A stretch of 64,000 nucleotides of DNA from Eledone cirrhosa. Lineage: Eukaryota. The position numbers and the translations under genes were made by a program. Below the pieces are notes generated by a model. It was not told where the DNA came from and did not search any database. It saw only the letters and a program-made list of their open reading frames with translations. The stretch covers positions 41,230,001-41,294,000 of the forward strand of contig OZ024748.1 of the NCBI GenBank assembly GCA_964016885.1. Direction: 5' to 3'. Below, piece by piece: positions 1 through 64,000 of the stretch. Position 1 is the first letter of the stretch, and the number at the start of each line of letters is the position of its first letter.

Positions 1-434
1 TAAAGTGATAATGCTGGTGTCACAATAAAATGTACCCAGTACAGTCTGTAAAGTGATAATGCTGGTGTCACAATAAAATGTACCCAGTACAGTCTGTAAA
101 GTGATAATGCTGGTGTCACAATAAAATGTACCCAGTACAGTCTGTAAAGTGATAATGCTGGTGTCACAATAAAATGTACCCAGTACAGTCTGTAAAGTGA
201 TAATGTTGGTGTCACAATAACATGTTCCCAGTACAGTCTGTAAAGTGATAATGTTGGTGTCACAATAAAATGTACCTAGTCCACTCTGTAAAGTGATAAT
301 GTTGGTGTCACAATAAAATGTACCCTGTACAGTCTGTAAAGTGATAATGCTGGTGTCACAATAAAATGTACCCAGTACAGTCTGTAAAGTGATAATGCTG
401 GTGTCACAATAAAATGTACCCTGTACAGTCTGTA
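1..434 (+). repeat. 48-bp minisatellite derived from a SINE body (about 9 units, open at the window start)
   Basis: Unit taaagtgataatgctggtgtcacaataaaatgtacccagtacagtctg. It grades at ~435-630 into a single SINE-like copy (ggtgccacg...ctgtaaaatggttggc...atgccagcatggaaaacggatgtaaaa). Confidence 0.9.
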
Positions 435-769
435 GAATGATAATATTGGTGCCACGATTAAAATAAAAGCACCGAGTCCACGCTGTAAAATGGTTGGCAG
501 CCGACTGTAGACACCAAGCCAAACAAGAACAGGACATGAACAGGACATAGTCATCTGCTGTGTCTAGTCTTTGATAATGGTAAACTATCCAACGAATGCC
601 AGCATGGAAAACGGATGTAAAAATACTGATGTCGGGGTGGGGGGCCAGGTTGGTGGTGTGTAATATCAGAAAATAATTTGATTCCCACTGGAAATTCAAG
701 AAAATCGACACTACCACTTCTATGTTGCTTAGTAATCTCTATAAAAACCACTAACCAACAAATAATAAT

Positions 770-1250
770 AATGGTTTCTACTTTTGGCAGGCACAAGGCC
801 AGCAATGATCTCAGTGCATTACTGGTACTTTATTTTATCGACCCCATATATATATACTTTATTTTATCGACCCCCATATATATAACAAATAATAATAATT
901 GTTTCTACTTTTGGCACAAATACCCAGTTCATTACTGGTACTTTATTTTATCGACCCCGTAACGGTGAAAGGCAAAGTTGGTTTCTGATTGAGGCACAAG
1001 GCCAACAATTTTGGAGAAAGGGGAAAGTCGATTAAATTGACCCCAGTGTGTGTGACTGGTACTTTATGGTTAATAATTGTTTCTACTTTTGGCACAAGGC
1101 CAGCAAATACCCAGTGCATTACTGGTACTTTATTTTATCGACCCCGTAAGGATGAAAGGCAAAGTTACCCTCGGCGGGATTTGAACTCAGAATGGCAAGG
1201 GCCGTAACTATGTGTCAAAGCATGGCGTCCGACTCTCTACCGATACTGCC
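770..1250 (-). mobile_element. Cluster of tRNA-derived SINE fragments
   Basis: The block ggcacaaggccagca...actggtactttattttatcgacccc..aaggatgaaaggcaaagtt..cctcggcgggatttgaactcagaa is repeated. Its reverse complement carries a Pol III B box (GAGTTCAAATCC). The same family recurs at ~17230, ~19085 (opposite strand), ~42445, ~43165 and ~45045. Confidence 0.8.
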
Positions 1251-1394
1251 AAAAAGATATTTATATAGTCAGATTGAAATCGCCATATTCGGTGTAATAA
1301 TTAAATGGAAAAAGAAGAAAAAAAAGGAAAAGGAAAGAAGAAAAGAAAAAAGAGAACGAAGCAAAGGGCGAGGGGGGGGGGGGTAGACTCTATA

Positions 1395-1865
1395 CCCCAG
1401 TGTAAATGGTGATTTGGCAGTACCCCGCTGACAGAATGACGAAGGTATTAGCACAGACAATGGCTAGAGACACCTGCTGCAACAGCCACCCAGCCCCTGC
1501 ACTAAGCGGGTTGCTGTGTTTCCGATTTAACGGTGGAAATCGCTAGTGTGGGGACCGAGTTCACCCCGGGGTTCACAAATGGCGACCAGTACGAAAAAGA
1601 AGCGGTCGAACAAGACCCGGAATTTACTTATATTCTTCGCCTCTATATAGTGGGCGGCGATGCCAGGGATTGCGGCCGAAGGGACAAAGTTGGAGGCAGA
1701 GAATGATACACAATAAGTCGTGTCCCAGATTAGGGATTTACCTTCCTCGAATGGGAAGAAGGTTATTCCTTCGGGGCACTTATCAGTGTCACTGTCGAGG
1801 CCAGATGGTTCCAGTTGTGACTGGAAGCCGGCTGCGTCAGCGGGGCTCTTTTTGATGTCGTTCAT
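1395..1865 (-). pseudogene. 3' remnant of a CRE-clade non-LTR retrotransposon (restriction-like endonuclease domain)
   Basis: The ORF reads EPSGL...KCPEGITFFPFEEGKSLIWDTT...AAHYIEAKNISKF...FVLVAI.E..GELGP, matching the EPxGL..GKRPDG...PWxxGKxLxWDxT...K..KY...F.P.A.ET.G..GP pattern. A frameshifted continuation WLLQQVSLAIVCAN resembles FLxQRLSxAxQRGN. Confidence 0.75.
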
Positions 1866-2032
1866 AGCTGATTGTGGGTGTATGTGTGTGTGCTCGCATG
1901 TGTGTGTCTGTCTGTCTGTGTATATGTTTATATTTGTGTTTGTCTGTCTGTATATTGTATATGTGTGTATATATATATATATATTCTCCTGAACGAAACA
2001 GTTCTAGTCCTGTAGAAGCCTTTCTATATTAA

Positions 2033-2065
<33 letters not shown>

Positions 2066-2469
2066 CGTGAGTCGTTTTTAAAAACCACACTGTGTAAAGT
2101 TATATTTATGAGTGATTTCAAAACCGAACAATGTCACTGTTGGAATATATTAAAAATGGTTTCATTCAAAATGGTAAGTCTTAATAAATTCTTGCCATAG
2201 AATAACAATTTTCGATAATATATTTCAGTAAATCTGAAGAATTTTAGCCCAATTTTAATAAATAATTCTTAATTTGACACCCGACACACAGCATGAAAAC
2301 CTGTAAGATTATTAACTGCTTTACCGATTCTACCAATAGATTATTAGGGTGATGATAGTTAAGAAAACAATGAAGAGGTGAAAAAACAGAACGGTGTTAC
2401 ACTAAGTCTAGTCCCGTTTGAATAGTAGTTCCACGTGGCTTACTATGTCACTCTGCAAGTACCCAACCC

Positions 2470-2726
2470 CCCTCTCTCTCTCTCTCTCTCATTCACTCAC
2501 TCAGAGCAAAGATAGGAAAGAGGAGGAGGGGGGTGAAATAGGAGGGAGAGAGGGGGTGAGTGAGATAAAGAGTGGTGAGAAAGAGGTGGGATGAGTGAGA
2601 GAGAGCAGGAGAGAGAGAGAGAGCGAAGATCGGTGGGTCACATGGTGCAAATGAAGGACTGAGTCATAAAGATGCATAGAGATGGTGGGTGTGAGAAGAT
2701 GGCTGTCAGAATCAGTAATAACACCT

Positions 2727-2769
<43 letters not shown>

Positions 2770-3230
2770 AACACAACAATCAATATGTGAAGGTGAATCA
2801 CATAGTCAGCAGATATATATATAGAGAGAGGGGGGGATTAGGGTTGAATAAAGGAGAGAAGGGAAGAGTGACAGATGGAGAGAGAGAGAAAGATGGGAGA
2901 GAGAAAGAAAGAGAGAGTGAGTGAGTGAGTGAGAGAGAGTGAGTGAGTGAGTGAGAGAGTCAGAGAGATGAGATGAGAAAGAAAGAGAGATGAGATGAAA
3001 GAGAGAGAGAAAGAGAGAGAGAGATGAGATGAGACAGCAAGAGAGAGAGGGAGAGAGAGAGAGAGAGAGAGATGAAACAGCTAGAGAGAGAGAGAGAGAG
3101 AGAGAGAAAGAAAGAGAGAAAGATGAACAAAGGAATAAAATGGGAAAAAAGACGGAGAAGAATGTAGAAGAAAGAGTTAGAATGAGATTATGGAGAAGAA
3201 GTAAAAGAACCAAGATGTTAAAATAGTTTA
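2470..3230. repeat. (GA)n / purine-rich low-complexity tract
   Basis: Read directly from the sequence. Confidence 0.9.
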
Positions 3231-4550
3231 ATCCTTGTGGCACTGCCTGAAAACCTCATTCTATCATACAAACCTGTTTCTTATAACATTCCATTGTAAT
3301 TTTATTTAAGAACATTTATGCTTAAAAATAAAATCTCTCCAAATTTTCAATTATCTTAAAAATTAATTAAAAATCTTAAGCAGTGTATTTAATTTTATGC
3401 TCCAAACACCAGTTTAAGAATGTAATGGTTATTTTACTAAAATCCCTACAAAATCTTGATTATTTTCAGAATTAATTTTTCTAATTAGAGGCAGTGTATT
3501 TAATTAGAAATATGGTAATGAAAAGGTTAAAATATTCAAACATTGATCCATTTCATCATCATCATCGTTTTTATGTCCGTTTTTCCACACATGTATGGGT
3601 TGGACGGGTCCTTCTCACCACGTGCCTTATAATAACAATTACAATAGTTAATAAAAATGAACAGTGGACCTGTAGTAGTCCACTGTATATCTTCATTGAC
3701 CACCAATGGACTACTGACCAACAAGGTCAGTAGTCCATTGGTCTATATTTTCTTTCTCCAAGTAACACTCCAAATTAAATAATAATAATAATAAAAGAAA
3801 AAGGGTTCAAATGACCCCTGTCATGTCACAGCACAACCTCTCTAGTGTTTATGACCTACACAATAAAAGGACCCAGTACATGCTGTAAAGTGACTGGTGA
3901 TAGCAAGGGTTTCCAGCCAAACAAAAGGTTGGGAGAACCCTTCAATTGTATCAAACACATCACAACCTCTCCTGTGTACTTGATAGAACATAAGACTGTA
4001 CGTAGATGAGATACAGATACCCTGGCCTGTCTGGGAGGTCAGTAGCCTCACTTCAGTACTGACTTGGTCTATGTAGACCTTTCCAACCCTTGCTAGCAAG
4101 GAAAGTGGACATTAAACAATGATAATGTGTATGTAAACCATGAGAAAGAGAAATGCTTCTGTTAGTCTATCCATTGCTGATACTGTCTGTCTGTCACAAC
4201 TCCTGGCAGAAAGAGACAGAATTTGAACTCAGAACACACGTAGCCATAACAACGCATCCCATCCTATTCTTTAACAACTCTGCCAGTCCACCCCACCTCC
4301 ACACACCTCACCACAGGACTGGTACTTTGAAAGGATGAAAGAGAAAATAGATCTTGGCATTGGCAGGATTGGAACTCATAACAGAAAATCAGAAGAAATA
4401 CTGAGGAGACAATCTGATATTCTGACTTTGCCAAGAAAGATAAAGAAAATAAAAATAGTTAAGGAAGCATGTCACAATGACCTCTTATCTTTCAACACTG
4501 ACATTGTATTTATTTACAACTGCATTCTATAAATTACTTAATCACAACCC

Positions 4551-5995
4551 ACAACACTATTTCACATCTAAACTATATTCTATATATTACTAGCTAAACA
4601 CAACACTATTTCACATCTAAACTATATTCTATATATTACTAGCTAAACACAACACTATTTCACATCTAAACTATATTCTATATATTACTAGCTAAACACA
4701 ACACTATTTCACATCTAAACTATATTCTATATATTACTAGCTAAACACAACACTATTTCACATCTAAACTATATTCTATATATTACTAGCTAAACACAAC
4801 ACTATTTCACATCTAAACTATATTCTATATATTACTAGCTAAACACAACACTATTTCACATCTAAACTATATTCTATATATTACTAGCTAAACACAACAC
4901 TATTTCACATCTAAACTATATTCTATATATTACTAGCTAAACACAACACTATTTCACATCTAAACTATATTCTATATATTACTAGCTAAACACAACACTA
5001 TTTCACATCTAAACTATATTCTATATATTACTAGCTAAACACAACACTATTTCACATCTAAACTATATTCTATATATTACTAGCTAAACACAACACTATT
5101 TCACATCTAAACTATATTCTATATATTACTAGCTAAACACAACACTATTTCACATCTAAACTATATTCTATATATTACTAGCTAAACACAACACTATTTC
5201 ACATCTAAACTATATTCTATATATTACTAGCTAAACACAACACTATTTCACATCTAAACTATATTCTATATATTACTAGCTAAACACAACACTATTTCAC
5301 ATCTAAACTATATTCTATATATTACTAGCTAAACACAACACTATTTCACATCTAAACTATATTCTATATATTACTAGCTAAACACAACACTATTTCACAT
5401 CTAAACTATATTCTATATATTACTAGCTAAACACAACACTATTTCACATCTAAACTATATTCTATATATTACTAGCTAAACACAACACTATTTCACATCT
5501 AAACTATATTCTATATATTACTAGCTAAACACAACACTATTTCACATCTAAACTATATTCTATATATTACTAGCTAAACACAACACTATTTCACATCTAA
5601 ACTATATTCTATATATTACTAGCTAAACACAACACTATTTCACATCTAAACTATATTCTATATATTACTAGCTAAACACAACACTATTTCACATCTAAAC
5701 TATATTCTATATATTACTAGCTAAACACAACACTATTTCACATCTAAACTATATTCTATATATTACTAGCTAAACACAACACTATTTCACATCTAAACTA
5801 TATTCTATATATTACTAGCTAAACACAACACTATTTCACATCTAAACTATATTCTATATATTACTAGCTAAACACAACACTATTTCACATCTAAACTATA
5901 TTCTATATATTACTAGCTAAACACAACACTATTTCACATCTAAACTATATTCTATATATTACTGTTTAACCCACAACACTATTTCACATCAAAAC
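4551..5995 (+). repeat. 49-bp minisatellite, about 29 essentially identical units
   Basis: Unit acaacactatttcacatctaaactatattctatatattactagctaaac. Confidence 0.97.
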
Positions 5996-6194
5996 TAAAC
6001 TAAACTATATTATATATATAACTGGTTATCCCATTAACGTTTAAACTGTCTGTATCCAGCCAGAATTCTCTCATCTTTCTGTTCAAACTGCCTGACCCCG
6101 GCTGCTTATACTGATATTAAGGTATCGTTCTTAAAATAAATATTAAAATTTCATAGATTCGATATTATGTGAGATAATTATGTGAGGTAAAGCC

Positions 6195-6455
6195 TTATTG
6201 CTGAGAGGGTCGTGGAGGCAGAGTCCTCAAACACTCCTTCCAGCATGTCCTGTCAGATGCAACTGTCTCCAACTCATCCGGCTGGATCCTCAAGCGAGAC
6301 CAGCCAAGCTCATGGATGCTATCCAACCATCTTGCTCAGTGTCTACCCCTGGGTCTCCTGCTGCTTGCTTTTGCCTGTAAAATCTGTCCAGAGATTCTTC
6401 CCTGAGACATTCTAACCACATGTCAATAGTATCGGAGCTGTGATCTCTCAATTCT
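6195..6455 (-). pseudogene. 3' end fragment of an RTE-clade (Rex3/Expander-like) LINE
   Basis: The minus strand encodes a degenerate IERSQLRYY.HVVR...RRPRGRH.ARWLDSIHELGWSRL..-like C-terminus typical of Rex3/Expander RT. It is paralogous to 29096-30790. Confidence 0.75.
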
Positions 6456-6486
6456 ACTACCCTATTCTAGAAAATACATCACATAC

Positions 6487-6600
6487 AGGTGTAGTTATGG
6501 TTTTGTGGTTAAGGTGTTCTCTTCAAAACCATATGGTTTGGGGTTCAATCCCACTGTGTGGTACCTTGGGTGTAATCTACTAAATGTCGGGTTGACCAAA
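6487..6600 (+). mobile_element. tRNA-derived SINE head, degenerate
   Basis: A-box-like tggttttgtggttaag and B-box-like ggttcaatccc, followed by cactgtgtggtaccttggg. Confidence 0.6.
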
Positions 6601-7209
6601 GCCAGGAATTATTTTGGTCTTATCTGACTTCATACAGACAAGATAAGAGAAATTGAAGTTCCTAATTACAACATATATGTTAACATACATAAACAGATTT
6701 ACATTTTAAAACAACCCTCATCATATGTTGTATTAAATGAAATAACTACTTCTTTGTATATGAATCCAGCTTAATATACCACCAACGATATGTAGATCTC
6801 ACTCCTTAAACAAGTCCCTATTGTTTTATGTCGTGGACATAAAACATGGACATGGAGGAAGTGGGGAGGACGTATTGACTCATCCTTTCAAGCTTACAAG
6901 ATGTTGAAGGTTTCAAACAAGTTACTGTCCCTGATAATAACAGCAGATAAACTGTCTTCTTTCTAAACAAACCTTAACTGTCCTAAATGTGTTTCTAAAC
7001 TTCATACATTATTAATGTTGAGGTCATGTGAAACCAATAAAGAATCACCACATGACACCACAATCAGCCACACCTGATATATTAGATACCAGTAATATAC
7101 TACAGTTAATTCAATTGCTAATACACATCCACAGCAAAAGTTAGCTGATTCTGAAATTAGTGATATGTTACATTGCTGTCATCTTTAAACTGTTCAGCCA
7201 TACTTCTAT

Positions 7210-7935
7210 CTTACCTGACGAATAGTTATACCTTTACATTACCTGACGAATAGTTATACCTTGACGTTACCTGACGAATAGTTATACCTTGACGTTACCT
7301 GACGAATAGTTATACCTTTACCTTACCTGACGAATAGTTATACTTTTACCTTACCTGACGAATAGTTATACCTTTACCTTACCTGACGAATAGTTATACC
7401 TTTACCTTACCTGATGAATAGTTATACCTTTACTTTACCTGACGAATAGTTATACCTTTACTTTACCTGACAAATAGTTATAACTTTACTTTACCTGACA
7501 AATATTTATACCTTTACCTTACCTGACAAATAGTTATACCTTTACTTTACCTGACAAATAGTTATACCTTTACCTTACCTGACGAATAGTTATACCTTTA
7601 CTTTACCTGACAAATAGTTATACCTTTAGCTTACCTGACAAATAGTTATACCTTTACCTTACCTGACGAATAGTTATAACTTTACCTTACCTGACGAATA
7701 GTTATACCTTTACTTTACCTGACTAATAGTTATATTTTATTCTACCTGTCCAACAGCCATACTTCTATCTTACCTGTCCAATAGCCATACTTCTATCTTA
7801 CCTGACAAATAGCCATTCTATCTTACCTGTCCAACAGCCATACTTCTATCTTACCTGACAAATAGTTATACCTTTACTTTACCAGTCTATTAGCCATATT
7901 TTATTCTACTTGTCCAATAGCCATACTTCTACCGT
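7210..7935 (+). repeat. 28-bp minisatellite
   Basis: Unit ttacctgacgaatagttatacctttacc, degenerating after ~7740. Confidence 0.93.
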
Positions 7936-8007
7936 ATCTGATAATTCTCTCATTTGAAATTATCACTGGTGGCCTAAAACTCAGAAAAATTCTTTTTTGT
8001 TTAAAAA

Positions 8008-8077
8008 GTTTCCTGATGAGTTGAGGTTTTCACAATGCTCAAAAGTGAGGTTTACTCAATGAAACTGCAGTAGGGAT
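8008..8077 (+). ncRNA. Minimal type I hammerhead ribozyme motif (family E, CTGCAG stem III)
   Basis: gtttc-CTGATGA-gttgag[..tcac..gtga..]ctcaat-GAAA-ctgcag-TA-gggat. Stem II pairs well. Stem I is mostly G-U wobbles and probably decayed. Confidence 0.7.
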
Positions 8078-8204
8078 GTTCAAAGTAAATAAGGAAATTT
8101 TTCTTTATCTTGTTTGCTTTTCCCAATTATAATTATATATATATCATGATCATCACCGTCGTTTAACGTCCATCTTCCACGCTAGCATGGGTTATATATA
8201 TATA

Positions 8205-8875
8205 TCATCATCATCATCATCATCATCGTTTAACGTCCATCTTCCACGCTTGCATGGGTTTGGACGGGAGTTTTACCACTTGAGGCAAGAGTGGTTGTCT
8301 TGCTCGCATAGGACTGTCTGGCGGGTTTTCTACGGCTGGGTGCCCTTCCTAACACCAACCACGTTTACAGTGTGGACTGGGAGGTTTTTACTGTGTTACC
8401 TACACGGCCACATTACAGCATGGACTGTGTGTTTTTTTGTCGTGACACCTACACGTCTGGCGGGTTTTATACGGCTGGGTGCCCTTCCTAACACCAACCA
8501 CATTTACAGTGTGGACTGGAAGGTTTTTACCGTGTTACCTACACGGCCACATTACAGCGTGGACTGTGTGTTTTTTTGTCGTGACACCTACACGTCTGGC
8601 GGGTTTTCTACGACTGGATGCCCTTCCTAACACCAACCACATTTACAGTGTGGACTGGAAGGTTTTTACCGTGTTACCTACACGGCCACAATACAGCGTG
8701 GACTGTGTGTTTTTTTGTCGTGACACCTACACGTCTGGCGGGTTTTCTACGGCTGGGTGCCCTTCCTAACACCAACCATGTTTACAGTGTTAACTGGAAG
8801 GTTTTTACCGTGTTACCTACACGGCCACATTACAGCGTGGACTGTGTTTTTTTTTGTCATGACACCTACACGACC
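8205..8875 (-). mobile_element. SINE with (CAT)n tail whose body is tandemly amplified as about four 139-bp units
   Basis: Tail catcatcgtttaacgtccatcttccacgc.tgcatgggtttggacg (also at ~8150, ~9355, ~3555). The unit ggcgggttttctacggctgggtgcccttcctaacaccaaccac...gacacctacacgtct repeats with period 139. Confidence 0.85.
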
Positions 8876-9051
8876 TCATTTGTTTCGGACTGGATGTTGT
8901 GGTACCAACATAACTTTACATTGAAAGGGGTGGTGTGGATGGGGTGGGGGTAGTGGACGGGGGGGTGTATTTTGTTAAAGGTGCCTACTGACTGTAGTAG
9001 GTTTCACTTTGTACTTAGGTAAGGCGGGTCTTCTGTATTACTGTGTACCCG

Positions 9052-9096
<45 letters not shown>

Positions 9097-9098
9097 AC

Positions 9099-9237
9099 TT
9101 TTATTAAGGCTAAATAATGAGTCTTGTTACTCTGGAGTTACATTCGCTTATCACAGGATGATGTTCTAGTCTGGTGATCTTGTGATAAACAGGTGGAACT
9201 CCAGAGTAACAAGACTCATTATTTAGCCTTAATAAAA
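9099..9237. repeat. Fold-back element next to (TA)n with a degenerate hammerhead-like core
   Basis: Arms of ~41 bp are perfectly complementary (ttttattaaggctaaataatgagtcttgttactctggagtt / aactccagagtaacaagactcattatttagccttaataaaa). The right side reads tctagt-CTGGTGA-..-GGAA-ctccagag-TA-acaaga. Confidence 0.85.
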
Positions 9238-9659
9238 TGAATATTTAAACTCTACTTCGAAGAAATCGATCTATATATGCACATATCTATATATAGACAC
9301 ATATCTATATATAGGCATCTATCTATAGACATTTATATATACACATATATATATCATCATCATCGTTTAACGTCCATCTTCCATGCTAGCATGGGTTTGG
9401 ACGATATATATATATATATATATACAGAGATCTATATATAGATATAGACATCTATATCTATATATAGACACACACAAACATATATTTTTCTGTGTAGAAC
9501 AGAGATGGCTTATATCTCGATCTAACTGAATACAAATATAATGGTATATAGAAGAGATTGGACCCATATACATGCATAGATAGAATTAGACATACATATA
9601 CACATATAGATAGAACTAGACATATAGATAGACCTAGACACATATATTCACACACATAG

Positions 9660-10362
9660 ATAGACCTACAAACACACATAGACCAAAATATACACATATA
9701 CATTCTTACAGACACACATACATAGACCTACATATACACACATAGACCAAAATATACACATATACATTCTTACATAGACACACATACAAAGACCTACATA
9801 TACACACATAGACCAAAATATACACATATACATTCTTACATAGACACACATACAAAGACCTACATATACACACATAGACCAAAATATACACATATACATT
9901 CTTACATAGACACACATACAAAGACCTACATATACACACATAGACCAAAATATACACATATACATTCTTACATAGACACACATACAAAGACCTACATATA
10001 CACACATAGACCAAAATATACACATATACATTCTTACATAGACACACATACAAAGACCTACATATACACACATAGACCAAAATATACACATATACATTCT
10101 TACATAGACACACATACAAAGACCTACATATACACACATAGACCAAAATATACACATATACATTCTTACATAGACACACATACAAAGACCTACATATACA
10201 CACATAGACCAAAATATACACATATACATTCTTACATAGACACACATACAAAGACCTACATATACACACATAGACCAAAATATACACATATACATTCTTA
10301 CATAGACACACATACAAAGACCTACATATACACACATAGACCAAAATATACACATATACATT
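9660..10362 (+). repeat. 66-bp minisatellite (about 10 units)
   Basis: Unit cacacatagaccaaaatatacacatatacattcttacatagacacacatacaaagacctacatata. It explains the spurious 22-aa periodic ORFs. Confidence 0.95.
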
Positions 10363-10589
10363 CATATATAGACACACACATTATAGCATGATATATGTGG
10401 AAACACTTGACAGGTTGTACTATCAATATATTAGTTAATACACACACACACACGTTTGTGAGTGTGTATACATGTTTGTGTATATGTGTGTGAGTGTGTG
10501 CTGTGTATATGCGTGTGAGTGTGTACTGTATATATATATATACACACACACATATTTAAGTGTGCATGTGTATATGTCTCTCTACTGCC

Positions 10590-10621
<32 letters not shown>

Positions 10622-10811
10622 GTTTGAGAGTGTGTATATATGTATAAGTGGGTATGTATATATAAGTGTATAAGTGTGTATATGTCTATGTGTCTCTACT
10701 GCAATATAACTCAGGATGCCAGTAACACTAATCAATATATTAATACAAGAATTATCCCTAGTAAGATAAACACATCTCCATTGGTGTTGGTTGCCTGATA
10801 CATTAGATGTA

Positions 10812-12086
10812 GAATAGCCCTGTTATTCCTGCAGTCTGGGCCCCTAAACCTTCTCTCTCCCCACCTACACCAATAATATAAAATAGTCCTGTTATTCCTG
10901 TTATTCCAGTCTGGGCCCCTAAACCAGCACAATCCCCTTCTACACTCACCAATAATATAAAATAGTCCTGTTATTCCTGCAGCCTGGGCCCCTAAACCAG
11001 CACAATCCCTTTCTACACTCACCAATAATATAAAATAGCCCTGTTATTCCTGCAGCCTGGGCCCCTAAACCAGCACAATCCCTTTCTACACTCACCAATA
11101 ATATAAAATAGTCCTGTTATTCCTGCAGCCTGGGCCCCTAAACCAGCACAATCCCCTTCTACACTCACCAATAATATAAAATAGCCCTGTTATTCCTGCA
11201 GCCTGGGCCCCTAAACCAGCACAATCCCTTTCTACACTCACCAATAATATAAAATAGCCCTGTTATTCCTGCAGCCTGGGCCCCTAAACCAGCACAATCC
11301 CTTTCTACACTCACCAATAATATAAAATAGCCCTGTTATTCCTGCAGCCTGGGCCCCTAAACCAGCACAATCCCTTTCTACACTCACCAATAATATAAAA
11401 TAGTCCTGTTATTCCTGCAGCCTGGGCCCCTAAACCAGCACAATCCCTTTCTACACTCACCAATAATATAAAATAGTCCTGTTATTCCTGCAGCCTGGGC
11501 CCCTAAACCAGCACAATCCCTTTCTACACTCACCAATAATATAAAATAGCCCTGTTATTCTTGCAGCCTGGGCCCCTAAACCAGCACAATCCCTTTCTAC
11601 ACTCACCAATAATATAAAATAGCCCTGTTATTCTTGCAGCCTGGGCCCCTAAACCAGCACAATCCCTTTCTACACTCACCAATAATATAAAATAGCCCTG
11701 TTATTCTTGCAGCCTGGGCCCCTAAACCAGCACAATCCCTTTCTACACTCACCAATAATATAAAATAGCCCTGTTATTCTTGCAGCCTGGGCCCCTAAAC
11801 CAGCACAATCCCTTTCTACACTCACCAATAATATAAAATAGCCCTGTTATTCTTGCAGCCTGGGCCCCTAAACCAGCACAATCCCTTTCTACACTCACCA
11901 ATAATATAAAATAGCCCTGTTATTCTTGCAGCCTGGGCCCCTAAACCAGCACAATCCCTTTCTACACTCACCAATAATATAAAATAGCCCTGTTATTCTT
12001 GCAGCCTGGGCCCCTAAACCAGCACAATCCCTTTCTACACTCACCAATAATATAAAATAGCCCTGTTATTCTTGCAGCCTGGGCCC
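10812..12086 (+). repeat. 73-bp minisatellite (about 17 units)
   Basis: Unit ccaataatataaaatagccctgttattc(c/t)tgcagcctgggcccctaaaccagcacaatccctttctacactca. Ten units span exactly 730 bp (11241 to 11971). Confidence 0.96.
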
Positions 12087-12269
12087 TTCTCTCACCCTAC
12101 ACCCAGCCAACCTTACTTCACAGCTGGAATTAATTGTGGTAATGTAGAATAAAGTGTTTTTACAAAGGAACTTAGTAAAACTACAACAGACAGGGAGTCC
12201 AATATATTTACTTCCACTAAATCATGTCAACCACTCTCTCTTTCCTCCTTCCCATATAAATACATAGAA

Positions 12270-12333
<64 letters not shown>

Positions 12334-12457
12334 TTGCAGCAGCATCACTATTTAACTTCTATTTATCCTTTTATTTATATATATATCATCTACTTCCTCC
12401 TAAGTGTGATACTAATAAGACTGTTTTTGTATCTGTATCATGTTGCCATTTCTTGAA

Positions 12458-12458
12458 C

Positions 12459-12494
<36 letters not shown>

Positions 12495-13073
12495 AAATTA
12501 AGTATGTGTGTGTCTGTGTATTACCTATAGGGGCCTACATCTTACAACCGATTTTCATGAAACTTTACAGGCTCATAGATTAGTCATTGGGGAGTGTTTT
12601 CTATATATCAGCGTATTGTTTTTTTTATTCCGGGTCATTCTGCAGATCAAAATCACCTCTTTTTAGGTATCGAAAAATAAGATTTTCGGCTCTAGCTCCC
12701 ACATTAATAAACCTACTAGATCTGATTATTTCATGTCTTAAAGTGGCTTTACATTTTGGATTTTTTGTTCAGGGGCGGCGTGGCAGCCGCTTAAATATTC
12801 GAAAGTACCCCCTTTTCGCTCAAATTTCCGCCTTTTCGGCTCTAGCACCCACATTTTTCAACCGATTTCGTTCAAATTCGAAACTCCCTCCCCCAGCATT
12901 CCCCTTCGTCAGTCACCCGCATTTCTCAGTGATAGAGGTCATCACCACACTCCCCCGCTTGGCCTGTGTGTGGCCATAGAAGAGTCATCGAGAAGCAGTC
13001 GCTAAGATCAACACCTTTTCATCAAAGCAGATATTATTTTACCTACCCAGGCAACGCTGGGTACTGCTGCTAG
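12458..13073 (+). mobile_element. Non-autonomous Helitron (Lep1-like architecture)
   Basis: The 3' hairpin tacccag-gcaacg-ctgggta (13044-13063) is followed after 6 nt by CTAG and then T. The 5' region has (TA)n-aaatt, a tgtgtgtctg microsatellite and aaccgattttcatgaaacttt. The 5' boundary is uncertain. Confidence 0.7.
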
Positions 13074-13136
13074 TACCATCATCGTTTAACGTCATATGTA
13101 TATTCATATTCAATTATATTAAGGCTGAAAAGTGAG

Positions 13137-13186
13137 TCTTGTCACTCTGCAGTTCCGCCCGTTTATCACAGTGTCATCAGACAAGA
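13137..13186 (-). ncRNA. Degenerate hammerhead-like motif, same family as 9099-9237
   Basis: The minus strand reads tcttgt-CTGATGA-cactgtgataaacgggc-GGAA-ctgcagag-TG-acaaga. Stem I is a perfect 6 bp, but GGAA replaces GAAA and the cleavage site is non-canonical. Confidence 0.45.
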
Positions 13187-13506
13187 ACACACACACATAT
13201 ATTCAAATAGAGGACGCATAATGGAAAAAAAAACAACGGAAAGACGGACAGTCCAATCTCCTCAGTCAACCTCTGGAAATAACTATGGTTTTGGTAATTA
13301 AGGTCGATACCATTCATCCCAGTGTACACTGGGACATAACAAAACATGTAGAGTCAAGTTCTGCCTTTATATATATATATATATATATATATTTGTATAT
13401 AATGAAAGACACTGAGTAAGGCTTATTTTGAAAATAACCAAATCTAAGTCATTGTTTTGGAAGTTAACAAAAGTTTCTTACATAAAATTATGATGATAGG
13501 TTTTTA

Positions 13507-14075
13507 GATGATGGTGATGGTGGTGATGATGGTGATGGTGGTGGTGGTGGTGGTGGTGGTAATGGTGGTGGTGGTGGTGATGGTAATGGTGGTGGTGGTG
13601 GTGGTGGTGGTGGCGGTAATGGTGGTGGTGGTGGTGGTGGTGGTGGTGGTGGTGGTGGTGATGATGGTGGTGGTGATGGTAATAGTGGTGGTGGTGGTGG
13701 TAATGGTGGCGGTAATGGTGGTGGTGGTGATGATGGTAATGGTGGTGGTGGCGGTGGTGGTGGTGATGATGGTAATGGTGGTGGTGATGGTGGTGGTGGT
13801 AGTGGTGATGGTGGTAATGGTGGTGGTGATGATGGTAATGGTGGTGGTGATGGTGGTGATGATGGTAATGGTGGTGGTGGTGGTGATGGTGGTGATGATG
13901 GTAATGGTGGTGGTGATGGTGGTGGTGGTGATGGTGGTGGTGGTGGTGGTGTAGTGGTGGTGGTGGCGATGGTGGTGGTGGTGTAGTGGTGGTGGTGGTG
14001 ATGGGGGTCGTGGTGGTGGCGATGGTGGTGGTGGTGGTGGTGGTGGTGATGCTGAAGATGATGGTAATGGTGATG
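13507..14075. repeat. (GGT/GAT/AAT)n compound trinucleotide tract
   Basis: Read directly. It is the source of the poly-Pro/Thr/His/Val ORFs. Confidence 0.93.
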
Positions 14076-14459
14076 ATATATGTACATTAAAATACACATC
14101 AGAGAACCATGTGGGGGTGGGGTCGTGTCGAGGTGGGTCAGATGGTTTGTATCAAAAGCGGGGAGGGGGGGGGGGGGGGTATGTGTGAATGTGAAACAAT
14201 CAAAACTGTCCAACAACAACAACAGTGGCGCCGCCAAACACAGATATGATCTACTTTCATACTAAATAAAACAACAGCTTCATCAATATATCTGAAATAA
14301 GCCAATGAAACTGCTTCAATTTAGTCACATGACTTAACGAGGCAGCAGGAAAGTTTCCATCACCAGAATTCTGTCTAAATTGGAAACCAGGTGGTTTTGT
14401 CTCAATAATGGTTTCTAATTTAGACACAAGGCCTGCAATTTGAATACAGTGACTTGATT

Positions 14460-14942
14460 AAACCTTTTGGTACCAAACCTCTTGAAACCTAGCTCTGATC
14501 ATAACACTTTGGTACCAAACCTTTTGAAACATACCTCTGGTCTTAACCCTTTTGGTACCAAATCTCTTGAAACCTAGCTCTTGTCATAACCCTTTTGGTA
14601 CCAAACTACTTGAAACCTAGCTCTGGTCATAACCCTTTTGGTACCAAACTACTTGAAACCTAGCTCTTGTCATAACCCTTTTGGTACCAAACTACTTGAA
14701 ACCTAGCTCTGGTCATAACCCTTTTGGTACCAAACCTTTTGAAACCTAGCTCTGGTCTTAACCCTTTTGGTACCAAATCTCTTGAAACCTAGCTCTGGTC
14801 ATAACCCTTTTGGTACCAAACCACTTGAAACCTAGCTCTGGTCTTAACCCTTTTGGTACCAAACCTCTTGAAACCTACCGCTGGTCTTAACACTTTGGTA
14901 TCAAACCTCTTGAAACCACCCTTGGTCATAAACCTTTTGGTA
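14460..14942 (+). repeat. 43-bp minisatellite (about 11 units)
   Basis: Unit aacccttttggtaccaaacctcttgaaacctagctctggtcat. Confidence 0.93.
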
Positions 14943-15144
14943 ATGACATCACAATGAGACTAAGATAATACTAATGACATAATGAAACTGTTATGACAGT
15001 GAGACTAAGATAATAATAAACAGGTTGAAGACAAAAGAAGTCCCTAAAAGGTAGACAGGAACAGGTGGCTACCTGCAATCCACAGTAATCTCCTACCAAA
15101 TGACAAAGAAGATTTTGTAATAAACCTAATACATATATAAGTCT

Positions 15145-16537
15145 GTGTGTCTCTATCAATGTGTCAGTGTGTGTGTGTGTGTGTCAGAGTGTGTCAGTGT
15201 GTGCCTGTCAGTGTGTGTGTGTGTATGTGCATCTCTGTGTGTGTACTTGTGTCAGTGTGTATGTGTGTGTGTCAGAGTGTGTCAGTGTGTGCCTGTCAGT
15301 GTGTGTGTGTGTGTATGTGCATCTCTGTGTGTGTACTTGTGTCAGTGTGTATGTGTGTGTGTGTCAGAGTGTGCCTGTCTGTGTGTGTGTATGTGCATCT
15401 CTGTGTGTGTACGTGTGTGTCAGTGTGTGTTATGTGTGTGTCAGAGTGTGTCAGTGTGTGTGTGTGTGTGTCAGAGTGTGTCAGTGTGTGCCTGTCTGTG
15501 AGTGTGTGTATGTGCATCGCTGTGTATGTACTTGTGTGTGTGTGTGTCTCAGTGTGTCTGTCTGTGTGTGTGTGTGTGTGTATGTGTGTGTGTGTCAGTG
15601 TGTGTGTGTGTGTGTGTCAGTGTGTGCCTGTCTATGTGTGTGCGTGTGTGTGTGTCAGAAATGGTTGGTATGAAACTGATCATTTCAGTCATAGAACTCT
15701 GGCTTGGAAAGTCCAGTCCAACAGATGGAAGTAGGGGATGGTGGTGGTGGGGGATGGTGGTGGTGGCGGAGATAGTGGTGGTGGGGGATAGTGGTGGTGG
15801 GGGAGATAGTGTGATAGTGGTGGCATTAGTGGTGGTGGTAGATGGTGTGATTATGGTAGTTGTGGCAGTGATGATGATGTTAGTGGTAGTAGTGACACTG
15901 GCAGTGGTGGTGGGTGATGGTGATAGGAGATAGTGGGGGGTGGGGGTGGGGTGGGGGTGGGGTGATGGTGATGGGGTAGGGGGGTGATGGTAGTAGTGAT
16001 GGCGATGATGTGGTGATGGTGATAGTGACGATGGGGGTGATAGTGATGGGAGAGTGGGATGGTGGTGGTGATGGGGTAGTGGGGTGGTGGTGGTGATGAG
16101 GTGTGATTAATCCACAAGCCTGAACTGCATCAAAGAAGCAAAGAAGGAATAAATAAATGGTAAACAAGAGAAAGGTGTGAAGACAGTGAGTAGGGTTAGA
16201 GAGGAGGGTGACGGTGGGGGAGAGGTGGGGTGATGGGGTGTGGGGTGTGGGGGAGAATAATAGTCATGTGTTGCTACTAGTGGTAACTTTATGAGGTGGT
16301 GGTGGTGGTGGTCGAGGAAGGAGGTATTGAGGGTGGCAGTGGAGTAGTAGCAGTAGTAGTAGTAGCAGTAGTGGTAGTGGTGGTGGTAGTAGTAGTAGTA
16401 GTGGTAGTATTAGTAGTAGTGGTGGTGGTGGTGGTAGTAGTAGTAGTGGTGGTGATGGTAGTAGTGGTGGTGGTGGTGATAGTGGTAGTAGTAGTGGTGG
16501 TGATAGTGGTAGTAGTAGTAGTATAGTAGTAGTAGTG

Positions 16538-16570
<33 letters not shown>

Positions 16571-16575
16571 ATAGT
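15145..16575. repeat. TG-rich, GGT-rich and (AGT/GGT)n low-complexity tracts
   Basis: Read directly from the sequence. Confidence 0.88.
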
Positions 16576-16583
16576 GTAGGGTA

Positions 16584-16990
16584 CATGTATATACACATAC
16601 ACTACATGTTCATGTATATATACATACACATGTTCATGTATATACACATACACTACATGTTCATGTATATACACATACATTACATGTTCATGTATATACA
16701 CATACACTACATGTTCATGTATATATACATACACTACATGTTCATGTATATACACATACACTACATGTTCATGTATATACACATACACTACATGTTCATG
16801 TATATACATACACTACATGTTCATGTATATACACATACACTACATGTTCATGTATATATATATATACATACACTACATGTTCATGTATATATACATACAC
16901 TACATGTTCATGTATATACACATACACTACATGTTCATGTATATACATACACTACATGTTCATGTATATATATATATATATATATACCCT
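16584..16990 (+). repeat. ~27-bp minisatellite
   Basis: Unit catgtatatacacatacactacatgtt. Confidence 0.92.
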
Positions 16991-17631
16991 ACATGTACAT
17001 ATATTACCTTATTCCAAAATCCACCTTAGAATTACTACAAATTAGAGTACCTACCCAGAACGTCCTAAAGCCCCCCCCCCCCCCCCCCTCTCTCTCTCCA
17101 ATCATCAAAGCCACCTGCACCTTGGACACTAACATCTAAAGGTACCAAGCAATTTCGGAACAATTTAGAGAGAACATTTCTTAAACTAAAATCCCTGAAC
17201 ATGTATTAACTGAGACCAAATAGCATTTCACCCCAGTATTTAACTGGTACTTTGTTTGATTGATGTCGGAAGGATGAGAGGCAAAGTTGACTTGGCTAGG
17301 ATTTGAACTCACAGCTGTAAAAGAGTTGTAAGAAATACAGCAAAGTATATTATCGTTGGATTTTGGAACTGGTTCTACCTACAGAGAATAAGGTGAGGTC
17401 ATTTCTGGGAGAGAGAGCAGAGGAGGCTGTATGAAGGACAGGTGTGAACAGGTATGGGGGAGAGAGGGGGGAGTGAGAGGGGTGAAGGACAGGAGTGAAC
17501 AGGTGTAGTGGGCTGGGGGTGAGAGGGAAGGGGAGAGAGAGGTGTAGTATTATGACCAACCGCATGATTTGGTGTGAAACATTTCAAATTTCACCAAATA
17601 AAAGATTTCAACAGTGGATAACACATGATGC

Positions 17632-17676
<45 letters not shown>

Positions 17677-17848
17677 ATATACATATGTATATATATGTGT
17701 GTGTGTTATTGCAGTTGAGAAATGTCTATTTTGGCTGTAAATTCCCACTTGGTTTGTCTGTCGTCCTATTAGTCATCTAGATTCTGGCGGCTAAACAAAC
17801 CAATACTAACAATGGTGATAATTAGAGGATGAGCTATCATCTCTCTCG

Positions 17849-17900
<52 letters not shown>

Positions 17901-17934
17901 TAATAAATGGAAACTATATTTATAAAACCATATT

Positions 17935-18000
17935 TATTTTATTATATATATTTCAAGGGCAACCAAGGCAAATTATGGTGCGCTTTCATCAGATAAAATA
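17935..18000 (-). ncRNA. Minimal type I hammerhead ribozyme motif (family A, TATATA stem III)
   Basis: The minus strand reads tattttat-CTGATGA-aagcgcacca..tggttgccctt-GAAA-tatata-TA-ataaaata. Stem I is 8 bp and the element ends in (TA)n about 43 nt downstream. Confidence 0.8.
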
Positions 18001-18096
18001 CAGATTTGTTTTATAAATAAATATTGACATACCCGGAAAAAAGACAACCTTAACGGTTGGAGCTTCCTGGATAGTCACTATCCATTACATAACTAA

Positions 18097-18207
<111 letters not shown>

Positions 18208-18544
18208 TTAGCAGAGTACTCGGTACTTGGGATAGTAGAGTGAATATGAGTCTGGAATTTGCTGTCGAAACGGCAAGAGCTCAGTCGTTGGGCTCAGACT
18301 CTCTAATATTTATATACATATATCCAGAGAGAGGATAGCACAGAGAGAGGATGGCACAGGGGGAGAAGGGGGTGCAGATTAACTATTAAGTAAGATAAAC
18401 ACGTGCTTAAGATCTTAAGAGGGACCCGAAAAACTTCTTTTTCCTTTAACACTACAGTATATGTTACCTTTTTGTCCCCATATACAGTATCTAGGGTTAT
18501 TATAATCGTCCCTCTAGTGCATTTAAAGGGGTTAATGATCTGGC

Positions 18545-18580
<36 letters not shown>

Positions 18581-18581
18581 A

Positions 18582-18686
18582 TACAGGGTGGCCCCCAAAG
18601 ATGTATACATACTTTGATAGCATTCTAATAAATATTGTCTGTAGGGGTAATCAAAGTGTGTATACATTTTGGGGGTACACCCTGAT
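18582..18686. mobile_element. Tc1/mariner-type MITE
   Basis: Imperfect TIRs: TACAGGGTG gcccccaaagatgtatacatactttgat ... atcaaagtgtgtatacattttgggggta CACCCTG. Confidence 0.7.
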
Positions 18687-18902
18687 ATACAGTTTCTTCA
18701 ATGCCAGAATACGATTAAGCTGACACATGTATATATTTCTGGCAATATTATAACATGACCCTCGCCAAATATAATATATAATACTTCAACAGAGAAACAC
18801 AAGAGAATCGTGAAGTGTGTTTACAGGGAGCTAACCTCTACATCAAGTACCATACCATAACAGGCGGTGTATCAGACATAAACAAATGCGCGTGTACAGA
18901 CA

Positions 18903-18966
<64 letters not shown>

Positions 18967-20347
18967 GAGAGAGAGAGAGAGAGAGAGATCTGTGTATGTA
19001 TGTATTTGACTAAGGACTACAAGTTTTACAACACATATAAAGCTATATAAATAACCCCACCATATGTGCGTGTGTAATATTATATATAAAGTACCAGTAA
19101 TGCACTGGTGAAGGCTGGCCTTGTGCCTAAAGTAGAAACAATTATATATAAAGTACCAGTAATGCACTGGTGAAATGCTAGCCTTGTGCCTAAAGTAGAA
19201 ACAATTATATATATATATATATATATATATCTACACACACACGTATGTGTCTATCTCTGTCTATCTATCTAGCTAGTTGTCAAACAAGTTACTTTTATAT
19301 AAACAGAAAGTTGACCTCTATATCTATCTATATATCTATCTATCTACATATCTATCTATCTAAAAAAAATAAAAAAAAAAATCCCAGGTACTTGTATACT
19401 AAGGATATTAGTCGGTTGGAAAGTCCGATTTTGTCAAGAGCACTACACTTGGTTGGAGTAGTCACGACTGGAAACTGAAACTAGATTCTCAACTTACATT
19501 TGACTGGAACACAGACAAATAGATGGATAAAGAGAAAAATAAATATTTTCTAGTAAAGCCGTGAACTTTAATAATAGTGTTTTTAGTAAAGTATAAATGT
19601 TAAGTTGGAGGCGTTCACACTAATACCAACATTATTTATGGCACACACATATACACCCACTAGTTTTAACCAACGTTTTATACTAAACGCAATACCAGTT
19701 ATATATATATAGTACATCTACTGTTGCTTGTTTCATTGTGTCAGAAGGTATGTATAATTAAAAAGATATAGTGGAGATTTGAACTCGGCATGAGATGACA
19801 AATTATAGTAAATAAAATAAAATATTTCGTCCTGTGTTTTCCTATTTTAGTCATCTAAACAGAAACACTCAAATCTACAGTGTATGAGCAATGGGAAGTT
19901 GTAACATTCATCGGTTTTCCGATTATATTAGCTCTATTTGAAGAGAGGTTTTAATTAAAATTAGAAAGTGCGTCATGGTATCTATTGACCGGGGACTTAC
20001 CTCTGACGCATGCAAAGATGTTATCGGTTTTATATTTTTATCGGAAAGGAAATGGAAAATTGTATCTTTCTCTCCTTCTGCAATAATGGTGCAAATGAAG
20101 AAAATTGGCTTCGATCTAAAAAAAAATCGAGTCCTCTCTTACTGTGTTCATCCGACAACAGTAAAAGAAGATAAAAAGCTGGTTAAAATCTTTAAACTAT
20201 TTATTTCGGTTGTTTAATATAGCTTGGACTACACTATATCATGTGTCATTTTTTTTTTAAAGACGATAAACTGTGATCTGATTTGGCTGTTATTTCTAAC
20301 AAATTCCATCGACTATGCAATAATTTCTCACTACGACGACCACTACC

Positions 20348-20378
<31 letters not shown>

Positions 20379-20681
20379 GATTCAGCGAGAATCGCATTTC
20401 GGCGGGCAGGAAAAGCGAAGCGAAACGCAAAAATCAGAGATGTTTATTATTTATGTGAGTTTGTTTAGCAACGACATTATATTTGTAATGTTATATATAT
20501 ATATATATATATATATATGATTATTCTAAGAAAGATATGAGGTGGTGGGACGTTCATGCCTTTCCCAAAGTACACATGAACTGTCAAGACGAGACAAAGA
20601 CAGGTGAAATTTCAAAATAAGACACAGCTGACTGGTTTTACTATAAACAGAGGCATATCTAGATAGTGTCATGTATGTATG

Positions 20682-20722
<41 letters not shown>

Positions 20723-20825
20723 GTGTTAGAGAATGAAATAAACATTCAGATAAAATGTTACAAAAATCAAGTTTATTTTAAACCTAAAACGAAAGGGCGA
20801 GGTTTAGATGAGTGTATGTAGGTTG

Positions 20826-20859
<34 letters not shown>

Positions 20860-20997
20860 CAAATATGTATATATCTATATTTATGTATATATAATCAACA
20901 GAGAAAAAGAAAAAAAATTGTCATTAATATACGAGACTTAACTATATACATACACACCCACATGATATATATATATATATATCGTGTGTGTGTATAC

Positions 20998-21036
<39 letters not shown>

Positions 21037-21111
21037 GCGCGCGTAAAGCAGATAAACAAATACGTTTACTATAATACTGGAGGGAAAATTACAATTAGAT
21101 CTGATGATTAG

Positions 21112-21163
<52 letters not shown>

Positions 21164-21370
21164 GAATAACGAGTGAAAAATGTATGAGGTTTGTGTGAAA
21201 TGGGATTTAATGATGTTTGTGTGAAATGGGATTTAATGATGTTCATTCATTTCTCCACTTAAAGACGTCAAACGACGCAAATTCAAACACATGCTGCCGT
21301 CTTAATTATTAGAGGGAACGGAGTTTAAGGTTAGCCAGCTGCTAGTGATACATACATACGTATACATATA

Positions 21371-21443
21371 CACAAAAAATGTATACACGCCGCTTTGATT
21401 ATAATATTGTTGAAGTGTGTATACATTTTTGGGACACCCTGTA
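21371..21443. mobile_element. Partial copy of the same Tc1/mariner-type MITE
   Basis: aaaaatgtatacac...gtgtgtatacatttttgggaCACCCTGTA followed by TA. Confidence 0.6.
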
Positions 21444-21720
21444 TATATGTATGAATATATATATATATATATGTGTGTGTGTATATATAAATATATATAT
21501 ATGTATATATAAATATATATATATAAATATATAAATATATATATATGTATATATAAATATATATATATATATGTATAAATATATATATATGTATATAAAT
21601 ATATATAAATATAAATATATATATATGATATAAGTAGATAGATGCGAGTTCCGGGTTCAATCGGGGGTAACCACAGTTAGTAAGGTACTCAATATATTAG
21701 TAGTATAAACATCAGGTTTA

Positions 21721-21798
21721 ATATAGAAATTGCTTCTACAAGACTGATGATCTCTTTTGAATGAAACAGTTCTAGTCCTGTAGAAACCATTTCTATAT
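21721..21798 (+). ncRNA. Hairpin element with a hammerhead-like core (tentative)
   Basis: A long imperfect stem atatagaaattgcttctacaaga / tcctgtagaaaccatttctatat encloses CTGATGA-tctcttttgaat-GAAA-cagttctag. The 3' half recurs at ~1990-2030. Core geometry is imperfect. Confidence 0.4.
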
Positions 21799-21846
21799 CA
21801 AACTCAACATATATATATATATATATTGTAAAAGAATCCATTACCT

Positions 21847-21878
<32 letters not shown>

Positions 21879-22488
21879 TGTAGATAGATAGAAAGGTGTC
21901 TGTCTCTCACTGACGACTAGGTACAAGAGAAGAAGGGCAGAGAAGAAAAAAAAGGGTGTAGTCGTTATGTGGGTTGTATGTTAGCGAACCCAGAAGAATA
22001 AAATATAGAGGCAAGATGCTTGAATCTAGCAGCACGCCTTGATGACATTGATGAAAGAGGTAGAGAAGGTAACTATAAAGGAGACAAGACAGAACAGATT
22101 ATTTTTTAAAAAGGGTCCATTTGGGTAAATTAATGAAGGCAAAGAGACAATTATTCATATTTAAGAAACACTGACTAATATATATATATAAATACATTTA
22201 AAACAAATGATTTATATTTACTACAAGGGCACAAAATTATACAATACATAACAATAATAATTACTGTAACGAAATTGACAGAAATTAATACTGAAAGTTA
22301 AGGGTTTGATTTCTGACTTAGGTATATAAATATTTCGTGAAAAAATATACATATATATACATGGGTTTATATACACGTAGATATATATAAATGTGGTTAT
22401 ATACACGCCTATATATATATACATATATACAAATGTATATACACGTAGATATATATACATATACATAAATCTGTGTAAATAGACTTAG

Positions 22489-22555
<67 letters not shown>

Positions 22556-23219
22556 GATAGATAGATGTGTGCATATACACGTAGATATATATATAGATGT
22601 ATGTATATATACGTAGATCTGTATATATATATGTGTGTGCGTGTATACATGTAGATAGATATAATTATATATACAATATAGCTTACCTATTTTCCATAAC
22701 AAATCGCTCAGGTCGAAGATAGGGAAACACACTTTAATAAAGTGGGCTTCCTCCAGACTCCCAGGTCCCCAGATCAGTTTTTAAATATGCCTGCTTAAAT
22801 AAATCCTTTCCAACGAAGTACTTTGTCATTTGAAGGAGCTTAAAATGTTGTGTTAAAAGGGTAGCCCGAGGCACCCTTTTAACAGATACACATGGATAAC
22901 TGATGGATATATAAATATATATACATATCTAGCTGTATATATACGTTAATATATATACACTTAAGTGTATACCCCTAACGAAAGTAAAGGGGAAATGAGG
23001 GGTTTTGTTTAAGCAGTTACATTTGAAAGGTAATAAGTTTTACTATCAGTTTAATAACTGATAAATGTTGATGTTTCTCTGATAGTTGGGAGAAAAAATG
23101 AGCGATTGTATAGGAGGGGGAGTGATAGAGTAGAGAGATTTAGAGAGGGTGGAGTAGATAGTGAGTGAGGGTGTAGACTGAGAGAGAGAGAGGAAGGGAG
23201 TGGAATTGTGGGAGGGAGT

Positions 23220-23722
23220 ACGTTTGTGTGTGAATGTATGTGTGTAGTGTATGTACCAATGCGTGTGTACGTTTAAATGTGTATGTGAATGTATATATTT
23301 GTGTAGTGTATGTACCAATGCGTGTGTACCTTTAAATGTGTATGTGTATGTGTATCAGTGCGTGTGTACGTTTGAATGTGTATGTGTGTATCAGTGTGTG
23401 TGTGTATGTATCAATGCATGTGTACGTTTGAATGCGTATGTGTGTGTTTGTGAGTATCTGTACGTGCGTGTATATGTGTGTGACGGTATATATGCTTGTA
23501 AATGTGTGTGGATGTGTGCTCGTGTGTACTTACGTGAACGTGTGTGTGTGTGTAAGTGTGTATATATGTGTGTACGTGTGTGTATTTACGTGAATGTGTG
23601 TGTAAGTTTGTATATGTTTGTGTACGTGTGTGTATTTATGTGCACGTGTGTAAGTGTGTCAATATATATGCGTACGTGCGTTAACATGTGTGCAAGTGTA
23701 CGTGTGTATGTATGTATGTATG

Positions 23723-23753
<31 letters not shown>

Positions 23754-24026
23754 AACGTGCATGAACATGTGTGTAAGTGTACATGTGTATGTATATATAT
23801 ATATATGTGTGTGTGTGTGTTGTTAGTATATTCTGAAAGGCTCACTGTCAATGTCAGCGTTCTCTTTCACCCCTCCGTCTCCCTGCCATATGTCTTACGC
23901 TCTCTCTCTCTCTCCCGACTCCCCCTTCTCTCTCCATCTCCCTCTCTCTGTCTCCTCCCTCTCTCTATCTCCATCTCTCTCCCTCTGTGTCTCCCCCAAC
24001 CCTCGCTCTGTGTCTCCCTCTCTGTG

Positions 24027-24062
<36 letters not shown>

Positions 24063-24184
24063 CCCCTCTCTCTCTATCTCCCCTCTCTGTCTCCCCCCTC
24101 ACTATCACCATCTCCCTCTCTCTGTGTCCCCCCTCTCTATCACCATCTCCCTCTCTTTGTGTCTCCCCCCTCTCTCTATCTCCA

Positions 24185-24226
<42 letters not shown>

Positions 24227-24715
24227 AATCTTGTACCTTTTTTTTCTCTCATTCATAATTGCTGTTTCCTCTTCTCCATCTCGCATCAACTTTCAATCTC
24301 TCTTCTCCCTCTCTGTCATCATCTCCTTCCTCCACACCCATATCTCTCATTATCCTCTTCCCCCACACCCCTCTCTGTCATCATCTCCTTCCCCCACCCC
24401 ACCCCCTATCTCTCATTATCTCCTTCTCCCACCCCCTCTCTGTCATCCTCTCCCTCCCCCAGCGCCCCTCTGTCATCCTCCTCCTCCAACCCCTTCTCTC
24501 TCATCATCTCTCTCCCTCCACCATTCCCTATCTCTCCCCCTCATCTCTCTCTTCCTCAAACACATCTCTCTCTCCTCTCCATCTCCCCACTCCCTCACCT
24601 CTCCCACCCACCTCTCCACCTCCATCTCCCCTCCCCCATCTATCCCCCTCACCTCTCCTCCTCCATCTCCCCCCTCCACCTCTCACCATCACTCTCCCCT
24701 CTCCCCTATGACCAT
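23220..24715. repeat. TG-rich then CT-rich low-complexity tracts
   Basis: Read directly from the sequence. Confidence 0.88.
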
Positions 24716-24785
24716 CTCCGGTAAATTAACAGAATCAGACTAAATGCCTTGTGGTATTTGTTTTGGTTCTTTACTTTCTCAGTTC

Positions 24786-24898
24786 AATACATATATATAA
24801 GTCGAGGCCCAGAGGTCCAATACATATATATATAAGTCGAGGCCCAATACATATATATAAGTCGAGGCCCAGTACATATATATATAAGTCGAGGTCCA

Positions 24899-24979
<81 letters not shown>

Positions 24980-25024
24980 CCGAGGCCCAATACATATGTA
25001 TATAAGTCGAGGTCCAATACATAC

Positions 25025-25081
<57 letters not shown>

Positions 25082-25238
25082 AACCAGTAAGACCCCGACA
25101 GCTGAGCTCAAGCCGTTTCGAAACGGCTTGAGCTCAGCTGTCGGGGTCTTACTGGTTCCTATTACCCACTCTACTACCTCAAGTATTGAGTACTTTGGTG
25201 CGTTATGGTCCACCTGGTTCCTTACCACATTTCCTTCG

Positions 25239-25305
<67 letters not shown>

Positions 25306-25536
25306 TCGAGGCCCAATACATATATATAAGCCGAGGCCCAATACATATATATATATAAGTCGAGGCCCAATACATATATACATATAAGTCGAAGTCCAAT
25401 ACATATATATATAAGCCGAGGCCCAATACACACACATATATAAGTCGAGGTCCAATACATACATATATAAGTCGAGGTCCAATACACATATATATAAGTC
25501 GAGGCCCAATACACATATATATAAGTCGAGGCCCAA
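24786..25536 (+). repeat. Variable minisatellite (TA)n-agtcgaggcccaatac, interrupted by an insert
   Basis: About 15 copies of tataagtcgagg(c/t)ccaatacat separated by variable TA runs, interrupted at 25077-25241. Confidence 0.85.
25077..25162. repeat. Perfect 86-bp spacerless palindrome
   Basis: ataggaaccagtaagaccccgacagctgagctcaagccgtttc|gaaacggcttgagctcagctgtcggggtcttactggttcctat, centred at 25119/25120. Confidence 0.95.
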
Positions 25537-25685
25537 CAGCTGAGCTCTTGTTCCGACAGCAAATTCCAGACAGAAACGGCAAGAGTTCAGCCGTCGGTCC
25601 CTGCCTCTCTAATATTCCAAGTATTGAGTACTCTGTTGAATAATGCTCTTGTTTAAAACTAGTTTAACCTATATATATAACTATA

Positions 25686-25750
25686 TATTTTATCTGATGA
25701 AGACGTACTGCAAAAAAACAACACTGTACCTTTGAAATATATATAATAAA
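25686..25750 (+). ncRNA. Minimal type I hammerhead ribozyme motif (family A-related, different stem II)
   Basis: tttat-CTGATGA-agacgtac..gtaccttt-GAAA-tatata-TA-ataaa, then about 55 nt to (TA)n. Confidence 0.7.
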
Positions 25751-25796
25751 GCATATATTTTGATTATGTGAATATCTTTCATTTGTTAATATTTTG

Positions 25797-25863
<67 letters not shown>

Positions 25864-26066
25864 TATGTACACGTACATACAATTATGTATACCGACGTAC
25901 AGTAGTATGTATATACATATATACATACATGCACACATATATATATGCACGTATGGATTCACCGAACATTTATTATAATGCTCGGTGTGTTTGTAAACAA
26001 ACATCCCGTATTGAGCCGTAGTGTCTAGCAACCACCGTTGCTCGATTGTTCAACACTAACAAAGGA

Positions 26067-26109
26067 ACGCTGTACTAGTTTCAAGCTTGTTAGCTATCGT
26101 CAGCAACGT
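26067..26109 (-). ncRNA. Minimal type I hammerhead ribozyme motif (family D, CTAG stem III)
   Basis: The minus strand reads acgttg-CTGACGA-tagctaacaagctt-GAAA-ctag-TA-cagcgt. Confidence 0.8.
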
Positions 26110-26488
26110 ATACCTTCCTGCCAGATTGTTGAACGTATATACTTACCTTATGCATATTAACGGCTGAGTAGCCCAATATGCATATCGAGTGGGTTAATCG
26201 GCCGGGTGCACCGAAAACGATAAACGGAAAAAATGAAACGATATTTCATTTCCCACTCTTAGTACGGCTGTTACTTAAATATAAGTATGTACACGTACAT
26301 ACATATATGTATACCGACGTACAGTAATATGTATATACATATATACATACATGCACACATATATATATGCACGTATGGATTCACCGAACATTTATTATAA
26401 TGCTCGGTGTGTTTGTAAACAAACATCCCGTATTAAGCCGTAGTGTCTAGCAACCACCGTTGCTCGTTTGTTCAACACTGACAAAGGA

Positions 26489-26531
26489 ACGCTGTACTAG
26501 TTTCAAGCTTGTTAGCTATCGTCAGCAACGT
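26489..26531 (-). ncRNA. Minimal type I hammerhead ribozyme motif (family D)
   Basis: Identical to 26067-26109 and 422 bp away. Confidence 0.8.
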
Positions 26532-26692
26532 ATACCTTCGTATACCTGGGAAATGAAATATCGTTTCATTTTTTCCGTTTATCTTTTTCGGTGCACCCGG
26601 CCGATTAACCCACTCGATATGCATATTGGGCTACTCAGCCGTTAATATGCATAAGGTAAGTATATACGTTCAACAATCTGGCAGGAAGGTAT

Positions 26693-26735
26693 ACGTTGCT
26701 GACGATAGCTAAGAAGCTTGAAACTAGTACAGCGT
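26693..26735 (+). ncRNA. Minimal type I hammerhead ribozyme motif (family D)
   Basis: acgttg-CTGACGA-tagc-taagaa-gctt-GAAA-ctag-TA-cagcgt. Confidence 0.8.
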
Positions 26736-26998
26736 TCCTTTGTCAGTGTTGAACAAACGAGCAACGGTGGTTGCTAGACACTACGGCTTAATACGGGATG
26801 TTTGTTTACAAACACACCGAGAATTATAATAAATGTTCGGTGAATCCATACGTGCATATATATATGTGTGCATGTATGTATATATGTATATACATACTAC
26901 TGTACGTCGGTATACATATATGTATGTACGTGTACATACTTATATTTAAGTAACAGCCGTACGAAGAGTGGGAAATGAAATATCGTTTCATTTTTTCC

Positions 26999-27050
<52 letters not shown>

Positions 27051-27324
27051 GGAAAAGAATGAAACGAAATTTCATTTCTCACTCTTAGTACGGCACTTAC
27101 TTAAATGCAAGTATGTATGTATACGTACATACATATATGTATACAGACGTACAGTAGCATGTATATATATACATACAGGCACACATATATATATGCACGT
27201 ATCAGTTTACCGAACATTTATTATAATGCTCGGTTTGTTCGTTTGTAAACAAACAAACAGCCTGATTTACGCCGTACAGTGTTTAGGCAACCACGTCACC
27301 TTTTTGTTCAACACTGACACAGGA

Positions 27325-27367
27325 ACGATGTACTAGTTTCAAGCTTATTAGCTATCGTCAGCACCAT
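27325..27367 (-). ncRNA. Minimal type I hammerhead ribozyme motif (family D, diverged with compensatory changes)
   Basis: The minus strand reads atggtg-CTGACGA-tagctaataagctt-GAAA-ctag-TA-catcgt. Three stem I substitutions all keep pairing. Confidence 0.8.
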
Positions 27368-27422
27368 ATACCTTTCTGCCAGATGGTTGAACGTCAGAAA
27401 GTATATACTTTCCTTATGAAAA

Positions 27423-27470
<48 letters not shown>

Positions 27471-27512
27471 ACGATATTAAATAAATGGAAACTATATTTA
27501 TAAAACCATATT

Positions 27513-27577
27513 TATTTTATTATATATATTTCAAGGGCAACCAAGACAACATTGGTACGCTTTCATCAGATAAAATA
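27513..27577 (-). ncRNA. Minimal type I hammerhead ribozyme motif (family A)
   Basis: The minus strand reads tattttat-CTGATGA-aagcgtacca..tggttgccctt-GAAA-tatata-TA-ataaaata. Its downstream tail (27472-27505) is mirrored in inverted form at ~27674-27706. Confidence 0.8.
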
Positions 27578-28142
27578 CAAAGTTTGTTCATCAGATAAAA
27601 TAGAAAGTTTGTTTTATAAACAGAGACATACCCATGAAAATCATACTTTATCGGTTGGAAATTCACTGGATAGTTTTATAAATATAGTTTCCATTTATTT
27701 AATATCATTGAATATTTACTCCAGTAACTTGTTGAATGCTCTAAATCATTTATAAACATTTATGTTTGTCGGACTTCTAACAAATTAAATACAACTTCTA
27801 CTTATATATATAGATTTCAGATAAAGAATCTTGCTAAACAAATTCAGAAACGAAATATATATATATATAAATGAAAAGAATAGAAATTATTGTAGCAAGA
27901 AGCCAACAGTATTCCAGTGAAAGAATGAAGAGTAACATGGTTGCAACCAACCATGTTACTCTTCATTTTTTCACTATTATTACTCCAAGTATAACTACAT
28001 AGAATTACCGCGAACTCGCCACCTAACTATGGAAACATCTTGTTGAGTCAAACAAAGCCGTACGTTAAAACTATCCACGACGCAGAGTACTCACAACCCC
28101 TAACTGGATTACCTATAACGATAACTTGTTATCCCATATATA

Positions 28143-28204
<62 letters not shown>

Positions 28205-28478
28205 GCCTATGATAGTTGGAAGATCACTGATGAAGGACAAACTTTTTTCATATGTAACCCATTTGCAACTCCGCAGCGCCCTTATTATCATATATATATA
28301 TATATATATATATGGGTTTTCAAATCCACATTCAATAAAAACACCAGGATTTTTTCATTCTGACGACTGAAAGCAGATTTGTTTGTTTTCAAGAACCACT
28401 TGTAAATGAAATAATATCTTATGTTGTTTATTACATAAATAAATAAATAATAAATAAATAAATATATACACACGTATG

Positions 28479-28515
<37 letters not shown>

Positions 28516-28560
28516 CGTGTGTGTGTGGTGTATGTTTGAATATATATATATATGTGTGTG

Positions 28561-28593
<33 letters not shown>

Positions 28594-28754
28594 CTGTGTG
28601 TGTGTGTGTTTATTCAAAACGTAATATATATATGTAATATATATATGTAATATATATATGTAATATATATATGTAATATATATATGTAATATGTATATAT
28701 GTATATTTATTACGTTTTGAATAAACAAACAATTTATTAGGTTCTGTACGTGGG

Positions 28755-28980
28755 ACGTGGCTGTGACATCACTCAGACTGGGGGCCTAGTGACTGTCACT
28801 CTTCCTGCCCTTGGGGTGCGGCTGTGACACACTCAGACTGGGGTCTAGTGACTGTCACTCTTCTTGCCCTTGGGGTGCGGCTGTGACACCACTCAGACTG
28901 GGGTCTAGTGACTGTCACTCTCCCTGCCCTTGGGTGCGGTTGTGACACCACTCAGACTGGGGTCTAGTGACTGTCACTCT
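28755..28980 (+). repeat. ~60-bp minisatellite (4 units)
   Basis: Unit ggctgtgacaccactcagactggggtctagtgactgtcactcttcctgcccttggggtgc. Confidence 0.9.
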
Positions 28981-29114
28981 CCGTTCTCCCCCCCCCCCCC
29001 CCACTCCCATATCTTTGATATGATTTCCGAAAGAAACAAATCAATAGAAATTAGTCAGAGAAACGAAAAACCAAAACGAAAAAAGACGTCGACAGTTATT
29101 TCTGAGAGGGCCTT

Positions 29115-30575
29115 AGGGACAGAGTCTTCGAACACTCCTTCCAGCAGGTCCTAGTCATGGGAGGGCAGAGTCCTCAAACACTCCTTCCAGCAGGTCCTAG
29201 TCATGGGAGGGCAGAGTCCTCAAACACTCCTTCCAGCAGGTCCTAGTCATGGGAGGGCAGAGTCCTCAAAACCTCCCTCCAACAGGTCCTAGTCATGGGA
29301 GGACAGAGTCCCCAAAACACTCCTTCCAACAGGTCCTAGACATGGGAGGGCAGAGTCCTCAAAACCTCCCTCCAACAGGTCCTAGTCATGGGAGGGCAGA
29401 GTCCTCAAACACTCCTTCCAACAGGTCCTAGTCATGGGAGGGCAGAGTCCTCAAACACTCCTTCCAACAGGTCCTAGTCATAGGAGGGCAGAGTCCTCAA
29501 ACACTCCTTCCAACAGGTCCTAGTCATGGGAGGGCAGAGTCCTCAAACACTCCTTCCAACAGGTCCTAGTCATGGGAGGGCAGAGTCCTCAAAACCTCCC
29601 TCCAACAGGTCCTAGTCATGGGAGGACAGAGTCCCCAAACACTCCTTCCAACAGGTCCTAGTCATGGGAGGGCAGAGTCCTCAAAAACCTCCCTCCAACA
29701 GGTCCTAGTCATGGGAGGGCAGAGTCCTCAAACACTCCTTCCAACAGGTCCTAGTCATGGGAGGGCAGAGTCCTCAAACACTCCTTCCAACAGGTCCTAG
29801 TCATGGGAGGGCAGAGTCCTCAAACACTCCTTCCAACAGGTCCTAGTCATGGGAGGGCAGAGTCCTCAAACACTCCTTCCAACAGGTCCTAGTCATGGAG
29901 GGCAGAGTCCTCAAAACCTCCCTCCAACAGGTCCTAGTCATGGGAGGGCAGAGTCCTCGAACACTCCTTCCAACAGGTCCTAGTCATGGGAGGGCAGAGT
30001 CCTCAAACACTCCTTCTAACAGGTCCTAGTCATGGGAGGGCAGAGTCCTCAAACACTCCTTCCAACAGGTCCTAGTCATGGGAAGGCAGAGTCCTCAAAC
30101 ACTCCTTCCAACAGGTCTTAGTCATGGGAGGGCAGAGTCCTCAAACACTCCTTCCAACAGGTCCTAGTCATGGGAGGGCAGAGTCCTCAAACACTCCTTC
30201 CAACAGGGCCTAGTCATGGGAGGGCAGAGTCCTCAAAACCTCCCTCCAACAGGTCCTAGTCATGGGAGGGCAGAGTCCTCAAACACTCCTTCCAACAGGT
30301 CCTAGTCATGGGAGGGCAGAGTCCTCAAAACCTCCCTCCAACAGGTCCTAGTCATGGGAGGGCAGAGTCCTCAAACACTCCTTCCAACAGGTCCTAGTCA
30401 TGGGAGGGCAGAGTCCTCAAAACCTCCCTCCAACAGGTCCTAGTCATGGGAGGGCAGAGTCCTCAAACACTCCTTCCAACAGGTCCTAGTCATGGGAGGG
30501 CAGAGTCCTCAAACACTCCTTCCAGCAGGTGGTAGTCATGGGAGGGCAGAGTCCTCAAACACTCCTTCCAGCGGG
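29115..30575 (+). repeat. 46-bp minisatellite (about 32 units) expanded inside an RTE LINE 3' end
   Basis: Unit gggagggcagagtcctcaaacactccttccaacaggtcctagtcat. Both flanks match the single-copy paralog at 6195-6455. Confidence 0.95.
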
Positions 30576-30895
30576 TCCTGTCAGAAGCAACTGTCTCCAA
30601 CTAATCTGGCTCGATCCCCAAGCGAGACCAGACAAGCTTATGGATGTTATCCAACCATCTTGCTCGGGGTTTACCCCTGGGTCTCCTGCTGGTTGCTTTT
30701 GCCCATAAAACCTGTCCAGCGATTCTTTCCCCGAGACCTTCTAACCACATGTCCATAGTATCAGAGCTGTGATCTCTCAATTCAGAGAAGTAACAGCTCT
30801 ACCTGGAGCAACTCTCCAGTGATTCCTGCGCTACAAACTCTATCGTAATGTTACTCCCAAAAACCCTTCGGAGGAACCACATTTTGGCCGCTACA
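30545..30895 (-). pseudogene. RTE-clade (Rex3/Expander-like) LINE 3' fragment
   Basis: The minus strand gives, with frameshifts and stops, AAKMWFLRRV..GVTL..RV.S....LQVELLLL*IERSQL*YYGHVVRR...AGQVLWAKATSRRPRGKPRARWLDNIHKLVWSRLGIEP..LETVASDRTRWKECLRTLP. Confidence 0.8.
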
Positions 30896-30922
30896 AGTAA
30901 TGTTGGTATTTCCCCTCTTAAA

Positions 30923-31475
30923 ATGGTGATAGCGAGGCTAAGGCACTGTAATAGCCAAGTTCCCTTATATGGTGATAAGCGAGGCTAAGGCACTGTAATA
31001 GCCAAGTTCCCCTATATGGTGATAGCGAGGCTAAGGCACTGTAATAGCCAAGTTCCCTTATATGGTGATAGCGAGGCTAAGGCACTGTAATAGCCAAGCT
31101 CCCTTATATGGTGATAGCGAGGCTAAGACACTGTAATAGCCAAGTTCCCTTATATGGTGATAGCGAGGCTAAGGCACTGTAATAGCCAAGTTCCCTTATA
31201 TGGTGATAGCGAGGCTAAGGCACTGTAATAGCCAAGTTCCCTTATATGGTGATAGCGAGGCTAAGGCACTGTAATAGCCAAGTTCCCTTGTATGGTGATA
31301 GCGAGGCTAAGGCACTGTAATAGCCAAGCTCCCTTATATGGTGATAGCGAGGCTAAGACACTGTAATAGCCAAGTTCCCTTATATGGTGATAGCGAGGCT
31401 AAGGCACTGTAATAGCCAAGTTCCCTTATATGGTGATAGCGAGGCTAAGGCACTGTAATAGCTAAGTTCCCTTAT
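30923..31475 (+). repeat. 46-bp minisatellite (about 12 units)
   Basis: Unit atggtgatagcgaggctaaggcactgtaatagccaagttcccttat. Confidence 0.95.
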
Positions 31476-31831
31476 CACCTGATACAGTAAAGTCAGCCTT
31501 AATATGACTCTTCATCTACTTGTCTATTATTCTTTACCTATATTTGTTTTTTCTTAAAAGTAGTTTTGCCTGAACACATCTATCTCTCTATCTCTCTATT
31601 TATTTATCTATCTATCTATCTATCTATCTTGATAGAGTAAGACACGCTTCGCATCGGCTCCGCTATTCCATCGGGATTTACCCTTACTATTGTAAGTACT
31701 GGATAAATTTTTTAGTGCAACACATTTGGAACACTAACCCCTGTTATTTAGGGAAACATTTTTGCATTTACCCCCTTTTTAGGGGGTAAAATAAATATCT
31801 ATTTTTGCCGAAAAATTTCTTTTTTGGCAGC

Positions 31832-33535
31832 ATGGCGGAAAAGATGGCAGACATGTCTGCCATTAGCTCTGCCACGCCCCCCAAGTCTGAAGAACAAAAA
31901 ATAATTACAACAAAATTAGACATTGAAACAAACAAACAAAATGAAAAAACAAATGTTAAGGAAAATGAGCAAACAGAAAACAAACAAACAGAAAATAATA
32001 CAAATAACGACAGGGCAACTTTCGCCCAGAAAACAAAACAATCCATTACATACACACCAATTGACCTAACTGCCGCCAGAGAAAAACTGGCCGAAGCAAA
32101 GAAACACATTGTTTTGGGGGAGAACGGAATGTTTTCCATTAACTCCCCCCCCCCCCCCCCAGAATTCAAGAAAGCCAGAGCAGAAAACACAGTTCTATAC
32201 AGAACTATACTGAACCAGACAAGAAAGCCAGCACAGCCCAGCCAAATGGAAATAGAGTTAGTCCTAAAAGACTATATGAAGAATATTCTCTTCATACGAA
32301 AGGACCGACTCTATGGCAGCATTTCGGTCCTAACAAGAGACAAAGAAACGGCGGAGAAGCTTTCCCTAAGCCCACTCTCGTCGACAACATATAGCTTCTA
32401 TCCCTCCTACATGGGTAGAAGAACACAGAGAGTAAAAGTAAAAACAATGCTGCCCACAATGGACTTCTGGTGGGCTATTGCTGGCTTCATTGATATGGGC
32501 GAAGACACTATGCTGTCAATGGGGAAGGCAACTGGAGATGCGTTCCTGGGAATGGGCCTCGACATACTAGTCCAAATGAGGCCCGAAAGAATAGCACAAA
32601 TCCCGGATCGCATCTGGCTGGATGACCTTACCCCAATAGACATAATTGTAGAGGGGAGAAGACCAGCATGCTATTTATGCATGGAAAGGGGACACGTTAA
32701 GGCTAACTGCCCGAAACGTATCCCCCAAAAAGGACTATTGCCCACACCCACCACAAACAGTACACCAGCACCACCCACCTCCAAAAATACACTAATACCA
32801 CACACAGCAAACAAAATACAGACACCACCAACCACAAACACAACACAAACATCACCACCACCAGCACCAAACACAAGCACGACACAAAAATCACCACCAC
32901 CAACCACAACACAAACATCACCACCACCATCACCAACCACAAGCACGACACAAACATTACCACCACCACCACCACCACAAAACCCATTCCAAACAAATAA
33001 TAAAAAAAACAGTAACAAATCTACCCCTCCCGCAAAAAAAAAACAACCACACAACACGTCCCTCCCACCTAGCGCTGAAGAGTTTCCCCCAACTTCTGAA
33101 GAAGAAGGAGGAGAAGCCTTCAGACAAGTTAAAAGAAAAAAAAGAAAACACACACCCAGCACACCACAAATAACCCACACACAAACACCAACTCCAATCA
33201 AAAACACCCCACCCTCAACAAACAAAAATAAATCTGCGCCTCCCCTCTCCGAAACATTGACAGCATCACAAAAAAAGACGTTGCAATACACATATATAAA
33301 TAAAGAAAACAAAAAACTGGTTAAATTAATAAACAATAACCCTATGGTGCAGACCGAAGGGCCAAACTTTATCTCAACAGAGAACTTCACCCATTTAAAA
33401 ATGATAAAGGTCCCTCTGGACCTTTATCGTTCCTTAAAAGAACAATTTAGACGGGACGTGAGCCCCCCCCCCCTGTTTAAAACCGTTGAATCGCGTCCTC
33501 TTGAAAGATTTCCCCATAACCGCCCCTCTCCCTGA
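31832..33535 (+). CDS. LINE ORF1 (gag-like nucleic-acid-binding protein with CCHC zinc knuckle and Pro/Thr-rich tail)
   Basis: First ATG at 31832 (agcATGG). Zinc knuckle CYLCMERGHVKANC preceded by VEGRRPA. Basic motif QVKRKKRK. Confidence 0.85.
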   Translation: MAEKMADMSAISSATPPKSEEQKIITTKLDIETNKQNEKTNVKENEQTENKQTENNTNNDRATFAQKTKQSITYTPIDLTAAREKLAEAKKHIVLGENGMFSINSPPPPPEFKKARAENTVLYRTILNQTRKPAQPSQMEIELVLKDYMKNILFIRKDRLYGSISVLTRDKETAEKLSLSPLSSTTYSFYPSYMGRRTQRVKVKTMLPTMDFWWAIAGFIDMGEDTMLSMGKATGDAFLGMGLDILVQMRPERIAQIPDRIWLDDLTPIDIIVEGRRPACYLCMERGHVKANCPKRIPQKGLLPTPTTNSTPAPPTSKNTLIPHTANKIQTPPTTNTTQTSPPPAPNTSTTQKSPPPTTTQTSPPPSPTTSTTQTLPPPPPPQNPFQTNNKKNSNKSTPPAKKKQPHNTSLPPSAEEFPPTSEEEGGEAFRQVKRKKRKHTPSTPQITHTQTPTPIKNTPPSTNKNKSAPPLSETLTASQKKTLQYTYINKENKKLVKLINNNPMVQTEGPNFISTENFTHLKMIKVPLDLYRSLKEQFRRDVSPPPLFKTVESRPLERFPHNRPSP

Positions 33536-33679
33536 CACAACTCCAAATACCCCAACCCCACCACACACGTGTACCCCCACACCACCACAAAACATCCCTC
33601 CACCCAACACACCTGATGCCATGGAAATTACGCAACCCGGAGAGGTAAGTGCTTTTCTTTCTTCACTTTCAACACCAAA

Positions 33680-36600
33680 ATAGATCAATTGAGAGTTGGC
33701 TGTTTGAACGCGCGTGGCCTGGGCTCAGCTTGGAAGCAAGCAAAGCTTCTAAGTGACCTCAGGTCACAAAGTATAGATGTGATGGTTGTTTGCGAGAGTC
33801 GGATCAGCAGCGTGAGACAGCTGGCGCCCGCCTTCGATGACTTTGAGATGCACGCATCTCTCTGTCAACCCGGAGGCGGGGGGGGGGGGAGTTGCCGTAC
33901 TGCTGGATAAACGTCTGACTCTCGACGTACAGATTGTTCACTCGGACCCGGGGGGTCGATTACTGGTGCTGGACGTCGGAGGCGGTGAAGGCGGGGCTTT
34001 CAGACTGGTCGGTCTTTATGCTCCCTTCGGGGCGGAAAGAGCCGACTTCTTCCAGCGTCTGGAGACTTTTCTAGGAACGTCGCGTTCCCTGCTTTTAGTG
34101 GGGGACTGGAATGGAATCCTAGATGCGCGTTGGGACTATGCAGGGGCATGTCCCGATAGAGGGGGGTGTAGCAGCCTCAAGGGGTTACTCGATCGATTCG
34201 ACCTGGTCGATAGATTTCGACTAGATTGTCCAACTGCGCCAACCTGGACCTGGGCAAACCGCAGTGGACAATCTAGATCGTACCTAGATAGGTTTTTGGT
34301 TAGGAGTAAGGATAGGGACGTATTTAGTTGTCCAGAACTGATCATGGTTGGCTATTCAGATCACAAATTAGTGACCTGCGTGGTCAACCTTGATAGAACG
34401 CATAGACAGGGTCCCGGTTACTGGAAGATGAACTTGTCCTTGCCGACAAAGAAAGATTACAGAAACCGGATTAGTAGCTTAGTTAAGATGCGGTTGACGG
34501 GAGCGATCGTCAACAGTAGGTGGTGGGTATCTCTAAAGAGAGAGATTAGAGTAAGTTCGATAGGTTACAGTAAGGAACTAGCGGCGAATAGAAATAGGAA
34601 GGAAAGGGAGTTAACAGATAAACTAGAAGAGGCGATTAGGAGCGGAGACGTAGCCAGAGTGTTAGCGGCAAGAACGGCGTTGAGCCAGTTCTTTGACGCG
34701 AAGCACGAAGGCTGCGTTGTCCGAAGTAAAATACGTGCTTTAGGAAACGAGGGGACCAAAGCTGTTAGCTGGGCCCGCGTGACAGAAGCCAAGAGTGGAA
34801 TTAAATCCACCATTCGGTCTTTGCGAGACCAGGATGGACGGGTGATCCTTGAACCTGAGCGAATGTGCGAGGCCTTTCAAAGGCACTTTGCTCGACTGTT
34901 CGGAGGTGGCGGGGGGCCGGACGGGGATGTGGACTTCGGTCCATACCTCGACGGTCTACCGCGTCTTTCGAGCGGCGAAGCGGAGTGCTGCGAAAGGCCA
35001 ATCACAGCCACTGAAATCGGGGAAGTGCTCAGCCAATGCAGCAGACGCAAATCCCCGGGTCTCGATGGTCTACCATACGAACTTTATTTAGCTATGCCGG
35101 TCTTGTTCTCCGAACTCCTCGAGGCTGTCTATTGCAACTGGCAACAGAACGGGAGAATTCCCTGTTCTGTGACCAAGGGCGTGGTCACGCTAGTGAGGAA
35201 GGACGAGAGCAAGGGGGACGACTTAAGTAATTTTAGGCCCATAACTCTGCTGAATGCAGAGTTACAGATTTTGGCCAAGGTGTTGGCGAAGAGGTTGGCG
35301 CTTGTGGTGGGTGGTTTGGTAGGAGACGCGCAGACATGCGCTATCCCGTCCAGGTCCATTCACGACAACCTCCACCTCATGCGATACATCATAGAGAGGG
35401 TTGGCTACGAACCCGGCTTTGGTGGGGCCCTGATCAACTTGGATCAATCTAAGGCGTTCGATAGGGTCGACCATGGTTACCTGGATGCGGTGCTAGCGGC
35501 GGCGGGCTTCGGACCCGTTTTCAGGGGCTGGATTTCTGCCATGCACAGTGGCAACATCTACTCTAGGATTAAAGTAAACGGCTACCTCTCGGAGCCGTTT
35601 CAAATCACCCGGTCCATCAGACAGGGGGTGCCCCCTCTCCTCCCTTCTGTACGTATTGACTCTCGAGCCACTGCTGCGAAAGTTGGAGTTGCTGCGGGGC
35701 ATACCCCTGGAACCGGGATTGCACAAAGCGGTCTCGGCCTATGCCGACGACGTAACAGTAATGGTGGCGGACGCCTCGGAAATCGGGGTGATCGCCACCC
35801 TACTGGAGGAATACGAAAGGCTGACGGGGGCTAGGCTGAACCAGGACAAGTCAGTCGGTTTGCAACTCGGAACGTGGAGGGGCAAACCGATGCCGTTAGA
35901 CGGTGTCGTCGGGCGGTGGACGGAGGGCCCGGTGAAGCTACTCGGGGTCTGGTTCGGACCGGACCTCCAGGTGGAGAAGAATTGGGGCGAGGTGACGAGC
36001 AGAGTGTTTGCGCTGACCCAGAAGTGGGCCAAGTGCAAACTATCACTGAAAGGTCGGGCGGAGGTGACGAGCGCTTACATAGCGTCCGTCATCTACTACC
36101 GCCTGACCGTCGTGCCTTGCCCCAAGGAAAAGCTCACCATCATGGAACGCATGCTCTTCCAGTTCCTCTGGAAGAAGCGGCCTCCCATGGTGAGGAGATC
36201 CATCTGCTGCCAGCACCCTTCGAAAGGAGGGCTGGGTATGCCGTGGCTGTTGATGCGTAGGCACGCATTGAGGCTACGGCATCTACAGGTATTCCTCAAC
36301 GGTCAGCCGGTGTGGGCCCCGTTTGTGAGGCGAGCCTTCCCACAGCTCGTCTCGCTCACCGAACTGCAATCCTGGGTGAAGCAAAGACCGAGAAAACTGG
36401 GCAACTGGCACACCGAGTGTGCCCAGGCGCTCACGGCTATCTGGCAAGCGGACCCGACTATCAGTGGAGAATCCACCTCGACATTCTATAGAGGGTTGGT
36501 GGCTAGCAAGGGCGACGACACCCTTGGAGAGTTGCTAGGCATGGAGGAGGACGAACTGGCCAGCCTGTTCGGTAGAACTTTCGGCCCGGGACCCATGGAC

Positions 36601-37122
36601 GACTTCCAGAGGTCCCTAGCCTGGCAGTGTTACCGAGGGGCTCTGCCCGTTCGAGAAAAGCTCTACAGACACGGGCGCCCGGGCAGGGATCCCGCGAAAA
36701 AGATCTGCCCCAGATGCGTGCGCGACGAGGAAACCGTTGCGCATGCACTGGTACACTGCCCGGGCGTTGCCGATCTGTGGGGCTACGTCGAACGACTGCT
36801 GTCTCGTGTGGCGCCGATTCGATTAACCGCCGAGTCTGTGGTGAACATCAAGCCGCCTCCTCCCTTCAGAAATGAAGCAGAGGCGGTCTTTCTGTGCGTA
36901 ATAGCCATGATGAAAGAGGTTGTGTGGTGGACGCGCCTGAAAGGTCTGAGGTCGGGTGACTTTCTCTCCGGCCATCACCTGGTTTACTTCTTCCGATACC
37001 ACTTCGGAAGAAGGATCAGGATGGAGAGAGAAGTGCTTGGCCCCAGACAGTTTTATGAAAGGTGGGTGAAAGAAGTGAGAATGGCCCGTGTAAATGGGCC
37101 TTCTCTCTACATTGTTCTGTAG
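33680..37122 (+). CDS. LINE ORF2: AP endonuclease, reverse transcriptase and C-terminal CCHC zinc finger (two +1 frameshifts in G runs)
   Basis: APE motifs LNARGL, VCES, GGVAVL, YAP, GDWN, YLDRFL, SDH. RT motifs KSPGLDGLP, NFRPITLLN, LDQSKAFDRVDH, RQGCPLS (after removing one G at 35624-35628), YADD. Zinc finger CPRCVRDEETVAHALVHC. The first shift lies in G12 at 33878-33889. The start is inferred at in-frame ATA 33680. Confidence 0.92.
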
Positions 37123-37353
37123 GTGAAGAAGTGAAGAGGAAAGGGGGAGCGCCTCCTCTCTGGGCTTCCCCCGCGAAAAGAGTTGCACGCTTTTCGGGGG
37201 TATGTGCAATCCCCAACACGCCCCCTCCCTTTTGAGGACTTTTTATTGTTATATTATTATTGTTATTCCTTTTTTCTTTACTCGATTTATGTAAACTCCC
37301 CCACTGTGTAAATGTCCCCTTCTTTTGTGCCCTCGTGGCAAATAAATAGAAAT

Positions 37354-37412
<59 letters not shown>

Positions 37413-37622
37413 ACTATATATATATATATATATATAATGTAGGAGGTGAGTTTTATTGTAGTACAATAAAGCAATGCAGATATCGGATAAGAAGCACTCT
37501 ACAGTTTGTAGGACTGGAGTATACATAATATATAAGATCAAAAGATGGTTAAAGGAGTTCCATATGTTGATTTAAAACTGCACTATCCACAAGTGTTTTT
37601 TAGCCTTCATATCATGTTCTCC

Positions 37623-37693
37623 TGTTTTATCTGATGAAAACACAAATATTATTGCATGATGATGTTTGTTTTTGAAATGCGCATAATAAAATA
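37623..37693 (+). ncRNA. Minimal type I hammerhead ribozyme motif (family B, TGCGCA stem III)
   Basis: tgttttat-CTGATGA-aaacacaaatatt..gatgtttgttttt-GAAA-tgcgca-TA-ataaaata. It lies inside 39-bp inverted repeats at 37525-37563 and 37695-37733, ending in (TA)n. Confidence 0.85.
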
Positions 37694-37723
37694 CATGGAA
37701 CTCCTTTAACCATCTTTTGATCT

Positions 37724-37795
<72 letters not shown>

Positions 37796-37902
37796 ACCTA
37801 TCTCTCTTTGTCTCTCTATATATGTCTGTCTTCCCTTTGTAATCTGTTTTATTCTACTAAACTCGAGTCTGTGTGCACTCCTCTCCCCTTTATTCTAAAC
37901 AA

Positions 37903-37987
<85 letters not shown>

Positions 37988-38650
37988 AAGCACCGTCTCT
38001 TCTCATTAGTTCTTCCTTCCTTTCAACCAGATGTTATCTGGCAAACCAACTCTGTTGATTACTAAATAAAACAAGAGAGATCTCCGGGCAAGACATTGCA
38101 GCCGTTTAACAAGCTCCAGCACGACTTATCTCCCTTGTTCAACTATATTTACCGTTTCTGTGAAGAACTATAAAAAGGCTCCTGAGACAGAGTTGGGATG
38201 GTTGGTGTGATAGGCGCCCTTAAACCCCGTCCGAATGTTTGCAATGCAGTGAACTCAGATAAGAGCATTCGTCATGGTCCGCGTGGTTTTGTTTTAATCC
38301 GGGCAACGGATTAAGTCTAGCAACCAAGTAAGCTACAGCTGGATTTAATTTGAGAATACAAAGTACTGAACCGGAATAAATACCGCAAGTGTGGGTGGGA
38401 GTGAGGGTGAGAGTGGGGTGGGAGTGAGAGTGAAGGATGGGTGGGAGTGCGAGTGGAGGTGGAAGTGAGAGTGGGGGAAGGAGGGAGAATGAGAGTGGGA
38501 ATGAGTGTGAAGGATGGGTGGTAGTGGGGGTGGGGGAGGGAGATGAGTGAGGGTGAGAGGGGGAAGGAGAGTGGAGGAAGGGTGGGTGTGGGTGTGTGAA
38601 AGAGAGTAAGTATCACGAAACCGAAAGAAAGCAGACGACATCAATATTGT

Positions 38651-38687
<37 letters not shown>

Positions 38688-38694
<7 letters not shown>

Positions 38695-39691
38695 GTTTAC
38701 ATATACATAAAGTTATAGATATATATGTTGCAACCGGTCACTTTGTGGCTCTATGAAGAATTAATAAATTAAATAATCAGAGCAATATATCATAAATCAT
38801 GTCTTTAGAATTATTAGATAAAATATATACCATTTCCTCTCCCAATCAGCATAATTAACATATAAAAAATCAATTAGACCAAGCTATAAGAATAAAGGCT
38901 CTTATGAAGAAATCTCCGACAAATAACCGAAAGTGGCCTCTTCGCGGTGGCCCCAATAGAGTATTTATCCAACATTTCGACAGCATGTAGAAACTGACTA
39001 AATATACCATCAACCATACACAATTAGGTGTAAATTAAAACTTTGATGAAATGCGTACATACCGTAATTATATCTCTACCATGGTTTCATCCGTATTTTT
39101 AGACATCCAATTAATAGGAAATGTCCAGAGATAGGATTCATCAGGAGACAAATTCAAAATTAGACATTTAGTTTTCCAAAGTGATCGCGCCAAAATTAGA
39201 TTTAAAAATGGCTAAGAATCGCAATGTGGCAGTGGTCAAGTTAGAAAGAATGTGATTGGTTGCTTACGGCGGGTAGGCTTGTTGCTAGATATCGCCAAAT
39301 TGTATCTCAACCTAACGGGAGATTATTAAATATAAAGGTTTACATATACATAAAGTTATAGATATATATTAATTGGATGTCTAAAAATACGGATGAAACC
39401 ATGGTAGAGATATAATTACGGTATGTACACATTTCATCTAAGTTTGAATTTACACCTAATTGTGTATGGTTGATGGTATATTTAGTCAGTTTCTACATGC
39501 TGTCGAAATGTTGGATAAATACTCTATTGGGGCCACCGCGAAGAGGCCACTTTCGGTTATTTGTCGGAGATTTCTTCATAAGAGCCTTTATTCTTATAGC
39601 TTGGTCTAATTGATTTTTTATATGGTTAATTATGCTGATTGGGAGAGGAAATGGTATATATTTTATCTAATAATTCTAAAGACATGATTTA

Positions 39692-39699
<8 letters not shown>
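38688..39699. mobile_element. Fold-back non-autonomous element between (TA)n tracts (Penelope-like architecture)
   Basis: Inverted arms of ~330 bp (38785-39116 and 39367-39699), plus a ~37-bp direct repeat ataaaggtttacatatacataaagttatagatatat at ~38688 and ~39332. It contains a hammerhead. Confidence 0.85.
39071..39150 (-). ncRNA. Minimal type I hammerhead ribozyme motif (family C, CCATGG stem III)
   Basis: The minus strand reads tgtctc-CTGATGA-atcc[..ggacatt..gatgtct..]ggat-GAAA-ccatgg-TA-gagata. Confidence 0.85.
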
Positions 39700-39789
<90 letters not shown>

Positions 39790-40345
39790 TATGTCAGGTC
39801 ACCAGTTGGTGCTACTGGTAACATGTATCCCAGTACAACCTGTCTCATGGTCGGGTCTTTGGTGACTAAACTGGCAACCCCACCAAGGTTTCTTGGTGAA
39901 GAGGGTGACTTTGGACATCCTGCAGGACTAAAAACAAAACCTGTCAAAGGGCAAAGGATCTCTTAAGAGTCAATGGCCATCCAAAATCACCGGGAGAGAT
40001 GACCCCTTAGCCTTTGTCAAGGCAGAATTCTAGGAGAAGGAAAACTCTGATATAACACCTGCAACTCTGATGGTATCCAATGATGTTGACTTGTTCTTCT
40101 TTTTGGTAAATATCATCTTGGTTAAGAGAGTGGGACTGGCTTTGTGCAGTGCCTTTGCTCACTATAAAAGCTTCACGGCACAGGCATTGCTTTATATCTG
40201 GAGATCTCTCTGCAAGTGTAGTGTTTGTACCAGAGTTTTCAAGTCGCTGGCTGGACTAAAAAGTCACACTCATTTAGCGCATCGGTAGGGGTTCTACATG
40301 GATATAAAGTAGTAGCCGTACTCGAAAACGAGTTGGCAGCCACCA
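39790..40345 (+). mobile_element. Probable internally deleted RTE-like LINE derivative
   Basis: The 3' part encodes a C2H2-like CSVCTRVFKSLAGLKSHTHLAH followed by a ctcg-aaaa-cgag stem and TA repeats, as at RTE 3' ends. The 5' part resembles RTE 5' UTRs (ctaggagaaggaaaactctga). Confidence 0.5.
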
Positions 40346-40357
40346 TATATATACATA

Positions 40358-40513
40358 TATAGCTAAAATTCCGTTATAACGAAAACCATTATAAGGAATT
40401 TTTCAGTATAACGAATTTTTTTTCAATTCCCAACACACGCTCGATCTCGTTATAAAGAATTTTTCATTACAACGAATTTGTTTATACCCAAAGAATTTCG
40501 TTATAACGGAATT

Positions 40514-40521
<8 letters not shown>
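40358..40521. mobile_element. pogo/Tc1-mariner-type MITE in TA context
   Basis: TIRs aaattccgttataacgaaa ... tttcgttataacggaattt(cacta), with internal ataacgaatt subrepeats. Confidence 0.7.
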
Positions 40522-40559
<38 letters not shown>

Positions 40560-40689
40560 AAAGTTATATTTAATTTGTTGGGATTCAACAAGCTTAAAAG
40601 TTTTATAACTGATATAAAGCACTCAACAGTTTACTGGAGTAAATATTCGATATATTAATAAATGGAAACTATATTTATAAAACCATAAT

Positions 40690-40754
40690 TATTTTATTAT
40701 ATATATTTCAAGAGCAACCAAGGCAGTTTTGGTGCGCTTTCATCAGATAAAATA
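40690..40754 (-). ncRNA. Minimal type I hammerhead ribozyme motif (family A)
   Basis: The minus strand reads tattttat-CTGATGA-aagcgcacca..tggttgctctt-GAAA-tatata-TA-ataaaata. Confidence 0.8.
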
Positions 40755-40862
40755 CAAAATTTGTTTTATAAATGTTGACATACCCGGTAGACTATCCAGC
40801 GAACCTCCAACCGTCAAGATCGTTTTTCTGTGGGTATGTCAACATCTATAAAACAAATTTTG

Positions 40863-40928
40863 TATTTTATCTGATGAAAGCGCACCAAAATTTGCCTTGG
40901 TTGCTCTTGAAATATATATAATAAAATA
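40863..40928 (+). ncRNA. Minimal type I hammerhead ribozyme motif (family A)
   Basis: tattttat-CTGATGA-aagcgcaccaaaatttgccttggttgctctt-GAAA-tatata-TA-ataaaata. Confidence 0.82.
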
Positions 40929-40969
40929 ATTATGGTTTTATAAATATAGTTTCCATTTATTAATATATC

Positions 40970-41036
<67 letters not shown>

Positions 41037-41193
41037 TATAAAATAAGAAGGAATAATAGACACAATATATATATACCAAGAGCAAGAATGAAGGGTTCAT
41101 TATACGGACATGGCTATAAAATTGAGGCTTGATTGCATAATTGCAAACGAATCGAATGTTATTATTAATATTAGAAAAAGTCAGATTACATTA

Positions 41194-41280
<87 letters not shown>

Positions 41281-41319
41281 ACGTACATACATATATGTAT
41301 ACAGACGTACAGTAGTATG

Positions 41320-41374
<55 letters not shown>

Positions 41375-41476
41375 CTACTGTACGCCTGTATACATATATG
41401 TATGTACGTATACATACTTATATTTAAGTAACAGCCGTACTAAGAGTGAGAAATGAAATTTCGTTTCATTTTTTCC

Positions 41477-41532
<56 letters not shown>

Positions 41533-41666
41533 CGTTTCTGAATTTGTTTAGCAAGATTCTTTATCTGAAAACGTGTGTTGAAACCGATATTGTTATACTT
41601 TGGGAGAAACAAGATGGCGTAGGACAGAACAAAGGAGAGGCACAAAAACAAAGAAAAGAATCCCCA

Positions 41667-41709
41667 GTCACTGAAGAGGTCACAGAATGTGTGACGAAAG
41701 AAATTTGAC
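41667..41709 (+). ncRNA. Possible hammerhead motif (tentative)
   Basis: gtca-CTGAAGA-g-gtcaca-gaatg-tgtgac-GAAA-gaaa-TT-tgac. Stem II is a good 6 bp, stem I is only 4 bp, and stem III is not palindromic. Confidence 0.35.
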
Positions 41710-41852
41710 AATATATAAACAACTATCTGGTTGTGGAACCAACCAACCAACCGGAAATTAATAAATTCCTAAATTTATAAATTTATAATAAATTGAAGTG
41801 AAAGTAATTAGTGCGTGTGTTTCTTATTGGCAACATGACCCTCCCAAAGTAT

Positions 41853-41920
<68 letters not shown>

Positions 41921-42444
41921 GTGTATGTTCATCATCTGGTTTTAGCGGGAGAGTCGGTTTCTAACATAGAAGACTCTTGTATCTGGGTTACATGATGGAG
42001 TAAATCTCTTTAAGACAGTGCTCCAGCCTGGCCGCAGTCTAAAGACTGAAACCAGTAAAACAAACATCAACTACTGGAGAAATTGGCAACGTATATCCTA
42101 TTAATATATAGAGTTAAACTTGTGATATCAACTTTAGAAGTGCTGGAATTGCATTAACTATTTCAGTTATAACAGATTAACGTTAAGAGTCAAAGGGAAG
42201 TAATTCTAGAACTATTTAGGAAAGGCATGGATGAATTCTTTCCCTTAATTTTTACTCGCTTGCATGGCATTGTCCTGTAATTTAATGGAGGCGTGAAGAC
42301 ACCGTATTAACATATAACTGTTCTAGGCCACCTTAAAACCCGGTGGAGCCGAATCCTCTCCAGGTCTGAATACAGCAGATTTCTTCCAAAGAAGAATAGA
42401 AAGTGAGAGAATGAAAGTGAGAAAGAGATATAGAGGAAGAATCG

Positions 42445-42580
42445 ACACCAGTACTAGACTGGTATTTTTTTTTCAACTTGGAAGGGATGAAAGTCACAGT
42501 TGACCTCGGCGAGATTTGAACGCAGAGTTCAGAAAATCGAAACGAATACTTCAAAGCATTCTAACGACTCTGCCAATTCC
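42445..42580 (-). mobile_element. tRNA-derived SINE fragment
   Basis: gactggta...gaagggatgaaag...gttgacctcggcgagatttgaacgcag, same family as 770-1250. Confidence 0.7.
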
Positions 42581-42633
42581 CTGCTTTATCGGTTTGAAAG
42601 TTACGATACAAGGACATCAACTGTGTTAAGACG

Positions 42634-42735
<102 letters not shown>

Positions 42736-43164
42736 CTGTGTGTGTGTATATATACTATTACCCACTCTACTACCCTAAGTATTGAGTACTTTGGTACGTT
42801 ATGGTCCATCTGGTTCCTTACCACATTTCCTTCGTTATATATATATATATATATATATATAGATGTATATATATATATATATATAGACACATGCATGCAT
42901 GTGTGTGTGTGTGTAGTCATCATTATTTAACGTCCATGCTAGCATGAGTTAGAGGGGTTATATATTCACCCTCCATACACACATGTATATCATGACTTAT
43001 ACACTATTCACTTCCCTGACATTTGTATATTATTCTATGTACCGTAGATGCACCTTTGATGAGTTGTAGTGCACCTGAGCACTGTACACAATAATTTCAT
43101 TATTATTATACTATTATAATAAAGAAAAAGGTGGTTAGAAAATATTGCCTTGTTTATCAAGAGT

Positions 43165-43292
43165 ATGTTGGTTTCTAGGTACAAGACCAGCAAATTTGGG
43201 TGAAGGACAAAGTTGATTAAATCAATCTCAATACTTCACTGGTACTTTATTTTATCGACCCTGGAAGGATGGAAGGCAAAGATGACCCTGGT
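43165..43292 (-). mobile_element. tRNA-derived SINE fragment
   Basis: ggtacaagaccagcaa...actggtactttattttatcgaccctggaaggatggaaggcaaagatgaccc. Confidence 0.7.
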
Positions 43293-44026
43293 GGTATGTT
43301 AACAAGAGTATATCATAAACTGTTTCAGAACGTCAGTAGCCCAGATGGGGTGATTGTTACAGCGGGTATCGTTGACCATTGGCCTTTGCACCGCCCCGCC
43401 CTACGTCCAGAACCCATCACCCTCTCTTCTTCCCTTTTATTCTGTAGCCCAAGAGTCTTTGCTTTTCCCTCCTTTTCCTCTCATTTATGGCATTTATAGT
43501 CCTTCCCTCTACTTCCTTACACTCCCACATCTTCCCTTCTCTACCCCTCCCTCTACTTCCCCATACCCCCAGATCTTGCCTTCTCTACCCCTCCCGCTAC
43601 TTCCCCATACCCCCAGATCTTCCCTTCTTTACCCTTCCCGCTACTTCCCCATGCCCCCAGATCTTGCTTTCTTTATCCCTTCCTCCATTTCTCATTACTT
43701 AATTTTCTTTTTATCTTTCCAGGTTTTTAAGGCAACTTAGTAAGGGAAAGCCATGTTTGAGAATAAACGTGAGTGTCGTATAAGAAGTATAAACGAGTGT
43801 AACTTACATGTTATTGTGTCAATGGTATGTGACCTTATTGTTGTGCTCAACTCTGGACACTTTCTAAAAGAATGTCTGCTTCAACAAAATATTTAAACCC
43901 AAGATACTGTATGATAGCAGTGAAATAGTATTCCTCACCACTTTAGAGATTGCTGACTGAATCTGATGCCTTAGACCTCATCTTACCAGATGACAACAAT
44001 ACGTTTCACTTATACAGAATGTCATG

Positions 44027-44101
<75 letters not shown>

Positions 44102-44131
44102 GAAGTAGCTTTTCTTTTACATTCTCTCTGC

Positions 44132-44188
<57 letters not shown>

Positions 44189-44209
44189 GAAGTAGCTTTC
44201 CTTTTACAT

Positions 44210-44251
<42 letters not shown>

Positions 44252-44278
44252 CGAAGAAATTGAAGAAAGAGAAGCAGA

Positions 44279-44384
44279 CCGAGCTGCCCAACTTGGGAGT
44301 AACATGTCTAAGAGGTCCTTATAAATATTAAAATATATTTATAAGGAGCTCTTACACATGTTACTCCCAAGTTGGGCACCTCGG
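44279..44384. repeat. ~106-bp imperfect palindrome
   Basis: ccgagctgcccaacttgggagtaacatgtctaagaggtccttataaatat / atatttataaggagctcttacacatgttactcccaagttgggcacctcgg. Confidence 0.9.
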
Positions 44385-44587
44385 AGGCTCAGAGGAAAGT
44401 AATGGGTTTAATTAGGAACCCTGAATGGGTATGAATACGATGTTAACATCGGAATTCATAACTCGGTGTTACAAAGTTAGCTGCTTATGTTTGATATATG
44501 AAGTGGCATGGGGATATTACTTTATTTTATAGCTAAGTGGCGTGTCATGTTACTCCGGAATTGCACGTGGACACTTACAGCATCATC

Positions 44588-44927
<340 letters not shown>

Positions 44928-45142
44928 TATATGCGATGGGTGCAGTTGTATATAAATATCTTTGGTGCTGACATGGAAGATAACTCCGTTACTATTAATC
45001 ATACGTTATCTCCCTTGTTTGAAGTGTTGAAAATGAAATGGAATTTAAATAGTACCAGTTAAATCTTCCCTTGATATAATGACTGGTACTTTATTTATCG
45101 ACCCCAAAAGAATGAAAGGCAAAGTTGACCTCGATGGGATTT

Positions 45143-45925
45143 GTGTGACAGTGGTGTGGTGTTGTGAGACAGAGGTGTGGTGTTGTGAGACAGTATATGA
45201 CATGAAGGTTTGATATTTAAACATGTTGAAGTGACAGCCAAACCCTGTGGAGATATGTTCTGTGGTCAAACTTTTAACTTTATATATAACATATGTTGTG
45301 AGACAGTGGTGGTGTGAGACAGTAGTGTGGTGTTGTGAGACAGTGGTGTGGTGTTATGAGACAGTGGTCTGTGGTGTTTTGAGACAGTGGTGTGGTGTTG
45401 TGAGACAGTGGTATTGTGAGACAGTGGTGTGGTGTTGTGAGACAGTGGTATTGTGTGACAGTGGTGTGGTGTCGTGAGACAGAGGTGTGGTGTTGTGAGA
45501 CTGTGGTATTATGAGACAGTGGTGTGGTGTTATGAGACAGTGGTGGTGTGAGACAGTAGTGTGGTGTTGTGAGACAGTGGTGTGGTGTTATGAGACAGTG
45601 GTGTGTGGTGTTGTGAGACAGTGGTGTGATGTTGTGAATCAGTGGTGTGGTGTTGTGAGACAGTGGTGTGGTGTTGTGAGACAGTGGTGTTGTGAGACAG
45701 TGGTGTTGTGAGACAGTGGTGTTGTGAGACAGTGGTGTGGTGTTGTGAGACAGTGGTATTGTGTGACAGTGGTGTGGTGTTGTGAGACAGAGGTGTGGTG
45801 TTGTGAGACAGAGTGTGGTGTTGTGAGACAGTATATGACATGAAGGTTTGATATTAAACATGTTGAAGTGACAGCCAGACCCTGTGGAGATATGTTCTGT
45901 GGTCAAACTTTTAACTTTATATATG
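45143..45925 (+). repeat. 16-21-bp minisatellite within a ~645-bp tandem duplication
   Basis: Units gtgtggtgttgtgagacagtg. The unique ~95-bp block tatatgacatgaaggtttga...ttttaactttatatat occurs at ~45194 and ~45832. Confidence 0.88.
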
Positions 45926-45996
45926 GCGACATATGAAGGTCGGGCTTCTTTCAAACCTTTCTCTCTCTCTCTCACTCTCTCTCTCACATACATACA

Positions 45997-46048
<52 letters not shown>

Positions 46049-46246
46049 TACACACACTCTCTCTCTCTCACACACACTTTCTCTCTCTCTGTCTCACGTA
46101 CACACACACTCTCTCTCTCTCTCTCTCTCTCTCACATACACACACACACTGTCTCTCTCTCTCTCTCATCTCTGTCTCTCACATACACACTCTCTCTCTC
46201 ACATATACACACTCTCTCTCTCTCTCTCACATACACACACTGTTTT

Positions 46247-46343
<97 letters not shown>

Positions 46344-46689
46344 TACACACTCTCTTTCTCACACACACACTCTCACCCACTCCCTCCCTCCCCCTCTCTG
46401 TAATTGACACTGTTTTTGTTTTATTTGACATGTTTCAGTGTTAAGTTCTGCCCCAATCCGCCGTATTTGTCTGGAGCAGCCGTCCCTCCAATATGGCCAT
46501 CCCTACCTAAATAGCTGACATCTTTAATTACCAATCAATAAACATTTACTAAATCTCAAATATAAAACATTCAAGGCTGAACTTTATACGAGATATTTAT
46601 TTATTTATTGTTTTCTACCCCAGGGTAAAGGGGGTGGACATTGTTCCCGACACTTCTGGTGGCAGTATCATCTAAAAGTCATCGGTAAA

Positions 46690-46770
46690 TAACAACAACA
46701 ACAGCAACAGCAACAGCAATAGCAGCAACAACAACAGCAGCAGCAGCAGCAGCAGCAACAGCAACAGCAG

Positions 46771-46808
<38 letters not shown>

Positions 46809-46866
46809 GCAGCAGCAGCAACAACAACAACAGCAGCAGCAACAGCAACAGCAGCAACAACCACAA

Positions 46867-46907
<41 letters not shown>

Positions 46908-46911
46908 ACAG

Positions 46912-46955
<44 letters not shown>

Positions 46956-47067
46956 ACGACAACAGCAGCAGCAACAGCAGCAGCAGCAACAACAACAACA
47001 GCAGCAGCAACAGCAACAGCAACAGCAGCAACAACCACAACAGCAGCAGCAACAGCAACAGCAGCAA

Positions 47068-47101
<34 letters not shown>

Positions 47102-47168
47102 TGCAGCAGCAGCAACATCAACAGCACAACAGCAGCAGCAACAGCAGCAGCAGCAGCAGCAGCAGCAA

Positions 47169-47218
<50 letters not shown>

Positions 47219-47353
47219 ACGACAACAGCAGCAGCAACAGCAACAGCAGCAACAACCACAACAGCAGCAGCAACAGCAACAACAACAGCAGCAGCAGCAG
47301 CACCAGCAACAACAACAACAGCACAACAGCAACAGCAACAGCACCAGCAACAG

Positions 47354-47388
<35 letters not shown>

Positions 47389-47401
47389 GCAACAACCACA
47401 A

Positions 47402-47442
<41 letters not shown>

Positions 47443-47446
47443 ACAG

Positions 47447-47490
<44 letters not shown>

Positions 47491-47602
47491 ACGACAACAG
47501 CAGCAGCAACAGCAGCAGCAGCAACAACAACAACAGCAGCAGCAACAGCAACAGCAACAGCAGCAACAACCACAACAGCAGCAGCAACAGCAACAGCAGC
47601 AA

Positions 47603-47636
<34 letters not shown>

Positions 47637-47703
47637 TGCAGCAGCAGCAACATCAACAGCACAACAGCAGCAGCAACAGCAGCAGCAGCAGCAGCAGCAG
47701 CAA

Positions 47704-47753
<50 letters not shown>

Positions 47754-47888
47754 ACGACAACAGCAGCAGCAACAGCAACAGCAGCAACAACCACAACAGC
47801 AGCAGCAACAGCAACAACAACAGCAGCAGCAGCAGCACCAGCAACAACAACAACAGCACAACAGCAACAGCAACAGCACCAGCAACAG

Positions 47889-47923
<35 letters not shown>

Positions 47924-48091
47924 GCAACAACCACAACAGCAGCAGCAACAGCAACAGCAGCAACAACAACAACAGCAGCAGCAACAACCTCAACAGCAGC
48001 AGCAACAGCAACAGCAGCAACAACAACAACAGCAGTAGCAGCAACAGCAACAGCTGCATCAGTAGCAACAGCAACAACAACAACAGCACAA

Positions 48092-48123
<32 letters not shown>
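46690..48123 (+). repeat. (CAG/CAA)n compound tract with internal 535-bp duplication
   Basis: The marker ctgcagcagcagcaacatcaacagcacaacagc recurs at ~47101 and ~47636. Frame-breaking units are present. Confidence 0.92.
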
Positions 48124-48125
<2 letters not shown>

Positions 48126-48282
48126 GTGTGTGTGTGTGTGCGTGTGTGCGTGTGCGTGTGTGTGTGTGCGTGTGCATGTGTGTGTGTGCGTGTGCGTGTG
48201 TGTGTGTGCGTGTGCGTGTGTGTGTGCTTAAATTCCTCAACACTCCTTCACTCCCACACTCAATAATACTGCACTCCACCCT

Positions 48283-51200
48283 GCAGACACATCCAAATCT
48301 CTCCCATATATAGTCACACATCACAACACAACCAAATCTCTCCTATATATAGTCACACATCACAACACAACCAAATCTCTCCTATATATAGTCACACATC
48401 ACAACACAACCAAATCTCTCCTATATATAGTCACACATCACAACACAACCAAATGTCTCCTATATATAGTCACACATCATAACACAACCAAATCTCTCCT
48501 ATATATAGTCACACATCACAACACATCCAAATCTCTCCTATATATAGTCACACATCACAACACAACCAAATCTCTCCTATATATAGTCACACATCACAAC
48601 ACAACCAAATCTCTCCTATATATAGTCACACATCACAACACAACCAAATCTCTCCTATATATAGTCACACATCACAACACAACCAAATCTCTCCTATATA
48701 TAGTCACACATCACAACACAACCAAATCTCTCCAATATATAGTCACACATCACAACACATCCAAATCTCTCCTATATATAGTCACACATCACAACACAAC
48801 CAAATCTCTCCTATATATAGTCACACATCACAACACAACCAAATCTCTCCTATATATAGTCACACATCACAACACAACCAAATCTCTCCTATATATAGTC
48901 ACACATCACAACACAACCAAATCTCTCCTATATATAGTCACACATCACAACACAACCAAATCTCTCCTATATATAGTCACACATCACAACACAACCAAAT
49001 CTCTCTCATATATATAGTCACACATCACAACACAACCAAATCTCTCCTATATTTAGTCACACATCACAACACAACCAAATCTCTCCTATATATAGTCACA
49101 CATCACAACACAACCAAATCTCTCCTATATATAGTCACACATCACAACACAACCAAATCTCTCCTATATATAGTCACACATCACAACACAACCAAATCTC
49201 TCTCCTATATTTAGTCACACATCACAACACAACCAAATCTCTCCTATATATAGTCACACATCACAACACAACCAAATCTCTCCTATATATAGTCACACAT
49301 CACAACACAACCAAATCTCTCCTATATATAGTCACACATCACAACACAACCAAATCTCTCTCCTATATATAGTCACATATCACAACACAACCAAATCTCT
49401 CTCCTATATATAGTCACACATCACAACACAACCAAATGTCTCCTATATTTAGTCACACATCACAACACAACCAAATCTCTCCTATATATAGTCACACATC
49501 ACAACACAACCAAATCTCTCCTATATATAGTCACACATCACAACACAACCAAATCTCTCTCCTATATATAGTCACACATCACAACACAACCAAATCTCTC
49601 CTATATTTAGTCACACATCACAACACAACCAAATCTCTCCTATATATAGTCACACATCACAACACAACCAAATCTCTCCTATATATAGTCACACATCACA
49701 ACACAACCAAATCTCTCCTATATATAGTCACACATCACAACACAACCAAATGTCTCCTATATATAGTCACACATCACAACACAACCAAAACTCTCCTATA
49801 TATAGTCACACATCACAACACAACCAAATCTCTCCTATATATAGTCACACATCACAACACAACCAAATGTCTCCTGTATATAGTCACACATGACAACACA
49901 ACCAAATGTCTCCTATATATAGTCACACATCACAACACAACCAAATGTCTCCTATATATAGTCACACATCACGACACAACCAAATCTCTCCTATATATAG
50001 TCACACATCACAACACATCCAAATCTCTCCTATATATAGTCACACATCACAACACAACCAAATCTCTCCTATATATAGTCACACATCACAACACAACCAA
50101 ATGTCTCCTATATATAGTCACACATCACAACACAACCAAATCTCTCCTATATATAGTCACACATCACGACACAACCAAATCTCTCCTATATATAGTCACA
50201 CATCACAACACAAACAAATCTCTCCTATATATAGTCACACATCACAACACAACCAAATCTCTCCTATATATAGTCACACATCACAAAACAACCAAATCTC
50301 TCCTATATATAGTCACACATCACAACACAACCAAATCTCTCCTATATATAGTCACACATCACAACACAACCAAATCTCTCCTATATTTAGTCACACATCA
50401 CAACACAACCAAATCTCTCCTATATATAGTCACACATCACAACACAACGAAATCTCTCCTATATATAGTCACACATCACAACACAACCAAATCTCTCCTA
50501 TATATAGTCACACATCACAACACAACCAAATCTCTCCTATATATAGTCACACATCACAACACATCCAAATCTCTCCTATATATAGTCACACATCACAACA
50601 CAACCAAATCTCTCCTATATATAGTCACACATATCAACACAACCAAATCTCTCCTATATATAGGCACACATCACAACACATCCAAATCTCTCCTATAAAT
50701 AGTCACACATAACAACACAACCAAATCTCTCCTATATATAGTCACACATCACAACACAACCAAATCTCTCCTATATATAGTCACACATCACAACACAACC
50801 AAATCTCTCCTATATATAGTCACACATCACAGCACAACCAAATTTCTCCTATATATAGTCACACATCACAACACAACCAAATCTCTCCTATATATAGTCA
50901 CACATCACAACACAACCAAATCTCTCCTATATATAGTCACACATCACAACACAACCAAATCTCTCCTTTATATAGTCACACATCACAACACAAACAAATC
51001 TCTCCTATATATAGTCAGACATCACAACACAACCTGATCTCTCTCTTATATATAGTCACACATCACAACACAACCAAATCTCTCCTATATATAGTCACAC
51101 ATCACAACACAACCAAATCTCTCCTATATATAGTCACACATCACAACACAACCAAATCTCTCCTATATATATAGTCACACATCACAACACAAACAAATCT

Positions 51201-54200
51201 CTCCTATATATAGTCACACATCACAACACAACCAAATCTCTCCTATATATATAGTCACACATCACAACACAACCAAATCTCTCCTATATATAGTCACACA
51301 TCACAAAACAACCAAATCTCTCCTATATATAGTCACACATCACAACACAACCAAATCTCTCCTATATATAGTCACACATCACAACACAACCAAATCTCTC
51401 CTATATATAGTCACACATCACAACACAACCAAATCTCTCCTATATATAGTCACACATCACAACACAACCAAATCTCTCCTATATATAGTCACACATCACA
51501 ACACATCCAAATCTCTCCTATATTTAGTCACACATCACAACACAACCAAATCTCTCCTATATATAGTCACACATCACGACACAAACAAATCTCTCCTATA
51601 TATAGTCACACATCACAACACAACCAAATCTCTCCTATATATAGTCACACATCACAACACAACCAAATCTCTCCTATATATAGTCACACATCACAACACA
51701 ACCTGATCTCTCTCCTATATATAGTCACATATCACAACACAACCAAATCTCTCCTATATATAGTCACACATCACAACACAACCAAATCTTTCCTATATAT
51801 AGTCACACATCACAACACAACCAAATCCCTCTCCTATATATAGTCACACATCACAACACAACCAAATCTCTCCTATATATAGTCTCACATCACAACACAA
51901 CCAAATTTCTCCTATATATAGTCACACATGACAACACAATCAAATCTCTCCTATATATAGTCACACATCACAACACAACCAGATCTCTCTCCTATATATA
52001 GTCACACATCACAACACAACCAAATCTCTCCTATATATAGTCACACATCACAACACAACCTGATCTCTCTCCTATATATAATCACACATCACAACACAAC
52101 CAAATATCTCCTATATATAGTCACACATCATAACACAACCAAATCTCTCCTATATATAGTCACACATGACAACACAACCAAATCTCTCCTATATATAGTC
52201 ACACATCACAACACAACAAAATCTCTCCTATATATAGTCACACATGACAACACAACCAAATATCTCCTATATATAGTCACACAACACAACACAACCTGAT
52301 CTCTCTCTTATATATAGTCACACATCACAACACGACCAAATCTCTCTCCTATATATAGTCACACATCACAACACAACCAAATCTCTCCTATATATAGTCA
52401 CACATCACAACACAACCAAATCTCTCCTATATATAGTCACACATCACAACACAACGAAATCTCTCCTATATATAGTCACACATCATAAAACAACCAAATC
52501 TCTCCTATATATAGTCACACATCACAACACAACCAAATCTCTCCAATATATAGTCACACATCACAACACATCCAAATCTCTCCTATATATAGTCACACAT
52601 CACAACACAACCAAATCTCTCCTCTATATAGTCACACATCACAACACAACCAAATCTCTCCTATATATAGTCACACATCACAACACAACCTGATATCTCT
52701 CCTATATATAGTCACACATCACAACACAACCAAATCTCTCTCCTATATATAGTCACACATCACAACACAACCAAATCTTTCCTATATGTAGTCACACATC
52801 ACAACACACCCAAATCTCTCTCCTATATATAGTCACACATCACAACACAACCAAATCTCTCCTATATATAGTCACACATCACAACACAACCTGATCTCTC
52901 TCCTATATATAGTCACACATCACAACACAACCAAATCTCTCCTATATATAGTCACACATCACAACACAACCAAATCTCTCTCCTATATATAGTCACACAC
53001 CACAACACAACCAAATATCTCCTATATATAGTCACACATCACAACACAACCTGATCTCTCTCCTATATATAGTGACACATCACAACACAACCAAATCTCT
53101 CCTATATATAGTCACACATGACAACACAACCAAATCTCTCCTATATATAGTCACACATCACAACACAACCAAATCTCTCTCCTATATATAGTCACACAGC
53201 ACAACACAACGAAATCTCTCCTATATATAGTCACACATCACAACACAACCAAATCTCTCCTATATATAGTCACACATCACAACACAACCAAATTTCTCCT
53301 ATATATAGTCACACATCACAGCACAACCAAATCTCTCCTATATATAGTCACACATCACAACACAACCAAATCTCTCTCCTATATATAGTCACACATCACA
53401 ACACAACCAAATCTCTCCTATATATAGTCACACATCACAACACAACCAAATCTCTCCTATATATAGTCACACATCACAACACAACCAAATCTCTCCTATA
53501 TATAGTCACACATCACAATACAACCAAATCTCTCCTATATATAGTCACACATCACAACACAAGCAAATCTCTCCTATATATAGTCACACATCACAACACA
53601 ACCAAATCTCTCCTATATATAGTCAAACATCACAACACAACAAAATCTCTCCTATATATAGTCACACATCACAACACAACCAAATCTCTCCTATATATAG
53701 TCACACATCACCACACAACCAAATCTCTCCTATATATAGTCACACATCATAACACAACCAAATCTCTCCTATATATAGTCACACATCACAACACAACCAA
53801 ATCTCTCCTATATATAGTCACACATCACAACACAAGCAAATCTCTCCTATATATAGTCACACATGACAACACAACCAAATCTCTCCTATATATAGTCACA
53901 CATCACAACACAAGCAAATCTCTCCTATATATAGTCACACATGACAACACAACCAAATCTCTCCTATATATAGTCACACATCACCACACAACCAAATCTC
54001 TCTCCTATATATAGTGACACATCACAACACAACCAAATCTCTCCTATATATAGTCACACATCACAACACAAGCAAATCTCTCCTATATATAGTCACACAT
54101 GACAACACAACCAAATCTCTCCTATATATAGTCACACATCACAACACAACCAAATCTCTCCTATATATAGTCACACATGACAACACAACCAAATCTCTCG

Positions 54201-57200
54201 TATATATAGTCACACATGACAACACAAACAAATCTCTCTCCTATATATAGTCACACAGCACAACACAACGAAATCTCTCCTATATATAGTCACACATCAC
54301 AACACAACCAAATCTCTCCTATATATAGTCACACATCACAACACAACCAAATTTCTCCTATATATAGTCACACATCACAGCACAACCAAATCTCTCCTAT
54401 ATATAGTCACACATCACAACATAACCAAATCTCTCTCCTATATATAGTCACACATCACAACACAACCAAATCTCTCCTATATATAGTCACACATCACAAC
54501 ACAACCAAATCTCTCCTATATATAGTCACACATCACAACACAACCAAATCTCTCCTATATATAGTCACACATCACAATACAACCAAATCTCTCCTATATA
54601 TAGTCACACATCACAACACAAGCAAATCTCTCCTATATATAGTCACACATCACAACACAACCAAATCTCTCCTATATATAGTCAAACATCACAACACAAC
54701 AAAATCTCTCCTATATATAGTCACACATCACAACACAACCAAATCTCTCCTATATATAGTCACACATCACCACACAACCAAATCTCTCCTATATATAGTC
54801 ACACATCATAACACAACCAAATCTCTCCTATATATAGTCACACATCACAACACAACCAAATCTCTCCTATATATAGTCACACATCACAACACAAGCAAAT
54901 CTCTCCTATATATAGTCACACATGACAACACAACCAAATCTCTCCTATATATAGTCACACATGACAACACAAGCAAATCTCTCCTATATATAGTCACACA
55001 TGACAACACAACCAAATCTCTCCTATATATAGTCACACATCACCACACAACCAAATCTCTCCTATATATAGTCACACATCATAACACAACCAAATCTCTC
55101 CTATATATAGTCACACAGCACAACACAACGAAATCTCGCCTATATATAGTCACACATCACAACACAACCAAATCTCTCCTATATATAGTCACACATCACC
55201 ACACAACCAAATCTCTCCTATATATAGTCACACATCATAACACAACCAAATCTCTCCTATATATAGTCACACATCACAACACAACCAAATCTCTCCTATA
55301 TATAGTCACACATCACAACACAACGAAATCTCTCCTATATTTAGTCACACATCACAACACAACCAAATCTCTCCTATATATAGTCACACATCACAACACA
55401 ACCAAATCTCTCCTATATATAGTCACACATCACAACACAACCAAATCTCTCCTATATATAGTCACACATCACAACACAAGCAAATATCTCCTATATATAG
55501 TCACACATGACAACACAACCAAATCTCTCTCCTATATATAGTCACACATCACAACACAACTAAATCTCTCCTATATATAGTCACACATCACTACACAACC
55601 AAATCTCTCCTATATATAGTCACACAGCACAACACAACGAAATCTCTCCTATATATAGTCACACATCACAATACAACCAAATCTCTCCTATATATAGTCA
55701 CACATCACAACACAACCAAATCTCTCCTATATATAGTCACACATCACAATTCAACCAAATCTCTCCTATATATAGTCACACATCAGAACACAACCAAATA
55801 TCTCCTATATATAGTCACACATCACAACACAACCAAATCTCTCTCCTATATATAGTCACACATCACAACACAACCAAATCTCTCCTATATATAGTCACAC
55901 ATCACAGCACAACCAAATCTCTCCTATATATAGTCACACATCACAACACAACCAAATCTCTCCTATATATATAGTCACACATCACAACACAAACAAATCT
56001 CTCCTATATATAGTCACACATCACAACACAACCAAATCTCTCCTATATATATAGTCACACATCACAACACAACCAAATCTCTCCTATATATAGTCACACA
56101 TCACAAAACAACCAAATCTCTCCTATATATAGTCACACATCACAACACAACCAAATCTCTCCTATATATAGTCACACATCACAACACAACCAAATCTCTC
56201 CTATATATAGTCACACATCACAACACAACCAAATCTCTCCTATATATAGTCACACATCACAACACAACCAAATCTCTCCTATATATAGTCACACATCACA
56301 ACACATCCAAATCTCTCCTATATTTAGTCACACATCACAACACAACCAAATCTCTCCTATATATAGTCACACATCACGACACAACCAAATCTCTCCTATA
56401 TATAGTCACACATCACAACACAACCAAATCTCTCCTATATATAGTCACACATCACAACACAACCAAATCTCTCCTATATATAGTCACACATCACAACACA
56501 ACCTGATCTCTCTCCTATATATAGTCACATATCACAACACAACCAAATCTCTCCTATATATAGTCACACATCACAACACAACCAAATCTTTCCTATATAT
56601 AGTCACACATCACAACACAACCAAATCCCTCTCCTATATATAGTCACACATCACAACACAACCAAATCTCTCCTATATATAGTCTCACATCACAACACAA
56701 CCAAATTTCTCCTATATATAGTCACACATGACAACACAATCAAATCTCTCCTATATATAGTCACACATCACAACACAACCAAATCTCTCTCCTATATATA
56801 GTCACACATCACAACACAACCAAATCTCTCCTATATATAGTCACACATCACAACACAACCTGATCTCTCTCCTATATATAATCACACATCACAACACAAC
56901 CAAATATCTCCTATATATAGTCACACATCATAACACAACCAAATCTCTCCTATATATAGTCACACATGACAACACAACCAAATCTCTCCTATATATAGTC
57001 ACACATCACAACACAACCAAATCTCTCCTATATATAGTCACACATGACAACACAACCAAATCTCTCCTATATATAGTCACACAACACAACACAACCTGAT
57101 CTCTCTCCTATATATAGTCACACATCACAACACGACCAAATCTCTCTCCTATATATAGTCACACATCACAACACAACCAAATCTCTCCTATATATAGTCA

Positions 57201-60200
57201 CACATCACAACACAACGAAATCTCTCCTATATATAGTCACACATCATAAAACAACCAAATCTCTCCTATATATAGTCACACATCACAACACAACCAAATC
57301 TCTCCAATATATAGTCACACATCACAACACATCCAAATCTCTCCTATATATAGTCACACATCACAACACAACCAAATCTCTCCTCTATATAGTCACACAT
57401 CACAACACAACCAAATCTCTCCTATATATAGTCACACATCACAACACAACCTGATATCTCTCCTATATATAGTCACACATCACAACACAACCAAATCTCT
57501 CCTATATATAGTCACACATCACAACACAACCAAATCTCTCTCCTATATATAGTCACACATCACAACACAACCAAATCTCTCCTATATATAGTCACACATC
57601 ACAACACAACCTGATCTCTCTCCTATATATAGTCACACATCACAACACAACCAAATCTCTCCTATATATAGTCACACATCACAACACAACCAAATCTCTC
57701 TCCTATATATAGTCACACACCACAACACAACCAAATCTCTCCTATATATAGTCACACATCACAACACAACCAAATCTCTCTCCTATATATAGTCACACAT
57801 CACAACACAACCAAATCTTTCCTATATGTAGTCACACATCACAACACACCCAAATCTCTCTCCTATATATAGTCACACATCACAACACAACCAAATCTCT
57901 CCTATATATAGTCACACATCACAACACAACCTGATCTCTCTCCTATATATAGTCACACATCACAACACAACCAAATCTCTCCTATATATAGTCACACATC
58001 ACAACACAACCAAATCTCTCTCCTATATATAGTCACACACCTCAACACAACCAAATCTCTCCTATATATAGTCACACATCACAACACAACCTGATCTCTC
58101 TCCTATATATAGTGACACATCACAACACAACCAAATCTCTCCTATATATAGTCACACATGACAACACAACCAAATCTCTCCTATATATAGTCACACATCA
58201 CAACACAACCAAATCTCTCTCCTATATATAGTCACACAGCACAACACAACGAAATCTCTCCTATATATAGTCACACATCACAACACAACCAAATCTCTCC
58301 TATATATAGTCACACATCACAACACAACCAAATTTCTCCTATATATAGTAACACATCACAGCACAACCAAATCTCTCCTATATATAGTCACACATCACAA
58401 CACAACCAAATCTCTCTCCTATATATAGTCACACATCACAACACAACCAAATCTCTCCTATATATAGTCACACATCACAACACAACCAAATCTCTCCTAT
58501 ATATAGTCACACATCACAACACAACCAAATCTCTCCTATATATAGTCACACATCACAGCACAACCAAATCTCTCCTATATATAGTCACACATCACAACAC
58601 AACCAAATCTCTCCTATATATAGTCACACATCACAACACAACCAAATCTCTCCTATATATAGTCAAACATCACAACACAACAAAATCTATCCTATATATA
58701 GTCACACATCACAACACAACCAAATCTCTCCTATATATAGTCACACATCACCACACAACCAAATCTCTCCTATATATAGTCACACATCATAACACAACCA
58801 AATCTCTCCTATATATAGTCACACATCACAACACAACCAAATCTCTCCTATATATAGTCACACATCACAACACAAGCAAATCTCTCCTATATATAGTCAC
58901 ACATGACAACACAACCAAATCTCTCCTATATATAGTCACACATCACAACACAAGCAAATCTCTCCTATATATAGTCACACATGACAACACAACCAAATCT
59001 CTCCTATATATAGTCACACATCACCACACAACCAAATCTCTCTCCTATATATAGTGACACATCACAACACAACCAAATCTCTCCTATATATAGTCACACA
59101 TCACAACACAAGCAAATCTCTCCTATATATAGTCACACATGACAACACAACCAAATCTCTCCTATATATAGTCACACATCACAACACAACCAAATCTCTC
59201 TCCTATATATAGTCACACAGCACAACACAACGAAATCTCTCCTATATATAGTCACACATCACAACACAACCAAATCTCTCCTATATATAGTCACACATCA
59301 CAACACAACCAAATTTCTCCTATATATAGTCACACATCACAGCACGACCAAATCTCTCCTATATATAGTCACACATCACAACACAACCAAATCTCTCTCC
59401 TATATATAGTCACACATCACAACACAACCAAATCTCTCCTATATATAGTCACACATCACAACACAACCAAATCTCTCCTATATATAGTCACACATCACAA
59501 CACAACCAAATCTCTCCTATATATAGTCACACATCACAATACAACCAAATCTCTCCTATATATAGTCACACATCACAACACAAGCAAATCTCTCCTATAT
59601 ATAGTCACACATCACAACACAACCAAATCTCTCCTATATATAGTCAAACATCACAACACAACAAAATCTCTCCTATATATAGTCACACATCACAACACAA
59701 CCAAATCTCTCCTATATATAGTCACACATCACCACACAACCAAATCTCTCCTATATATAGTCACACATCATAACACAACCAAATCTCTCCTATATATAGT
59801 CACACATCACAACACAACCAAATCTCTCCTATATATAGTCACACATCACAACACAAGCAAATCTCTCCTATATATAGTCACACATGACAACACAACCAAA
59901 TCTCTCCTATATATAGTCACACATCACAACACAAGCAAATCTCTCCTATATATAGTCACACATGACAACACAACCAAATCTCTCCTATATATAGTCACAC
60001 ATCACCACACAACCAAATCTCTCCTATATATAGTCACACATCATAACACAACCAAATCTCTCCTATATATAGTCACACAGCACAACACAACGAAATCTCG
60101 CCTATATATAGTCACACATGACAACACAACCAAATCTCTCCTATATATAGTCACACATCACCACACAACCAAATCTCTCCTATATATAGTCACACATCAT

Positions 60201-63200
60201 AACACAACCAAATCTCTCCTATATATAGTCACACATCACAACACAACCAAATCTCTCCTATATATAGTCACACATCACAACACAAGCAAATCTCTCCTAT
60301 ATATATTCACACATGACAACACAACCAAATCTCTCCTATATATAGTCACACATCACAACACAAGCAAATCTCTCTCCTATATATAGTCACACATCACAAC
60401 ACAACTAAATCTCTCCTATATATAGTCACACATCACTACACAACCAAATCTCTCCTATATATAGTCACACGGCACAACACAACGAAATCTCTCCTATATA
60501 TAGTCACACATCACAACACAACCAAATCTCTCCTATATATAGTCACACATCACAACACAACCAAATCTCTCCTATATATAGTCACACATCACAACACAAC
60601 CAAATCTCTCCTATATATAGTCACACATCACAACACAAGCAAATATCTTCTATATATAGTCACACATGACAACACAACCAAATCTCTCCTATATATAGTC
60701 ACACATCACAACACAACCAAATCTCTCTCCTATATATAGTCACACATCACAACACAACTAAATCTCTCCTATATATAGTCACACATCACTACACAACCAA
60801 ATCTCTCCTATATATAGTCACACAGCACAACACAACGAAATCTCTCCTATATATAGTCACACATCACAACACAACCAAATCTCTCCTATATATAGTCACA
60901 CATCACAACACAACCAAATCTCTCCTATATATAGTCACACATCACAATTCAACCAAATCTCTCCTATATATAGTCACACATCACAACACAACCAAATATC
61001 TCCTATATATAGTCACACATCACAACACAACCAAATCTCTCTCCTATATATAGTCACACATCACAACACAACCAAATCTCTCCTATATATAGTCACACAT
61101 CACAGCACAACCAAATCTCTCCTATATATAGTCACACATCACAAAACAACCAAATCTCTCTCCTATATATAGTCACACATCACAACACAACCAAATCTCT
61201 GCTATATATAGTCACACATCACAACACAACCAAATCTCTCCTATATATAGTCACACATCACAATACAACCAAATCTCTCCTATATATAGTCACACATCAC
61301 AACACAAGCAAATCTCTCCTATATATAGTCACACATCACAACACAACCAAATCTCTCCTATATATAGTCAAACATCACAACACAACAAAATCTCTCCTAT
61401 ATATAGTCACACATCACAACACAACCAAATCTCTCCTGTATATAGTCACACATCACCACACAACCAAATCTCTCCTATATATAGTCACACATCATAACAC
61501 AACCAAATCTCTCCTATATATAGTCACACATCACAACACAACCAAATCTCTCCTATATATAGTCACACATCACAACACAAGCAAATCTCTCCTATATATA
61601 GTCACACATGACAACACAACCAAATCTCTCCTATATATAGTCACACATCACAACACAAGCAAATCTCTCCTATATATAGTCACACATCACAACACAACCA
61701 AATCTCTCCTATATATAGTCACACATCACCACACAACCAAATCTCTCCTATATATAGTCACACATCATAACACAACCAAATCTCTCCTATATATAATCAC
61801 ACAGCACAACACAACGAAATCTCGCCTATATATAGTCACACATCACAACACAACCAAATCTCTCCTATATATAGTCACACATCACTACACAACCAAATCT
61901 CTCCTATATATAGTCACACATCATAACACAACCAAATCTCTCCTATATATAGTCACACATCACAACACAACCAAATCTCTCCTATATATAGTCACACATC
62001 ACAACACAAGCAAATCTCTCCTATATATATTCACACATGACAACACAACCAAATCTCTCCTATATATAGTCACACATCACAACACAAGCAAATCTCTCTC
62101 CTATATATAGTCACACATCACAACACAACTAAATCTCTCCTATATATAGTCACACATCACTACACAACCAAATCTCTCCTATATATAGTCACACGGCACA
62201 ACACAACGAAATCTCTCCTATATATAGTCACACATCACAACACAACCAAATCTCTCCTATATATAGTCACACATCACAACACAACCAAATCTCTCCTATA
62301 TATAGTCACACATCACAACACAACCAAATCTCTCCTATATATAGTCACACATCACAACACAAGCAAATATCTTCTATATATAGTCACACATGACAACACA
62401 ACCAAATCTCTCCTATATATAGTCACACATCACAACACAACCAAATCTCTCTCCTATATATAGTCACACATCACAACACAACTAAATCTCTCCTATATAT
62501 AGTCACACATCACTACACAACCAAATCTCTCCTATATATAGTCACACAGCACAACACAACGAAATCTCTCCTATATATAGTCACACATCACAACACAACC
62601 AAATCTCTCCTATATATAGTCACACATCACAACACAACCAAATCTCTCCTATATATAGTCACACATCACAATTCAACCAAATCTCTCCTATATATAGTCA
62701 CACATCACAACACAACCAAATCTCTCCTATATATAGTCACACATCACAACACAACCAAATCTCTCCTATATATAGTCACACATCACAACACATCCAAATC
62801 TCTCCTATATTTAGTCACACATCACAACACAACCAAATCTCTCCTATATATAGTCACACATCACGACACAACCAAATCTCTCCTATATATAGTCACACAT
62901 CACAACACAACCAAATCTCTCCTATATATAGTCACACATCACAACACAACCAAATCTCTCCTATATATAGTCACACATCACAACACAACCTGATCTCTCT
63001 CCTATATATAGTCACATATCACAACACAACCAAATCTCTCCTATATATAGTCACACATCACAACACAACCAAATCTTTCCTATATATAGTCACACATCAC
63101 AACACAACCAAATCCCTCTCCTATATATAGTCACACATCACAACACAACCAAATCTCTCCTATATATAGTCTCACATCACAACACAACCAAATTTCTCCT

Positions 63201-64000
63201 ATATATAGTCACACATGACAACACAATCAAATCTCTCCTATATATAGTCACACATCACAACACAACCAAATCTCTCTCCTATATATAGTCACACATCACA
63301 ACACAACCAAATCTCTCCTATATATAGTCACACATCACAACACAACCTGATCTCTCTCCTATATATAATCACACATCACAACACAACCAAATATCTCCTA
63401 TATATAGTCACACATCATAACACAACCAAATCTCTCCTATATATAGTCACACATGACAACACAACCAAATCTCTCCTATATATAGTCACACATCACAACA
63501 CAACCAAATCTCTCCTATATATAGTCACACATGACAACACAACCAAATCTCTCCTATATATAGTCACACAACACAACACAACCTGATCTCTCTCCTATAT
63601 ATAGTCACACATCACAACACGACCAAATCTCTCTCCTATATATAGTCACACATCACAACACAACCAAATCTCTCCTATATATAGTCACACATCACAACAC
63701 AACGAAATCTCTCCTATATATAGTCACACATCATAAAACAACCAAATCTCTCCTATATATAGTCACACATCACAACACAACCAAATCTCTCCAATATATA
63801 GTCACACATCACAACACATCCAAATCTCTCCTATATATAGTCACACATCACAACACAACCAAATCTCTCCTCTATATAGTCACACATCACAACACAACCA
63901 AATCTCTCCTATATATAGTCACACATCACAACACAACCTGATATCTCTCCTATATATAGTCACACATCACAACACAACCAAATCTCTCCTATATATAGTC
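48283..64000 (+). repeat. 39-bp satellite array (about 400 units, open at the window end)
   Basis: Unit cacatcacaacacaaccaaatctctcctatatatagtca, with recurring variants and 41-bp units. Confidence 0.98.

Follow-up and report, generated by a model that had tools for sequence, protein, structure and literature searches.

The locus studied here poses two questions: what kind of element a 422-bp noncoding repeat with a hammerhead in each unit is, and how its copies come to lie in inverted arms between (TA)n tracts. It lies in a 64,000-nucleotide stretch of the Eledone cirrhosa genome, which we call the window. A sequence-only reading of the window had proposed a retrozyme, whose monomers would be cut from a minus-strand transcript and circularize. 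We followed this proposal at the locus and through the genome. Its overall reading stood as to the tandem noncoding monomer, the type I hammerhead, the 38% GC content and the strong fold, and three points had to be corrected.

Structure of the window locus

The locus is a two-armed insertion (Table 1). Monomer positions are numbered from the predicted cut in the hammerhead sense. The left arm has its outer 3′ end at position 219 (the short end, without a tail) and its inner 5′ end at 378, and the right arm runs from an inner 5′ end at 240 to an outer 3′ end at 275 (the long end). The unit at 25860-26281 recurs at 26282-26539 with 97.7% identity; the head-to-tail spacing of 422 claimed earlier is thus real, in a tandem of only 1.63 units. 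The inverted arm and its (TA)n bounds were also as described, and the two predicted cuts, 422 nt apart, match the cleavage site that had been predicted. The monomer between them differs at 2 positions from a majority-type genomic unit. The window locus is a short/long insertion like other copies of the family.

A diverged sister copy had been described alongside. It is present, and it is a separate insertion: 375 of its 382 aligned bases equal a genomic monomer of a 442-bp subfamily, and by its sequence it is an independent insertion of another young subfamily. The fragments previously placed at about 41276-41482 were recovered as a miniature insertion, whose left arm stops near the short end and right arm at the long end when read by eye.

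Table 1. Features of the window locus, related insertions and full units of the young PLE.
Feature	Position	Strand	Remarks
(TA)n target, left flank	25801..25861	.	
Left arm	25854..26539	-	686 nt = 1.63 monomers
Type I hammerhead 1	26067..26109	-	predicted cut 26073/26072
Predicted 422-nt monomer, cut to cut	26073..26494	-	38% GC
Type I hammerhead 2	26489..26531	-	predicted cut 26495/26494
Inversion junction	26540..26546	.	7-nt filler, repeats adjacent bases
Right arm, inverted	26547..27004	+	458 nt = 1.09 monomers, 98% identity
Type I hammerhead 3	26693..26735	+	sole one in right arm; one change in loop II
"Tail" (monomer 220-275)	26949..27004	+	56 nt, terminal on one arm only; predicted hairpin inside
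(TA)n target, right flank	27002..27047	.	common to main and sister insertions
One-armed insertion, 442-bp sister subfamily	27045..27426	-	long end; one hammerhead; 81% to main unit
Type I hammerhead, sister copy	27325..27367	-	
Miniature two-armed insertion, related subfamily	41274..41482	.	without hammerhead; read by eye
Young PLE full units	L316:3502-7703, also L317, L318		4202 bp

Minus-strand read-through of this locus had been put forward as the source of RNA circles, which our folding does not favor. Only the left arm spans two predicted cuts. A transcript entering from the right would contain the antisense arm first, and 392 of the 458 bases of that arm are predicted to pair with the left arm in a long hairpin that buries one left-arm hammerhead and misfolds the other. 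Because of this predicted burial, the window copy would probably yield few circles, and arrays with a single arm or with arms of very different length are likelier to be productive.

Other elements lie nearby. A second hammerhead family with a TA palindrome as loop III, with 2215 candidates genome-wide, occurs at 17960-18000, 25687-25745, 27510-27575, 37624-37700 and 40555-40972; at the last of these sites the insertion has two arms, of which a single one carries a tail, roughly 90 nt long. At 25080-25240 an almost perfect palindrome of some 80 bp is flanked by (TA)n tracts; it is perhaps another miniature insertion with two arms, and L308 has a similar sequence. A LINE-type element at 31790-37122 has one ORF of 581 codons and another that lies in two frames and matches endonuclease, RT and zf-RVT.

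Hammerheads and predicted RNA fold

A motif scan of the window returned four type I hammerheads of one kind, built of a 6-bp stem I, a 4-bp stem II with U.U at its base and a helix III of one pair closed by a palindromic 4-nt loop III. Hammerhead 2 has only 14 nt of element upstream of its core, so its stem I extension is missing. Forcing helix III in the monomer changed the predicted energy from -6.7 to -1.3 kcal/mol (a cost of about 5.4 kcal/mol), and the palindromic loop is predicted to pair with a second copy at -4.8 kcal/mol. For these reasons a double hammerhead, a form described for metazoan motifs in the accessible part of PMC4209133, is likely to be the active form.

Rfam gave no hammerhead match at the gathering score or among 123 weak matches, which were miRNA-type models on TA hairpins, and the isolated 61-nt hammerhead folded no better than its shuffles (z of 0.07 to 0.68). 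The circular fold reached z values of -8.9, -6.1 and -9.4 for three subfamilies, the first computed against 60 dinucleotide shuffles and due in part to a TA-rich hairpin. In the hammerhead model 98.2% of cells pair, with one double change in stem I. Core and stems are conserved across the alignment, in which 15 of the 28 rows come from loci chosen by the exact core pattern, so that core invariance is partly built in. Over the whole monomer, several helices keep pairing between subfamilies and 12 of 126 pairs show double changes, these being few independent events among related sequences. The longest stop-free stretch in six frames of the doubled monomer was 53 codons, and no ORF with RT plus GIY-YIG was found in the monomer.

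A genome-wide family

The exact hammerhead core motif occurs 24,191 times in the 3.0-Gb genome and its reversed control not once; this abundance is not chance. A search with the unit gave 214 matches from the 40 scored of 891 candidates, and the matches listed are at 99% identity and on several chromosomes. On these sequence comparisons the 422-bp repeat is a young, dispersed, noncoding, genome-wide family. Subfamilies have monomers of about 420, 442 and 456-538 bp, with identity down to 73%, and the 442-bp subfamily has its own copies at 98-99% identity. Against the retrozyme size range of about 150-450 bp, the 422-bp units fit and related subfamilies reach 538 bp. Exact matches to an end plus TA number 453 and 1316 for the two ends, 23 of the 120 end-anchored loci described below hold at least two tandem intact cores, and arms reach 16 or more units.

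One of the seven sequencing runs listed is recorded as RNA (share 0.04; 0 contigs), and contigs cannot show circles. Related sequence in runs X2 (11,910 contigs), X5 (4) and X6 (3), labelled organisms A, B and C, has no bearing on RNA, the library type being unrecorded. Further hammerhead families appeared at L152 (7700 and 8159), L156, L160 and L166; one is tandem at 459-bp spacing and one has a long helix III.

Outer ends are fixed and inner ends are scattered

We parsed 20 stretches around the best matches, 87 anchored on the long end and 33 anchored on the short end. The 120 end-anchored loci were chosen for one TA-flanked end; the best-match set was not so chosen. Eight pairs were dropped, six of 66 in a first round of parsing (a complex locus, a pair cut at the edge, and two each of local duplicates and old-subfamily pairs) and two of 25 in a second round (identity under 88%), leaving 83 two-armed insertions. 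Their head-to-head orientation, with 3′ ends facing outward into (TA)n, follows from the parsing.

The pair of outer ends was 219/275 in 66 of the 83, 219/219 in two, one of them a parsing artifact of an internal piece (L207), and 275/275 in none; in the other 15 one or both ends were noncanonical, some being cut by the fetched edge. For the 68 insertions with two canonical ends, this departs from independent 50:50 end choice at p=1.6e-17. Canonical ends adjoin (TA)n directly in 148 of 161 cases. Since both ends fall in short UA-rich motifs, their exact positions may be off by a few bases, and with (TA)n on both flanks any target-site duplication would be unreadable. The homologous ends of the sister subfamily, 229/286, were paired short/long in 12 of 17 two-armed cases read by eye; of the remainder three were odd, one unresolved and one apparently long/long. 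Because longer internal TA runs of the monomer were never outer ends in the sets parsed, we suggest that RT start sites are set by protein or structure. A common short motif at the start sites was weighed by eye and dropped.

The inner ends behave differently from these fixed ends. They scatter round the monomer, with 2 of 166 within 5 nt of the cleavage site (4.3 expected) and none at 412-4 (5.9 expected). Junction offsets were -4 to +3 nt in 55 of the 83 insertions. In the end-anchored sets the median arms were 403 and 463 nt, and 12 of 102 exceeded two units. We also saw an excess of inner ends at 384-411 (26 versus 11 expected), as if copying stalls just past the cut/ligation site.

It had been expected that copies would start and end at differing points of the unit. 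That is so for the inner ends; the outer 3′ ends are fixed, and breakpoint mapping gave no circular permutation of them. Fixed inverted termini had in turn been taken as a sign of a DNA transposon. Here the termini are unequal and would mark Penelope-type retrotransposition. By analogy, the 219/275 offset is a PLE tail signature on a noncoding repeat.

The 87 long-end-anchored loci comprised 38 two-armed, 43 scored as one-armed, several of which show a very short second arm by eye, and 6 not parsed. The 43 one-armed copies had no common upstream parent sequence besides the family itself, bar one weak pair.

Both arms derive from one template or source

With TA-rich monomer positions masked, 29 rare variants were common to both arms, against 0.55 (maximum 5) over 300 permutations of arms among loci, and common-variant concordance between arms was 80% versus 18% in the first 60 insertions. 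These results show that the two arms derive from one template or source. At sites with at least three copies over both arms, 52 variants were in all copies (24 loci), many of them common subfamily markers, versus 15 present in each arm yet missing from some copies (5 loci). Private variants occurred in every copy at L032 (9/9), L125 (8/8) and L103 (3/3). Unit length was the same in both arms of most long insertions (424 in L035, 426 in L036) and differed between arms in L039 and L214.

Cleavage-site crossing bears on the form of the template. The usual template was not a cut linear monomer, since 116 of 150 arms run across the site and the register is kept at 267 of 268 junctions. Private variants in all copies follow directly from a circle, and would require uniform source arrays if an uncleaved multimer were copied; we judge a circular template about twice as likely as a multimeric one, and the circular template of the sequence-only reading is in this way supported indirectly. 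In the catalytic core, 580 site-by-locus observations held no all-copy variant and 16 single-copy ones; counted by distinct variants, hammerhead depletion of template-level variants was not significant (2 versus 48, Fisher p=0.10). In old loci the arms may have undergone gene conversion, which would, however, poorly explain why variants are completely fixed in young loci with few other changes.

DNA-level array expansion is real. In the 10-unit array L124 variants recur with period 2, and in L039 one variant runs through 7 units in a row; given these two loci, we rejected array length as proof of rolling-circle copying. L124 looks like an expanded dimer, arising via DNA duplication or a dimeric circle.

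An A>G excess among both-arm variants (8/25, Fisher p=0.003, 4 loci) was absent from 23 new insertions (0/11; pooled 6/29, p=0.04), and an RNA editing signature was dropped since the excess failed to replicate. L100 and L103 have A>G clusters on the hammerhead strand in both arms (4 and 3 sites), possibly from an edited template.

A candidate autonomous partner

We scored 150 of 10,597 GIY-YIG candidates in the genome. Four of five long ORFs tested matched both RT and GIY-YIG, and in one PLE family all 40 scored matches were 100% identical, an identity that marks this family as very young. Its 4202-bp unit (Table 1) has a CX2-5CxxC linker motif, which is described for Neptune and Nematis PLEs (PMC8557442, accessible text). 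From the hammerhead of the unit to its end in (TA)n the distance is 127 or 188 nt, an offset of 61 nt; by the same measure the retrozyme end offset is 59 nt. Four two-armed copies have one short and one long end. L319, a deleted derivative, has two noncanonical, near-equal ends (432/435). Two traits of the retrozyme hammerhead recur in that of the PLE, namely the palindromic loop III and the U.U at the stem II base.

Outside the hammerhead core, no alignment between the retrozyme and the full 4202-bp unit rose above shuffles, and for this reason the 4202-bp PLE is a candidate partner only. A terminal repeat homologous to the monomer was likewise not found at 40 GIY-YIG loci and in one full PLE unit, where scores stayed within shuffle range.

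Each of the three full units has an ORF of 476 codons that overlaps one of 775 codons. Where the overlap begins there is a heptamer, T TTT TTA, whose phase is correct for a -1 shift and which we take to be a slippery site. This layout may reflect a programmed frameshift or an intron; PLEs are described as single-ORF.

Proposed mechanism and alternatives

The arm geometry, the 219/275 rule, the read-through of the cleavage site and the variants in both arms are read directly in the DNA. We consider it rather probable that the family is a retrozyme copied by a PLE enzyme that primes twice on one, probably circular, RNA and inserts it in (TA)n. An array would be transcribed, paired hammerheads would cut the transcript to monomers, and a host ligase would close these. 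A PLE RT-endonuclease dimer would then cut both strands of a (TA)n tract, one cut end priming at monomer position ~275 and the other at ~219. Each copy would run round the template for a random length, and the two cDNA ends would be joined with little or no overlap; some arrays would later lengthen by DNA-level duplication. The fuller version, rolling-circle twin priming, in which each active site of a PLE dimer on one retrozyme circle has one fixed start (219 or 275), the young 4.2-kb Neptune-like PLE is the driver and the RNA is recognized by shape and spacing rather than sequence, seems to us to have an even chance of being right.

Double priming by a PLE on an uncleaved linear multimer would also account for read-through of the cleavage site. 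The hammerhead would then be slow or incidental, in keeping with a loop III too short for an efficient monomer hammerhead (about 5.4 kcal/mol), and uniform arrays would come from uniform sources and from DNA-level expansion, which is seen. Unprocessed RNA is moreover the main substrate of the anole PLE (PMC11167929). Yet the private variants in every unit of both arms (L032, L103 and L125) call for a bottleneck of one monomer at some stage, no locus is a clear unit-by-unit copy of a source array (15 partial cases, five older or palindromic loci), and the catalytic core lacks all-copy variants while carrying single-copy ones. We regard the multimer as a possible template, though a somewhat unlikely one.

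Shared variants would also be expected if the second arm were self-primed, through fold-back on either the first cDNA or an antisense template. Such self-priming is proposed in PMC3846280 for head-to-head rotifer Penelope structures, and near-perfect palindromic centers are in fact enriched (7 of 91 insertions versus 2.4 expected). Containment of one arm in the other is uncheckable in most insertions, where one arm is at least one unit long, but neither arm contains the other in 6 of the 66 canonical insertions (L099 has nonoverlapping arms 174-219 and 251-275) and the longer arm can be either one, which makes fold-back improbable. Most improbable of all is a DNA-level element, whether a foldback/MITE-like transposon, a Helitron derivative or a satellite that spreads through circular DNA. 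It would be in keeping with the inversion of the ends, the TA targets, the tandem repetition and the occasional expansion of arrays as DNA. It would not explain the unequal ends, the random center and length, without a fixed element size, or the retention of a hammerhead on the strand with outward-facing 3′ ends, and an RT plus GIY-YIG element of the same genome has the same two-end geometry. A foldback/MITE DNA transposon was rejected, as there are no symmetric terminal inverted repeats and no defined internal structure.

Relation to known systems

Like the metazoan non-LTR retrozymes of Cervera and de la Pena (2020, PMC7229834), the 422-bp repeat is a noncoding tandem of monomers a few hundred bases long, has a type I hammerhead, a GC content below 50% and a self-paired fold, and co-occurs with PLEs; at the level of DNA sequence it qualifies as one. 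Its one-pair helix III with a palindromic tetraloop resembles HHR_Amex1 of axolotl, and its U.U at the base of helix II resembles HHR_Amex2 (PMC7229834). RNA circles and cleavage are shown for the metazoan retrozymes, whereas both are predicted for the present family. In the main text of PMC7229834 the words "inverted" and "microsatellite" do not occur; here head-to-head arms, a one-sided tail and (TA)n are the rule.

PLE insertions are described as biased toward microsatellites and as including an inverted 5′-truncated copy, and often just one of their ends bears a tail (PMC8557442). In vitro, the anole PLE cuts and extends both strands, two internal RNA starts bound its tail, and hammerhead cleavage is not needed for insertion (PMC11167929). 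The family shares with EN+ PLEs the inverted 5′-truncated copy, the one-end tail, microsatellite/AT-rich targets and two RT starts (PMC8557442, PMC3846280, PMC11167929). It differs from them in having no ORF, a tail of 56-59 nt rather than 30-40 and arms that are monomer concatemers. Our counts give one start per arm, while the start site did not differ between strands for the anole PLE (PMC11167929). By analogy, the family works like a nonautonomous passenger of an endonuclease-bearing PLE. Nonautonomous Chlamys elements such as MRC1 (PMC8557442) are also noncoding PLE passengers, often multicopy head-to-tail; unlike the family here, they are described in that text without canonical hammerheads and with a 3′ end like that of their autonomous partners.

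The element class is known, and both PLE mobilization of retrozymes and circular templates have been proposed before (PMC4209133, PMC7229834; Li, Clavereau and Pollet preprint, bioRxiv 10.64898/2026.07.22.740005), genomic copying of circular retrozyme RNA having been a proposal since 2014-2020 (PMC4209133, PMC7229834). Li, Clavereau and Pollet present retrozymes as nonautonomous PLE derivatives and agree with us that PLE machinery mobilizes them. They argue from co-occurrence and pLTR homology, chiefly among vertebrates, and from phylogeny, and they ascribe arrays to local amplification; we found no pLTR homology, and our evidence is insertion geometry and shared variants. Eight of nine predicted Xenopus dimers did not cleave in that 2026 preprint. 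Our literature search, mostly outside subscription papers and supplements, found no report of inverted, tailed, two-start, one-template retrozyme insertions.

PMC8557442 treats the origin of inverted PLE insertions with one tail as an unsettled matter. The family described here gives countable footprints that bear both on this process and on the proposed copying of circular retrozyme RNA into the genome: each arm has one start, both arms share a template, and copying does not stop where the ribozyme would cut. If rolling-circle twin priming is correct, a single mechanism would account for the PLE tail, the head-to-head inversion and the retrozyme concatemers. The model specifies a small RNA, its two start positions and a candidate enzyme from a young PLE, and it is thereby testable in the published in vitro PLE assay.

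Follow-up and report, generated by a model that had tools for sequence, protein, structure and literature searches.

The closest described relatives of the ribozymes analyzed here are the hammerheads of Penelope-like elements (PLEs), which have a type I topology and a palindromic stem III predicted to need dimers, occur as many covarying families per genome (PMC4209133) and form opposite-strand pairs 100-700 bp apart. According to sections of PMC8557442 and PMC3846280, a typical PLE insertion is truncated at its 5' end and arranged partly in tandem and head-to-head. Elements of the Hydra clade, present in Octopus bimaculoides (Hydra-1_Obim), target (TA)n tracts and carry a hammerhead close to their 3' end (sections of Craig et al. 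2021, PMC8557442); cephalopod Naiads also insert into (TA)n and, in the same sections, are given no canonical hammerheads. For an anole PLE in vitro, parts of PMC11167929 report that hammerhead cleavage is dispensable for insertion, and protein-assisted.

A second group of relatives are the metazoan non-LTR retrozymes, non-coding tandem repeats with one type I hammerhead per unit (sections of PMC7229834 and of 10.64898/2026.07.22.740005), a GC content below 45% and high self-pairing. Sections of PMC7229834 describe their expression as circles, as well as the cleavage of the axolotl motif HHR_Amex2, which is better as a dimer. Retrozymes appear derived from pLTRs, and eight of nine Xenopus retrozyme dimers did not cleave (passages of 10.64898/2026.07.22.740005). 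In cephalopods, the giant squid genome has 235 matches to Rfam hammerhead_1 (PMC6962438). We found no description of cephalopod retrozymes in the literature searched, outside of which lie most subscription papers and Repbase, and the families presented below may already be catalogued.

The window, that is, the whole stretch of 64 kb analyzed here, is animal DNA dense in repeats, with numerous (TA)n tracts and satellites. We scanned both strands for the hammerhead core with stems I and II, without any condition on stem III. Twelve of the 41 CTGANGA sites pass the stem I and stem II filters; a control of 200 block-shuffled windows produced two matches in total, none of them palindromic. Hammerhead motifs are present far beyond chance. 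In all 12, CUGANGA, GAAA and a UH cleavage site follow one another as required, the triplet being GUA or AUA; stem I is open (5-8 bp) and stem II closed (at least 3 bp), these two stems being scan criteria. They represent nine insertions, six families and five palindromes (Table 1; the letters A and D are those of the original prediction, and other motifs are named by a position within them). The catalytic core is common to the six families; stems I and II and the palindrome differ, with pairing kept. The usual G10.1-C11.1 pair, common and not universal, is absent in all 12: its place is taken by U.U in D, by A-U in A, 25694, 37631 and 39144, and by G-U in 8013.

Rfam missed all 12 motifs. No hammerhead match reaches gathering level in the window, and none is found among the 86 matches at E<=10 in 25500-27900; microRNA-like matches, far below gathering score, were discarded as TA-repeat artefacts. 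A covariance model built from six A-like motifs matched those six only, and patterns of the family D and family A type had no match in a collection of bacterial and archaeal genomes. Folded singly, the A-like, 39144 and 8013 motifs have unremarkable z-scores (-1.2 to +0.2), family D being the sole motif with a strong one (about -3). The 8008..8077 hammerhead has a weak stem I (five pairs, three of them G-U) and is possibly decayed. Directly upstream lies a 28-bp satellite (7210-7883) whose unit contains CTGACGA; none of its 12 CTGANGA sites passes the stem filters as a ribozyme. The hammerhead at 39071..39150 sits in a 333-bp foldback (38785-39116/39367-39699).

Between GAAA and the cleavage UH, all 12 motifs have a perfect palindromic spacer. 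Five palindromes are used (TATATA, TGCGCA, CTGCAG, CCATGG and CTAG), and the chance of obtaining five independent ones is about 7e-9. Among the four palindromes of 6 nt, each of the four Watson-Crick types is represented at both inner pairs. Since positions 0 and 2 nt apart cannot close a hairpin, covariation at these pairs points to a duplex between two ribozymes. The predicted self-duplexes have 6-8 bp and energies of -3.2 to -11.2 kcal/mol, and a stem III is obtained in the dimer form only, no stable monomer hairpin being predicted. The variation of the innermost pairs thus fits double-hammerhead dimers, and their covariation across five palindromes represents comparative support for a double-hammerhead fold. 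Judged from their sequences, the 12 motifs would work like dimer-type type I hammerheads, with self-cleavage predicted. For 40858-40933 and the remaining motifs of the TATATA type, predictions pair the 5' strand of stem I with GAAA and the palindrome in the monomer. This inactive fold, which is not predicted for the TGCGCA family, might serve as a switch.

Table 1. Hammerhead motifs and associated elements in the window
Feature	Position	Strand	Details
Family D type I hammerhead	26693..26735	+	Stem I 26693-26698/26730-26735; CUGACGA 26699-26705; U.U at stem II base 26706/26719; stem II 26707-26710/26715-26718 with tetraloop; GAAA 26720-26723; palindrome CUAG; predicted cleavage after GUA at 26729
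Family D hammerhead	26489..26531	-	First of same-strand tandem pair; predicted cleavage after 26495
Family D hammerhead	26067..26109	-	Second of tandem pair, 422 nt downstream; predicted cleavage after 26073
Predicted cleavage-to-cleavage monomer	26073..26494	-	422 nt, 38% GC (162/422)
Young family D insertion	25854..27004		Head-to-head, both arms end in (TA)n
Diverged family D hammerhead	27325..27367	-	Stem I AUGGUG/CAUCGU
Diverged family D copy	27048..27426	-	5'-truncated, (TA)n on both sides
Third family D insertion	41366..41482	+	Limited to the 3' end, without ribozyme; shares the 3' terminus preceding (TA)n
Family A hammerhead (UAUAUA)	40863..40928	+	Right arm of head-to-head pair 40640-40978
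Family A hammerhead	40690..40754	-	Left arm of head-to-head pair 40640-40978
Family A hammerhead	27513..27577	-	Inverted arm from 27670
Family A hammerhead	17935..18000	-	5'-truncated copy with (TA)n end
A-related hammerhead family (UAUAUA)	25686..25753	+	Stem II different but paired
Separate-family hammerhead	37623..37693	+	A-like stem I; palindrome UGCGCA; 12-bp stem II extension
Hammerhead, another family	39071..39150	-	Palindrome CCAUGG
Hammerhead, another family	8008..8077	+	Palindrome CUGCAG

The original prediction drew on family D, where stem I was said to read ACGTTG/CAGCGT in three copies and ATGGTG/CATCGT in a diverged one, through compensatory changes indicating selection on RNA structure. 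The letters are exactly as claimed, for the three copies (26693-26735 on the plus strand, 26489-26531 and 26067-26109 on the minus strand) as for the diverged one (27325-27367, minus strand), and all six pairs form in both versions of the stem. The three matching copies cannot be counted as separate instances: 97-99% identical, they all lie within one head-to-head insertion, related by a 422-nt period and an inverted arm. Therefore, only two independent hammerhead-bearing D lineages are compared. Both pair changes are found, but only the U-G to G-U exchange is two-sided, neither state being Watson-Crick; the other turns C-G into U-G by a change on one side, within a CpG. The two lineages differ at 3 of 12 stem I sites, and the probability that all six pairs survive three substitutions in 12 sites is 0.028-0.107, depending on transition bias. 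In the diverged copy, two pairs of the 18-pair stem I extension are broken, a point absent from the original prediction. The 31-pair D structure has one pair changed on both sides, two changed on one side and two broken, an outcome reached by a pair-shuffle control in 164 of 500 shuffles.

Between D lineages, no difference is seen at the 25 sites of core, stem II and CTAG (0/25), compared with 36/312 in the flanks (Fisher p=0.053). Loop II, presented there as freely variable, is really an AANA tetraloop closed by U-A in which a single nucleotide varies. Its G state differs from the sister arms within the same young insertion and could reflect either a change after insertion or an error in the assembly. 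Taken alone, with two lineages and p of about 0.03-0.1, the D stem I example is weak.

The young D insertion combines a minus arm running from 26539 to 25854 (some 1.6 tandem units, with a period of 422 nt), a 7-nt junction (26540-26546) and a plus arm of one unit and 36 nt (26547-27004). Its arms are 97.8% complementary over 402 nt. A long-read foldback artefact was considered as its source; unequal arms, and the same geometry in four other insertions, make this unlikely. The diverged D copy differs from the young one by 11.5% in the flanks.

The D monomer is highly structured. Its circular minimum free energy is -147.2 kcal/mol, compared to -99 +/- 5-6 for shuffled sequences (0/100), with self-pairing z-scores of about -6 to -9 (-6.4 against block shuffles and -6.6 once the RY-rich stretch is removed). 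The antisense strand folds less well than the sense strand and is still non-random (-117.6, z -4.8); G-U pairs number 15 in the sense fold and 4 in the antisense fold. Forty substitutions between D lineages leave the energy unchanged (-118.7 versus -118.9). A one-sided null, which puts all change on one lineage, gives -98.4 +/- 6.9, and the observed energy is reached in 0/200 runs; as this null assumes change on a single lineage, symmetric nulls were adopted, under which the support is weaker. Of the differences between D copies, 20/41 (0.49) are compatible with the structure, versus 0.32-0.33 in symmetric nulls, where the observed fraction is reached in 5/133 and 2/137 runs (p about 0.015-0.04), and 0.29 in the one-sided decay null (0/119); these D-unit nulls start from an observed copy, which may overstate significance. 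Across the D unit, there is no excess of two-sided changes (28/133, 14/137 and 28/119). Two hairpins illustrate how structure is kept between lineages: at 26799-26814, 4 nt are gained on each arm, and at 26760-26775 every pair is kept through several changes. The support for structural constraint within D is real but modest.

The second example of the original prediction was the motif at 37623, described as keeping a family-A-like stem I with TGCGCA in place of TATATA. The replacement is correct and its four changes amount to two pair swaps between families (the probability of keeping a palindrome given four changes is 0.02-0.05), but the motif does not hold as a family A copy. Common parts are limited to stem I, the core and the base of stem II. 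Stem II aligns with that of family A better than shuffles (0/300); upstream and tail alignments do not rise above the level of shuffles (82/300 and 112/300), for which reason an origin as an A copy was rejected. The tail of this motif (37694-37725) recurs inverted at about 37533-37566. Stronger evidence comes from aligning six motifs of A, 25694 and 37631: 99.1% of 108 cells are paired, compared with 37-67% in slid controls, and 5 of 18 pairs show two-sided change, three in stem II and two in the palindrome, bearing in mind that the shuffle control ignores relatedness and that the structure was drawn from those same sequences. Three pairs into stem II, a pyrimidine-pyrimidine mismatch (columns 27/57 of alignment A2) is kept in all six motifs, and its neighbors covary across families A, 25694 and 37631. 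In one family A copy, a 25-bp tandem duplication (27570-27594, minus strand) repeats the 5' strand of stem I and CTGATGA, without the rest of the ribozyme.

The insertions have several features of PLEs. Structures that are partly tandem, 5'-truncated and inverted head-to-head are observed, with inverted head-to-head arms in five of the nine insertions, and six cut sites are located 43-61 nt before a (TA)n tract. Six of the 12 cut sites lie at most 100 nt from (TA)5+, versus 19% of 1000 random points. Insertion into (TA)n, a feature of the Hydra clade, is not diagnostic of it since it is also true of cephalopod Naiads. We found no Pfam match at E<=0.01, and no remnant of reverse transcriptase (RT) or GIY-YIG, in the 115 ORFs of at least 35 aa within about 900 nt of the motifs; among 118 ORFs compared to Pfam, an unrelated LINE ORF was the sole match. 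Given that no ORF with telomerase-like RT and GIY-YIG was found, the copies are not classed as autonomous PLEs, and the link to PLEs rests on geometry and motif type. Short (TA)n-ending 3' tails, head-to-head arms and the lack of coding remnants fit fragments of Penelope-like pLTRs together with a non-LTR retrozyme.

The motifs share with described PLE hammerheads the traits listed at the outset; they differ in that palindromes form 6-8 bp, longer than the minimal form, in the absence of G10.1-C11.1, and in that no PLE ORF adjoins any copy. In the parts of PMC8557442 that list Hydra hammerheads, many resemble D in having CUGANGA-U, a 4-bp stem II with a tetraloop and U-GAAAC; the stems III listed there have 1-3 central loop nucleotides, whereas ours are perfect even palindromes. 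By eye, the Hydra-1_Obim hammerhead given in this source differs from all 12 motifs, and no Hydra protein was found in the scanned regions of the window. When five motifs were searched as text in the supplement of PMC8557442, where line breaks can hide matches, three were absent from the portion searched; in the same unaligned search, the other two had single matches, in coding-looking sequence.

Family D resembles metazoan retrozymes as far as testable: its units each contain a type I hammerhead, are arranged in tandem 422 nt apart (about 1.6 units only), are non-coding and highly self-paired and have less than 45% GC. Sections of PMC7229834 give HHR_Amex2 the same U.U at the base of stem II. 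The D unit slightly exceeds the 170-400 nt quoted for invertebrate retrozymes in the sections consulted and falls inside the 51-972 bp range given in those of Li et al. (10.64898/2026.07.22.740005). Head-to-head insertion into (TA)n is a D feature that the sections on metazoan retrozymes do not mention, and metazoan retrozymes are expressed as circular RNA, whereas D is known here from DNA. The motifs of the window are added examples of described hammerhead and retrozyme biology.

Several neighbors of the motifs deserve mention. At least five insertions with common (TA)n tracts are nested in 24785-28200, including 25694, the young and diverged D insertions, the family A motif at 27569, as well as a hairpin element and its 27-bp satellite; the same microsatellites seem to have been targeted repeatedly. 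A perfect foldback of about 85 nt (25079-25163) has relatives at 25531-25649 and 18199-18310, and related hairpin elements lie upstream of hammerheads 25694 and 17992 alike. A nearly full-length L1/Tx1-like LINE occupies 31790-37122 on the plus strand: its first ORF has 581 aa, and endonuclease and RT follow in two overlapping frames, with a frameshift near 35.6-35.8 kb. Among 38 matches of the LINE protein, the best named animal one is from Argonauta hians (60% identity), which makes an octopod source of the window likely. Another match of the LINE protein (P0004, 61% identical) is labeled as a bacterial MAG (Herbaspirillum sp.) and is probably animal DNA contaminating that assembly. A minus-strand ORF fragment at 1527-2003, without match in a Pfam search, resembles the C-terminal restriction-like endonuclease of a non-LTR retrotransposon. 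From about 48200 to 64000, some 16 kb consist of a C/A-rich short-period satellite with an extreme GC skew of about -0.8.

These observations are best read as the outcome of selection for RNA structure in the source elements, as the original prediction proposed, but on evidence other than that first quoted: the 12/12 palindromes, two-sided changes across A/25694/37631 and the D-unit differences give stronger support. The pattern seen in D and A is also expected biology, since covariation in PLE and retrozyme hammerheads has already been reported. For D stem I, we may also hypothesize chance and neutral decay: the ribozymes would be real and the example devoid of signal, one CpG transition and two unrelated transversions happening to leave G-U. 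The probability of 0.03-0.11, obtained before allowing for the choice of the best example, the shuffle control (164/500) and two broken pairs nearby all favor this explanation. However, decay of the diverged copy alone, starting from the young master, is rejected (-118.7 against -98.4 +/- 6.9, 0/200; 0/119), and five different palindromes at one position are left unexplained; we consider it unlikely. Template switching during DNA replication or reverse transcription, documented in sections of PMC8794818, would perfect hairpins and palindromes without selection. An 8-nt insertion that makes a perfect 16-nt palindrome at 27397-27412 and the D hairpin lengthened on both arms are suggestive of this mechanism, which may have produced some of the perfected hairpins, the former among them. 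As a general explanation it is improbable, for it copies Watson-Crick complements and would produce neither the U-G to G-U exchange nor an excess of G-U on the ribozyme strand, and it does not explain a core and a palindrome position fixed across six families.

Other alternatives concern the nature of the elements. All motifs, D included, might be 3' ends of 5'-truncated autonomous PLEs, with the 422-nt repeat as a tandem pLTR. In six motifs, the tail preceding (TA)n measures 43-61 nt and does resemble the 3' ends of Hydra-clade PLEs (as shown in parts of PMC8557442), and tandem and inverted pLTRs are typical (sections of PMC8557442 and PMC3846280). The D unit, however, repeats directly with no coding spacer and no Pfam match, and its size, GC content and folding are retrozyme-like. 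This alternative, which we hold to be rather unlikely, would relabel D only and leave the selection argument untouched. Finally, palindromes and hairpins could act as DNA (nuclease or protein sites, cruciforms in a MITE-like element), the hammerhead match being incidental. Although several elements resemble foldbacks with TA flanks and Rfam finds no match, all 12 motifs possess, in order, CUGANGA, GAAA and UH as well as both stems I and II, binding at the DNA level would preserve the sequence and not symmetry only, and the inverted arms are unequal and head-to-head, so that we regard a DNA-level role as highly improbable.

Our preferred reading, to which we assign a probability of about 0.85, is that the 12 motifs are palindromic type I hammerheads, likely end repeats of PLEs and, for D, a non-coding retrozyme; they are predicted to cut as dimers, and because of this selection likely preserved their pairing during the active period of the source elements. 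With a loop of 0-2 nt, the palindrome could not close a hairpin; instead, two ribozymes, in one transcript or in two, would swap strands to form a stem III of 6-8 bp, with cleavage following GUA or AUA. The two D ribozymes that lie on the same strand, at a distance of 422 nt, would free a highly self-paired monomer able to circularize. The RT and GIY-YIG nuclease of an autonomous PLE would then, in trans, copy such RNAs into (TA)n tracts, giving rise to 5'-truncated, tandem and head-to-head copies. That this partner is a (TA)n-targeting PLE of the Hydra type is the most likely option, which we hold at even odds. Selection would act between master lineages and inserted copies would decay neutrally, hence the one-sided changes and broken pairs. 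Several points argue against this reading. In a transcript that continues into the inverted arm, the first ribozyme of the tandem pair would be sequestered as double-stranded RNA, all 12 motifs are without G10.1-C11.1 and escape Rfam, and, in other systems, the anole PLE inserted in vitro without need of hammerhead cleavage and eight of nine Xenopus dimers did not cleave.

The window provides a compact natural test set, with a 422-nt candidate retrozyme from a probable octopod. We may speculate further, though the idea is doubtful, that octopods harbor a very large population of dimer-dependent hammerheads invisible to Rfam, in which D would be an active retrozyme with a circular RNA of 422 nt, placed in (TA)n by a PLE of the Hydra type, and the palindromes would serve as a pairing code. 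Were the window typical, 12 motifs per 64 kb would translate into hundreds of thousands of hammerheads and, if the pairing code is true, each ribozyme would cut only with its own kind.
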